Made by a program: the position numbers and the translations under genes. DNA of 60,743 nucleotides, counting the filler, from Sphacelaria rigidula (lineage: Eukaryota), in the NCBI GenBank assembly GCA_964200075.2. It is 4 parts of 4 records of this genome, joined end to end, with 100 filler letters (N's around TTAATTAATTAA, not from the genome) between each part and the next. Parts side by side here need not be neighbours in the genome. Positions count along the whole stretch, not along the records: positions 15,215 to 30,328 come from CAXNAA020001901.1; 3 more parts are not named here. One strand, given 5' to 3'. Of the stretch, positions 1 to 60,743 are shown piece by piece. The notes under the pieces were generated by a model. The model was not told the origin of the DNA. It saw only the letters and a list, made by a program, of their open reading frames with translations, and made no database searches. The first letter of the stretch is position 1; each line of letters opens with the position of its first letter.

Positions 1-816
1 CAGCAAAGTAAGTAGGGTTTTGGGGGGGATTTTTGCTGAGCGTATGGGGCACGGCAAGGTTTAGACCGCTGTGTATTGCCCGCTGCTGCCGCTATCGTCT
101 TGTTTGAATTCCTTTGATCTCGTGATCGATTCATTCAGCGTTTGGGGGTTTCTACATCATTACTGTAGTAGGATCTTTTCTTTTCTTTTTCTTCGTTCAC
201 GAAAAGGCACTGGAAGAGGGGGCGGACGGACGTACACACGAGTTTTATCACCTGCCGTGCGGGTGTAATTCACGTGGTGTTTTTGTGAGGAAGATACACA
301 AGACGGTTTGGATTTACCCCGCCTGCGTGATATACTGTTGTGCATGGGCATTCGTAGATTTGTGTCGTTAATGCAACAAATGCTAGGCGGTGCGTTGAGG
401 GGTGATGGTTGCCCGGGGATATGGGATGGGAGGAACGGAGAGAGGGGCTGGTGTGACGAATGGCTTTGGTGTATCACCTGGCGTGGCGTTAGTCTACTAA
501 TGATGGAGGGATCTGTTGGTCTCCTGGTGTGTGTATGAAGACTAATATACCTTGTTGCTCGCTGTTGGAAAGTGACGCTGCTCGACCTTCTGCGTTCCCC
601 GACGTGTTCTTGTTGGACACGTATCTACAATGTCTTTGGTTCCCCCCTTCCAGCGTCAGGCTTTCTCTGGAAGTCGCGATACCAGAAAATAAAGCAACTC
701 ATTGTTGTCATCCAAACGCAAGATGATCAGTAGGCTTCGCGCCGAACAATTTTACACAGGTCGGACGAGTCATTACTAGTTTAGACGAGTGCACTCGTGG
801 GTGTTTTTCCGAAACA

Positions 817-1272
817 CAACGAGCATGACTCGTGTGCTCGAGTCATTACTTTTTGTCACAACGAGCAATGACTCGTGCGCTCGAGTCATCACCTTTTTTT
901 CAACGAGCAATGACTCGAGTGCTCGCCCTATGAATCTTTTCCACAACGAGCAATGACTCGAGCGCTCGCCCTAATAATTTTTTCCACAACGAGCAATGAC
1001 TCGAGTGCTCGCCCTTTAATTTTTCCCCCAACGAGCAATGACTCGACCGCTCGCCCTAATCATTTATTTCCACAACGGGCAATGACTCGAGTGCTTGCCC
1101 TATTCGCTTATTTTCACAACGAGCAATGACTCAAGTGCTCGCCCAATTAATTTTTGCCACAACGAGCAATGACTCGAGTGCTCGTGCTCGAGTCATGTAC
1201 TTTTTCACGTGGTATGACTCGTTTGCTCGTTTGCTCGAGTCATCTATTTCTTGATCACGAGCAATGACTCGC
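817..1272 (+). repeat. Minisatellite array, ~11 units of 42-44 bp
   Basis: Core CAACGAGCAATGACTCGAGTGCTCGCCCT starts at ~817, 859, 901, 944, 987, 1029, 1073, 1117 and 1160, with degenerate copies at ~1214 and 1256. Units are separated by 13-15 nt T-rich linkers. Confidence 0.92.
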
Positions 1273-1442
1273 TTGCTTGTGTCTTTTGTGGACAACCCAA
1301 GCACCCGTCATCAATCACGAAAGTGATGGACGAGTGAGGCACGAGACATGGTAAAAGCCTGGTGAACCAACGGTAGGATTTGGTGATATTGTGACCCCTA
1401 CAACTCGTACTAACCCCTTTGGATGGTATGTTTGTAGCACTC

Positions 1443-1581
1443 TTCCCCACCATCGTGTGTTTGCGGCAGGTGTTCAATTGTGTTAATTTCAAGGTAAATG
1501 ATCAGTGAGGCCCCTGCAGCATCATTTTTACTGGAAAATAACACAAATGGACACCTACCGCAAACACACGATCGTGGGGAA
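1443..1581. repeat. Inverted repeat (47-bp arms, 45-nt loop)
   Basis: 1443-1489 and the reverse complement of 1535-1581 match 42/47. Confidence 0.85.
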
Positions 1582-2022
1582 ATGGGTCTCAAGCGGAATA
1601 CGCAACCCTTTTCAAATCGACCATTGCTCTGCAAAAAAAATGGGGGCGCAGAGACCCACCTGGACGAGACAACCGTGGCTCCGTCCACCACAAAACCATT
1701 CAGTAAAATAACCACCAATGGACATCTGTCAAGGTGTCTATATCTTAGCTTCTTCTACCCCCGCCCCGGCCTCTGGGGTGTCCGCCCCTAACGGAACGAC
1801 ATATTATCTCTCGTCTTTAGCTCCCGCGGCGATGGATACATCCAAGTCGTCAAGTTCCGCCAGTCGCACAGGCAAGTACTTGAACACCTGTGTTTGCGGT
1901 TGACGCTTGTACATGTGCAGATATGCATTTGAACTTGAAGATTCTTCGTTCAAGATCGTCAAAGACCTCATTATAATTATTCGCTCGTGAGGTTGCTGAC
2001 TCCTCTACTGAAGTCGTTCATC

Positions 2023-2185
2023 GCGAGCAATGACTCGAGTGCTCGCCCTATGATTTTTTTTCCCAACGAGCAATGACTCGGGTGCTCGCCCTATGATTTT
2101 TTTCCCACAACAAGCGATGACTCGAGTGCTTGTCCTATTAATTTTTCCACAACGAGCAATGACTCGAGTGCTCGCCCTATTCATT
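2023..2185 (+). repeat. Second array (4 units) of the same ~43-bp minisatellite
   Basis: CGAGCAATGACTCGAGTGCTCGCCCTAT units at ~2024, 2064, 2107 and 2150, same orientation as the first array. Confidence 0.9.
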
Positions 2186-3042
2186 TTTACGACGAGCGAG
2201 CAGCCCAACGAGTGCGAGTGCCACGAGTCCTCGTCCGCCGTATGAAACAATTACATAAACAGCGCTAGTGATCGACGCCATTCAACTATTGTTGTGGTCA
2301 GCAATAGATATTGGCCGCGATTCAGATTGCACTGTGACCGGCGATAGGTAAAAGTCGCGCCGTGCTGTTCTGCGTTTGTACGCTGCGCCCACCCATGAGG
2401 TTCTACCCGTACAGCGCGGAAGAGCATGTACTGAACCGTGCTACGATAGGTTGGGTGTTTGATTCCAGGGGAAAAGGATTCATTCGTGTTTCGGACAACC
2501 TGACACACTCGCCGTGCGCTTGTATTTGGGTAAAACGGCGTCAAGCAGTATTCATGAGCGTCATTTGTCGGTAACACGTGCGTTCGGACGATCTTTGCTT
2601 CTTACAACGATGATTCGAAGTTGAATTTCGTGGAAGCAATGGCCCAAAATACCCCCCGTGACATCGTAGCATGACTATAGTTGTTTGTGCTGTCCCCGTA
2701 CCGTTGAATACGCGACAGCAGTATCGTCAACACAGCCTCCGGGTACGAACCCGGTACAGTCCACAGCGTTGGGTACACAGGCAGTGCACCTCGGCGCCCG
2801 CTAGTCATTCACAAGTCCTGTACATGTCGGTGTATGGTACGGCACTTGTACAAGTTGTGACAGTTGAGAGTTGTACTGTTGCACTGTCTGTACACAATTC
2901 TGTATACTGTGCCTGTAGTAAGTATTCTGTACTTTACTGTCTGTAGTACAAGTGTGCACATGCCCATGCGTGTGCGTGTGTATATTTTAAACAAGGATAG
3001 TCATTCTCGATAAAGTTTCACTGCGTAGTAATCCCAGCTGCG

Positions 3043-3307
3043 TGGAGGCGAACGGGGAAACAGAGACACCTGTCGACCTGGCTAGAGATGACGCGGAAGG
3101 GCGGAAGGGGCCACTCATGCAGCCGCTACGAGGACTGCGACAACATGGCCACCCAACGGTGGTGTACGTGAGCGAGCTGACGCAAGCTCCACGTTGGGCG
3201 GCCATTTTGTCGGAATCCTCGTAGCGGCTGCATGAGTGGCCCACTTCCGCCCTTCCGCGTCATCTCCAACCAGGTCGACAGGTGTCTTGGCTCCCTCGTT
3301 CGCCCCA
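3043..3307. repeat. Long foldback hairpin (~120-bp arms, ~25-nt loop); MITE-like or hairpin RNA
   Basis: GGCGAACG...GACACCTGTCGACCTGG...GCCACTCATGCAGCCGCTACGAGGA...CCAACGGTGG is mirrored by CCACGTTGG...TCCTCGTAGCGGCTGCATGAGTGGC...CCAGGTCGACAGGTGTC...CGTTCGCC. Confidence 0.9.
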
Positions 3308-4749
3308 AATCTTCCTTGTAGTCTTGGGTCACCTCCGTGAACGGGCTGCCATCACTGGCGCTGTCACGGGCCTTCACGGCATCCGCCATCGGCCCGTTTA
3401 CGATATTTGTCCTAAGGCTGTGTCTGTAATCTTGGTCGTCATGGGGCAGCGTGTCTAGTTCCGTTTCCTAACCCTGAGTTGGGCACCAACGCTTCGGGGT
3501 GTTTGGCAACTCAGGGTTAATTTGAAATTTTTCACGTGATGAACGTAACGTGAACGTGTAACGTGTGTATCCCTGAAAGTTTCGGGTCTAATACAGCGCC
3601 AATGTTCTATTACACAATCAATTGTCCAGGGAATAAGCACATCTCACCCACATACACAAGTACTGGAAGCGCTCATGTCCATCAGAGGGACAACCATGTG
3701 TACCAACACCACACCAACAACAAAACTTGTAAACTTTTGTCAACACATATTACGGATTCCTACAAAATACAAGCGTTCCAAAAGTGTAGAAACGTGACGT
3801 GATATATTCACAAGTAGTATAATCATGGTATACATTGCCGCCATGCATAGATTTTATACACCATCTATCAATAGCGATTGCCGTTATCAATAGACTTGGT
3901 ACACAATCTATCAATAGTCATCGTCGTCATCAATACATTTGGCACGCAGTCTATCGATGGCCATTGCCGTCATCACTAGATTTTGAAAACTATCGATGGA
4001 TACATTTGGTCGGCCGCGATAGATTTCGGCGTAGGACCACAACAGACTGCTGCCCGGACAAAAGCGTGGGAAACTGGTCTATTGATAGACATTGCCGACA
4101 ACAGAAAGAGAAACTTGCCAATCGATGGCCACTACGGACGACAATATTGACATCTACTGCAGCAGATTGTTTTGCTATTGCAATAGATGCCGTCTATTGT
4201 CCAGGGTGTGAAATCGACTACGTGGTGTTACCAGCCGGCATGAAAGTGTTATGATATTATTGATATGTACAATATGTGAATTGCACATGATCACGTACTT
4301 TGCCCGCGCCTGGGCAGACAGCCGTGTTCATACAACGCGTATATCCACATGTCGCCATCATACTGAACTGCGACACAAGACAGGGAGAGGTTGCAAAGGG
4401 AAATGTTGTGGACGCGGTGTGGCCACAAGGAGTATCCAACATTGAGGTAGTCGCAGTTCCCAAATGAAATCTACGTGAAGCGCGTACTTATCAAGTTGTA
4501 CTGTGTATTCAATATGCAGGCAATATAGACAGTGCAGACAATACAGTGCTGGCCTGTACTGTCTGCACAGTATGTGTTTTGGGCCGGTTCATTTCCAACA
4601 AATTGCGAAGTCATATCTGCCAATAATGTTGTACGGGGAACATCATCCGATTCGCCGACTTGCTCGTTCCCCACTGCTTGCCGCTACAGACATGTTCTTC
4701 TTTACTTGCTTCGACGTACCACCACCACCTACCGTTTCGGTATACCTTG

Positions 4750-4870
4750 CACAGGCGAACGCTGCCTACATGCACGTGCGGTACAATGCAGCAACTACTA
4801 TCGCCATCATCCATCGATCAGGGGGTACCCCCCACCTCAAATAGGGTACCCCCCCACCCCCCCGCCCCCC
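4750..4870 (+). repeat. Dispersed repeat, copy 1 (copy 2 at 15215-15335)
   Basis: Both copies share CATGCACGTGC...TACTATCG.CAT.ATCCATC(T)GATCAGGGGGTACC...GGGTACCCCCCACCCC. Confidence 0.8.
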
Positions 4871-6387
4871 GTCGGGGATGAGATATGTAAAAGGTTTTCT
4901 GTGTAATGTATGGAAGAAACGTAATGAGCGCCGGAATGTTGAAGGTGGCTCTATTAGGAGCCGGAACGGTGCTCCGTCTCGAAAGGGATGTGTTGTCAAT
5001 GGTCGTACGACTAAGACAAGCAACAAATCAGTACGCCCCCTCCCCCCCCCCGTCCTACTGCTCCAGAATGAGGTTTTCGCGACCTGGGGGGGGTGGTGCC
5101 CTCATTTCCCGATATGGGGCCCCTCGAAAACCGTAGTATTTCGGTGATATGGGGTTTTGGAGTCGTCGGATTTCCATTGATGATATGAATCAAAGACACA
5201 CAAGGCCCCGTGACGGCTTCCCTTGTACCTGTCGTGGAAAAGCTCCGACGGTGTTCAAACTTGGGAGTTTGGTAGATTTGGGTGCTCCGTATGGGACAAG
5301 AAGACATTGAAGAATAGTTCAAATTTTACTCGCTCTCCACCAGATTCCGGGGGTCTCGACGTTAAGACCTCCAGAAGTCGCCACAGAAGGCCTAGAAGTG
5401 AGCCGAGAATATCATTTTTAGTCGTTACGAGGTAGTCCAAGGAACGGTTGTGATATTTTCGCGGCGCAAGTTGAAAAACTAAACAGTCGATGCAAGCTTG
5501 AATGCACAAGAAAAAATTCGGTGGCACACGATGATCAAGTAATAAGGAGATTCGTTTGTGAGTTTCAACGCGCGCGCGCGCGCGAATTCTCACGCAGGTT
5601 TTCGACTTAGACCCTCAAATGTTGAACACCTGTGATATGGGATACTGCGAAAGTGGTTATGAATGTTTTTTGCTTTTGTTCCCCCCCCTAGATATCCGGG
5701 GTCCCAGGAGGCGGCATGAGCCGCGGGACCCTCGGGACCCCGGATACCTGGCGAAATTAGGAAAACAAGCATAAAATATTAATATCGAAATATCCCGCAG
5801 CACACGTGTGCAAAATATCAGGGTGTAACTCGAAAAATCCGCGTGAGAAATCGCTGGGGAGTAAAGTTTGGGCGTTTAGCCTCAACCAGTTTGTATCACG
5901 ACACGATTCCAATTTCGGAAAGGGATGAAAACACTGCAGGAATTCTGACTCTATTTTGTCGTCGCCACCACCAATGTTTTAGTTCAGCAAGGTTGAGGTC
6001 GCCATAGGTCTCGGCATACGTGTAAGACTGCCCCAGGTTGTTGCCAATCCAACAGGGTTCGTTTGCTCCAAGCGTCCTGATTTTCAGAACACACATGTGC
6101 AACAATCTACACTTGGTGGACACCACGACGCCCCACCAGGGCTCATTGAAGTCAGACACAGGCCAACCTCAGCCCCCGACACGCCTCACATGCCCCTCCC
6201 ACCCCCCTCCCCGGAGAAGAGATATGTAATCTTATTTCCATGTATGGGCTACATTGTAGTCGAGTAGTTGATGTCCCACGCTGTATCAAGTGAAGAGTAT
6301 ATCCACGACGCCCGTGTTGAAGCTCCCAATTGAGCTGATCGCATTTGCTAGGAGCTAGGGAAACGTTTATGAGACTGCTGTGGCTTC

Positions 6388-7127
6388 AGGCGGGGTCTTA
6401 TCAGAAGTGATCATCACTTTTCAAGAGATCAGTTTAGGAAAAAATGACTGATGTTGGTTGCTGCGATACCACCCCCCGCCAAAAAGTGCCAAGAAATCAC
6501 TTTTGCAAAAGTGATTTTGTGACACCTCGAACGGGAACATGAAACTTCCCGTTGACAGGGCCATAACCGAAAGATTGACAGACAAGTCAACACAATCAAA
6601 CGTGAACCTGACGATCGCTTTGCCCTCGCAAACCAAAACATACCGCTCCATTCATTGCTGCTCGTCAGCTGAGCATGCTGTGCGTGACCTTGCTCGATTC
6701 GGTTCAGAATTCAAACAGAAATGATTTACGTGAGACGCGTAGATAGCACACGCTCACTAACAGTCAGCAACGGCACGTTTTCGGTCGCAATCTGACACGC
6801 TTGCGGCCGCCTCTCATCCAATAACTGCCGTGTGTAGATGATTGAGAGCCAGTGCTTGAGCAAATGCGCGTGAGTGATGAGTGTCTATGCGTGGGTTTCC
6901 GTAGCTCGGTGTGTCGGCGCTGTGCTACCTCGTTGCGTCTTGTCCGCAGTAGTACAGAAATATTGGACTAACGGCCACTTCCAGAACCGCCGCATTTTTG
7001 TACCTGAGCTTCGATTTGGACAAAACTGCTTGTCGATAAGACTCAGCACTGGTCGTTGTGGGGGCAGTCACTTCTCCAAAAAGTTATTTCAGAAGAAGTG
7101 ACAATCACTTGTGATAAGACCCCGCCT
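6388..7127. mobile_element. Non-autonomous DNA transposon, ~740 bp, ~60-bp imperfect TIRs
   Basis: Left end AGGCGGGGTCTTATCAGAAGTGATCATCACTT; right end AAGTGACAATCACTTGTGATAAGACCCCGCCT. No clear TSD, so superfamily not assigned. Confidence 0.75.
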
Positions 7128-7458
7128 TGGGGGCGAGAAGTGAAAGCCTCGGCCATCAGGGTAGGTATTCAACCGTTTTTTCGGCTAGCCAAAATTATCG
7201 GCAGAAAAAGGCGAAACTCCCGGCTCTGATTGGCCCACGTTATTTGGGAATCCTCTTCATTCGTTTCAAATCATTGGCGTAGAATGACGCGCAGTTATCA
7301 TACCGGGAATACGCGTGCCCCCCCTGATTTTCTCGTCCCCCAAAAGTGATGGAATACATGCCTTCAACCTCGGTAGTGCTCTCAAGTTTGTGTAAGTCGC
7401 CGTATCAATGATGTTACCCCAGTGAACGGGTGAGTGCAGATATGTTTCACATTTTCAA

Positions 7459-7556
7459 CCCTTTGACACCCACGGTCTGTCATATGTGAAATCGGCACCA
7501 ATTTCACTTCAAAAAATCGATGAACCCCAGATCGCCTCACCTGCGCATCAAAAGGG
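7459..7556. mobile_element. Possible piggyBac-like mini-element
   Basis: CCCTTTGA...TCAAAAGGG ends flanked by TCAA/TCAG (TTAA-like). The TIR is short, so chance cannot be excluded. Confidence 0.3.
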
Positions 7557-8192
7557 TCAGAATCAAGTATCAGGTTATGGAACTTTGATGTAAAGAGTTG
7601 ATATGTAGTATCACTTGGTGCGAGTGCACTGAGGCACGGAATGGTGAGCTGATGAATGGCTGCGTACTGTACGAGAAAAAAAAAAATGGCAAGAAATCAT
7701 ACGCAGTATATTTTGAGTAAAATAATGTTTCATGTACCACATAAATATCTCCTAGACCCTGAATCCTGAACTAAACCATTTGACTTGCTATTTATTCTCC
7801 AGTACAGTGATTGATGTCCGGTGGTGAATTGAACATGAGTGATTCGCGCGCTAAGCTTTACCCGGGTACTTGGCTACAAGCCTCTCCTCCGTCCCTTCTC
7901 CCCCCCCTGCGCGCGCACTTTTTGAACTTGAGACATTTCGGGGGGTTGTTAAGTCACTTTATGGTGATTTTTTCACGACCCGTTGCGGTTCACGACGCTT
8001 CCTTCGCGTGAAATCGTCGTTTGAAGTCTGCAATCATGACTCTAGTTTGCGTCCGCGCAGTCCTCGTACCTATGGGTTAGATAAGGATGTAGTGCGAGGC
8101 AACACTCTACTTCGTCCGTTTGGTCATATACAATGATGCCAGTTTCATCGCTGTTGTCTTGCTCCTGCATGAACCGGTGCGCGCGCTTGTAG

Positions 8193-9004
8193 GTGACCGA
8201 CCTGGCATGGGCACCAATCAGCTCCGCCCTCATCTACTACCTCTACGGCAACAGCGTTTTCGCCGGTAATTTGGTGTATCGTTTTTTGTTTTTTTTGTTA
8301 TAGTTACGTATGTTTTCGGAAATTCAGCGTAGTTACGATTCACCAATCGTATGACATTTAACGGTATACCACAAGGTGTACCGAGAAACGCAAAGCTATG
8401 CTTTGTAAGCAGCAGCTGAGTGAGCCGGTTCCACAACTGACTCTGGACTTGATAATAGGAAAGACAACTGTACCCACCTCACTGCGGCGGTAGCTGAGCT
8501 AGCTGACAATGCTGAGGTTATCGGCACGCTCTATATGTCTATCGAACACCGTTGCCTTGAATCGTACCGGGAATCGACGACTACAGTTGCCGCCGCGTTC
8601 ATTGGTGCAATGGTCCGACTGACACCATTAGGGTGGAGAGAACGCGGGTTCGATACCAGATGCGTTGGGCTTTTTCTTCGAGATATCTGATTCCCACCTC
8701 CGAAAGCGGGAGTACGTGAAAAAATAAAACATACTTGGCTGAGTTTGTTTGACGAGAGTTAGAGTGGTGCGGGAGTGCTGACCCACTCCGCGAGAGCAAC
8801 ACGCACGGCGTGTACCGGGCAGAGATGGGATGATCCCTCGAGACCACGGACACGTCCCGAGAAAGGGTAGTGGTTCGACGTGCGACAAATTGAAAAGACA
8901 AGACGTGGCCCGCGTATGAAGAATGGTGTAGGAGGAGATGAAAAAGGAGATTTTCGGTGTTTCTTCAGTCACTGTATGTCCACGGTAAACACTGCGTTGA
9001 TTTT

Positions 9005-9049
<45 letters not shown>

Positions 9050-12000
9050 TCTGCCCGCCACGAGTATCATAATTGACGACCTTGTATTTGTGAAAGTTAT
9101 CTCTTTTGCATGCACAGAGGATGAACCCCACGGACAGCTTACAGAACAGTATTGTATAGTAAGTACAGTACGATGCACATACCCAGAAATATAGAGGTAT
9201 CCAGTACACTCGCTGCCCAAACGTGATGCTAATCTGCGAGGTGTTTCTTTTATCTCAGTGGATACAGTAGCAGTTTGGTGCCTTGCTTCCGTAGGTCTCA
9301 TGGGCGAGGGCTCGTGCTCAAATAGTTTGACCCGAATTCGCTGAGCAGCGTCTGTTTGTTTCCACGGTGTTGCTGTTTTGTTTCGTGTATAGGTACACCG
9401 CGGGCTTTTTCCTATTTTTATTTTGCGCATTGCCGTTAAACCGAAAAGCCAAGCTGCAGTTGCCGGCCTTTCCTAGCCTCATGTCGTCATTTATTATTTT
9501 ATATTATGACTTTTTGCTTCTTCTTCTCCGTTTCTTTTCTTTCCTTTCCTTTTCGTTTTTTTTTTCTGCTTGATTTTGTTTCCATCTTGTTTTCGGTTTG
9601 TTTTTCGGTTCACCCCGTTTGCTCGTTCCTTCAGCAAGTGTTTTCCTTTTCTTCACCTCGGGTACGTTCGTCCGTCCATCTTGTGACCGCGCCTGGGTCC
9701 CTCGGGGATGCGTTAATGTGGGACAATCAGTCAAATCAAGAACCAAATACGGGTAGTGAAGATGGGCAAGATATGCTTCTCTATAGTGCAAGCGGTCGTT
9801 TCAATGCATTGCGGTTTTCAGCATTCTGCTGCTGCGCTAGAACCTCCGCGAGCTTTCCCGTGTCGACCAATGCTGGCGAAAAGTAAGTTGTGATGCTCGC
9901 CAACAAAGACTGTACTCTACGGCACACCATCAGTTGGATACACAATAACCTTCTGCACTGTGAAGACCCATGGAATTGCACTCAGTCAATGAAACTGCAT
10001 TCAGTCCTGCCGCTGCACTGATGCTTGCGCTACACAAAGCCGCTAACTACGCCACACGAATTTTAGTTGGGTTAGGTTTCAGGTGTTGGTGATCTGTGGC
10101 AACTATTACATTCGCCCATCAGTTGTTTGCGGGCGGTATTCTCGTGAGGACGGACGGTGCTGCTTTTTTTTTTTGTCCGTGTTCCTGCTTCTGCGGGGCA
10201 TCAAAACAGCGGGGAATCTAGACATCACTTGATTTCGCGTAGGTTCCCGCGCCATGTAAACCACGAGGTTGGGCGCCGAACCAACTCCAACAAATATCGG
10301 CGAAAGCTATCCCCCAATAACTGTGGGGTACTATTGATTTCGGTGTTTTTTAAAGGGGGGCAGGCAGACCCGACGCTGTTGAGCATCACGCGACCATCGT
10401 CTCAAAATATGCCATTTCGTGACGTTCCACGCTATCCAATGACGACCCACCTCCCAGGGATTGGTCATTCCGGGGATGTTCTCTGAAGGCTTGGAGCAGG
10501 AGACAACGGCCTATCAAACGGGGTTCAGATGAAGGTCACGCGCAAGTTACTCTGTACGCCGCCGTGCCCCATTGGTTTTACTGGTACAGAACACCAATAG
10601 TCATACCTCAAAGTACACCAATACCTGGTTAGGTTGAACGGGTGCAAGTTCGAATCCTGACAAATGCGATCTCTCGAGGCAGAATATTGCTTCCGTCGTT
10701 GAAAGCCTGAGGATACGAACACGGAAGGAATCTCGGCCACAGTCGGCGCGGTGCGGAATCGCCGATGCGATCCGCGACTCCAAAACGGCGGGCGTGTACC
10801 TCAGGAGAGATGGGTCGATCTCTGGAGACAATGGACTTGAACTTAGGGTGGGCGAGAGGTAAAAGAATATGACAAAGAAGGGAAGGAAAAGAAGCAAAAT
10901 CAAAACAAGAAGTCGCAGCGAAGGCCTCTCAAGGCGGTGGGAGGTGCATGTATTGTTGACCAAGCTTCGGCAATACTCTGGTCAGGTTACATCTCCCTCC
11001 AAGTCTGACACACGCCGTGTGGAGTTTTTTGCGCTTTGGTTATCAGTTCACTGCTCGGCACACCGCTCTGTCGTTGTTGTTGCTGCTGCTTCACTCCAAG
11101 CCGCACGCGCCGCGAAGATGAACTATACCTTAGTTCGCTGATGTGCCCGTGCGTTGTGACTAGTGTCTTGGTATCAACGCATATTCCATCCTCCTGTAAC
11201 AACAAGTGTTCACGAGGATGACCTACGATCAAAAATGGGGTGAACATGCACAAAAAACGTTTTTTTCGCTCTGTCTTCTCCTCATTTTCCGTGCGTTGCG
11301 TACGTACCGATGGGCGATGCTTATGGCCACATCTTGTTGGTCTCGTGGCACTTCGGCGTGCCAACGTTTCATGCATACCGGCGGACCGGTCGGATTCGGG
11401 GTACCGTTATGCGGTGCGGTGTGGTGCGGCGCTGGACGCTGTCAACAGGGCTGGCGTTTGTGGAAGAAATTATTCCGGGGTTCGACGTCATTCCTACGGC
11501 CACGATAGCGTGGTTCTTGAGTGAGTTCATTTGACGCGCCACATATTCTGGGAAAACCCCCCGGCAGACACGCGTAACTCGAAGAATGTGTGTACTGCAA
11601 TGTTCTCAACGTCGAGGTGGCATTGATTCCGATGTGAGATTTCGTGCCAAGCTGCTGACGGGATAGACTTGAGCTTGGGTGTTGATGATGGAAGCGCTTA
11701 TCGGTCGACAGTGAAGCGAATTGTGTCGTTCGATAGTAGAAACCTCGGAGGTTCACCCGTGCATGCCCATAGTCGTGGTGTCCTATACTTCACGTCTCTC
11801 GACAGGTGGATCCTCCCGGGCGGGGCAGAGAATGTGTCTCCGACGGAGGTTATGTTCGAGTTATGGAGTTTTTTTTCATGAACAATGACTTGGGCATCAG
11901 TATCCGAGGGGATTCAGTCTCAAGTATAATATCGTCGGCATTCAGTCAGATCGATCCTATCAAGGGGTGCGGCACTCCTGAATTTGAGTATTTATCTTCG

Positions 12001-12306
12001 AGTCAGAAGCGACGTCCGCAACACTCGCTACTGACATGACACCCTCCTGAAACCCTTGTTCGTTTTCGTGCGCACTCGGAACACCTGCCCGAATCCGCAG
12101 CCAACAGCGACATCGGCAAGAATGTGTCAGCCGTTGCTGGTGGGGACGAGCCCAAGGGTTCCACTCGCACCAAAACGCCTCCGCCACCCCCAATTCCTAA
12201 TGTGCCCTCCAGCGAGGCAAGCAGTGCCGCCCGACGCAGGGGCGTGGTTGATCGTGACGAAATTCAGGCTGGGGGTGTTGTGCTGGACGTGGAATCGAGT
12301 GAATGA
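8193..12306 (+). CDS. 5'-partial small membrane protein of unknown function (WAPIS...EEIIPGFDVIPTATIAW motif)
   Basis: Three GT-AG, phase-compatible exons: 8193-8265, 11449-11520, 12101-12306. They splice to VTDLAWAPISSALIYYLYGNSVFAGLAFVEEIIPGFDVIPTATIAWFLTNSDIGKNVSAVAGGDEPKGSTRTKTPPPPPIPNV...VLDVESSE*. Upstream exon(s) not found in the contig. Confidence 0.85.
8589..8900 (+). mobile_element. tRNA-derived SINE, copy 1
   Basis: GCCGCCG start, A box TGGTGCAATGG, B box GGTTCGATACC, body GGGAGTGCTGACC...CCCTCGAGACCAC...GTGCGACAA. Four other copies occur in the window. Confidence 0.75.
9007..9046. repeat. (GT)20 microsatellite
   Basis: Read directly. Confidence 0.98.
9505..9745 (+). mobile_element. 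Retroposon (LINE-like) 3' tail fragment
   Basis: T-rich tract, then GGGTACGT.CGTC...CTTGTGACCGCGCCTGGGTCCCTCGGGG...TTAATGTGGGACAATCAGTCAAATCAA; homologous to 59010-59260. Confidence 0.55.
10558..10890 (+). mobile_element. tRNA-derived SINE, copy 2 (diverged)
   Basis: GCCGCCG start, A-box-like TGGTTTTACTGG, B box AGTTCGAATCC, body ATCCGCGA...GCGTGTACC...GATGGGTCGATCTCTGGAGAC, A-rich tail. Confidence 0.65.
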
Positions 12307-12851
12307 TGGAAGTAATGTGTTGATGGGTGCGGGTTTTTGTTTGCCAGTTTTTTCGCCATTATCAGCATGAAGGTACTACGGTATTTCCTATTGTAGCCAA
12401 TTAGTGGTGGGTATCCGTTGCTTTTTCGGACTATCGCTCGATGCCACGTGTTCAATCCATGCCCGCTGACGGTCGTTCTATTTCAAAGCTTTGTTGAGAC
12501 CCATCAACATGTTGTGTTTCCAGGAGTACTAGACTTTTTTGTTTGTTTGCTGTTTTGTCGTTTGTATATATTGTATGGTCGCCTAGAGCCAACTTACTTT
12601 TGCTATTGTATCACCTTGTGCCGGAGGTTCCAATGCCAAGGTCTACCCGTAGAGTCATCCTGGTCCCATGATCCACCACGTTTTTAGTGTCCATTCTAGA
12701 CTTTGTTGTGGTCGCGCTACTTAGCGTATCTAGTAGATGTAGTGATGTCTTCGAATCCCTCTCATATCTCAGCACCCTGGGAAATTGAAAATATCGGATC
12801 AGCTCACTGAATTTTCTCTCGGGAGCAGCATGTACTTTCGTTTTGTATTTA

Positions 12852-13261
12852 AAACGGGATTTTACAATTTGGGGATGGATTATTTGTTGGGAATGAGAAC
12901 CCGGAGAATTAAAATCTTCGAAACATGGTTCCATTTCTGCACTTGCTGGTAGCTATTGACAACTACTGCACGCCATACAAATTTGGATTCTGGAAATCGA
13001 AATGTCGGGGTCCTAGGTGAAAAACCAATTTTGGGGGATTTAGGTGATGCGATCGGACGCCAAAATTGGTTTTTCATCTAGGACCCCGACATTTTGGTTA
13101 CCGAAATCCAAATTCGTATGGCGTGTAGCAGTTGTCAATAGCTACCAGCAAGTGAAGAAATGGAACCATACTTCGAAAATTTGGTGTGGATACGAAGATT
13201 TTGATTCTCCGGGTTCTCATCCCCAATAAAAAAAACATTCCCAGTCTGTAAAATCCCGTTT
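12852..13261. mobile_element. Foldback MITE (~185-205-bp inverted arms) with TA flanks, Tc1/mariner-like
   Basis: TA|AAACGGGATTTTACA...TGTAAAATCCCGTTT|TA. The arms pair along their length around a ~25-nt loop; the right arm carries a ~20-nt insertion. Confidence 0.85.
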
Positions 13262-13809
13262 TATTTGCCGAAGGTCGCATGGCACTGCTGCAAACTGACG
13301 CGCGGTGCAGTATGTCGGCTCACGTTGAGTAGTGCTAGGTCGGAGTAGATGGTGCACTTCATGTTGGTAACGAAAGTTATCCTCTTCATTTGACATCTCG
13401 TTTTCCTCGGGCAGCTTCTTGTTTTTATTATCTCTGCTGTCCGCCCCGAATATTTTTGTCGGCCAAGTTGCCTAGTCCGTTGGCGTTTTCCTGCACTCAG
13501 TGCCACAGGTCCGTAACATAGACCCCACTTCGCCAGCAGGAACCACTTTTCTTTCCTTGTTCTTTTGTTTCACTATAAATTTCCCGTGTCACAGATCAGT
13601 CAGTAGTGGAGGTAGAGACTGTCTTGGTGACACAAGTGGTGGTACAATTTTCCCCCAGGCTCCGATATGTTGTTGGGTCTTCGTCAGCGAAAATAGAAAA
13701 AGTGTGCCATTTCATTGAGATGGGTTAGTCACCGCTCGATCGATTGACTCTCGACAGCTGATCTCATCCCACGGAGCTACTCTTGCGCCACTCGATGTAT
13801 CTCCGTGTA

Positions 13810-14110
13810 AGCTAGCTGATCCCGTGAGCTCTATCGTCATCTGCGGCATTCAAAGATCGATGTTGCGTCGTAATACAACAAGCGACAGGAGAAACGCCGG
13901 AACTGCTGCAGATTCCAAGTAAAATACGATCGTGTCACAATATAAATCTCGCACCACTCCACATATCCCTGTGCAGGCAAGATGATCCCGTGAGCACTCC
14001 CATGTCTCTTGAGCAGTTAGTTAATCTCTCCTGCAGTGAGTGAAAATCGATGTTGTGCTTTCAGACGACAAAAGGAACGGCGGACCTGCCGCAGATCCTA
14101 AATTTTTACA
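13810..14110 (+). repeat. Diverged direct duplication / repeat fragments
   Basis: TGATCCCGTGAGC...ATCGATGTTG...GGAACTGCTGCAGATTCC (13817-13920) recurs as TGATCCCGTGAGC...ATCGATGTTG...GGACCTGCCGCAGATCC (13983-14100). Confidence 0.6.
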
Positions 14111-15114
14111 CTGATGGGTAACCCCTTGGTCGATCGATCTGGTCTCAGCCCATAGTGCAAACCTTGCGCCACTTTACGTTTTTGCGTAGGGTATATAATT
14201 CATTTGTGAGCTAGCTCTATCTTACGTCTTTCCAGCAGCTATCGTCTCTTTCCGCACGCGAAATTCGATTTTTCGTTCTCAGACAGAATTTCACGTACAT
14301 GGGACCCTGAATACGAAACACCGCGGTTTCGGCTATAATACGACGCCGTAGAAACCATGCAATACAAACGAGCGATCGTTCGCACACGGTTAGCTCACCC
14401 ATAGGGACTCGACTTAGCCCGTGGAAACAAGATGGGTGACTTGTCCCGAAAGAAGTCGATTCGCAAACAGGCGGGCCAAGAACGGTAACCAGGGTGAGAC
14501 AGGGTGCTTCTTATCTTCCTACTTCCGACACCCAAAACCTTACATACCAACGGCAACATGAACCGAAATAAACCAACTACTGAGTATCATGCACATGAAG
14601 ATCCACTGCAGCCATGATCAGTCATGCAGACTTTCAAACCTGGCCAACACGAAACAGTACACTGCGGAGTAACTCCGGAATCACCGACAATCCTTATTCT
14701 AGTGTCTTGCAGTAAATATGTTGATCTGCACAGGCCAGGACCTTGATGTCTGGATCTTCTAGTGGAATCCATACCTTGCGCGTAGGGTATATATTGCAGA
14801 TTTTTTAATGAGCGTTATTCCGCGGTCGGGGGGATGGAGGAATGGGGAGGACGGGTTCAGGCCACTTGTACATGAAGGAATTATTTTAAAGTGCCGCTCG
14901 AAGCAGCGGGATTTTTTTGAACGCTCTTCGTGTCAATCAACACAACACACGCATTCATACCGTTGACAGTTTTGCAGCCACATGAAAGCACGCAGTGAGT
15001 GTGTGAGGTCGTATAGCACACCTATGATGCCCAGTCTTTTGCGCAATGAAAAACACTCTTCAACAGCCGATCATCTATGTTGAGGATGGAGATTTTCATT
15101 GAGGATGAGAACCC

Positions 15115-15214
15115 NNNNNNNNNNNNNNNNNNNNNNNNNNNNNNNNNNNNNNNNNNNNTTAATTAATTAANNNNNNNNNNNNNNNNNNNNNNNNNNNNNN
15201 NNNNNNNNNNNNNN
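15115..15214. other. Artificial contig-joining linker
   Basis: N44-TTAATTAATTAA-N44; the 12-mer places stops in all six frames. Confidence 0.97.
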
Positions 15215-15335
15215 GGCACAAGCCGGGAAAAGCTGGTCATGCACGTGCTGCTCAGTACAGTACTTACTATCGTCATTATCCATCTGATCAGGGGGGTACC
15301 TACCCATCCAAAATGGGGTACCCCCCCACCCCTCG
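15215..15335 (+). repeat. Dispersed repeat, copy 2 (see 4750-4870), at a contig start
   Basis: Homology to 4750-4870. Confidence 0.8.
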
Positions 15336-16126
15336 CCCATATTGAGCTTTTCGGGAATTGGGGGCAGTGAACGCCGTATTCCAGTCAGTAAGGCCCCTTG
15401 CTGTAATGGCCGGGATGGAACAAATGAAAAATGAAAATACTGGAACAAGACGATAGTCGCCACGCTCTTGTCCGCGACGAATGTTACAAAGGAAACCTTC
15501 TACGCGCACCGCAAAGGGACAGTTGAATAAAACAAAGCAAAATAGAACGCCCACAAACTTAGCACCACTGTCGACAGGCTACTCATTCCCGGTCACCTGC
15601 AATTCATCACTGGCGGTTTCGCCATGCACGTGTGCCATCGATTCCGAGTAATCGTACAAGCTCGACGAGAACACAGCAAGTGAAACAGTTTTACTTGATA
15701 CAGAGCCACAATTCCAACCGACAAAAAAAAATCCTAGATTTTTCCTCGCCGGGTTATTTCACTTAGAGATAATTTCGGAGATGATGTCATGATTGAAAAC
15801 AGCTACCATGGCTAATGCCATGTCCGCAGCCGATTTTTTCGCAATCAGAGCACCAGCCGAAGGTGTCGAGCAATCCGAAACCAACCTGCAACTTGGTTCT
15901 TACAAGCTTCAACTGAAAAAAGGCGAGACACCCCCTCCTTTCCCCCGTCAAAAAGTCCGACCGAATTGACAGATCCACCCCGTGACGTGATTCACGTCCT
16001 CAAGTCCTTGCGCTCCAAAGGGCGATGGATAGCACCAGCCGTCGAACGAGGAATATCGGCCACTCAGATTTCTCCAATTTTCTTCGCCCAATAACAAAAC
16101 TGCATTCCAATTTACGTCATGTGCGT

Positions 16127-19100
16127 CTAGTGCGTGAATTGCCGCCGATCCCCTGCTGCCCTTTGTCCGTAGGGGTTCGTGGCACTAAACGCATGCCCGC
16201 CACCTCCACCCCCCGGGCTTTTTCTCTTCGCCTTGTCTTTTTCCTTGCCACCACCTCGCCCCTTCTGCCCCCTTGCGCTCAGCTTGAGGTCCACCTGCAT
16301 GAAGGGAAGATGACGAAAAACTGAAATATTTTCCAGTACCGGAGTCCCACAGTATCAACCTCTGGCATGGGTGAACTTTGCGACAAGGCATTATTGCTGG
16401 CGCCAAATTAGCGATTGAAGGATTTGGAACCCATGCACGCTGCTCGGACCTTCCAAAACTGTAAAATCCGTCATCACTTCTCGACCTCTGTTGTAACGGG
16501 TGTGCATGCCATGCACTGGAACAAATGGACCGTTTTCTAGTACGAAGTACGACGCATCATGTAGATACCACGAGAGCGTTCGGTCAACATGAAACTTTAC
16601 AATCTGACTCGAGACACAAAGCGGGCAGGGTTACCGAACATCAACCAACATGCATTGTGATCCGGCTATCGTCTCGTTGCACTCACCCTCGGGGGAACAG
16701 CGAAACCAAACGCCCTAGCCACCGCCTGCAAATCAAGCTCGTGGACGTCGTAGATATTCTTGAGGGAGTGCGACGAATACGCGAGGAGATACGATCGGTA
16801 CGCCTGCTCGTATAGACAACAAAAACGCACGTTGATTGAAGGCACGACGTGACTGCTGATGCATTGAAAGTCATGTATCTTCTCCCATGATTCCACGGCC
16901 ATGGAACACATCAAAATGAACATCAATATTGGACGCCGTGACACAATCGTGCAACATATACACTAGCGACTTCACGCTTTACACCATGACACCAAGCTGA
17001 CGATACAGAAAAAAACAACGCGCCTCTTCCAAGCGTTGCGGCGGCAAGTGTGGTAGTGCTCAACGACAGGGTGTTGCTCTTAACTGTAAAAATGTAATGA
17101 CAAGTAGTTATAAGACCGTTGCGCCCACATGGCCGGAGACGTCGCGATAGTCGACCCATGGTCCCGCACCCGCCTGAGCGGCAAAGGTTGTATGGTTATC
17201 GGTCATTGTTGCTCACCTCACGCGCAGATTTGTTGAGGTAGTAATTTTTTTCAATCAGCCGAGCGAGCTGCGCTTGGACGTTCGCCACTTTCTTCACCGG
17301 AAACTCGTATTCGTTCAATCTCGCCTGTTGGGGTAGGGTGTAGGATGTGCACCGCCAGAAAGAGAACAGGCATGGTACTTGGCGTGAACAAGCTTCTCTG
17401 TCTCGAGTGTTACACACCATACGAAGCACTTCTTTGGATGAAGGATATGTACGGCACTCGTCACGTCCCGACTGACACGATGAACCAGATGTTTTTCATG
17501 CATTGGCGACCAGTGCTTGAATTCGACAACATCAAAGGTGGGCTCATTGAAAGCTTCTAAATCAAGGGAGACGAAGCTCACCTTCGCGGCTCTGAGATAT
17601 CGCAGGAACCCAACCTCTTCCGGAAGGAGAAAGAGCAAAGCCCTGCAAAACCGCGCAAGCCAAAACGGACCAAAAATAATGCACGCGAGTGGCTTTTGAG
17701 CACGCACGTCGATGGAGACGCAATACCGAGCGCAGAACGCGCGGCAAAAAAAATAGTTGCCAACACGACGGTCCACTGACGCTTTAACCGCTGTGAGGCG
17801 GTTGCAATTGTATCATCATACTCGGACAGGACTGCTCCTGCGGAACGACGGCATTATCACAAGTGTTGAGATGTACGTCAGATTCACCTTCCCTTAGAGC
17901 TCGGAAATGGTACCAGTTATAACTAGCCATTATCATTATAATGGTAATGATGGTAATGGTTATATGAAAAAATTGGAGATTGGTTTTAAACCATCATTTA
18001 CCGTTACCGGCTTTAGAAGCCATTACTGGCCAAGTACGATTCATACAACCCTATAAAATTGGCGAAACTTTTTCGTGTCTTCGAGCTCTAGTGGAGCCAA
18101 ATTGCGTGAAAACCTGCCTCCGGCACGGCGCCTCCACTGGGGCCCTCCGGGGGCGCCTCCGGCTGGACCTTCTCTACCGGGGAGAGATTTTTGGCTCGCG
18201 GTTGCGGCCCCCGATGAACAAACCATTATGTATAATTTAACTGGTTGATGAGTGCGTTACGCGTAACCACTCAACTGGTTAATGGTTAGACAAACCATTT
18301 CCGAGCCCTACCTTCCCTGACCGCTCTGTCCCCTAGCCGTTCGCCCAACCCTGTGTATGTATTCTGCAGTTTGATCCGGCGGGTCGTATTGAATGATCCA
18401 GTCCACTGAAGGGATATCAAGCCCACGCGCGGCCACATCCGTACAGAGCAGGACTCCCGTGTCCTGAACGTGACAAGCATATCGGAAATTGTGGCACAAC
18501 TCGTCGGGCTTGCGGCAAAAATGGTCTTCTTCTGCCATCTACACCCTATATTCCACATCCATATGGAGCTTGTGAGAGAGAGATCGACTGCGTGCTGGAT
18601 CCGTCTCGTGGCAGGCTTCACCGAGAGACAACGTTTCCAACGCTTGCCGCATGATACACAGGTAGATCCTCGCGTAGTGCTCGGTTCAACAGCAGACCAT
18701 GTTGGCACACACGACGAGTGTACAAAATAAAGGATTAAGAACATCAGTGAAAACTGTGATGAACAATACACGTGACAGAACTGCCTTGACACATGTGTTG
18801 TCACCGAAGCTCATTTCGTGTGATCGGGGGACTCGCCTCCTCCAGTGCCAACCCTACTTCATGAACAAAACTTTTTACTTCCGCATCATGCCCATCAAGC
18901 GCGCAATGTTCATGTAAATCATCGACCCTGTTCACACATGTACGCTTGACACCGGGGGGAAGCTCACCTGTCGGCAGAACTGAAAGAACGAAGTGGTGCG
19001 CTTCTGTTGTTTTTGTTTCCCATGAATGTCCATGACAGGGACGTCGATGTAGTTCAGAAGCTCCGAGTGGAACTTGACGGAGTTGCACGACGAGAAGAAT

Positions 19101-22100
19101 ACCTGATGAGCCCCGATCATATAAACAAGAACAAAAACAAGGCAAGTGTCATTGCCATTATCATCATCATCACGACTCTGACACACCGAATACCACCAAC
19201 TGGCGCAAAAGCCAGCCGTCAACGGGTCAAATATTCCGAGCGTCAAAATATCGTAGTACCCCGTGGCCGCCCAGCCGACTTCAGTGTAGGGAGATGAGGT
19301 GTAGGCTGGCATCCTCCTGTTTTTTCTTGTATTAATCCTCACGGCTGACAATGGTGTTTCTCTCTCACCATGATCTTCTTGTGGCGATTCTTCTTCAGGA
19401 ACGTGAACAGGAGCAAGAAGCGCTTCTCGCTCGGACATACCACATACCCCTGCCGAGACAAAAAAAGCCATGTGGGAGAGGGAGAGAGGATGATTAGATA
19501 TTGCACCGCACCGAGTGCACACGTACATGCAAATGAGCAAACAAGGCATGCCACGCCGCGGAATCGACCAACCCATACCCATAGGTGAAGAGCCCTGGAT
19601 CTGTGTGCACGCGCAAGTCTACATCTCGGGGCTCCATTACACTATTTTTCACCTAACCTTCCACCGAACGTTTCGAGCAATCCAAAAAAATGCTGAGATC
19701 ACACGACAGCCCTTCCAAAAGACATTTAGACAAATGTGAGCCTGCTTCAAAATTCCGTTGTGGCACAGGGGTGCACTCTAGTTCCTAACGTGTCCACAGA
19801 AATCCCGAAACAAGGGGCTTAAAAAGCATTCAAGTATCAAAAGATACCTGCTCCAATCCATCCACCGTGCTCTCTTGCTCAGAGTCGTCTACACCCACGT
19901 AAGCAGGTTTATTCTTGATGGATAGTCGGGCCAGATCCTCCACCTGAGCAACGAGTACGTGTTAGCAGTATGCGCGGTGATTTTGTTGGTCCAGTGGAAC
20001 ACATGAGAGTACACTGGGCGTCAAAGTATCTTCGGAATGACACTACATAGCAGTGCTTCCCGCACAGCTCCTACAGCTTTTCTATTGCGATGAGACACCC
20101 GTCACCGTCACTCTCATGTTGCAGCCTTAAGAGTGCTTTTGCCAACGGGAAAGCATACCAGGGAAGCGACAACACCGGATCTCTTTTGCCACGCCTGCGA
20201 CACGCACGTGCACCCATCGAAGCTATCAAAGAGCTATATTTAACCCTTGACATGAAAAGCGCGGCGGCGGCGACGGAGGATTGCTACCATCTTTCATACA
20301 AGATATTTCTTTACAAATGGAGCTGCTCAATGACGCCGTCTAGCGACAGTGCAGGTTGCACAGGACGTCTGACCTTTTTTGTCTGTGTGGCACTGAAGAG
20401 CATGGTTTGCCTCTCCTTCGGCAAGAGCTTGATGATCTGATGCATTTCTTCCTCAAATCCTTGCTCCAAGATGCGATCGGCCTCATCTATCACAAGCATC
20501 TGCATGTTGCGGAAAAGAAAGCCCTTCGTGTTCTGCAGGTGGAGGGCACGATGCCACGATAGCGCAGGCACGACGCGGGCAGTGAGAGTTGGCAAGGGCA
20601 CACTTGAACGAGCGCACGGTGCGGGAACTGACTGGCACAAGTGTATGGGTTTTTTTAGCAACGGCATGACAACAAAATGTGCCTAGGTGGCCCTCAAAAA
20701 CGAGTGCACATGATAGTCGTGCCGTGTGCAGAAACATCATGAAAAGTATTCGAGGTCAACAAATTATGGGCAGTAACCGCGAAACATTCATCATACTGTG
20801 TCCTTCCACGGTGGCTTATTTGCCTATATGAAAATCCATCACGCCTACATTCAACTGTAGTAGCAGCACCTGAAGGTGGTCAAGAAGACGACCAGGCGTG
20901 ACGACGAGGATGTTTACTCCTTTCACCAGTCGCTCCGCCTCCGCTGTGGAACACGAATGCCATAGGACAATCAATGCAAATGAAGGAAAAAACAAAGCGA
21001 AGAGGCGAACATCCTAGAGTTGGCAAAGTGCAATAAGTTGGCAATAAAGTGGAGTGCCATTCAAGTCGTTGCCGAACGCAGCAAAGGATGGCGTCGGCGT
21101 CGTACAGACCACTTTCAGCGTGGGAACATGTCGCCGAAATAAGTACACATTATTAACTTTCGACAGAAGCGATCTCATGCCGCCTTGGGAAATTGCGACA
21201 TCTCCTCGAGGATTTAAGGATATGTGCCAAAGCTCGCAGGGGAAACATTGACCATGACCCAACTACTCAAGAATATAAGGTTCTGGAGAGGGAACACCAG
21301 CAGCCTGGCGCACCCATTCCATCAGATATTGTATACCTTCGAGGCAATAAAAGCACATACCTCCTTCGTTTTTCAAAGGAGAGAAGATGCAGTGTCTCAA
21401 AATTAAACCGAGGGCGCGCCGCCAATACTTCTACAATATTATGGTGTACATTTTTTGTACCTCTGCGATTTGCTCCTCCGATGAGCAGGCCATGCGTTTG
21501 CTTCATGTTGCCGGCCTCGACAACGTCCCTGAGTACCCCGTACGTCTGCAACGATAGCTCTCGAGTAGGGCTTATGATTATGCAGGCTGTCCCGTTCCTG
21601 TGGGACCACTTCACCTTGTGGAGAAGCTGCACGAAAATAAGTCGGAACCAAAGGGGGCGGCAGAGGCACATGTTGAGGGCATGATTAAACTTGTCTGGAG
21701 GCGCATTCAATGCGACTGACTTCAACGCAAGGAGGCGATCTAAACACTATGCCTGCCAAAAGACATGAAATTACATGACTATCGTTTCCATCCGTGGGCA
21801 GATCGTGCCATGAGATTACATTACTTGTATGATAGTATCGTATCGTGGTCAGCGGTGGCGAGAGAAGATCACCATGTACTACAACTTATCTGCCGTGAGA
21901 GTTTCCGCTGCTTGCGTTGTAAGGATGGTCAAGTGCAATGCCGAATATGGCTGCCTACCCTGGTCGTAATTCTTGCGGTGTTAGCATTCACCGTTGTGCG
22001 TCATTGTACTGTAGACAAACAAGCTTACACAACGTGTATTTCACCTCAAGAACTGGCAGGAGGAAGGCAAGCGTCTTTCCCGATCCTGTCTTGGCAGCAC

Positions 22101-25100
22101 CCACCAAATCTTCGCCTGCCAGCAACGGGGGAATGGCCTGAGCCTGCAGCACACAGCACAGTGTCAAGTCAAAACAAGCAGTACGGAAATCTCGTCAATG
22201 CAGGCCTACCCTGACTCCTGTGACCGCATCCTCGGTCACTATAACAAGGACGCGGCTGTATTTGGTGCGCCTTCGTGAATTTCGGCACCTACAGTTATAG
22301 ATCACATCGAACGGTTCCCAATTCCAAGCATCATTTCCACAGGCTGGATTGGCTGAACTCGACGGGAGATGGAAAATGAAACAGTCGAAACGGTCAGCAT
22401 GACAGCAGCACAACAAAAGTACATGCTCATCACCCGAAAACATAACTTGCCCACTCGACAGATGACTGACCCACCGCCGCTCACACCCACCTGGATTTTG
22501 GTTTGCATCGTAAATTTCAATGTGCGGAGCGCAGTTCGCATGTTGTCTGACAGCGGGAGATTATCGAACTTTTCGCTCGAAAAGAAGCCTTTCTTTGTTC
22601 CCTCTTTTTTTTCTTCTGCGACCCCGTCCACATCTTCCACATCTTCCGCTGCTGCCTTGCTCGCTTTCTCCTCCGTCACAGGTGGGCGCTTCCCTTTCTT
22701 GACCTTTTTCGACCCGGGTACTGCAGGCTCGGCGTCATCTCGCTGACGCTTTTGTGCCTTCCCCTCAGCCTGCCGTACGCCGACACATGCAGGTACGGAG
22801 TGATATTTATATCCAGTGTGAACTCAATTGCGACGAGATAAGGCCAACCATCGGCGACGATTCACACAGCCAGGTCCAAGGGGTGGCCTGACTCATATCT
22901 CGAGGCTCCTCTCCCTGGTCCCCACACACATCTCTTGATGAGAAACGAAGACCTTCCGTATTGATCCGACGGCAGCTCTAAACCTCTAGCAACGGCGACC
23001 TATCAACAGCCGAAGAGCATCTTGGAGGATTATCACCAGTAGCCGATCAACGACATCACAAGACATACCAAGGAAGCAAAATGTTGGCTGCTCAGTATGC
23101 ACATCTATGGAGGTCACAACAAACTACATCCTGCAGTTTCACGGTGGTTCAGCCCCGCCAACTGTCGGCAAAATATTTCACAACCACAGGAAAGTATCGT
23201 AGTACGGAGTACAATGAAAATGCATCATAGGCACTAGTCTGTATGCGCAACACCCTCCGCAGCCAGAAGGAGCTTCAGGCATAATGCGGATGCAGCAGTG
23301 ACATGCATCGGGAATGTCCACAGCAAGGACTTGCTTGTGGTGACACTGCCGATCGCTCCTGTCATGTGCTGCCTAGATATAGATAGCATGGGTGGGCAGG
23401 CAAAGCACGCTTCTCGTCGGTGGGAATGTATACCGGAAACAGTTCCGCCCCTTGATCACCGTCAACTAATTAACCTGCGCTAGAATCTCATACAGAAAGT
23501 CCGACGATAGGTTGGGTAGGGTATGTACTTTTGAATACTTGGGTAAAATACGCGAGTGTTTACTCTACCCAAGATTTGGGTAAATTGGATACGACCTCAA
23601 ATACTCTGCAAAAATGTTGGGTAAGCACTCTCAGCAATACTTGTGTCTAGAGTATCACCTGGGTATGACCTCAATACTCTACACAAATTTAGGTAAGTTG
23701 GGGACGATCTGAAATACTCCACGAGCTAGGCCAGCAGTAAATCCCGCATTTGCATGTCACACCATAACTCATCAACTTTACCAAATCAAATCAGCCCGGC
23801 TTGAGTATATCGGTGTGACCTGCATACCAACATGGTAACGCACGCGGCCGCCACTGAATGGGAAAAAAAAAATGTACTGCATAATGCATCACCTAACCGA
23901 CGGAACGAAAAAAAGGGAATCCGTCGGGATTTGAACTCGTGACCTCTACAACTACTGGAGTCAACTGCATCACTTGGATTAAAGGAGCGCAGCCGTGCCA
24001 CACGAAAGGTTGGATGCTGCGCCAAATTTCTGGAATTTTTCGCCGAAATTGTACTAGGATCTCCTCCACACAAGGGCGCACAACTACACCTGGGATGCCC
24101 CGTATTTCTTTATTTTCACGGAGTTGAAGCATGTTTCCGGTTGTTGCATAAACTTTAAATCGCTCTAACTTCCTGTTTTTTTCTTGGCATCTTCGGGAAG
24201 GTTGTGCCTAGTGATGATATAAATGTTGTGTCAAAATTTCAGCGCCCAACGCTTCGGATTATCCACCGCCCGGCCCGGATACATTCGCAAATCACTGTCA
24301 GCTCGCCCAACTTGTACCCATTTTTGGGGTAAGTTGGGTACGACTTCAATACTATACCCAAATCTCGGATAAAGCCGTGTCTTCGCACATGATTTTCGAT
24401 CGTGAAGAAAATGCGGAGGAATTGATTCGAGCTAATTCGCTCATTTCTCGCGAATTGGGTCCAAGCTAATTTGCAAGCTTTCGATCGTAAAAATACAGTG
24501 CAATTACTTTTTCACTCGTCTACAGTATAGTGTGCCTGAGTTTGTGTGTGCGCGTGTTTCGTACAATAGGATGTGAAAGAGGACCAGGCAACGTGCAGTG
24601 CAGTCAGCGCAGGACCATCTACATCCTCTGCCCACAGTGCGACGTGAAAAGGACTTGAACAGCGTGCAGCTTTGTATTGCCGGCACTACCCATGAGAGTA
24701 CGCAAGTCGGTCGTTCACCATACCACGTAGTTCCATCACCGATCCCTACCATGAAACAAGATGCTCAAGTTTTCGCTCATATAAAATAACACATCATACC
24801 CAACTACGGCAGTGTATCCATCCCTGTGCCTAACTCGTGCTCGATGCTACAGGGCTGCAGTGATAGCTGAGAATGAGTTGAGTGGGGTTTGCATGGTTCT
24901 GTGAACGAGTGGAATCTGGCGTGGTGGTCTGCAAGATAGGAGACAGGTGCCTCTTCGTACCTTTCCTCCGCAATGCTTCGATCAAAAATGGTCAGGGGCA
25001 GGTCATTTAGGGTATGCACTTTTGGATACTCCGGTAAAATACCAGGGTATTCCCTCTGCCCAAGGTTTGGGTAGATCGGGCACGACCTCTAATCCTCCAC

Positions 25101-28100
25101 CAAATTACTGGGTAGGCACTCTCAGCAATACCTGGGTATAGAGAATCACTTGGGTATGACCTCAATACTCTACCAAATATTTTACCAAATTTTGGGTAGA
25201 TTATACGACCTCAAATACTCCACCCGAATTTGGGTCAGCACTCTTAGCAATACCTGGGTATGGAGGATCACGTGGGTATCACCTCAATACTCTACCCAAA
25301 AATTGGGTATGTTGGGTACGATCTAAACTACTGTGTACCCAAATTTTGGGTAGATTGGGCACGACTTCAACTTTCTACCCAAATGTTTGGGTGCAAGGAG
25401 TACGAGGTTTCAAAGTACGGAATATTGGGTATACCCCTACTCGACCTGCCCTTGAAAAAATAACTTCTTCCCGCTGTTGGGACCGAGATGTACAACCTTG
25501 GGTCAGGTTCGACTTTATTCACCTCGTAGGAAATAAAAGTTTCAAGGTCTGGACGCTGACAGAACATGAACCCCCTTGGAATGCTCCCGCTATCCCCGCG
25601 TCAGAAGTCTCATATTAGTTCTTCACTTGAAAAATAATAAAACATGGACACGACAAGCCGCATCCATGAGTACGGAAGGCCAAGGGGGTCTATTCAACCA
25701 CAAGTCAGGCACACACAGAAAAGTGTCACCCCGAGAAAAAACACAATTTCCACCCGTACGGGTTTACCGTTTTTTCACTCTTACTCTTACATAGAAGTTG
25801 CTACTGTGGTGCCTCGGCTCACTGTACAGCCTTGAAATGGAGGTGCTTCGGTCCGCTGCACTGTACTGTGCGGTTGTGCGTTCAACACGGAACTGAAAAA
25901 AAAACATCAGATTGGGGCAATACCTTGTTTGTGGGGAAATTTGTTGCTATCTGCACACTTTTTTCGCCTGAGTGGCATCTCAACTATGTTGTTTACGGTC
26001 CAAATTGGCGAGGGAATCAAGCTGAAACCACCAGCAACAGCTTACGTTTTGCATCAGCCCGTCTATGGTACACCACGGTGCGGGTAGTGCATGCAGTGAA
26101 GATATACACTGAACTTTGTTCAAGGCACGACGAGGTACATTTAGCTTAGGGTAATGCGATTCCGTTGCCCCGGGGATCTCAGAATGCCTTGGGATGGGAT
26201 AGGGGATGGCGTCGGCGCTATGATTTGACAAAGACGAAGGCGCGTTACGTTAGCCATCCCCTCCTTACATGTGCGCCAGAACGGGCAAAATCTGCCTCCC
26301 TATTTCGGCACCCCCTGTTCGTCACGCGAGACAAAATTCAAGGCGACACAGAGCAGCATGGCCTCCTGGGTGGTTCGACACCATACGCACGTACACACGT
26401 CGTGCGGGCTCGACTAACTTTCATGTTCTCGTCGTTTCAAATCTCTCCAGATAGTAACCATCGTAAACAGTTACATTCTCTATTGTACAACCGTACAGCG
26501 GTTCATTGCGGACAGTACGGTACCATGGAACAACATTAGTAGTACAGACAAGCACGCGGCGGGTTCGTCCTGGCTGTTGTTCGTGAACAACAAATATTCA
26601 CCGTGGATCGATAGTAGCAGTAATCGTTTCAAGTACAGGACAGTACCACACCCCGACTGACTCTCGTTACCGAGTCTGTAGTCGGCACAACCACGTACAG
26701 TACATCAGTACATTACGGTGGGCTGCAGCCCTCCTCGTTTCAGGCTGTAAAACAGAACGTGAGTCCAAGCAAAACAGAATTACATCTTGTGGCACAAAGA
26801 ATAGTCTTCTTAAAAATAGTGTGGGTCACACACACAGGGAAGTGGATCCGTTCGGGTGGAATCAGCGATTGTGGGTGCGGTCGGGTCAGTTTTGTCAAAT
26901 CCTAGCGCGCTCTGGGTAAAGAGTGCCTATTTGCACTCATGTCGCATCATCTTTGATCGGAAGACAAAGGTCCCATACTACAAATTGTCAGTCTTTGAGT
27001 TCCCCAGTACAGCACGTCGCGTTTCTATACATATTAGAATAAGATCGCGTGAACCGCAATGAGGTATACAGCCGTATGCGTTGGTTTGTTGACCTAGCTA
27101 TCTTCGCCCTTCAAGTCTGCAGGAACTCAGCTCCAGTAGGAAGGGATCGGTCAACTGCTTGTAGCACATAGTGTCGTCAGCCGAATGACAACTGCATGCG
27201 TTCGGCAATTCTGGAGCAGTGAACCAACGCTTCACCTTTGACTTGCAGGGTGAGCCGGGTATTGTTCGAAAGGCCTACTCACAGGCAGGTTTCTCGCCGA
27301 TGACCGTAGGACGTGTGCATTCGTAGTCGGTATCGAGAAAGTGCAATAAACGTCAACACGAAACTGGTCCGAGATGGTGTTAGGCGTGTTTTGGGGACCT
27401 CGAACTAACTCCGTGCCAGGCTGCAATATCTGCGCTGGAAACCCGTTCACGTGAGCCTTCACTCGATAAAAACTATTTCCGTGTGGACAACCACCCCACC
27501 AGATATACAAACAAAACAGTGCCTGTACATAATGTAGATTTCCGCCACCTCTACCTTAAATAGGGAGTGGGGTAGTATGCAGCGGTATGCTCAGGTGTTA
27601 CACGATGTAGAAACATCTGGGTGACTGACAACAACAAATTACTTCTTCATGCTGTAAGGGGGTGGTATGGGGGGCAACTTCGCTTATCAGCCGATTTCTC
27701 CTCGCTTCTAGTTTCCAAATCAACTTCTCTGAGTCGCGGTCCCCAGGCGCCAACATCAGGCGGACCAGTTACCTTGGGCATGGGCAACACATGAAATGTC
27801 CTGCGGCGCGATATCAGCCAAAACGCGGGCTGCGATCGCCGGGCTGGTCACTGAGACTGCGAACTCTCCAAAAATCCGACTGATCATCTACACCATCAAC
27901 AACTTGTTTTCAACCATGTGCCTCGTCGCCGCCTTCCGTGTAGGCTTCACAACATGCTGCTTTCTCACGTTGAGCCCAGCGGAAGACCACTTGGGCCTGC
28001 AGTTTAAGGCAACGATATAAGTACGCGGGCCAGGCATGCTTACTGCACAACCCTGTACTGTGCTGGATGGCATATTTCCATGCAGCAATGGCCTGTAAGT

Positions 28101-28597
28101 TACGTTTTTGCACGGTTTCCGATTTCACCGTAGAATAGCAAGATGTTGCGCTGCTGGATGACCGACCGCAGCACAGCACTGTCTGTGGAGTAAAAGCATC
28201 ATGTTTGGTGTCGGTACCGGGCAATGTCTGTATCATACCGTATATCTGTGTGGAAAGCGTTGGCCTCCACAAACAATGGAAGTTTAGGCTGTCTCAGTCA
28301 TTTCGAGGGTTTGGAGCTGAGCACAAGAGCGGCAGGCATCAAGCATCACGTACATAATTGAGAACGGCGTTGCGGTGTACAAGCCACCGACTGTTACGTA
28401 CAGTAGAGACTGTCCTGCTCCACCTCTATCGATGCTGTTACTGATTTACTACAGACCAGTCGCATTAGCAACCTATTTTGCCTTACCTTAACCGGCACTA
28501 GCTGTTCCTCATCAACCGCAGTACCCTCTTCATCTTTCACTCCAACCGATTCCGAGAGCTTGGTTTTCGACGACACCTTCCCCGGCGACTTCTTCAT
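16127..28597 (-). CDS. HAS1: ATP-dependent DEAD-box RNA helicase HAS1/DDX18, ~601 aa, 14 exons
   Basis: Exons: 28597-28487 (putative first, GCCATG...K|GTAAG), 22769-22491, 22143-22045, 21626-21461, 20943-20870, 20532-20374, 19943-19848, 19449-19369, 19102-18968, 18463-18312, 17642-17582, 17324-17217, 16803-16687, 16294-16127. All GT-AG and phase-consistent (1806 nt). Motifs [51 protein letters not shown]1-type C-terminus ([31 protein letters not shown]). Confidence 0.95.
17895..18310. mobile_element. hAT-type MITE, 416 bp, with perfect 8-bp TSD, sitting on a HAS1 splice donor
   Basis: TIRs TAGAGCTCGGAAATGGT and ACCATTTCCGAGCCCTA match 16/17. TSD CCTTCCCT at 17887-17894 and 18311-18318. Subterminal AATGGT/ACCATT repeats and a GC-rich core. 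Confidence 0.93.
23515..24372. mobile_element. Older copy of the 24993-25454 element, split by a ~590-bp insertion
   Basis: 23515-23722 aligns to ~25005-25200 and 24314-24372 aligns to ~25335-25392 (GGGTATGACCTCAATACTCTAC / GGGTAAGTTGGGTACGAC motifs). Confidence 0.7.
23830..24290 (-). mobile_element. Dispersed repeat with a tRNA-like module (second family)
   Basis: Homologous to 51950-52410 (GGTAAC.CACG...CTGAATG...AAAAAAATGTACTGCATAAT...GTCGGGA.TTG.ACTC.TGAC...AATTTCAGCG.CCAAC). The minus strand carries B-box-like GAGTTCAAATCC. Confidence 0.7.
24993..25454. mobile_element. hAT-like non-autonomous element with internal tandem repeats, in HAS1 intron 1
   Basis: Ends CAGGGGCAGGTC and GACCTGCCCTTG match 11/12. 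Interior repeats GGGTAYGACCTCAATACTCTACCCAAA-like units. No TSD seen. Confidence 0.7.
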
Positions 28598-30269
28598 GGC
28601 CTTTGACTATGTTGTGCTCTAGCAGAGAACGCTATAGAGACACCGACGACCAGTAAATCCGCGGCCGCTGCTGATTATTGTCATTGTCCACACTTGACAC
28701 CTGGTACTTTTAATCTTCTTCCAGGATCCTACGTGTACATATACGTGTACATAATAATTCGTCATGGTGGGACGAGGGAGAGGTTCCAAGACTGTGGGAA
28801 GTACGATGTTGTGAAGACTATCCACAAAGCGAAGGACAGGACTAAAATGGAGTGCGGGGGGCATGCTGTAAGAGTAGCACGCGCGGGCGAAGTGCTCAAA
28901 ATCATCGCGGAGCGATTGAACGCTCACGTGACCGTGAAAAACTCCTCGAGGGACAGTCCCCAGTCAGAGGTGAACAGCGAATGAGCCACGGCCGACATGG
29001 TGTCCATGATACGGATTACAAGAAGACTCTGCTGTGCATCCGCTTGATAGAGCTCGTGAAAACGTACAACTCGGCCGATCGCACCGTACTCTCAGCTGTG
29101 CTTGCGCGGTTTGATGTACCCGCGACATTATGATCGAAGACACCCGCGATGGGACAACTGGTCCGTGTGGTATGTAGGCATGGACGATGATCACTCATGA
29201 GGAATCCAAGCAAATCGGTGCTGTCACGCATACCCTTCGGGGAAACGGAAGACGGGAAACCCCCCAAAATAGTTTCAAGAGGGTCGGGGGGCATGATGCC
29301 GTCCATGTGAAATCATTTTTTGTTACTTTATGTCAGGGAAAGACTGTTTTAGGGTTGAAACCATTTCTACGTCCAACCCAATTTTCTCATCCTCTCTTGG
29401 CACATCGACGGGCATCAAGTTCCAAGAGAAATGACAGTTTTTTCTAGGTTCAACCATTCTTGACCGGTCTTGAACAAAAATGCTAATTTGGCCAAAAAAA
29501 TGCGGCCACCGGAAAACCCGAAGTTGTCCTGGAACTGTTCCAACGAGGACCGCAAATCATTCCAAGGTGTTGAACTTTGCTCAGCTCTCTTGTAGGGCTT
29601 CAAACAACCACGAATAACCAAAATAGATTTTTTACAGGACTTTTTTTGTTTGCCATACGTTTGAAGCGGCCGAACTCGAGAAAAAAAACTCGGACAAGGT
29701 CCTGATGGCTTTATTCTCATTTTGCCCTTGCGATACTTCATGCCCAATTTCAAAGCACAACTCTCAAAACTGAGACGCGAAATCCAGATTTATTTGGTGT
29801 ATACAGTGTCTTTACTCGTAATATATTGGGTTGATAGTATAGAATCTTGTGCACATACGCCGTACCTCTAGATGGATAACGAATCAGGTGAAGACGAGGG
29901 TATCAATCGTCCAATCGTTTCCCCGTGCTCTAAGAGATGTTCACACCAAAGATCCCCATCATCCGCTGCACATACCGTTTGATATTTCATACAGACTTTA
30001 ATACGGTAAATACCATATCTCCGTACGGTATAGGAATTACTTGACTTGGTGTTCAATCAACGAGAAAGAATTGACGCAGGCTTTGAGGAAATAGACATCT
30101 TCCCCTTGGTTATATAGTTAATTATATAGCTCTTTGGGGACCACGGCCCAATTCGTTTGTGTCGATGGCATATGGCTATGAGAGCTTAAATCCGTTCTCA
30201 AGATGGCCCAGCTTGTAGATTGATCGAGCGTTGAGGTTACTGCTGTTGCTGCGAGAAACACTCTGTGTG

Positions 30270-30328
30270 TTGTGTGTGTGTGTTGTCGTCCCATTTATTC
30301 TGGGCACCAGTCTACACCTTTCGGTATA
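30270..30328 (+). repeat. High-copy dispersed repeat at a contig end
   Basis: TGTGTGTTGTCGTCCCATTTATTCTGGGCACCAGTCTACACCTTTCGGTATA; near-identical reverse complement at 45676-45733 and a diverged copy at 32860-32940. Confidence 0.85.
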
Positions 30329-30428
30329 NNNNNNNNNNNNNNNNNNNNNNNNNNNNNNNNNNNNNNNNNNNNTTAATTAATTAANNNNNNNNNNNNNNNN
30401 NNNNNNNNNNNNNNNNNNNNNNNNNNNN
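30329..30428. other. Artificial contig-joining linker
   Basis: N44-TTAATTAATTAA-N44. Confidence 0.97.
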
Positions 30429-30498
30429 GGGCGCCGGTCCGAAAGGGATGCGGAGGCAATGGCCAAGCGACAAAGGCAAAAAACGAAAGAGTACGCCG

Positions 30499-30526
30499 CC
30501 CCCCCCCCCCCCCCCCCCCCCCCCCC
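30499..30526. repeat. Poly-C tract (28 nt)
   Basis: Read directly. Confidence 0.95.
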
Positions 30527-31254
30527 ATGGGTTGACGTCGGATGGCAACGACGCTGTAAAACACGCCACTCCATGCGTAAGCTGGGCAACCAGGCTACCC
30601 TTTTTTTGCCGTGCCCATGATGGTGGGCGAGCTAAATCATGGTGTGCGGGATGAAAGGATCTCAATTCTGCGCAAAGTGGATGATCGTACTACGTGATAT
30701 TGAAATGATGAGACACCCATGAAACAGTGTGGAACCAATGGCTGTCCCTAGAAGAGGCGATACCAGAAAACGAAGCGACTCATTCAAAGCTGTCATTTAT
30801 ACGCAAGATAATCAGTACGCTTCGGGCCCAACAATCTTAGCAGGATGCAGCTCACTCTTCAGGGTGATGCTACGGTAGGGGTACACAAATCTTTCCTGAG
30901 GTTAGAATTGTTAGGAGCTCTTTATCTCATCCAAAACACGACTCACGAAAATATGCGAGAGTACGCCAGGATTACGACTACAATGTGCTGGGAATATCCC
31001 GAATTAATCTGCAAACGGGGGTGCCCTGACCCATATTCTTGTGCTTCTAGAATCGTTACGAGCCCCTGAACCAGACAAAATTTCGCGAAAAAAGTGCACC
31101 CCTACCAAGGGTATGTCAAAAATATATTTCGGAACACGTACGCCCCAAAATCGAAAATTCGAGTTTTGGAGGGGGGGGGGACACCCAGCCGTGTTTCCCT
31201 GGTTTTTCGCCGAGGTGTTGGCGGATGCGGTCAGCTGCCGTATATAGTAGAGAT

Positions 31255-31575
31255 CCTTATACATGATATGTCATATATTATATTATATCATATACTATAT
31301 ACTATATTACATATCATATATGTTTCATATACTATGCCATATAATATAGGTCAATATTATTACAGGTCTATATTACACATATGCTTATTTTCCTTAATAT
31401 ATACTATATATTGATATATTATATAATTATATATATATGAATATTCATCAAGGGGCAGCATATACTATATTATACAATTATATATTAATATATATAGATG
31501 CTATACAATATATGACATGTGATCCTTATATTATATATATTTATATAATATATATTATGAACATATAAATAAAAA
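31255..31575. repeat. AT-rich degenerate (TA)n low-complexity tract
   Basis: About 320 bp dominated by TATA/TATTA runs. Confidence 0.9.
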
Positions 31576-31948
31576 TGTGAAGGAGCAGAAGCGAACATAT
31601 ACCCCGCAAAGCCCTCCGAACTCCTCGGATTTTGTCAATCTTCGTTGCTTAATTTCTTGCAACAAAGTTAATAGAAAATATTGCCCTCCGGCATCTGAGG
31701 TCATCGGGACAGAACGGGCAAGGAGCAGAAACAGATACACGAACCCCACAAAGCCCACTAGACTTTTCCGTTTTTGTCAGCGTTTATTCATCAATTTCTT
31801 GTAACAAAATTAGCAGACATAATCAAAACAGTGCTGTTTATTGATAAATTCCTTGCGAGAAACTCGACAAAAAAATCGAAAAAATACCCTCCGGGAGGGG
31901 GGGGGGCGGGGTGGCCTACGTGTCCGATTTTTTTCGCTCGACAGACCC

Positions 31949-32086
31949 TTGCTCCTACCGTAGCATCGCTCTTCATGCGACTCGCCGAACACATCACTGC
32001 GCTTCGCGCTGGGTGACTGCGAGCCTGGTCCGGCGAAAATCCGGCGTTCTCCGTCCCGACTTTGTAGGGATGCTAAGCCAATGGTC
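31949..32086 (+). repeat. ~130-bp dispersed repeat, copy 1 of 3 in this contig
   Basis: CTTCATGCGACTCGCC...CCTGGTCCGGCGAAAA...AATGGTC; also at 42901-43050 (-) and 45230-45340 (+). Confidence 0.85.
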
Positions 32087-32859
32087 ATCTGACTACGGCA
32101 TGCAAGATCATGAGTACCTCCTCCCGCCTTCCCCCGTCCTTCCTTTGTCCTCGTTGTCACGACTTGTTCTACTCGTCTCGGTACTTATCTGATTGTACGC
32201 ACCCCTCAGCTGGTGGCTCATACAGTAGCAGGACCGATGATGGTCACCCTCGCCCCGACGACAACGCTGGGCACACACGGGCAACTATTGATGGCCCTCA
32301 ATGAATCTTGTTGTAGACTCATTGCCCCTCCATCTCATGGTTACTTCTCTACTCCGCAGCTATCACTGACTCTGTACGCCTGCAACGCTACACGCATGTC
32401 TGCACGGCGCCGCTCGGAACGAGCGATGCACAACAACAGCACACACATGCGACAGCCAACAAAAGGAAGCCAGGAGTATCCATGCGGGTACAGCCGTTTT
32501 CTTCGGAGTATGTCAAGTCCATTCAGCATGAATCAACACAGGCTGACGGTAATAGAATGATGTTGTCTCTAGCCCCACATCCAAAGCGGTGTCGGATGCA
32601 GCAAGCTATAGCCGAATGTATATTGCAACGGCAACCCCCGCCACTACAACCGTACTCGTACGGCGTTTACGGGGGCGCCCAAAGAGAAAGCTGGGTATAC
32701 CAACCCGCATACCCATCGACAGCAGCACTTGTGAAGCCATCTTTGTCCTGGATATGATCCCGCCGCCGCCCTGTACTGTACTGCACTGCGGCTGCAGGCG
32801 CGAGAAGGCCAGCATGAAAGATCCATACATACTACTAATCAGGTTTGTGCTGCGTGCGT

Positions 32860-32940
32860 TTGTTGTGTCGTCTCATTTATTCTGGACGCCGGTCTACAGT
32901 ACACCTTGCGGTATATGTGGGCGCACCAGCCGGGGTCGTT
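32860..32940 (+). repeat. Diverged copy of the 30270-30328 repeat
   Basis: TGTCGTCTCATTTATTCTGGACGCCGGTCTAC...CACCTTGCGGTATA. Confidence 0.75.
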
Positions 32941-34059
32941 ATAAAATAATTAGACTGTCATCAGCTATCCTCTCGTTGCTCGGTCTTCATTTTCCCTCGC
33001 CAGCTTACAACAGCCACGGACAGTAGCTGCAGTGGAGCTAGAAAAAATATACAAGCAGCGTCTATCACATTTTTATTTTTACAAGCACCAAGTGACTCAT
33101 CAAGCAAGTGTACTTCACAGGAAGTATGGTTCGAAAGGAAGCGGCAACAAATCACGCGGTCGCACACGCAAGAGAGATGACTGTCGACGTTTCTCGTAGC
33201 TTTGTGATGCGTTTTGTGTAGAGCGCTTGACTGTCTCCGCCGTTGTACCCGAATAGCTCGTGATTAAACTTGCTGTCGCGGTACCGGCTGTTCTACGAGT
33301 AAATTTATGGATGTGCCACGGACGCCGAAGGTAGGTGTGGCACATCGACCCGCTGTGAGCGTCCTAATTTCGACCCAAATCTCAGTTTTCGACTTTGCGC
33401 AAATAATCAAATTGTTACGATGTCACTGCTGAGCACCGATATGACAGGCCCCCGCACGCCCCCTCATGATGTAGGATTCCACCAGTACCCTGGCTGTGCA
33501 CGTTCGAACATCATACCTACAGCTACACCATGGAGTGTGAAGGTGTGTGATGAGTTCGCGCGTACCGTTTGACGCCGGTTGAAAAGCTTCTTTGAAAAAA
33601 AAAACGCCCAGGTTTATCCGCTCGGTTGCACGACAAAAAATTGCAGTATCGTCACTATTTTCCCAGATCACAACCTGGGTGGATAATGTAAGGCCCTGAT
33701 TGAGGATGGTAATGTTTCAACATCAGCACGGGCTACTGCTATAACGTCCCGATGGTTTGGAGCATTTGGCAGGCTCACCAGCTATGAGCGGATCATCCAT
33801 GGGGAGCGAACGCAACGCGTACCGCCACCAGAGTAACGGCTGCAATAGTTCGAAACAAAATTCACCAACACTAATAAGAAAACGATATAAGTTACAGCTT
33901 GCATTTCTTAGCTGCACGGAGGGTACCAGTTTCCCGCTACAACTAACACCACCAAAGCAGGCAGTTCACACGTAAGTTTTCCGACCAGCCCAAAAGTACT
34001 TCCAGTTTACCCACTCAACACCACCTCTCGGACACAGCACATTACCCCAAAATATACCA

Positions 34060-37000
34060 TCATCGGCCATGGCCCTCCACCGCACGCTTAACCGCGAGAG
34101 ACAACTTGGACGGCAGCGAGGAATTGTCAGAGTACACATCAACCACGGCTCTGCCCGTATCAGCCGTCACAGCCACGCGGATGAACACCCTGTCGGACAT
34201 GGAACCCGCCAAGGAACACGCAGAAAACCACAATTGCTGCTCCTGCTGCTGCCCAGCGGGGTCACGTGTCTGAACCGCAGCAGCATTGACAGCTCGGAGA
34301 GTTCGTGCGGGTATTCGTTGAATGTCCGCGGGGGCAACCTGTGCGCAAAATCGTATACCAGGAGGGGGTGTTGCTGCTGTTAGGGAGGGGGATAAGTTGT
34401 CAGCTTTTCCCAGTGTCTCGCTGGGTATCAGGGTGTGGGGGGTGAAGATAATTATTGAGTTGGTGTAGGCAAAGTTCATGTGGCAGCTCCGGAAGGGCAT
34501 GACTTCGCACTTATTCATGGCTGAGGATGGTTACATGAACGTGCCGTGCATGTCCAACTGTGTGTACCACACATGAGTGTGCAGCCCCAGCTATCATGGC
34601 TGAGACATGGACAAGAGTCACTGTCGGGTCTGACGATTTTAGGCCCCGGAAATGGTGTTTTGTAGTTCAGGGAAACACTCGGAAAACTCCCTAGGACAGC
34701 ATGGTACGAGTGATGACAAAATTACCAGATGAGGAGATAACGAAATGGAGTAGGGCACTTTATGGTACGGGGTGCTGGTATTCGTCAGTTACACTACAGT
34801 ATGTGCTACTAGTAACTGACGACAAGTCCAGGCTTTTTGTTTATTCACGTCCATGTTATATGTATATAGTGCTGTCTACTCAAAACTGCCTTAAGCTCGG
34901 CTGCACGTCGAGATACCACTATCCAAGTGTATCCTATGCACCCATGCAGCCAGTGCTGTCCCCACAGAGCTAAAATGCACCATGTGGGTGTCTGTAGCAA
35001 GCGCTTGCAAGTGCTCTTTGTCTGCCGCTGCTGCGGGCGGGGAGCACGTGCCTACAACGTGCCTACAATTTCCCACTACACGTTCTCTAATTTACGTGGT
35101 TGCTGCCTGCAACATTTTGAATTAGCTGGCACTTCATACTCTTCGAGTGTCGCTCTTCGTATCCAAGTCGTTGACTTGTGTTTCTTTTGCTGTACTACAT
35201 GAAAAATGGATGGAGTTCAAAAAAATATGGTGCGCGCTACGCGATTGCTTGACCCTTTGACGGGGAGCCCTGTCCCGGAACGGTTCAGGGGGCTAACAGT
35301 CCCTGTATATCCAGGGGTTTCCAGGAGGTGGGGAAAGTGGATTTGAGGTGTGTGGGGGTACCTGGTCACACATTAACCGAAGCTTCCAAACTCAACCATT
35401 TCTACCTGAAGCTTTCAAAGAAAAATTCTGCGGCACCCACCAAGCCGGGAAGGAACACATACAGCGTCTCCTCGAAAATGAGGTTGAACATTAAAAAGAG
35501 GTTCAAACCCCGTTTGGATTTTCCAAAAGTCTGTCAAGACAGTTTGAAAAAAGTTTGGTTCTGTTAAAAGCCAAGTAGGTGCGGCGACGTGCACCCAACT
35601 AACGCGGTGTACACGTGTGTAGATAACGATGCCACCGGAGAAGCAATAGCGGAGAGGAAGCTTCTCACCCGTTCCCTTGTGTGTCTTCGGTCGGCGATTC
35701 CTCATCACTGGAGAAAATTGCACACCCTGGACAACATATTAAATTGCAAAAAATGTACTGCGTACAGCATGGAATCTTTTGTATATTGCAATAGGCGCAA
35801 TAGTCGATACTGTACGCCATAAACTTTTTGATTGTATTCTCATGTCCAGGGTGTGAGAAATTGGCATTATGTTACCACCACATACTCACTTCACCATCCC
35901 TTTCGTCGGCACAAAAACGGCAGGCGAATTGTAATTGTAGTGAACTTCCCCCTATAAGATGCGGCTTGGCTTCCTGCATCTTGATTGATGCATTCGTGTC
36001 TCGTCTGTGGCGCTCACCAACGCAAATATGGATCCCTTTTTGCCTCTCGTTTTGGACAGGACGTGCCGCTGCGTGCTACAAAACACGTCGTCGAAAAACA
36101 GGGCGATGTTCCCGTCTTCGCTATCCCGTTGTCATGTGCACGCGCGAGCAACGATCGTTCCGCGAAGATCCAATCGCGCGCGCGTGTGTGTAGGGGGGGG
36201 TTGCCATTTATTTTGCCCCACGCTTGGCACAAGGACGGTCGTACACATTCGGGTTGGGGGAATGTCCTAGAGATCACACGCCCACGGAGCGTTTCTTGCC
36301 GTGCGGAGTGAAACAGGATACCTTTACCAGTGACTTAGCTGCTGCTGGCGTGGCCCACATGGGGGCTGGCATACTGTAATCTGTGCTGCAGCGTGTCTTA
36401 CGTGATGTACAGTCGATGCGCATCATTGTGCTGGGTCGTGTCTTTAAATTTCCGACTCTGCGAAGACCATCGCAAGCTTTTGCTTGACGCGAGATATGGC
36501 TCTACCGGGAGCAGTGGCGTTCTTACAGTATATCAATTACTCGCCGGCTCATTGTGGCCCACGCCGTCAAGCGCTGACCAAAAAAGTATTGTCTGAGATA
36601 GATCAGCTTTCAAGAAGCGCAGCTGAAACAAGCCCAGACAATTCGTTGTTACTGAGTGCCTGTAGAATTCCGTTTCTGTATAAATTACTGATACAAACAG
36701 CTTCTGACCTTCAAACTAATTTGATACCCTCAAAACGGCTGTCAACAGTTGACAAGAAGCGCTCTCCTCCGCTCCCGTCGGATGTGATATAAAACGATGC
36801 CACCCTTCCGTCAAACGTATGGGGAATTGTTGTATAGCGATTAGTATAGAATCCAAGGGAAGTGCATTCGTTCATGTTCGTAGTAGAATGCTTGCTGCTG
36901 GGAACGCTTCGCAGGTTAAAAATTGGGAAAATTCATTCGTTGAAAACTGCTGGTCCTCGACGATTTTTCCTGGGGCTCCAAGATAGTGTGGCATCGTTTG

Positions 37001-40000
37001 TTTTCTTCAATACGTGATGGGACCCGAGGGAAGAGCAATTTCTCAGCTTTCGACAGCCGTTTTGAGGGCTAGTTCCAACATCAGAATCCATTTGTACCTG
37101 TCGGATTATACAGAACCAGAATTCTGCAGGCACTAAGTGACAGCGAATTGCTCAGGCCTTTTTCGGCTGCGCTCCTTGAAAACCAACTTATCTCAGACGA
37201 GACTCTTTTGATCAACGCTGGACGGCGTGGGCCACAAATGAAACGGCCAGTAGTTCATATGTTACGAGAACGCCCTCGTTCTCAGTAGAACCATATATTG
37301 CGTCAGGGAAAAGCTTGTGATGGCCTCCGCAGAGTCGAAAATTTGAAGACACGACGCATCACAATGTTGGGCGGGAAATGGGGGGAATCGCATGGATTTG
37401 TTTTCAGTACCCCCCCGCCCCCAATGTGTCCAAACGTGGTACAAAGTTGTTGAACAACTTGCACAAGGTTGGTCGCGAGTGGGTTTGAAGGGATCGCAAG
37501 CTGGTTTAGACGAGATCGGCCCGTGCCCTTACGGTTCACATTTGATCGATGCCCGGATATCGATACCGCCCTCCCTACGGGAACCGGCCCCTTATCGAGC
37601 GTAAAGCTTGCACATAGTGCTGCTACTGCATATCCTACGACAAAAAACGAATTCCTCATCCTTTTTCTCTTTACACGGGCTCCCCGATACCGCCCTCCCT
37701 ACGGGAACCGGCCCCTTATCGAGCGTAAAGCTTGCACATAGTGCTGCTACTGCATATCCTACGACAAAAAACGAATTCCTCATCCTTTTTCTCTTTACAC
37801 GGGCTCCCGACCCATGCCCGCGAGACCCGTGCTAGAATTAAAAATATGATCTCACACCTCCCCCAGTGCACCCTCAATCCTCTTCCAGATAATCTTCACG
37901 TAGACGCCGTGTCGAGCTCGAAGTTTGACTCTCATCTACCGAGCTAACTTTTCCAAACAAATTGCGAACATGAATAAATGAAGTATACTCACGTTTCACT
38001 CGTTTTTGGCGAAACGTGACTGAAACGTTATTTGTTCTCCAACTGCCCATGCAAGCATCGCGATAGCCCACGGGTAGTTGATGCTTTGTTCGCGACGAAA
38101 CAGACGCTGATCCCCATCAGAGAGCGACTGCTGCAGATCCTTGGCGTTTACCACCGGGGCTCATCATCAGGGCCATGTTGAAACACAGGTGTAACTTACC
38201 CGTAGATGCAGACCGGTGCAAGTCAACGTGGCTGGGGCGGGCAGAGGGCATGGAAACGCGCCTCAAACACACACAAGGACCAACACTTGTAATTCAGCTC
38301 GCACAACCTGCAACTCCAACCTCGTGTTGAGACGATGAAGTGCGGAACAGATAGTCTGTGTTTGCCGAAATAAAACAAGTGCCGCCGAGCCCGGTGGTCT
38401 AATGTTTCGACTGTCGCCATGAGGGTGAAAAGAACATGGGTTCGATTCCGGCCAGATGCGTTATATATTTTTTTCCCTTCGTCGAAAACATGAGGGCGTG
38501 GGTAGACAACAAGTAGTTGACAAGTCTGCGTGACGAGAGATGACGCGCCGGGGGAGTGCTGACCCAGGGCGCGGTATCAAAATGAAATGAGTGTAACGGG
38601 GTTAGATGGGTTATTCCCTTGAGACCACAGACTCATCCCGAGGAAGGGCAGGGGTTCAGAGTGTGCCAAACAAAAAGAAGATCCTGCTCAACATACCGTG
38701 ACCATTCGTTGGACTCACCTGGCATTGCGCAGTCTCTTTGTCCAGCTGGCCAATTGAGGCTAATACTCGCTCAAACTCGGCTGTCGACACCGGCTGAGGG
38801 AACACCATCTCCTCTGCGGGGGGCTCCACGGAAACCATATAGCTACCCTTGTCCGTTTTGAGCTCGAAACGAACCTGTTGGAAGACGTGGGACCTTGGAG
38901 CATGAGGATTGCTGTGGTGAAAAAACACGGCTTACTCTCAACACGTGACGTGCGACACAGGAAGAGTGAGGCATAAAGCATCAAAAGTGAACACCTACGC
39001 TTCACACGAAATTACAACCACAGCGATGTTTTCCCTCGCAACGTGTGTGCCGTCATGTCGGTCGATTTCGGGAACGGCGCACATACAAGGTTCACATGTA
39101 GTAGCATACGTGTCACGCTGTTGCGGGAACCTTGCTCCTGCCCAACGTCCGTGCACTGTCCAATCCACACGTCATTCCGCACGAGCGACAGAAAGCATGA
39201 AACCGTATCAAACTCACGTGTACACACATATTCCCTGTCGAGCTCTTGAACGCGTTATTGGCAGCACAAGACGTTACTACAAAAAAGTGAACTTGAAATT
39301 TGGGGAAACGTGTCATACCAGAACTGGTCCGATGAGAACCAACGGTTGAAACCACCTTCCCGCACCCGTCATGCCTGGCTGCCTTCGGCCAAAATTGAGA
39401 AGGCCGCTGTAATCGCGCAGCAGGAGGCATAAGTACCCACCTCCTTAGCTCTCCCGCCAAAGTCGATCCCCAGGTTAACATCGACCGTGGCCCCAACACC
39501 CAGCACCTGAACTTCCGGGAAGGTGTTCATCTTCGTTCCATCCCGAGGGGCTACCGCCCGGATTCGTCGGATCGGCGTATCGCGATGGTTGCTGAGCGTA
39601 AGCCGTAGAGTCAGCACGGTCGTCGGTCGGGAAATCAGGTCGGTCCTCCCTCTCGTATACCGGTAATCCACCTGGAGACCGCTGCTAGTCTGGTGGCGCA
39701 GCATCGTAGACGGGAAAGACACGCTCGTGTCTAGCTCCGGATCCACCGCAGAGTGCTGGCTCAGCGTACTCGACCCCGATCGCCCAAGCACCGTCGGCGG
39801 CGGCAAGGCCCCAGGTCCAGCCATCCCTGGTCTCACGGATCCCCCGCCACCGACACCAACGCCGCCTCCTCCACCCAATCCCATCAACCCAGCCGCGGGT
39901 CCCTGCACCCCCGCCATATTCAGCGACTTCAAGTTCAGTCCCTCTGTTCGGGATCCTGGTTGCGGGGAAGCATTGTCGTCCGTGTCTGCGACGCTCATTC

Positions 40001-43000
40001 GCTCCACGAGGCCGGTGAGATCTTGCGAATGCGGTGCGGGTGCGCTGGCGCCGTAAGTACCGGCGCCACTGCTCGTCGCCCCTGGGCCCATGATGAGTAG
40101 ACCAACGCCTTCTTCCCCCTGCGACGACGGACTACTGCTCTCGCTATCATAGCTGGATGATTCCTCGCTACTGCTCCTGCTCCGGCTGCCCACAGAGGAC
40201 TCGGACCCGTCGGATTCATCTCCAGACGCCGAACTCGACCCGGATGGTCCCGACCCATCACCATCTTCCTCTTTATCCGACCCTGACGCGGATCCCTCCG
40301 ATGACTCAGAACTGGACCCGGACCCGTCCTCATCCGACGACGAGGTGTCATACCCGTCTGAGTCTTCTGACTCGCTTCCCGAGCTGTACTCGGGACTGCT
40401 GCTTCCCGAGTAGAATTCCTCGTTACCGCCGCGCTTACTTTCGTAAGCGGTGAACGGGCCTCCCGATAGAACTCGGCGTTCCTCCTTGGGCGGTTCTCTG
40501 GTTGAGCTGTCGGGCTGCACGGCGACCCAGTCGGGCATCGGGAGGTAGCCGTTGATGGGGTGCCCTACGATCGCCGAAAGGGTGCCAAGCACAAGTTTTC
40601 TCGCCCGCGGCTTTGAGTCTCCGTTTTCGGTGGATGACGTGGGCGCCAATCTGCGCTTCAGCAGCACCTGCAGATCGCCGCAAGTGGTGTGCGGAAGGAC
40701 AAAAACAGTAGGCAAAACGCCTCGATTCGGCTGCACAGACGATCTCTCCCGTCGGAGCGAGAGTGACCCTAGGTGAGTGGGCGTGGTGGTATGGAATCGA
40801 CTTCTTGTCATGCGACAAAACGCAGCCATGTATAACTGCCTGCACCTCTTGTTTGAGAGTATGGGTGAGAAGATGCCAAGTTCCGACTTCCTCATGTTTC
40901 AGGAAAAAGAGAAGTGTCAACGCAGAATGTTCCCATTTCTCAACGTTGCAGGTTTCAATTTTCATCTACTAGGGTAGGCGACGGCGGAGCTCGGAGTCGA
41001 GGACCCACCAGAAAAAAGTGGTGGCGGCTGGAGGAAATCATTCCTTGTGGTTTCCACCACCTTCCTGCTACGGTGTACGGTACAGTACACAGAGGGTAGT
41101 CGGTTCCAGCTAGGTTTCTCCATGGCGAATTCAGCTAGAATTCGTCATGAGCGGTACGTTACCGTTGGCACCTTGCGGCCCCATCACAGCGGCCACGGGT
41201 TGGGGCAGGGGGGGTGCCGCTGTTGTTGCGGGACATCTTCATAAAATGATGTTCAGTGCTGAGCCTGTTCATACTTGTATGCCGTAATGCAGGGCGGTAT
41301 TTGTTCGGAGGTTAGGAAGAGAGAGATGTGCGAAAGGGTGCTCTTCACGAAAATGTTATCAGTCTTTCCCAACAAGTTTTCCGCAAGTGCCGACACGGTA
41401 AGCAAGATCAGAGTCGAGTGTTTACGGCTGAAAGCTGCTTAATATCAAGCCACTGGAAGGCCGTGAAGATGACGTGCCTATTTCTGCAGTAGCCTCACTT
41501 TCCAGGCCCACGGAGGCGGGAAGGGGAACAGAGGCGACACAGGTGTGACCATCTACACAATTAGGATGCTTGAAAGTACGACGCTCTCTAGTATGACCAT
41601 TTCGCTGTAGGCACCTTATCAGCTTTTCCGTTGAGCGCCAGTAGTGCTGCCTCATTCACCCCTTCATCGGCTGTGGCTAGCCCCAGCATTGCCGTCATGA
41701 AACGGGCACGGTCTCTGAGATCATGCGACAGGTCAAATCTCGCCATTTCCAGCACAAAAGATGCCAGAGATTGCACCTGTTTATCGTCCGGCTTACGCAA
41801 TGCCAGCTTGACAGCAAAGTTCAGCACCTGCATGTGGCGCGAAATGAGTATGGAGGGCGCACGGTCGGGACCTACACCACAGTCCTACAAGGCATGTGCG
41901 TTGGGTGACGATCCCACTGCCTGACAAGCGTGTTTAGCGCGATGTACCGGCTCTGCAGCAGAAGATCGGTTGTATTGAAAATTGAGGCAAAGTGGATAAT
42001 GACCAACAAAACCAACACCCCATTTTCTAGTGCTTTAGAACTTATGGTGCGTCAATTCACGGCACGAGGTGCTGGTCGAGATGTGTACTCACAGGCTTCT
42101 CGCCGATGCCGGAGGATGTGTATCTCCGTTGTCTGTATCGGAAATATTGCGAGAACAATACAGTCTCATTGTTCCGAGACAACTTCTCGAGTGTTTGGGA
42201 GCCCTTGAAACCGAATAGGTTACAGGTGCACACGTGCCTACATTGCAAAGGCTTCCGTGCACTTGATACATGGTTGGATGCATCGTGCGTCGAACCACCG
42301 CAGACAAAGACAAACAGAACATGCCTCAGAAAAGAAGTGATTTCCGCCACTTGTATCGTGAAATATACCACCTTATGACGGCTCACAACTTCTGTCAACA
42401 CAACACGACCAACACCAACCAGCCTTCGACAAAACTCACCTGGATCTTAACCTCCTCTTCCAATTCCGGGAAAGCCTTCGCCAGCACGCGTAACACATCC
42501 GAAGCGATGTTAGAAATGTGTTCATGATACTCGGACAGCGTCCACACGATAGATGCCCTTGCCGCAGGCTTGGCAAGACTGGTCCTCACCCCCCCCGCCG
42601 CCGCCGGCCCTGTAGCCGCCGCGCCCTGGTCAAGCTCCCCTTGTCCCTGCCCGTCCTCAGCGAAGGATCGCAACAAGAGGACAGCCAGGCGACGCACGAC
42701 TGTCTCCGATCCTTTGAAACCGGGGTTTTGTTGGAGTAGCTGACGCAACACCACCACAGCCTCCGCGACCACTATGCTGGTCTTGCTGCATGTCACCAAC
42801 GTCAGCAAGCCCTGAGACAACGGGAAATAGTCAATAAGACCGAGTACGGTAAGTGCTACAGGGGGGAGTGTACTCATGATCTCGCATGCCGTCGTCATAA
42901 GACCATTGACCTTGCACTCCTAAAAAACCTGGACGCAGCACACCGGGTTTTCGCCGGACCAGGCTCGCAGTCAATCACCAAGCGCGAAGCACCGTGATAT

Positions 43001-44238
43001 GTTCGGCGAGTCGGTGAGTCGCATGAAGAGTGAGCTCCATCGTACCAAGATTGTTCGGCGGGTCGCATGAAGAATGACCTGCACCCCACCAAGATTGTTC
43101 GGCCTCAAGCGTACAAACTATCTTCCACACAGATGACAACCTCCAATACAATGCTTCAATTCCTGGTATGGCCACTTCCGGCGACAGCCACGGGTTAGTT
43201 ACACTGCCTAATAGCCGTCTCGCCATTTAGACGATACGTAGGGTTAGGGTTAGAGAAGGCGGAGGTTGGCTACGACTTAGTCTAATTTTCATCTGAGGAC
43301 CTCGCTTCTTATGGGCAACATGGGTTGCAAAGGGTTAGTGAACGACGTAGATATCATATGTGTACTGGTGCACGTCTCACTGTTTGAGAAGGATACTCGG
43401 TTTCAAGAGGAACATATAGTGGCAATCATCGCATGCGATCAAGGTGTCCATAAAAGAGAAAAAAGCAAGCGGCTACGAAGAGACGCGGAGGCAGGCTCTG
43501 TTACAACCTTCGATGGGGATGTTCAGAGTTGACAAGGTCCCCTGCAAAGACAGTTTGCATCTACTGATACTTGGCTGTTGGCCTATTCTGTTGTTGTTGT
43601 CTCACTTCCAGTGCCTTTACATCCTCGGGGCGATTGCGTGGCCTCAAGAGATCAACTAATCTGTCCTCCGGTACATCCCTTGAAATTTGGTATCGCGGAT
43701 AGGATCATGATCAAACACTCCCGTACCGCGTCGACTGTCGTCCAACAAATCATCAAAACAGACTGTTTTTGCTAGTCACGTCCTCGCGCTTCGAATGACG
43801 AAAATCACATGCTTTCTGAGAAAAAAAACAAGCTAGACGTATCTGACGGGCTTCGAACCCGTGTTTTCCCCATCATCACGGTATAAGTTGTACCATTAGA
43901 CCACCGCGGCGCGGTAGCATACAAGTTTTGAACCGGTAACGCATCGCCTGTGTATTTTTTTGCCCTCCCTCTTCTTCACCTGAAGGCATTGTTCGGCCAC
44001 CTCTGGCCGTGCGTCTGCCACGCGCCCCACCGCTCGCACAGCTGCGCACACGAAGCTCTTGTCTCGGTGCAGGACATACGTCTGCAGTTCCCCAAGGATT
44101 GTGGAGCAATTGTCCTTTGTCGCGAGCTGCGTGAGGACGTCAAGCTTGAGCGTGGAAGTGAACAAAGGGTCCGACGCCTTGACAAAGAACTCCTGGAGGA
44201 AGGGCCGGAACATTGACGGACTTTCCGAGGCCATGGTT
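34060..44238 (-). CDS. AP3B: AP-3 complex subunit beta (5'-partial)
   Basis: Exons 44238-43980, 42811-42440, 41827-41615, 40667-39441, 38874-38719, 34338-34060; GT-AG and in phase. Trunk motifs PSMFRPFLQEFFV...LKLDVL...ILGELQTYV, ARASIVWTLSEY, VKIQVLNFAVKL, ARFDLSHDLRDRARF, LGTLSAIVGH..GY.PMPDW. These are followed by the Ser/Glu/Asp-rich hinge and the ear domain (GLQVDYRY, NLGIDFGG). N-terminal exons were not found before the contig end. Confidence 0.92.
35721..35855. mobile_element. 135-bp hAT-like MITE in an AP3B intron
   Basis: Perfect 13-bp TIR CACACCCTGGACA/TGTCCAGGGTGTG. Flanks AGAAAATTG / AGAAATTG form a near-TSD. A solo end of the same TIR lies at ~4197-4210. Confidence 0.8.
37561..37808. 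repeat. Perfect 124-bp tandem duplication (intronic)
   Basis: 37561-37684 appears identical to 37685-37808. Confidence 0.95.
38381..38680 (+). mobile_element. tRNA-derived SINE, copy 3
   Basis: GCCGCCG start, A box TGGTCTAATGT, B box GGTTCGATTCC, body GGGAGTGCTGACC...CCCTTGAGACCAC, A-rich tail. Confidence 0.8.
42901..43050 (-). repeat. ~130-bp dispersed repeat, copy 2
   Basis: Reverse-complement homology to 31949-32086. Confidence 0.85.
43620..43918 (-). mobile_element. tRNA-derived SINE, copy 4
   Basis: Minus strand: A box TGGTCTAATGG, B box GGTTCGAAGCC, body CGGGAGTGTTTGA...ATCCGCGATACC...TCTTGAGGCCAC. Confidence 0.75.
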
Positions 44239-45229
44239 CTGCGCGAAGGAGAGCAAGCAAAGCAAGGCAAGGCAAGCTTAATGTTTTCGCCTGTTTTGTC
44301 ATCCTTTCAACCCCGTTCCCTCCCTCTCGGGAGAAGTTCGTGGTCCTGATAGAGGTACCCGAATCTCCGGCGTTGCATTTCCAGCTCAAGAACCCCCGTG
44401 ACCGGCCTTTATCAAATGATTTGATCGACTCTCGTCCCCACATTTCGCACGAAGTAAATCATAACAAACATTCTCCTGCCGCGATCGGCTCCCACAAAAA
44501 CCACTCAAACACGTGTGGAACGAAAAGGTTGATCACTGAGGTGCACGTATGTGAGTGCAGCTCAACAGAAAAACAGACAACCCCGAAACAAAAGTGGACA
44601 ACAGGGAGCTGAAAGGTTACGGGATACGCCGGCATTGACGAAAAACACAGAACACGCCACCGTTAAAAATTTTCCGCACATTCCTCGCTTCGAAGATACG
44701 CTCAGCAAAGGATCATTCTCGCCGACAGCAGAAAGCTGGAGGTAAAATCTTTACACTTGATTCCGGTATAACTTTAGAAATTTGGGCTCGCATCAAATGA
44801 AAGAGGCACATGCCCAACGACGCATCCTGCCGAACGGTGTGGAACCTTCGGGGGTGCCTCATGGTTTCTAATCGTTACACTACGCGAAGCAAAGGTAGTT
44901 ACCGAAGCGCAGCGGGCGTGTGCTGCGCGGACCGTTTTCAATGCCTCAGAAGTACCCAGAAACTTCATATTCCCGTAGTTCCGCTGCTGCTATAATAGCA
45001 CCAGGAATCACCAAATACGAAACCCGTTACAATGACAGTAAGATAAATCGAGACACCGATAGGTGAATATGGATGAGACCGAGGTGAGACTAGATTATAA
45101 CTGACCTTCGCGGTTATTTTTGCCGTATTCTTGCAGTCATTCTCCGTCTCCCGTTGAATGAATCTACCTCTCTCCGCATACGACTGAGACACTATCGTAA
45201 TTCGTTTATGTCGTACTTTTACGCCCGCG

Positions 45230-45340
45230 CCCCTTCATGCGACTCGCCCAACACACAACGGCACTTCGTGCTTGGGCCTGGTCCGGCGAAAACCTGGCGT
45301 GCGCCGTCTCGGCTTTGCAGGGACGCGAGGTTAATGGTCT
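45230..45340 (+). repeat. ~130-bp dispersed repeat, copy 3
   Basis: CTTCATGCGACTCGCC...CCTGGTCCGGCGAAAA...AATGGTC. Confidence 0.85.
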
Positions 45341-45346
45341 GATGAC

Positions 45347-45539
45347 TTCTTTTTTTTCTTTCCCTCACACTATGAACCCCTCCCCTTCCTCGAGATGAGT
45401 ACGTGGTCTCGAGGGATCGACCCACCTCTCCCCCGGTACGCACCTTTCATTTTGGTCTCGCGGATTAGGTCAGCACTCCCGCGCCGCGTCAACTCACGTC
45501 ACACAAACCCAGGCGACTACTTTGTTTACTCACGTTCTC
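45347..45539 (-). mobile_element. tRNA-derived SINE, copy 5 (5' part cut by the contig end)
   Basis: Minus strand: GGGAGTGCTGACC.AATCCGCGAGA...GGGTCGATCCCTCGAGACCAC...A-rich tail. Confidence 0.75.
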
Positions 45540-45639
45540 NNNNNNNNNNNNNNNNNNNNNNNNNNNNNNNNNNNNNNNNNNNNTTAATTAATTAANNNNN
45601 NNNNNNNNNNNNNNNNNNNNNNNNNNNNNNNNNNNNNNN
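45540..45639. other. Artificial contig-joining linker
   Basis: N44-TTAATTAATTAA-N44. Confidence 0.97.
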
Positions 45640-45675
45640 GACTACGAATTATGAAAACTTCTGACGCTGACTACT

Positions 45676-45733
45676 ATATACCGAAAGGTGTAGACTGGTG
45701 CCCAGAACAAATGGGATGACAAGACCCACACAC
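45676..45733 (-). repeat. Copy of the 30270-30328 repeat at a contig start
   Basis: TATACCGAAAGGTGTAGACTGGTGCCCAGAACAAATGGGATGACAA is the near reverse complement of ~30283-30328. Confidence 0.85.
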
Positions 45734-48503
45734 AGTTATTATATCAGTGAAATGCCTCAGCACATGAAAAAAAACTTCAAAATTTGGTGCTCTGGTATTT
45801 TTTCTTCACACCCTACGCATTGTCCACACCAAATTTTACACTCCAACTCTAAATAAATATTGGCCGGCGCACGGGGATGCAAACTTGAAATCCGCCTCTA
45901 GGGTGGCCCAGCTTGTAAGTTCTGGTGTTTTTTTCTTGACATCCCAGGAGATGTTGCGCGTATTGATGATACAACTGCGCTGCCGAAATTTCAGAGCCTA
46001 AACTCCTCCAATTTAGCCCCGCATCACCTGTACATCAACAAAAAAAACAGTCGGCCGGCCCAGCTCGTACTGGTCAATTAGCCAGCCCAATTGTCAGAAA
46101 TTGGGCTTTCTTATTCATCGAGACAGAAGAGATGATGTGGAGAAAATAAATATTAACTCTTATATATTTTGTATACCGCACTTGCGCGGACTGTGGTCAG
46201 CTTGGTGGACATTTGTGAGCTGACTTCAGAGAGTAGCTGGATTCCAGTTCATCCATGAGTCAGTTTCAATTAGCGCCCCTTTCTTTAGCGCGCGTTCCCA
46301 GCCGGCAGATTTGAGCTGAGACAAACATAGAGGGTCCTTGCTTGTGGCGCAAAATCGGAGTTACACACGTGAAGTTGGCGTCATGAAGGAGTTTTGCATC
46401 TGTACAAAAGGGCCCAAAGAAGACACAACGAACGGCTGTACAGTCATCGCGTGAATTTTTCAAGGTGGAATAGGAGCACTTTGTTCTCACCCCCAAATTG
46501 TGTCCAGACCGTAACACGGCAGCAATACAGCAACTTAGGCAATCTCCAGGGCATATCAAACCGGGTTCGGACGGTTCAGACGCACCACAGCTACAACTGT
46601 CACATAACAGACGTCATGGATGTTGACTCGAAGCGTCTTGTCTTCAATAAAAAAATACTGAACACACAACGACCCACACATGGTGACGTTTTCAAGAGAA
46701 GAGTGTTGACAGCATTGCGTCTGTCGCGACCGGAACACAACAGTGTACAGCAGTTCAGACAATCTCCAGCGCAGATCAAGTACCTTCGAAGAGTTCACCT
46801 GCACCACATTACAGCAGTGTCAACGACAGCACAGGAGTTGTGAGTCTACTGGGCACGAAGCGCCCGATTCGTTGCCGCATACACAAACATCCAACAAACA
46901 CATCGTGACTTTTTCAACTCGAGAAGACAGCACTGCTTGACTACAATCGAGCTACAATTATTTTGCAGAGAGCAGGGCATTACAGCAGTAAGTAACTCAG
47001 GCAATCCCAGAGAATACAAAATCGTCGTCGCGAGGTCTTACACATCAAAGGACAGTGACAGCGATAGCACATACGTGAAAGAGGGTGTGACGGGTGTGGT
47101 CAACATGTGTGTGTGGTTGTGACGCAGTTCAATAAAGCATGACTGCATGTCCCGTAGTTTAGTTCTTCGCCCAGTCTTGAACAGTGTCCAAAGTGGGGTG
47201 TGCCTATTAAAAATCGTCGCGGTGACTTTTGATCAAAATCGTCATTGATTTTGTTCCATAACAATCACAGGTGGTTTCTCACACTTCGTTCAAAATCGAG
47301 CGCGGTTTGGTGTTCATATGAGAATTAATGTGCGGCTGAACTATTCACTCGAGAACAAATAATCGAGGTCTACTCGGAGTATTTTTAATTTCAGCTGCTG
47401 CTCTATCTCCATGACAATAGGTGTGTCTGTGCAACACACAACCGGCAACGGCAGTGGGCCGCATCTCTTTAGTGCCACGTACGAATTTTATATCGCGATC
47501 ATCGGTTCAGTACTGATGTAAGTAGTGACTGAAGCGACACACAGTATATGCGACTCGCCTGATTTTGGGAGACTTTCCATCATGTAGGCCAAACTACTAG
47601 TATACTAAAATAATACTACGGTATACTGTTGTTGGATACGTCTCATGCAGGAGGTTCAAAAGTGAGGGAATTGAATCCAAGGGCACCTGTTTGCAAGTTG
47701 ATGGCGCTCGGAAATGAAGAATGCTATCCAGACGAACTCATGCGAAATGAGATGCTTGGAAACGGCGGATCCTCCTGATGATTTTCCCCAATCAACCGTG
47801 TTGCTGTTAGGACTGAGCATAACAACGGGGGTGTATTGTAGTGTGTCGCTGCTGACCACACACACGCACTAAAACAAAGTAAGTGAAAAAGTATCTAGAT
47901 GTCAGTATGACCATGTATGTACCGCAGTTCTCATCAGAAGTTGTCACCGATTCGAACAGGTTCGAACGCCGCCAGAAATTGATTTGTGACACGCTGTGTG
48001 CCACTGCTTGACCCTTGCTTCTCTGCGTGAAAGTTCCGTTGATTAGATCTAAGAAAAAAATGCTTCACTAAATGTAGTATAAAAACGTCAATGTTCGTCC
48101 GTTATGTTACGAAATAACCTTCAAAAGACTAAAGAGCTTGCAGCCTGGCTGAGCCCAGACCTGCCGACCATCACCTGTCTCTTATCACCACAGCCTACAC
48201 CTGCCTCCTCTCTTTGCCCTCGAGGAGTATCGACTATTTATTGCTGTCAGCGTGCCAGTGTCTAGAGAGCCAAACCATACACGCGCTGCTTACCATTCGC
48301 ATGCTGTGGAGGCGGGCGCTGCGGTAGTGGAGGTGGCAAACACATCGCCCAAAACTTAGTCTACGTCCGAGTGTTTGTTGGTTGGGGTGGGCCTGTCTTC
48401 ATCACGGTGAGGACGAACGGTTCGGCTGCCCACTTGCCCCGCCTAGCACGCAGAACGGCGCTCATTTCAGCGCCCCTAAACCGAGGGAGGGGGCGATCGT
48501 CTC

Positions 48504-51500
48504 ATGGCCGAAGAGCGGCTTGACTTCAGGAAGCGCAATGTGGACAAGCCCCTAGTGCGGGGTCGGTTTGCGTTTTCTGCCACCAGCCACCCTGTGTTTA
48601 TGCCTGCTGATCGGATGAGCATCTCACATGTTCACGAGGTTGGCAACGAGGCAGCCGCCGGAAATGGAAGCCTCTCGACGAGTCGGCATGGACATTCGAT
48701 TTCATTTAGCGGCGGGGTGGAAGAGCTTGAAAGAGAGCCCATCGCCTTGTTCCTCTTGCGGAGCTCTGGTTCGGCGAGTGGGTCGGGAATGCTGCCTGGA
48801 TTGCGAGACACCGGGTTGCCTCTTCACGTGAGCACAGATTGAAAATTGCACTCTGTTGTTGGGCTCTGTCATGCAAGTATCTTCTGGGGGCCGAGTTATG
48901 ATGGGACCCAGTTGTCAACGTGCAAAGTGCAAACAATATGCGCAGCGTGATCGAGGGTAACAATTGAAGCCCCAAAAATGGACAGACAACTGTGACGCCT
49001 GATGTTTGCAACTAGGAGGATTGAGCTCTCATGCTGGTACTGGAATATCTAGAGATCGGTACTGTAGTTGGACTACATGCACAGATTTACAGGCGGTCGG
49101 CAGGTACACACATTCCAAATTCCTCTAACGAGCGTTGTGCGTGCCACTGGCGATCTCTGTGGTTTTTGTGTCAAGCCGCTTTTACAATTTCGCATCCCCT
49201 CATACTGCAATGGACATGATTGCACCGCTGCCATCTCTTCATGAACTCGAGGTAACTAACTCTATTTCTGATCGGTTGTTCAGGCCAACGAACAATGGAA
49301 CCCGGACTCTGCTAGCACTGCGCTTTCGAAAAATTCTGGCTCATGCAACATGACGGACTATGAGCAGTCGTCGGGAAAAGTACCTAATGGCTCTTGGAAC
49401 AACTCGCTGCTCGGGCACCGGAGGGTCCATTCTGCACCCAATATCATGGAGCACATGTCAAGTGATAGCTCCAGCTCGGGTTCCCCCCGCTGGGGTAATC
49501 CTCCCTTGCCATGGCTCTCTTCCGACCTTATGAAAAGCGGTGTACGCGAGAGCGCCATACCTGAGGGCCGCCGCTTTGAGGTGAGCATTTTTCCGCTACT
49601 TAAATTACATAACAGCAGGCAATCGACAACGGCGCCCAGACATCGAGTGTAAAGAACCGAAAAACGAGTTCGAGCGGCGATGCAAAATGAAGAAAGTTGC
49701 GCCAGCGCAGTGCCCCACACAAGTCGGTCACGCGGTGCGGAGTTGCTCGCCAATGTTTGCGCCGCTATTGTTTTTTGTGCGGGTCATGTTTATGTGATAT
49801 TTTAGTTCATAGTGTTGCACGTGTTGCCTTCGAGTTCGTTGCTACTTGTTTCGCTTGTCGATGGTCGTCATGTTCTTTTCAAAATGTCGTACTGTTTTGT
49901 CACAATGTCACCTACCGCTTGGAGAACCGTTACGTACCTGTATGTACCGGCCATGTATGATACCCCTGTTCTGCCCAGTGCCACCAATGCTGTCGGGCGA
50001 ACACAGATTTGTGTGTGTATATCGCTGCGCGCCGCTGCCACAATGGCAGCATTACATGTTGCTCTGCTGGTTTGTTCATGAAGTGTATCACTGCTTTGTC
50101 CGCACACCATACCATGTCTATATCTGTGTACACTTGGACGTTTTTGGGTGCGCACCGGCGGCGGGGGTAGTGGGGGTGGGGGGAGGAAGAGGGGGGGAGG
50201 GTTATTCACAAGAAAATCTGCTTGAAAAAAGGAATCCTGAGGGGCGGATGGCGCACGTCATGTACAACATGAAATCGTGTCTACTCTTGGGGGCTTTGAC
50301 TGGTACAATCAACTACTTCGAGTAGTTACCCGCCGCGTTCCGCGTCGAAATGAACAAAGTACATGCCATGTGAGTAAAACTCAACTCCTGTATAATATTC
50401 CGGAGCATAGATCTTGAAGTAGTTCCTTTACACCCCGATGAAGTTTGGGCAGCCAAGAGTGGCGGCATCGCACCTAAAACCACCTTCCACGCGACACGCA
50501 CACCCCTGCGTACAAAATACTACTGTAGTAGCTCAATTTGTCAACGTTTGTTGTCAACGAAGTTCCCGCCTGTTTTTGCTTACCGTTCCATGTCAAGCAG
50601 GCGCTGGAGCCTCCTTTGCGAACTGGGCTACCCGCTCCGCCTGCTCGGCCCCGATCGTGGCGCGCGAGGACGGCATCCCCACCGTGGGGTGTTAGTTCTT
50701 CCGTCAAGGGTCTGGCACCAACTGAGCACACCAAGTAAGCAGAAAATCTGTGCGCATCCACTACGGTACTCGTACAGGGGTGAAGATTTACATCCGGTGG
50801 GGGGGCTCTTGAGTGCTTCGCTGTGGGTGTTTCACCCCTGGTAGATCAGACTATGGTATCCCCCCTCAAAGTTTGTTGCCTTGGCTGTTGCTTTTCCTGT
50901 GTCGGCTTTGACGTTTTGATGGCCAGCCGCGCCGTCGGGCATGGAACGCTTCCTCAGCACACCCTTGATCACACTTGTTTTCTCCACTGGTATAAGTATC
51001 ATGAGTCTGCTTGTGACCTTTTTCAACCGTTGATTTTACTCTATATCCCGATGTTGTGCCATCTCAGCATTTCCAGCTTGGAATGGATGCCGAAACTGCG
51101 GGCGTCGTACTTTGTCGATGTTCGTAGTCCGCGCGAAGGCGAGGCTACTACTACTCCTGTCAGAAGCATGGTCTCAGACACCTCACAGATCGGCAGTATG
51201 GCAGCTGACACCCGCCCTTTCGAGGAGATAAAGCGGATGAGACTCAGTCAGGCTTTGGACAGCATGCCGCTCGATCGGGATGTGGGAGCACTGGCCATTG
51301 CACCGTCGCCCACCTTCGCAACTTGTTCTAGATCGCATTTTGACCCGGCGCGCACAACGCCGCGCTTCTCACCGGGCAAGGGGATTAAGGTTTCCGGATT
51401 TTCTGCATCGGCCACAAGCGGCCGGTCGGCCTTCGGTGGCGGAGGACCTAGGGACATGGGGTTTGGCAGACAACCGCTGTCGCCTGCGTTAACTGCCCCG

Positions 51501-54500
51501 CCAACCCCTCCGCCGGCACGGGCAGACTGGAAAGCGCCAGAGAATGATCCGTACTCGTTTTGTCAAACCCGAGTAGCGGAGGCTGACCAGGGAGTATTGC
51601 CGATGGAGCAGCGACCGCTGGACGAGGTAAACGCTGTGCAGGCGCTCATGTCAGTAGGGCGGGGGGCAAGGGCTCAAACTACCCCGATGTCGGTTCCCGA
51701 AGAGGAGATTGACATGACGAGCGTTGGTACGGGCAGTCAATCCAGCATGCAAGCAAATGAGGTGTGTATGTGGAAGTCTTTTTGTGGCACTGCTCGATAC
51801 TACCGTATTCCTTGGTTGTCCTGGTTGGCCTACATCGGGTTTGACTGCAAGCTGGGCCAGCTCAAAAGCGGCTCGAAGTTGCTCACACCAAAGTTTTCCT
51901 AGTTTCCCGAATGAACCCGATGTAAGCATGTCACTGTAAAGTGCAGACCAACCTGGTAACACACGGCACCGCCGCTGAATGAAAATATTGAAAAAAAATG
52001 TACTGCATAATATATAATGTATAACCTCAAGGACGGACAAAAAAAAAAGAGAGAATTTGTCGGGACTTGGACTCATGACTTCCATAGGAGTCTCTCATCA
52101 CTTGAATTATAGGGGTGCAGTAGCGTCACGTAAAATATTGCACGCACGGCCCAATTCGTCGACTCTTGAGCTGAAATTTCAGGAAGACCTTCTGCACCCA
52201 AGGAAATGACGCATCACGTGAGCAGCTGCAGATTCTAAATTTTTTCCTTTACTTATGACATCATCTTGTTTTTGCTGGAATTTCAAATCCCTATAACTTC
52301 CGTATTTTTTTTTTTTTCTTTGGTGCTCACGTGATCTCCTGCATTTCGATCATCATAAGCTGCTGCCAGAATTTCAGCGTCCAACTCCTGATATCGCGCC
52401 GTGCCTCTCCTGATCGAGAAAACCACCCTTTGTTGGCTGGCCCAGCTCGTACAGCTGTCCAGCTCGAGCGCCACACGAATTGCCTTCGCGTTCGAGTATC
52501 TTGTTGCGCCTTGGTCTACCGCGGGATAAGGGGACGTGAAATTTCGATTTTCCTTCACGTAACCTGGTCACACTCAAAGACTCAACCACCTTACAAGCGT
52601 AGGGTTGAGGTTTTGCGCACTATTTTGCTCCGAAACATGCACGGGACAACGTGAACACTGATATAGCTAGCCGATCGAAAACTACGCGCAGATGTCCAAG
52701 GGTTCCACTCCGTCACATGATCGACTCAAGTCGTTTGAAGGTGGCGACGAAGAAGATGACGGACTGGACAAAGATCTGTGGGTGGTCGTGGAGAAGGGCA
52801 GCTTGTGTTCTGCTACCGATTGCGTGTATCGGGACCCGGTGAGCCAGCGGTACATCATACCGTAGCCGCTTGTTGGAGGGGCGACGTGAATTTGAACAGT
52901 GTGATATACGCGAGGTCTCTTGAGTTATGCGTGTTGTTGCAGCCATCTCGGGCCCACTTTTGTATCGACAAGCTGGACACCTATACTTCATGATCGTCTT
53001 GCTCACCGTGCTCACACCCGCGCATCTTGAATGTGATGTTCGTTGACTGCATGCTCAGGTGGGGCGAATAGCATCCCGGAGGCACTACCACTCAAAATGC
53101 TCTCACACCCACAACGGCGGGGTGAAAAAGGGTATGGTTTTCCACCACCATCAGTTGGAGAAGGTATTTTTTTTCCCCGCTATACTGGCCTCGGTCTTTT
53201 TTTCTCTTCTGCTCTACCCATGCTGCTTTTGCGCCTATCCACGTACGTCTGGGATTAATGCCGTTTCATAATGGGGATCGTGAATTCGGCTAAGTGCGGC
53301 CGTTTCCACACGATGTGACAATGCCAACATTGAACGTCATGTCTTCCCTGTCGTTGACGAAACAACGTCGCTTTGCAGGTCCAAAAACATCAACGATCAC
53401 ACCAACGGGAGGCAACGAAGAGCGCCCCCTACAAGCGTACGACACCAGAAGACCACCAAGCCATGGAGGGTGCTGGGGTAGAGGGATACCGTCCGGAAGA
53501 CTGGGAACCGGAGGAAACGCGCCAGTTGGACGAGTTAGTCAACCAACTAGGTGACATGGCAGAACAAGTAAACCCCTTGCCTTCCAACTGCTTTGACTGG
53601 TCACAGTGTATCTTCAGAACTTCGGCAGTCCCGCCACACAAGTACGGACGTACCGGCTCCACTGTCCACTTGTCGGTCCGTGTACCTCACGCGCACAATT
53701 ACGCGTGAGAATGTCGTTCTAGCTGCGGCTGTGTGTCGGTAGTATATTTTATCTCACAGTACCTGATGTGAGTAATAACTGATGTTTCCCCTCTCACTTG
53801 CGATCTCCTTGACGTGTTGATGACAGTCGCACCGGTGACACACGCCTGGCCCAGCATTGCGAGGTTCTTCCCTACGAAGGTATGTGATGCGACGGGCCAT
53901 CGCAAGTAGCTTCACTTCTGACGCACGGGAACTAGAATTCGACATGATATGTGTAGCTTGATTCGTCAGGGTTGTCTCTTGGCTTCAGGGAAGTATAAGA
54001 TGGCCCCTTACTGAACACCAGGTCTACATGTGGTGTATCTTTTTGGTCCCTCGAAGCTCCACCGTGTTGATAGCGTTAATATTTCAAGTCGGTTTCCGAA
54101 TCAAGGCCGCCGAAAGTTTGAGGTGAGAAAACGTGGAGAAGCGTTGCTCCATGGAAGTTGTGGAGCGACTTGTAGTTTCGGTAGACCTGAGGTTGTTACC
54201 GTGTTGATATATATCATCATAGCTGACGCTGCTCTCGCATGTCGGTGTATACTGCTCCAATCCTTGCGAGCAGTCGAGCATTCAGTGTCTGCTCCATTGG
54301 CGATTCACACTGAACGACAACGGAATCATCCGCGGGAACGGGACTTGGGGCGCTGAGGAGGATGCACGGCTGCGTAAGCTGGCACCGGTGTTTTCGTCAC
54401 CCGCCACTGGACCACGGTGCGTTGATTTTTGTGGTGTATCCAGGCGTCATTGAAAGCTTTCAGCCTTCAAGTCTGTTCCAAATTCACGTGGATAAAATCA

Positions 54501-55157
54501 CTGTTGCATCATTCTTTGTGCATGCAGTTGGGCCAAGATCGCAGAGGTCATGCCTGGGCGCACTGCCAAGCAGTGCCGTGAGCGCTACAACAACCACGTC
54601 GATCCGGCTATAAAAAAGGACAAGATATGGACTGCTGAAGAAGATTCACTGGTGATGAAGCTGCACGCCGAGCACCACAACCAATTCGCCAAGATTGCTC
54701 GCTGCATCCCAGGTCGATGCTATGACGACGTGAAGAACAGGTACGTGCATGAGAGTCTTGTAAGTGTTGAATTTTTTCAAGAAATGCAGTGCCCGAATTG
54801 CAAAATCCTCAATCGAGCAGGCTTATACCTCATCAGGCAAGAACATTACGATTCCTTCTTCTCAACAACTGCCGTTCGTGTCTGCGTAGGTTCAATCTGC
54901 TGGTCAAACGCCGGCAGTGTGCCCGGGTCAATAACCCGGGATCATCCTCTGCCGTGTCTACCGGAGAAGCTTGCACCAGTGCCAGCGCGCCGACTGCGGG
55001 ATATGTTTCTTCGTCACATTCCCCGGCTGTATCCCCCGGCGAGAACCCTCGGGGGCTAGCCATACCAGATAGTGACCGGTTGGTACAGCAAGCTCCGAGA
55101 GGCGGAGTCAAGCGGTCGACGTCGGAAACCCTGAGTAGCAGGGGACCTGTATTCTAG
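48504..55157 (+). CDS. MYB transcription factor with three C-terminal MYB repeats and an upstream Cys/His motif, ~829 aa, 11 exons
   Basis: Exons 48504-48827, 49284-49580, 50601-50734, 51128-51761, 52692-52838, 53059-53163, 53379-53550, 53827-53879, 54274-54416, 54528-54740, 54890-55157; all GT-AG and phase-consistent (2490 nt). Repeats: DWEPEETRQL...WPSIARFFPTKSSIQCLLHW; TWGAEEDARL...WAKIAEVMPGRTAKQCRERYNNHVDP; IWTAEEDSLV...FAKIARCIPGRCYDDVKNRF. The 5' exons are low-complexity and less certain. Confidence 0.85.
51950..52450 (-). mobile_element. Second copy of the 23830-24290 repeat family, in a MYB intron
   Basis: Homology to 23830-24290; the right part also resembles ~45910-46075. Confidence 0.7.
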
Positions 55158-58100
55158 AGAGGGAGAGGTAAACGGTACCGTAGATTTCTGGTGTCGAAAT
55201 GGTGTATAGAAGTCAAAACTCAGATGATTGTTGAGAGTCCGGTCCTTGAGTCTCGGGCTTACAAAGTTTTTACGTTTGGCCAAGAGGGAAGTAGGTGCTA
55301 GCATACTTTTTGTTTGTTTGGTGGAGGTTTTGTGAGCGGTATGTCGGCGCAATTGATTTCTCGGAGCTGGGTGGTTTATACATACTCCTCGTTGCCTCCC
55401 AAGGCCCTTAATTGTTTATCCTCTCAACTTCACTTTTTGTCATAGCTGTGTTGATGGAATTTACCGGCTTTTTCTGGTGCGCTTGGGTCTCGTGTTGCCG
55501 GAGCCGTTGGAAAGGTGGTGTACCCACGTGTGCTGTCTTTTTACTTGCTTGTCTTCTAAGTATTGTCCGGTTTTTGTAAGTCGCGAATCGTGTCTTCTGT
55601 TAAAAGCGTGTTGAAAGCGTGTTGAAAGCGTGAGGGAGACTGGGTTTAATCGGGTGGCAGATAGTGTACTACGGTAGTGGTAGGTCGTTGGATGTAGCAT
55701 CGTAAATGCACAGGTCCCAGGTCGGGAATATGTGGATCTCCCGGACCCTTCCATTAGGCTGTAGCCAAAACCAGCTTTGTGCAGAGTGCGTCCGTCTCTT
55801 GCCAGGGTCTAAATGGATAGTTGTATGTTTGCACGAGCGTGCGGCGCTTGCTAGGAATCGACGTCTGCACGGCAGCGTTGTTGATGATAGGTAAAAGTAT
55901 GGGCTATAATAGTTCGTCGGGGTAGATGGAGACCAATGTGGCGCCTTCTAAAATAATGTAATAGGTTCGCTGCTGTGCTGTAAATTGTTGATATCCCCGG
56001 TCACGATCATGCGTGGACATTATATGTATGGCCTCGTGAGTCCAGTAAGCATGCGATTAGCGACTCAGGACAAGCTGCTGTGGGTGATGGGGAAAACCAC
56101 CAGTCTGCCACATTCGTAGTAAGTTAAAACTAATTAAACGATTTTTCCTCCGGACAACTCCGATATTGGTGGTTATCCAATGGCGAGCGGTGGATTCTGC
56201 AGTTGTCGAATTCTCGACCAAGCACAAGAGGAGGTCTTCCAGGCTGATTCAGGGACACACTACAGTGCACCAAGGTGCTTTAGTATGCATGTGGAGTGCC
56301 ACCACGACAAAACTGACTGCCTAGACTTGAGCGCGTGTCTTCGATATTGCTGGTAACTAGGAACTTCGGGACCCCGGAATGCATTCCATCCACTACTGTA
56401 TCTTAGTCGAAATGTGTGCGTCGTACTTCTCCTGACATGGTGCTCCTCGGGCTCGTCAATTTTGAATATGGTAGCTCACCAAATACATTACCCAAGTTGT
56501 TGGGCCAAGTGGCTTGTGAGATCGTGACAAAACAACGACTTTGATGTTTAGCCTGCTGCAAATAGGATTTTTCGAGAAGCTGTGAGAAGACGCTCATTCC
56601 CCGAGTGTCGAAATTCGATTGAAGGGGGGAGGGATCGGCTCGGCAGATGGCGAATTCAAGTACAAAGTAGTATAGTACCAACAAGGAATCCCTCAGTTCT
56701 AAGCCCCACCGGATGAAGGCTAGATGTCTCTACAGCATACAGAGTGCCCGACTTGAGCGTGAGGTCAATGAACTATAGTATGTTCTTGTATGGCGTGAAA
56801 ATATTTGATCTTACAGTAGTTTAAGATCAAGACAGTACATACCGCGACGCGTTCAAATACGAGCAGCGTGGGCGGCAGACTGCAGAATGAGGTTATTCGC
56901 TTGACGTGAGAGTTGTCAACCCGAACAACATGCACCACACGCAATTTAAAGTAACTGCGGTAAGAAAAGGGCGCACACATCATGTGTGAGCTCGAAGCCT
57001 CCGGCTAGGTACGGACCTCAATAGAGATCAGCCCGGTACAGCGACAACATCAGCCCAGCGACGCCACCAGCCCAATTGGTTGCTTACAGTAAACACGTTT
57101 TCAGTGGACATGACAATCGTCCGGAGTACAGCATTTGGGCGTTAACTACTTTAGCAGTCTGAGTCGTGTTTCCCAAAGAACGCCTGTATTTCCCCCCCGA
57201 AATTCGGGGAGGGGGGGAAGGTGAGGTTGGCGGAGGGTGGAGTTGACATTATTCCCCTGACTATTAATAGTACCCCTTGCGATAGGACCAATATACTCGG
57301 TTTCTTTCATATCCCAATTTGTACACACTGTCAACCAGTTTCAGTTAGAAGCGTGCACGAGATGACTCGCTCGCAAACCACTGCCTTGCGACGTGTGTGT
57401 GTATGATGTTTTCCAAGATAAACAGCGGCCAGTCAGAAAACTGAAAACTTGTGCACGCAGTTCATCTCGCCATGATGAGTATATGTCAACACTGGATTTG
57501 TATCACTTTGACCGATTCGGGTTCCTGTGTCGTGTGCCAGCAGTGCTGCCCCAGTTCTCTTCGTAATATGATTTGGTGCGATTGAGGGACCCGCGGCGTC
57601 CTGGGCAGATAGCATGTTAGCATGTTTTCTGGATGAAAAGAGATAAGTACTTCTCGCCTGTTCGCTTGCCGCAGACTCGCAAAACAAGTGCCCCTTGGAT
57701 TCCTTGGGAGAGCGAACTTAAACCCTGTTTCGTGAGAACCGAGCGTACTCGGCAAAAATTCGGCAGCGTTGATACCCCCTTTTTACATAAATGTTTCCTC
57801 CACCCTTCATGACCTCATGGCACAGAAATGAAGAGGAGGCCAGCCGACTGCGTGCGATTAGACGGAAGACCAATGAAGCCCATATAGCACAGCAATGACG
57901 ACGGTCCAGAGAAGGGGGGGGTGGGGAGTGAACCCCCCCGATGAGGGTTGTCGTTATGTCATGCAGTGCTTGTCTTGATACACCTGGCCGAACGGTGGAA
58001 CCTTGCGATTCTTACTTCTTTAATTGGCGGTATTTGGGGCCTTGAGTCTCGCCCGTAGTCGGACCCCACGTTCATTTCTACTTGGCGTGGCGCGTCGAGT

Positions 58101-58358
58101 TGGAAAATTGGGTGCCACCCCCTGAAGTCCGGATGGCCACCTGCGGCACCGGATATTCTGAGGTTAGCCACGTGTACTCTCTTTCTTTTTCATCATAAAT
58201 CCCTGTTTTGCTTGTATCGCGTTTTGTGAGTTTTGATCTGGGTCTATTTTGTTTTTGGGGGGCGGTTTACTAGCCTGTGACCACGGAAGGCGTCCGCATC
58301 AGATGCCCAGCACGAATGTACCGCGCAGATATCGGAACGGTTTTTAATGTGAAGACGG

Positions 58359-58373
58359 CAACGACAACAACAA

Positions 58374-58414
<41 letters not shown>

Positions 58415-58419
58415 GCAAC
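58359..58419. repeat. (CAA)n microsatellite just 3' of the Maf stop codon
   Basis: Read directly. Confidence 0.95.
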
Positions 58420-58497
58420 CCTTAGTGCTGTAAATAGAGTGCTCTGTGAATTCCACGTTGAAGCTGGTTGTTGTGGACAGACTTATCGTATCGCATG

Positions 58498-60100
58498 TTA
58501 CCGCTCGCTCCCGATTTGATCAAGCAACCTAAGCACCAGGGACTTGGACAATCCCATGACTGAATCTATTGTGCCATCCATTTTCAGGATGTACGGTTTC
58601 ACTAACTCGTGCTCAACCATCAAGCCACCAGCGCACTGCAGCACGGTGCCTTCTTGACACAATTGCGCCACCACGCTGTCAGGGATCTGGCGGACAAAAG
58701 GGCACACAGAGAAGGACACGTCAAGTACAGGGGCGAAATGACGTCAGGAGCGAAACCTTGCGCCATGGAACACCGCAACTGCCCCAATCATGTTTTACAT
58801 TCGAAGCAAGACTGCTGATAATACGAGCACAAATATCACCGCCCATTGCGGCCGCTTATCTTATTCTCGTTTCAAACTGCAGCGTCATTTTCACGGTACA
58901 CTCATCCGCGGCGGAAGAGCTATAAGAGGTTGTAGTAGTGTGGAGTTGACCAAATGCGAAGATTCCACGGGCAATAATTATTTTTGATTCTGCACCGGTA
59001 TCGCACTGCCCATTTTTTTGTTTTTCAGGTCGGCCACTTATTTTTGTGGTTTGCTTTTGTTGACTTTTCAAATTATTCTTTTTTTGTTACGTCTTAGTCT
59101 ACCATGTCGTTCCGTTCGACTTTTTCCCCCCCTATTCCTTCTTTTCTTCAGCGAGTGTTTCGGTTTTGTTTTCCTTGGGTACGTACGTCTATCTTGAGAC
59201 CACGGCTGGATCCCTGGGGGGGTCAGTTAAAGTGCGACAATTAATCAATCAAATAAATCATTGTACAGTAGAACCCACACAGCTTTCATGTTGCGAATGG
59301 AGGATTTAGCGTTGTGCCAAGTACGAGAAAAGCGAAAATCTTACGCATCGCCCATAGTACCAAGATGCGCGAACTAGAAGCTCCAATTACGGCGTCAACT
59401 CCTCACCTCTGCAAAGGAGATCTCAGCTGTATCAACCCCTGACACCTGCTGCCCTGTCAACAGGTCGGTCAGCACCGCAGATCCAACGGTTCGACAAGGT
59501 GATCTCTGCGATAGCAGCAAGACAATGGAGAATCATGGTGACGAGATCAGTTGAGCATGGTTCGCCGTTGAAGACGTCGATGCCAACCAAAGCAAAACAG
59601 TGATTTTCCAAGAAAAAACACCGACGGGCTGACTCGACCAAACAAGGGGCAGCAACCGACAGGCAAAATATCAAGTACTCCGTATCGTACACTGGGTTGG
59701 TGCAGAGCGCACCCAGGTATCAAAGCCGCTACTGGAATAGGCAGCCAGGAAAAACACCAGATAACGATACACTGTAGCTACCCTCGGTAGGTCGGGTGTG
59801 TCCCATCACACTCAGCATCGTGATGTTGTTGTTCTCCCACAAGTGTAGCTGTAGCTCACCGCGTATCCGGCGATGTTCCGTCGAACTTCATTTTCGTCAG
59901 CAGGTTTCTCCAGTATGCGTCCCTCATGAACCACGACTTGGTCGGCGGTCAACAGGTACTTGGAGCCCAACGTACCCAGTTTTGCTTCAGCTTCGAGGAC
60001 AGGCAGCAGGGCCTTCGCCTTGGCCGCTCCAAGCTCCAGCACGAGCTCCCTCGGATCTGAAGTTCGGTCGCCGATAGCTGCCTCGTCAATATCTGCTGTT
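58498..60100 (-). CDS. maf: Maf-family nucleoside triphosphate pyrophosphatase (5'-partial)
   Basis: Exons 60100-59860, 59505-59407, 58686-58498 splice to TADIDEAAIG...LELGAAKAKA...LLTADQVVVHEGRILEKP...RSPCRTVGSAVLTD...GVDTAEISFAEIPD...CAGGLMVEH...GTIDSVMGLSK. These are Maf motifs. First exon not found. Confidence 0.9.
59010..59260 (+). mobile_element. Retroposon (LINE-like) 3' tail fragment with (AATC)n end
   Basis: T-rich tract, then GGGTACGTACGTCTATCTTGAGACCACGGCTGGATCCCTGGGGG...GTGCGACAATTAATCAATCAAATAAATCA; homologous to 9505-9745. Confidence 0.6.
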
Positions 60101-60676
60101 CTGTAGGAATCAACACCACAGGGGGTGGGTGCACTTGAGAAACATCATGAATGGACAAGAACGTCAGGGTTACTTCAGCACGGCTGTCCACAACAGTAAT
60201 GCTACATCGCAATGCGAGGTGGGTAAAACAGAGATGTGGATATTCTTTCACGAAAATTCCATCCCAACGATGTGTATCTAACCACAACTAAACTATTTGG
60301 TAATTGACACCGCCGTTCTGAAAATTAGAGGGATATTTATCCCAGCCCGTCGCCCACATCCATGGTTGACACACACTTTTTGTTGAACCGTAACCCGAAC
60401 TCAGACTCAAACCCAACGCATACCGAAATTCTCGGGAAATGGGTCAAACGGTGCCTCAGGGACAGTATGCTTCAGCCAAGCCAACCAATTCCGCGCAGCC
60501 CCGAAAAGATCCGAACGTGACAGTCCACCAAAACAGAGTATTTTTCAACCATGGTATTTGGGGAAGGGTTGGCGTCAGCTCTACCGGGAAAACGTCACCG
60601 ACTGGCCGTCCTGCATCATGAACTTGTATGACGTAGTCATAAGATCGTTGGCGTCGTATCCCTACAAAGCCGGGGC

Positions 60677-60699
60677 GGGGGGGGGGGGGGGGGGGGGGG
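60677..60699. repeat. Poly-G tract (23 nt)
   Basis: Read directly. Confidence 0.95.
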
Positions 60700-60743
60700 A
60701 TGTTTTGATCGAAGTCCTCAATCGTGAAGAATGTAACATTGAA

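Follow-up and report, generated by a model that had tools for sequence, protein, structure and literature searches.

Class 12 of the introners of Polarella glacialis has a splice donor composed of the terminal G of an AGG-ending TSD and the first base of the element, while the second TSD copy offers AG|G in the same register; unlike the case reported here, these elements land in exons and form whole new introns by the hundreds, with a 5-nt TSD and mostly GC donors, as far as the available part of that report describes them (10.1101/2020.10.14.339549). The introners of Micromonas and Aureococcus are also MITE-like, with TIRs and TSDs, and take one splice site from the element and the other from the TSD; in the available parts of the sources, however, they are whole introns by definition (PMC11282704, PMC9860276, PMC12130899). 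In the [D1,2] stwintrons of Xylariales fungi an insert splits the donor between G1 and T2, its near-terminal inverted repeats may form an RNA stem, and the whole unit is also removed in one step as a canonical intron, an event termed missplicing in the accessible portion of the report (PMC12403724).

The case reported here is a hAT-like MITE lying on the intron 10 donor of a HAS1/DDX18-type helicase gene of Sphacelaria rigidula, found in a window of 60,743 nt (the whole stretch of DNA that was analysed). In contrast to the Polarella class 12 elements it is a single copy with an 8-bp TSD that occupies a pre-existing donor and relies on the old acceptor, and, unlike the Micromonas and Aureococcus introners, it shares its intron with 245 nt of older single-copy sequence. 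Its insert begins with TA and not GT, and so, in contrast to the stwintrons as they appear in that portion of the report, it does not offer an internal intron that could be excised from between G1 and T2; a nested path here would have to follow the AG|GT recursive type. In maize, Ac/Ds and dSpm insertions are spliced from host transcripts, the termini of hAT elements giving splice sites that make an insertion tolerable, but the maize insertions lie in exons, are removed imprecisely and alter the product, whereas at the HAS1 locus neither exon boundary nor product has changed. Our literature search, outside which lay subscription journals and supplements, found no precedent for a MITE rebuilding an existing donor, returning only the introner and stwintron work. 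The parallel drawn in the original prediction, with introners that co-opt TSD and TIR bases as splice sites, is an apt one, the Polarella class having the same donor build in the part of the report available (10.1101/2020.10.14.339549).

Anatomy of the insertion

The gene lies on a contig of 15,114 bp (window positions 15215-30328), and its exon chain gives exactly the public 601-aa protein P0007; the protein is 100% identical to a Sphacelaria rigidula record. That it encodes HAS1/DDX18, as had been predicted, is upheld by the Pfam domains DEAD (PF00270, 3.8e-14), Helicase_C (PF00271, 1.6e-16) and CTE_SPB4 (PF13959, 1.5e-15), by the closest solved structures (the top PDB matches are HAS1 and DDX18) and by the names DDX18/HAS1 carried by its database relatives. 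HAS1/DDX18 is an essential gene for ribosome assembly. In a protein comparison, all four brown-algal orthologues (4/4) were colinear across the exon 10/11 junction, which reads G-x-G-R|(A/S)LLFLLP. The features of the locus are as follows.

16127..28597, minus strand: HAS1/DDX18-type DEAD-box helicase gene, with 14 coding exons and 13 GT-AG introns.
18312..18463, minus strand: exon 10, ending just past helicase motif VI, its last codon AG|G split (phase 2); from spliced contigs and exon chain.
18311..18318, minus strand: upstream TSD copy, AGGGAAGG, comprising the last 7 bases of exon 10 and the G of the present donor.
18310..18311, minus strand: chimeric donor GT, the G belonging to the TSD and the T opening the element (AAG|GTAGGG); joint 17641->18311 in X6 and X7 contigs.
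17895..18310, minus strand: non-coding hAT-like MITE, 416 bp, recognised by its TIRs and TSD and by DNA contig pieces with loose ends at the element ends.
18294..18310, minus strand: 5' TIR, TAGGGCTCGGAAATGGT on the gene strand, from a repeat search; it also contains the in-frame TAG at 18310-18308.
17895..17911, minus strand: 3' TIR, TAGAGCTCGGAAATGGT on the plus strand, pairing with the 5' TIR at 16/17 positions.
17887..17894, minus strand: downstream TSD copy, AGGGAAGG, whose final G together with T17886 is the displaced old donor AAG|GTGAAT.
17643..17886, minus strand: remainder of the original intron 10, single-copy, ending ...TTTTGCAG.
17582..17642, minus strand: exon 11, the start of the C-terminal extension; from spliced contigs and exon chain.

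The original prediction had described a 416-bp MITE with 17-bp TIRs and a perfect 8-bp TSD, the latter made of the last seven exon bases and the donor G, so that with a TIR starting in T the exon now reads AAG|GTAGGG. This is borne out letter for letter by the sequence, the two 17-nt TIRs being 94% complementary and the TSD copies matching at 8/8 positions and directly abutting the element ends. The element thus separates G from T in the old intron 10 donor, which is kept 424 bp downstream of the new one with its G at 17887, again as predicted. The acceptor AG of intron 10 is at 17644-17643, exon 11 begins at 17642, and an empty site would leave an intron of 245 nt (17643-17887). The in-frame TAG that had been placed behind helicase motif VI is real, since without splicing the exon 10 frame stops there (ORF 18308..18538, ending ...GQGR).

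The direct repeat reads 9 nt when the first T of the element is included; the 8-bp TSD is preferred because this reading alone keeps both inverted ends in register. With up to three mismatches allowed, the TIR motif has three occurrences in the window where 0.10 would be expected; none of 100 shuffles gave three, so the TIR structure of the element is beyond chance. One of these TIR-like 17-mers stands alone at 34640-34656 with 2 mismatches, and no partner was seen for it in 34400-35400.

Use of the chimeric donor

In each of the RNA-like runs X6 and X7, one contig carries the joint 17641->18311, by which 669 nt bounded by GT..AG on the gene strand are skipped. The spliced contig is 2,552 nt long at a depth of 327 in X6, and 1,922 nt at a depth of 211 in X7. 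Eight other introns of the gene are also spliced out in these contigs, bringing the confirmed introns to nine, and, going by the 15 joints listed out of 42, the exon joints of the gene are absent from the DNA-run contigs. The two runs were labelled RNA by guess only, and their RNA origin is deduced from the nine GT-AG joints. The spliced frame across exons 10 and 11 is open and its translation equals P0007 letter for letter. Since 18312 is joined to 17642 in the spliced contigs of two runs, the element-made chimeric donor is used, as had been proposed and as in the public protein model.

The 15 joints listed, out of 42, include neither a 17888->17642 joint, nor a recursive 18312->17887 joint, nor a DNA joint corresponding to an empty site; contigs tend to lose rare variants, so that a two-step path, or low-level use of the old donor, could escape notice. 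Both the new and the old donor plausibly resemble the native donors of the gene (n=12), which include GTAAGG, GTGGGT and GTGAAA.

A high-copy hAT-like MITE family

Contig pieces lying almost wholly on the element, at a likeness of at least 90%, numbered 1,800 and 2,024 in two DNA runs, and loose contig ends clustered at 17894/17895 and at 18306/18310/18311, matching the ends proposed for the element. The summed DNA depth, which is not a copy number, was 8,500-44,000 on the element against 27.7 and 31.3 on the intron remainder at 17643..17886 and about 30 on the flanks. The element is thus a member of a high-copy hAT-like MITE family with hundreds of copies or more. It is short and lacks coding capacity, bears TIRs and a TSD, and has many dispersed copies, as is characteristic of a MITE. 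Since the HAS1 copy differs from at least 93% of the family depth at eight listed places (17925, 17978, 17980, 18167, 18176, 18187, 18257 and 18270), the insertion is not brand new.

Within the 60.7-kb window there are no further copies of the element, and Pfam found no transposase domain in 10 of the 31 window ORFs of at least 140 aa. The 90-aa ORF of the element had no relatives among proteins of 49-158 residues, an Rfam search of the entire 15.1-kb contig yielded nothing at E up to 0.1, and the only tandem repeats inside the element are two trivial ones. The start of the element, TAG(G/A)G, agrees with the YARNG rule of hAT elements, and the TSD of the HAS1 copy, one of the many copies that a consensus would take, does not fit the Ac-type consensus. 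Nor does it fit the Buster consensus nnnTAnnn, this one copy reading AGGGAAGG / CCTTCCCT (PMC3517528, available part). Its 8-bp TSD and its short TIRs (17 nt, in a range of 5-27 bp) are those of a hAT element by the definitions given in the same part of that source (PMC3517528). Mar, a hAT MITE of Drosophila willistoni, is similar in that its TSD measures 8 bp, its TIRs are short (in the span of 5-27 bp) and it lacks coding sequence, and its TIRs start with CAG(G/A)G where the HAS1 element starts with TAG(G/A)G, again within the available part of the report (PMC3517528).

A scan with the 17-nt TIR pattern returned 58 metagenome and 3 viral loci, with a single match in each. Whole-element BLAST aligned at most 27 nt at these 61 loci (27 nt at 88.9% in L047; 26 nt at 96.2% in L007, L030 and L035), and they were rejected as family members and taken to be chance matches. 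The last three are arrays of short hairpin repeats instead of copies of the element.

Origin of the donor and alternative readings

It is likely that the present arrangement arose from the chance insertion of the MITE at the 5' edge of a pre-existing intron 10, with a donor rebuilt from the G of the TSD and the T of the element and with near-neutral effect. A non-autonomous hAT-like MITE would have inserted at the 5' edge of an older phase-2 intron, the 8-bp staggered cut spanning the last seven exon bases and the first G of the intron. On repair the upstream copy of this G would have met the first T of the element, giving the donor AAG|GTAGGG at an unchanged exon boundary. The spliceosome would then pair the chimeric donor with the original acceptor, so that the element, the second TSD copy and the old 245-nt intron leave together as one intron of 669 nt. 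Because these 669 nt would be excised together, neither mRNA nor protein would be altered, and the old donor would become a cryptic intronic site. We infer that removal occurs in one step, that it is nearly neutral and that selection let a chance hit persist. The empty-site state before the insertion is likewise a reconstruction, and the intron would be older than the insertion because the empty-site frame gives an AGG TGA stop, the next coding segment follows 245 nt on and the remainder is single-copy.

Insertion at this position would be tolerated only because the element starts with T, and no site further 5' would be tolerable for such an insertion in an essential gene. In Ectocarpus, about 46% of the genome is intronic, the median intron length is 524 bp, and introns commonly harbour non-autonomous DNA transposons, according to the available part of the source (PMC12477816). 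A family of about 1,000 copies, a number that is assumed here and for which summed contig depth is no substitute, would be expected by chance to place roughly one copy per genome at any exact intron offset. The case is probably a one-off, and events of this kind are known. In the predicted RNA fold the TIRs pair with each other, so that donor positions +2 to +18 would lie in a 17-bp stem (z -2.65, with 1/100 shuffles as good), and such a stem might hamper one-step use of the donor unless U1 binds co-transcriptionally.

The HAS1 locus offers a clean natural case, supported by RNA, of a cut-and-paste transposon landing without harm on a splice site in a gene that is essential, where a target base copied in the TSD and the opening base of the element jointly restore the splice signal. 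As such it marks the limiting position for tolerated intronic insertions. It also shows that a MITE without specialisation already has the geometry that is used by dedicated introners. As a single locus it implies no change to HAS1 function, mRNA and protein being unaltered.

The same mRNA would result from two-step splicing, in which the element with one TSD copy (18311-17888) leaves first as a GT...AG intron, restoring the GTGAAT donor from which the old 245-nt intron is then removed. Since the TSD ends in AGG, the second copy does offer AAG|G in register with the first, and the predicted 17-bp TIR stem would bring both sites together. Published introner classes use an identical geometry, with a donor formed by the G of an NNAGG TSD and the first base of the element and with the AG of the TSD as acceptor (10.1101/2020.10.14.339549, available part). 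The would-be internal acceptor, however, reads ...CTCTAAGGGAAG| with its AG|GT at 17889-17886, an AAG behind the purine-rich CTCTAAGGG, whereas the acceptors of the gene are CAG in 13/13 cases and lie behind a pyrimidine-richer stretch. Recursive splicing at HAS1 intron 10 appears unlikely from this difference in acceptor context, as does an NMD switch, and no intermediate is visible in the contigs. We therefore regard the two-step path as improbable.

One-step removal of a chance insertion is also favoured over two readings in which the family itself shapes introns. In the first, it would be a nascent brown-algal introner whose copies on AG|G are exactly removable, the HAS1 copy being excised first as a nested intron and other copies having made or remodelled introns in coding exons, which seems decidedly improbable. 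The second, which we judge to be most improbable, would have the family act as an introner-like system of brown algae that favours, or is kept at, AG|G(T) and creates or remodels introns at many loci. The termini TAG...CTA with an 8-bp TSD would permit exact excision whenever the TSD ends in AGG, and the family is abundant and occurs in RNA contigs. At the HAS1 locus a splice site does come from element and TSD, with the donor T from the TIR and its G from the TSD in spliced contigs, but element and TSD do not make up the whole intron, as 245 of its 669 nt are older single-copy sequence. Nor is an excess of the family beside G visible, for among the rows listed, which leave out a further 277, a G stands next to the TAGGG end in 17/55 (X1) and 16/68 (X4), near the window G content of 24.6%, and the other end is flanked by T (plus strand) in 41/97 and 41/91, which points to an A/T-leaning edge and not to G. 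The presence of a single copy in the window also argues against a system of this kind. Brown-algal introns have been reported to be mostly ancient. If the family were found to make up entire introns at other loci of the genome, the step from MITE to introner could be viewed in brown algae.

It is very hard to sustain a regulated choice between the donors, in which use of the old donor would retain the element and its in-frame TAG and so yield, as an expression switch, either a target of NMD or a helicase that stops after motif VI and lacks the C-terminal extension. The old donor GTGAAT is similar to the native GTGAAA, and one X7 contig spans 17759-17914 over the old donor into the element, at a depth of 2.5 against 211 for the mRNA. 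That contig fits unspliced pre-mRNA or DNA carry-over equally well, however, and comparable low-depth contigs (n=4) are found in other introns. The 17888->17642 joint is missing from those listed, and any cryptic donor beside a stop would give such a by-product without regulation.

Finally, an assembly artefact, with the element misplaced here or the locus a collapsed repeat, can be given almost no credence: although the DNA-run contigs stop within the element and none bridges it, so that its interior and its 416-bp length at this locus rest on the assembly, the RNA joint connects the exon end precisely with the old acceptor, and both junctions between unique flank and element are found in DNA contigs of X1 and X4, runs from different studies, whose contigs extend from unique flank into the element for 28 and 30 nt, on each side. 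The junctions thus pass the check for misassembly that had been called for. The X4 contigs differ from the window at 9 positions in 1,423, and by 16 differences and 4 gaps in 3,220, and since both junctions are present in X1 and in the diverged X4, the insertion is common to two genotypes.

Anatomy of the insertion and its host gene

On the gene (minus) strand, the stretch around the donor of HAS1/DDX18 intron 10 reads ...CGG TCA GGG AAG|GTAGGGCTCGGAAATGGT...[element]...ACCATTTCCGAGCTCTA AGGGAAG|GTGAATCTG..., with the following features:

17895-18310: element, 416 bp
17895-17911 and 18294-18310: inverted arms (TIRs) from the repeat finder, 17 nt, 94% complementary, 382 nt apart
18318-18311 and 17894-17887, gene strand: 8-bp duplication (TSD) AGGGAAGG

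The repeat finder also returned a direct repeat, identical between 17886-17894 and 18310-18318 over its first nine letters. Since 8 bp alone leaves both inverted ends in register, we take the duplication to be of that length; the ninth letter belongs to the element, as its first T, in one copy and to the old intron, as its +2 T, in the other. A TAG stop lies in the exon frame at 18310-18308. The coordinates and features of the original prediction (TIRs, TSD, 416-bp length and in-frame TAG) were all correct when checked in the sequence. With up to three mismatches allowed, the window has 3 occurrences of the TIR motif, where 0.10 would be expected. An isolated 17-mer at 34640-34656 (TAGGCCCCGGAAATGGT), with 2 mismatches to the inverted repeat and no partner seen nearby, may be a remnant or chance.

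When the exons are joined at the junctions of the RNA-like contigs they encode a DEAD-box protein without interruption. A search with the exon adjoining the element found P0007, a Sphacelaria rigidula protein of 601 aa recorded as an unnamed protein product, which is 100% identical over the exonic part. The 14-exon chain that a script built from GT/GC...AG boundaries (28597-16127) reproduces P0007 exactly, and its 13 introns are without exception GT-AG. Since the spliced exons equal P0007, the public gene model already has the element-made donor. Pfam identifies DEAD, Helicase_C and the SPB4-like C-terminal extension, and the nearest solved proteins are HAS1 of yeast and fungi and human DDX18. 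The junction region is colinear in the Pylaiella, Ectocarpus, Undaria and Discosporangium orthologues, where G-x-G-R is followed by (A/S)LLFLLP. The element-bearing intron (17643-18311) is the sole phase-2 intron of the gene, eleven others being phase 0 and one phase 1. Intron 1 (22770-28486, minus strand), at 5,717 nt, is about 10x as long as the other introns and holds repeats, 25008-25223 resembling 23517-23722 (77%) and 23821-24075 resembling 51942-52203 on another contig (68%), which are probably more transposon debris.

Use of the new donor

When runs were matched by words, X1-X4 were near-complete or strong (shares 0.77-0.93) and four runs, RNA by guess, contained 26-29% of the words, which is about the exon share. 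Contigs of two RNA-like runs (X6, X7) and two DNA runs (X1, X4) were compared with 16500-21500. The X6 contig (2,552 nt, depth 327) and the X7 contig (1,922 nt, depth 211) each join 17641 to 18311, skipping 669 nt that run GT..AG on the gene strand, and between them they splice out eight more of the gene's introns, again with GT..AG boundaries. None of the joints listed was found in the DNA runs. By these contigs, splicing uses the donor at 18312|18311 and leaves the element out of the main message, which bears out the earlier claim that the transposon-made donor is in use.

A two-step path from the same donor gives an identical product, and the contigs do not separate it from one-step splicing. 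Recursive splicing through the acceptor ...GAGCTCTAAGGGAAG|G looks unlikely from its sequence, since the required acceptor would be AAG within a purine run whereas the acceptors of the gene are CAG in 13/13. A switch between the donors coupled to NMD likewise seems unlikely, for the existence of a cryptic donor beside a stop is trivial support, and the lone X7 contig over the old donor (depth 2.5) resembles low-depth contigs in other introns. In the predicted RNA fold the minimum-energy and centroid structures alike have a 17-bp stem between the inverted ends (z -2.65); this stem would draw the two AAG|GT sites together yet bury the new donor, which we offer as a remark and not as evidence.

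Intron 10 almost certainly existed before the insertion, since without the element the exon frame would meet a stop (AGG TGA). Coding sequence resumes 245 nt downstream, after ...TTTTGCAG, and this 245-nt stretch is single-copy in the DNA runs. According to 10.1101/2024.02.19.579948, brown algae have >90% of their introns in common with sister clades.

Most likely, direct splicing from the new donor arose when a staggered cut spanned seven exon bases and the first G of the intron and repair copied the cut bases; the upstream G now adjoins the T with which the element begins. Both GTAGGG, the new donor, and GTGAAT, the old one, are inside the range of the 12 other donors of the gene (GTGAGC three times, GTGAGA, GTGAGT, GTGGGT, GTGAAA, GTAAGG, GTATCT, GTCAGA, GTGCTG and GTACAA). 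The upstream donor comes first in transcription and is the sole donor yielding a productive message. Since insertion one base more 5' would keep the element in the exon, the HAS1 site would be the limiting tolerated position, made tolerable by the element's T.

The insertion in DNA and its repeat family

One X1 contig (16500-17922) crosses the flank and extends 28 nt into the element, and another (18281-21500) begins 30 nt inside it. The same two contigs are found in X4, from a different study, with 9 differing letters in one and 16 plus 4 gaps in the other, and the insertion is therefore present in a second genotype. No contig in X1 or X4 bridges the element interior, as is normal for a repeat. 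Misassembly, which the original prediction had raised against the element's position, is countered by the presence of both flank/element junctions in the contigs of the two runs.

The element is a member of a high-copy family, with the ends as first placed: 1,800 (X1) and 2,024 (X4) contig pieces lie on it, the summed depth is 8,500-44,000 against ~30 on the flanks (a sum of depths and not a copy number), and loose contig ends cluster at 17894/17895 and 18306/18310/18311. TIR position 4 differs in many members, and since 35 X1 contigs end at 18306 the family end is TAG(G/A)G. The HAS1 copy is not brand new: its letter at eight listed places disagrees with 93% or more of the family depth. From its sequence the element is provisionally placed in the hAT superfamily, as the 8-bp duplication and 17-nt TIR fit the definition in PMC3517528. 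It had no match in Rfam, and its 90-aa ORF had no relatives among proteins of 49-158 residues. An X7 RNA-like contig (depth 145) passes from 17960 straight to 18266, leaving out 305 nt; it represents a family member shortened by deletion, present at fairly high depth in RNA from elsewhere in the genome.

Among the family contigs listed that reach the TAGGG end, the adjoining base is G, as at HAS1, in 17/55 (X1) and 16/68 (X4), compared with a window G content of 24.6%; at the other end the flanking plus-strand base is T in 41/97 and 41/91 of those listed. As weak evidence, the contigs listed give no hint that the family prefers sites making GT. Introns are described as making up ~46% of the Ectocarpus genome, their median length being 524 bp (PMC12477816). 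If these figures applied to a family of an assumed ~1,000 copies, about one copy would be expected at any exact intron offset by chance.

Comparison with known systems and other features of the window

The observation holds in the sequence, and spliced contigs of two RNA-like runs together with DNA contigs of two studies support the core of its interpretation. The closest published geometry is that of introner-like class 12 of Polarella glacialis, in which, as described in 10.1101/2020.10.14.339549, the 5' splice site consists of the last G of an NNAGG duplication and the element's first base, and the duplication supplies the 3' site. Introners generally take one splice site from the element and the other from the duplication (PMC11282704). 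An introner is by definition the whole intron, which the HAS1 copy is not; only its 5' end works in the manner of an introner. The [D1,2] stwintrons described in PMC12403724 also have a donor split between G1 and T2 and near-terminal inverted repeats, but an internal intron of this kind is excluded for the HAS1 element, which begins TA. In the literature found, mostly outside subscription journals and without supplements, no MITE rebuilding an existing donor likewise was encountered. The HAS1 insertion is one tidy, well-documented instance of an already known type of event.

Three metagenome contigs matching the TIR pattern have 26 nt in common with the element's end. They carry dense short-hairpin arrays built on GGCTCGGAAAT...ATTTCCGAGCC (L007 973-1180, L030 838-1054, L035 973-1180), and we rejected them as relatives of the algal element, the arrays being a separate repeat family.

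The window consists of four contigs of ~15.1 kb each, with artificial spacers N44-TTAATTAATTAA-N44 at 15115-15214, 30329-30428 and 45540-45639, and no features are readable across the joins; the element and the HAS1 gene are on the second (15215-30328, 15,114 bases). Self reverse-complementary stretches at 12850-13263 (414 nt, 77%) and 3047-3304 (258 nt, 85%) look like foldback or hairpin-type elements. There is also an inverted pair at 36418-36806 / 36985-37372 (75%), and 815-1279 and 2024-2202 are tandem-like repeats with units of ~85-170 nt and 75-88% identity. Two further genes were recognized:

39372-42919, minus strand: AP-3 beta adaptin (AP3B1_C, Adaptin_N), third contig
54496-55056, plus strand: Myb-domain protein, fourth contig
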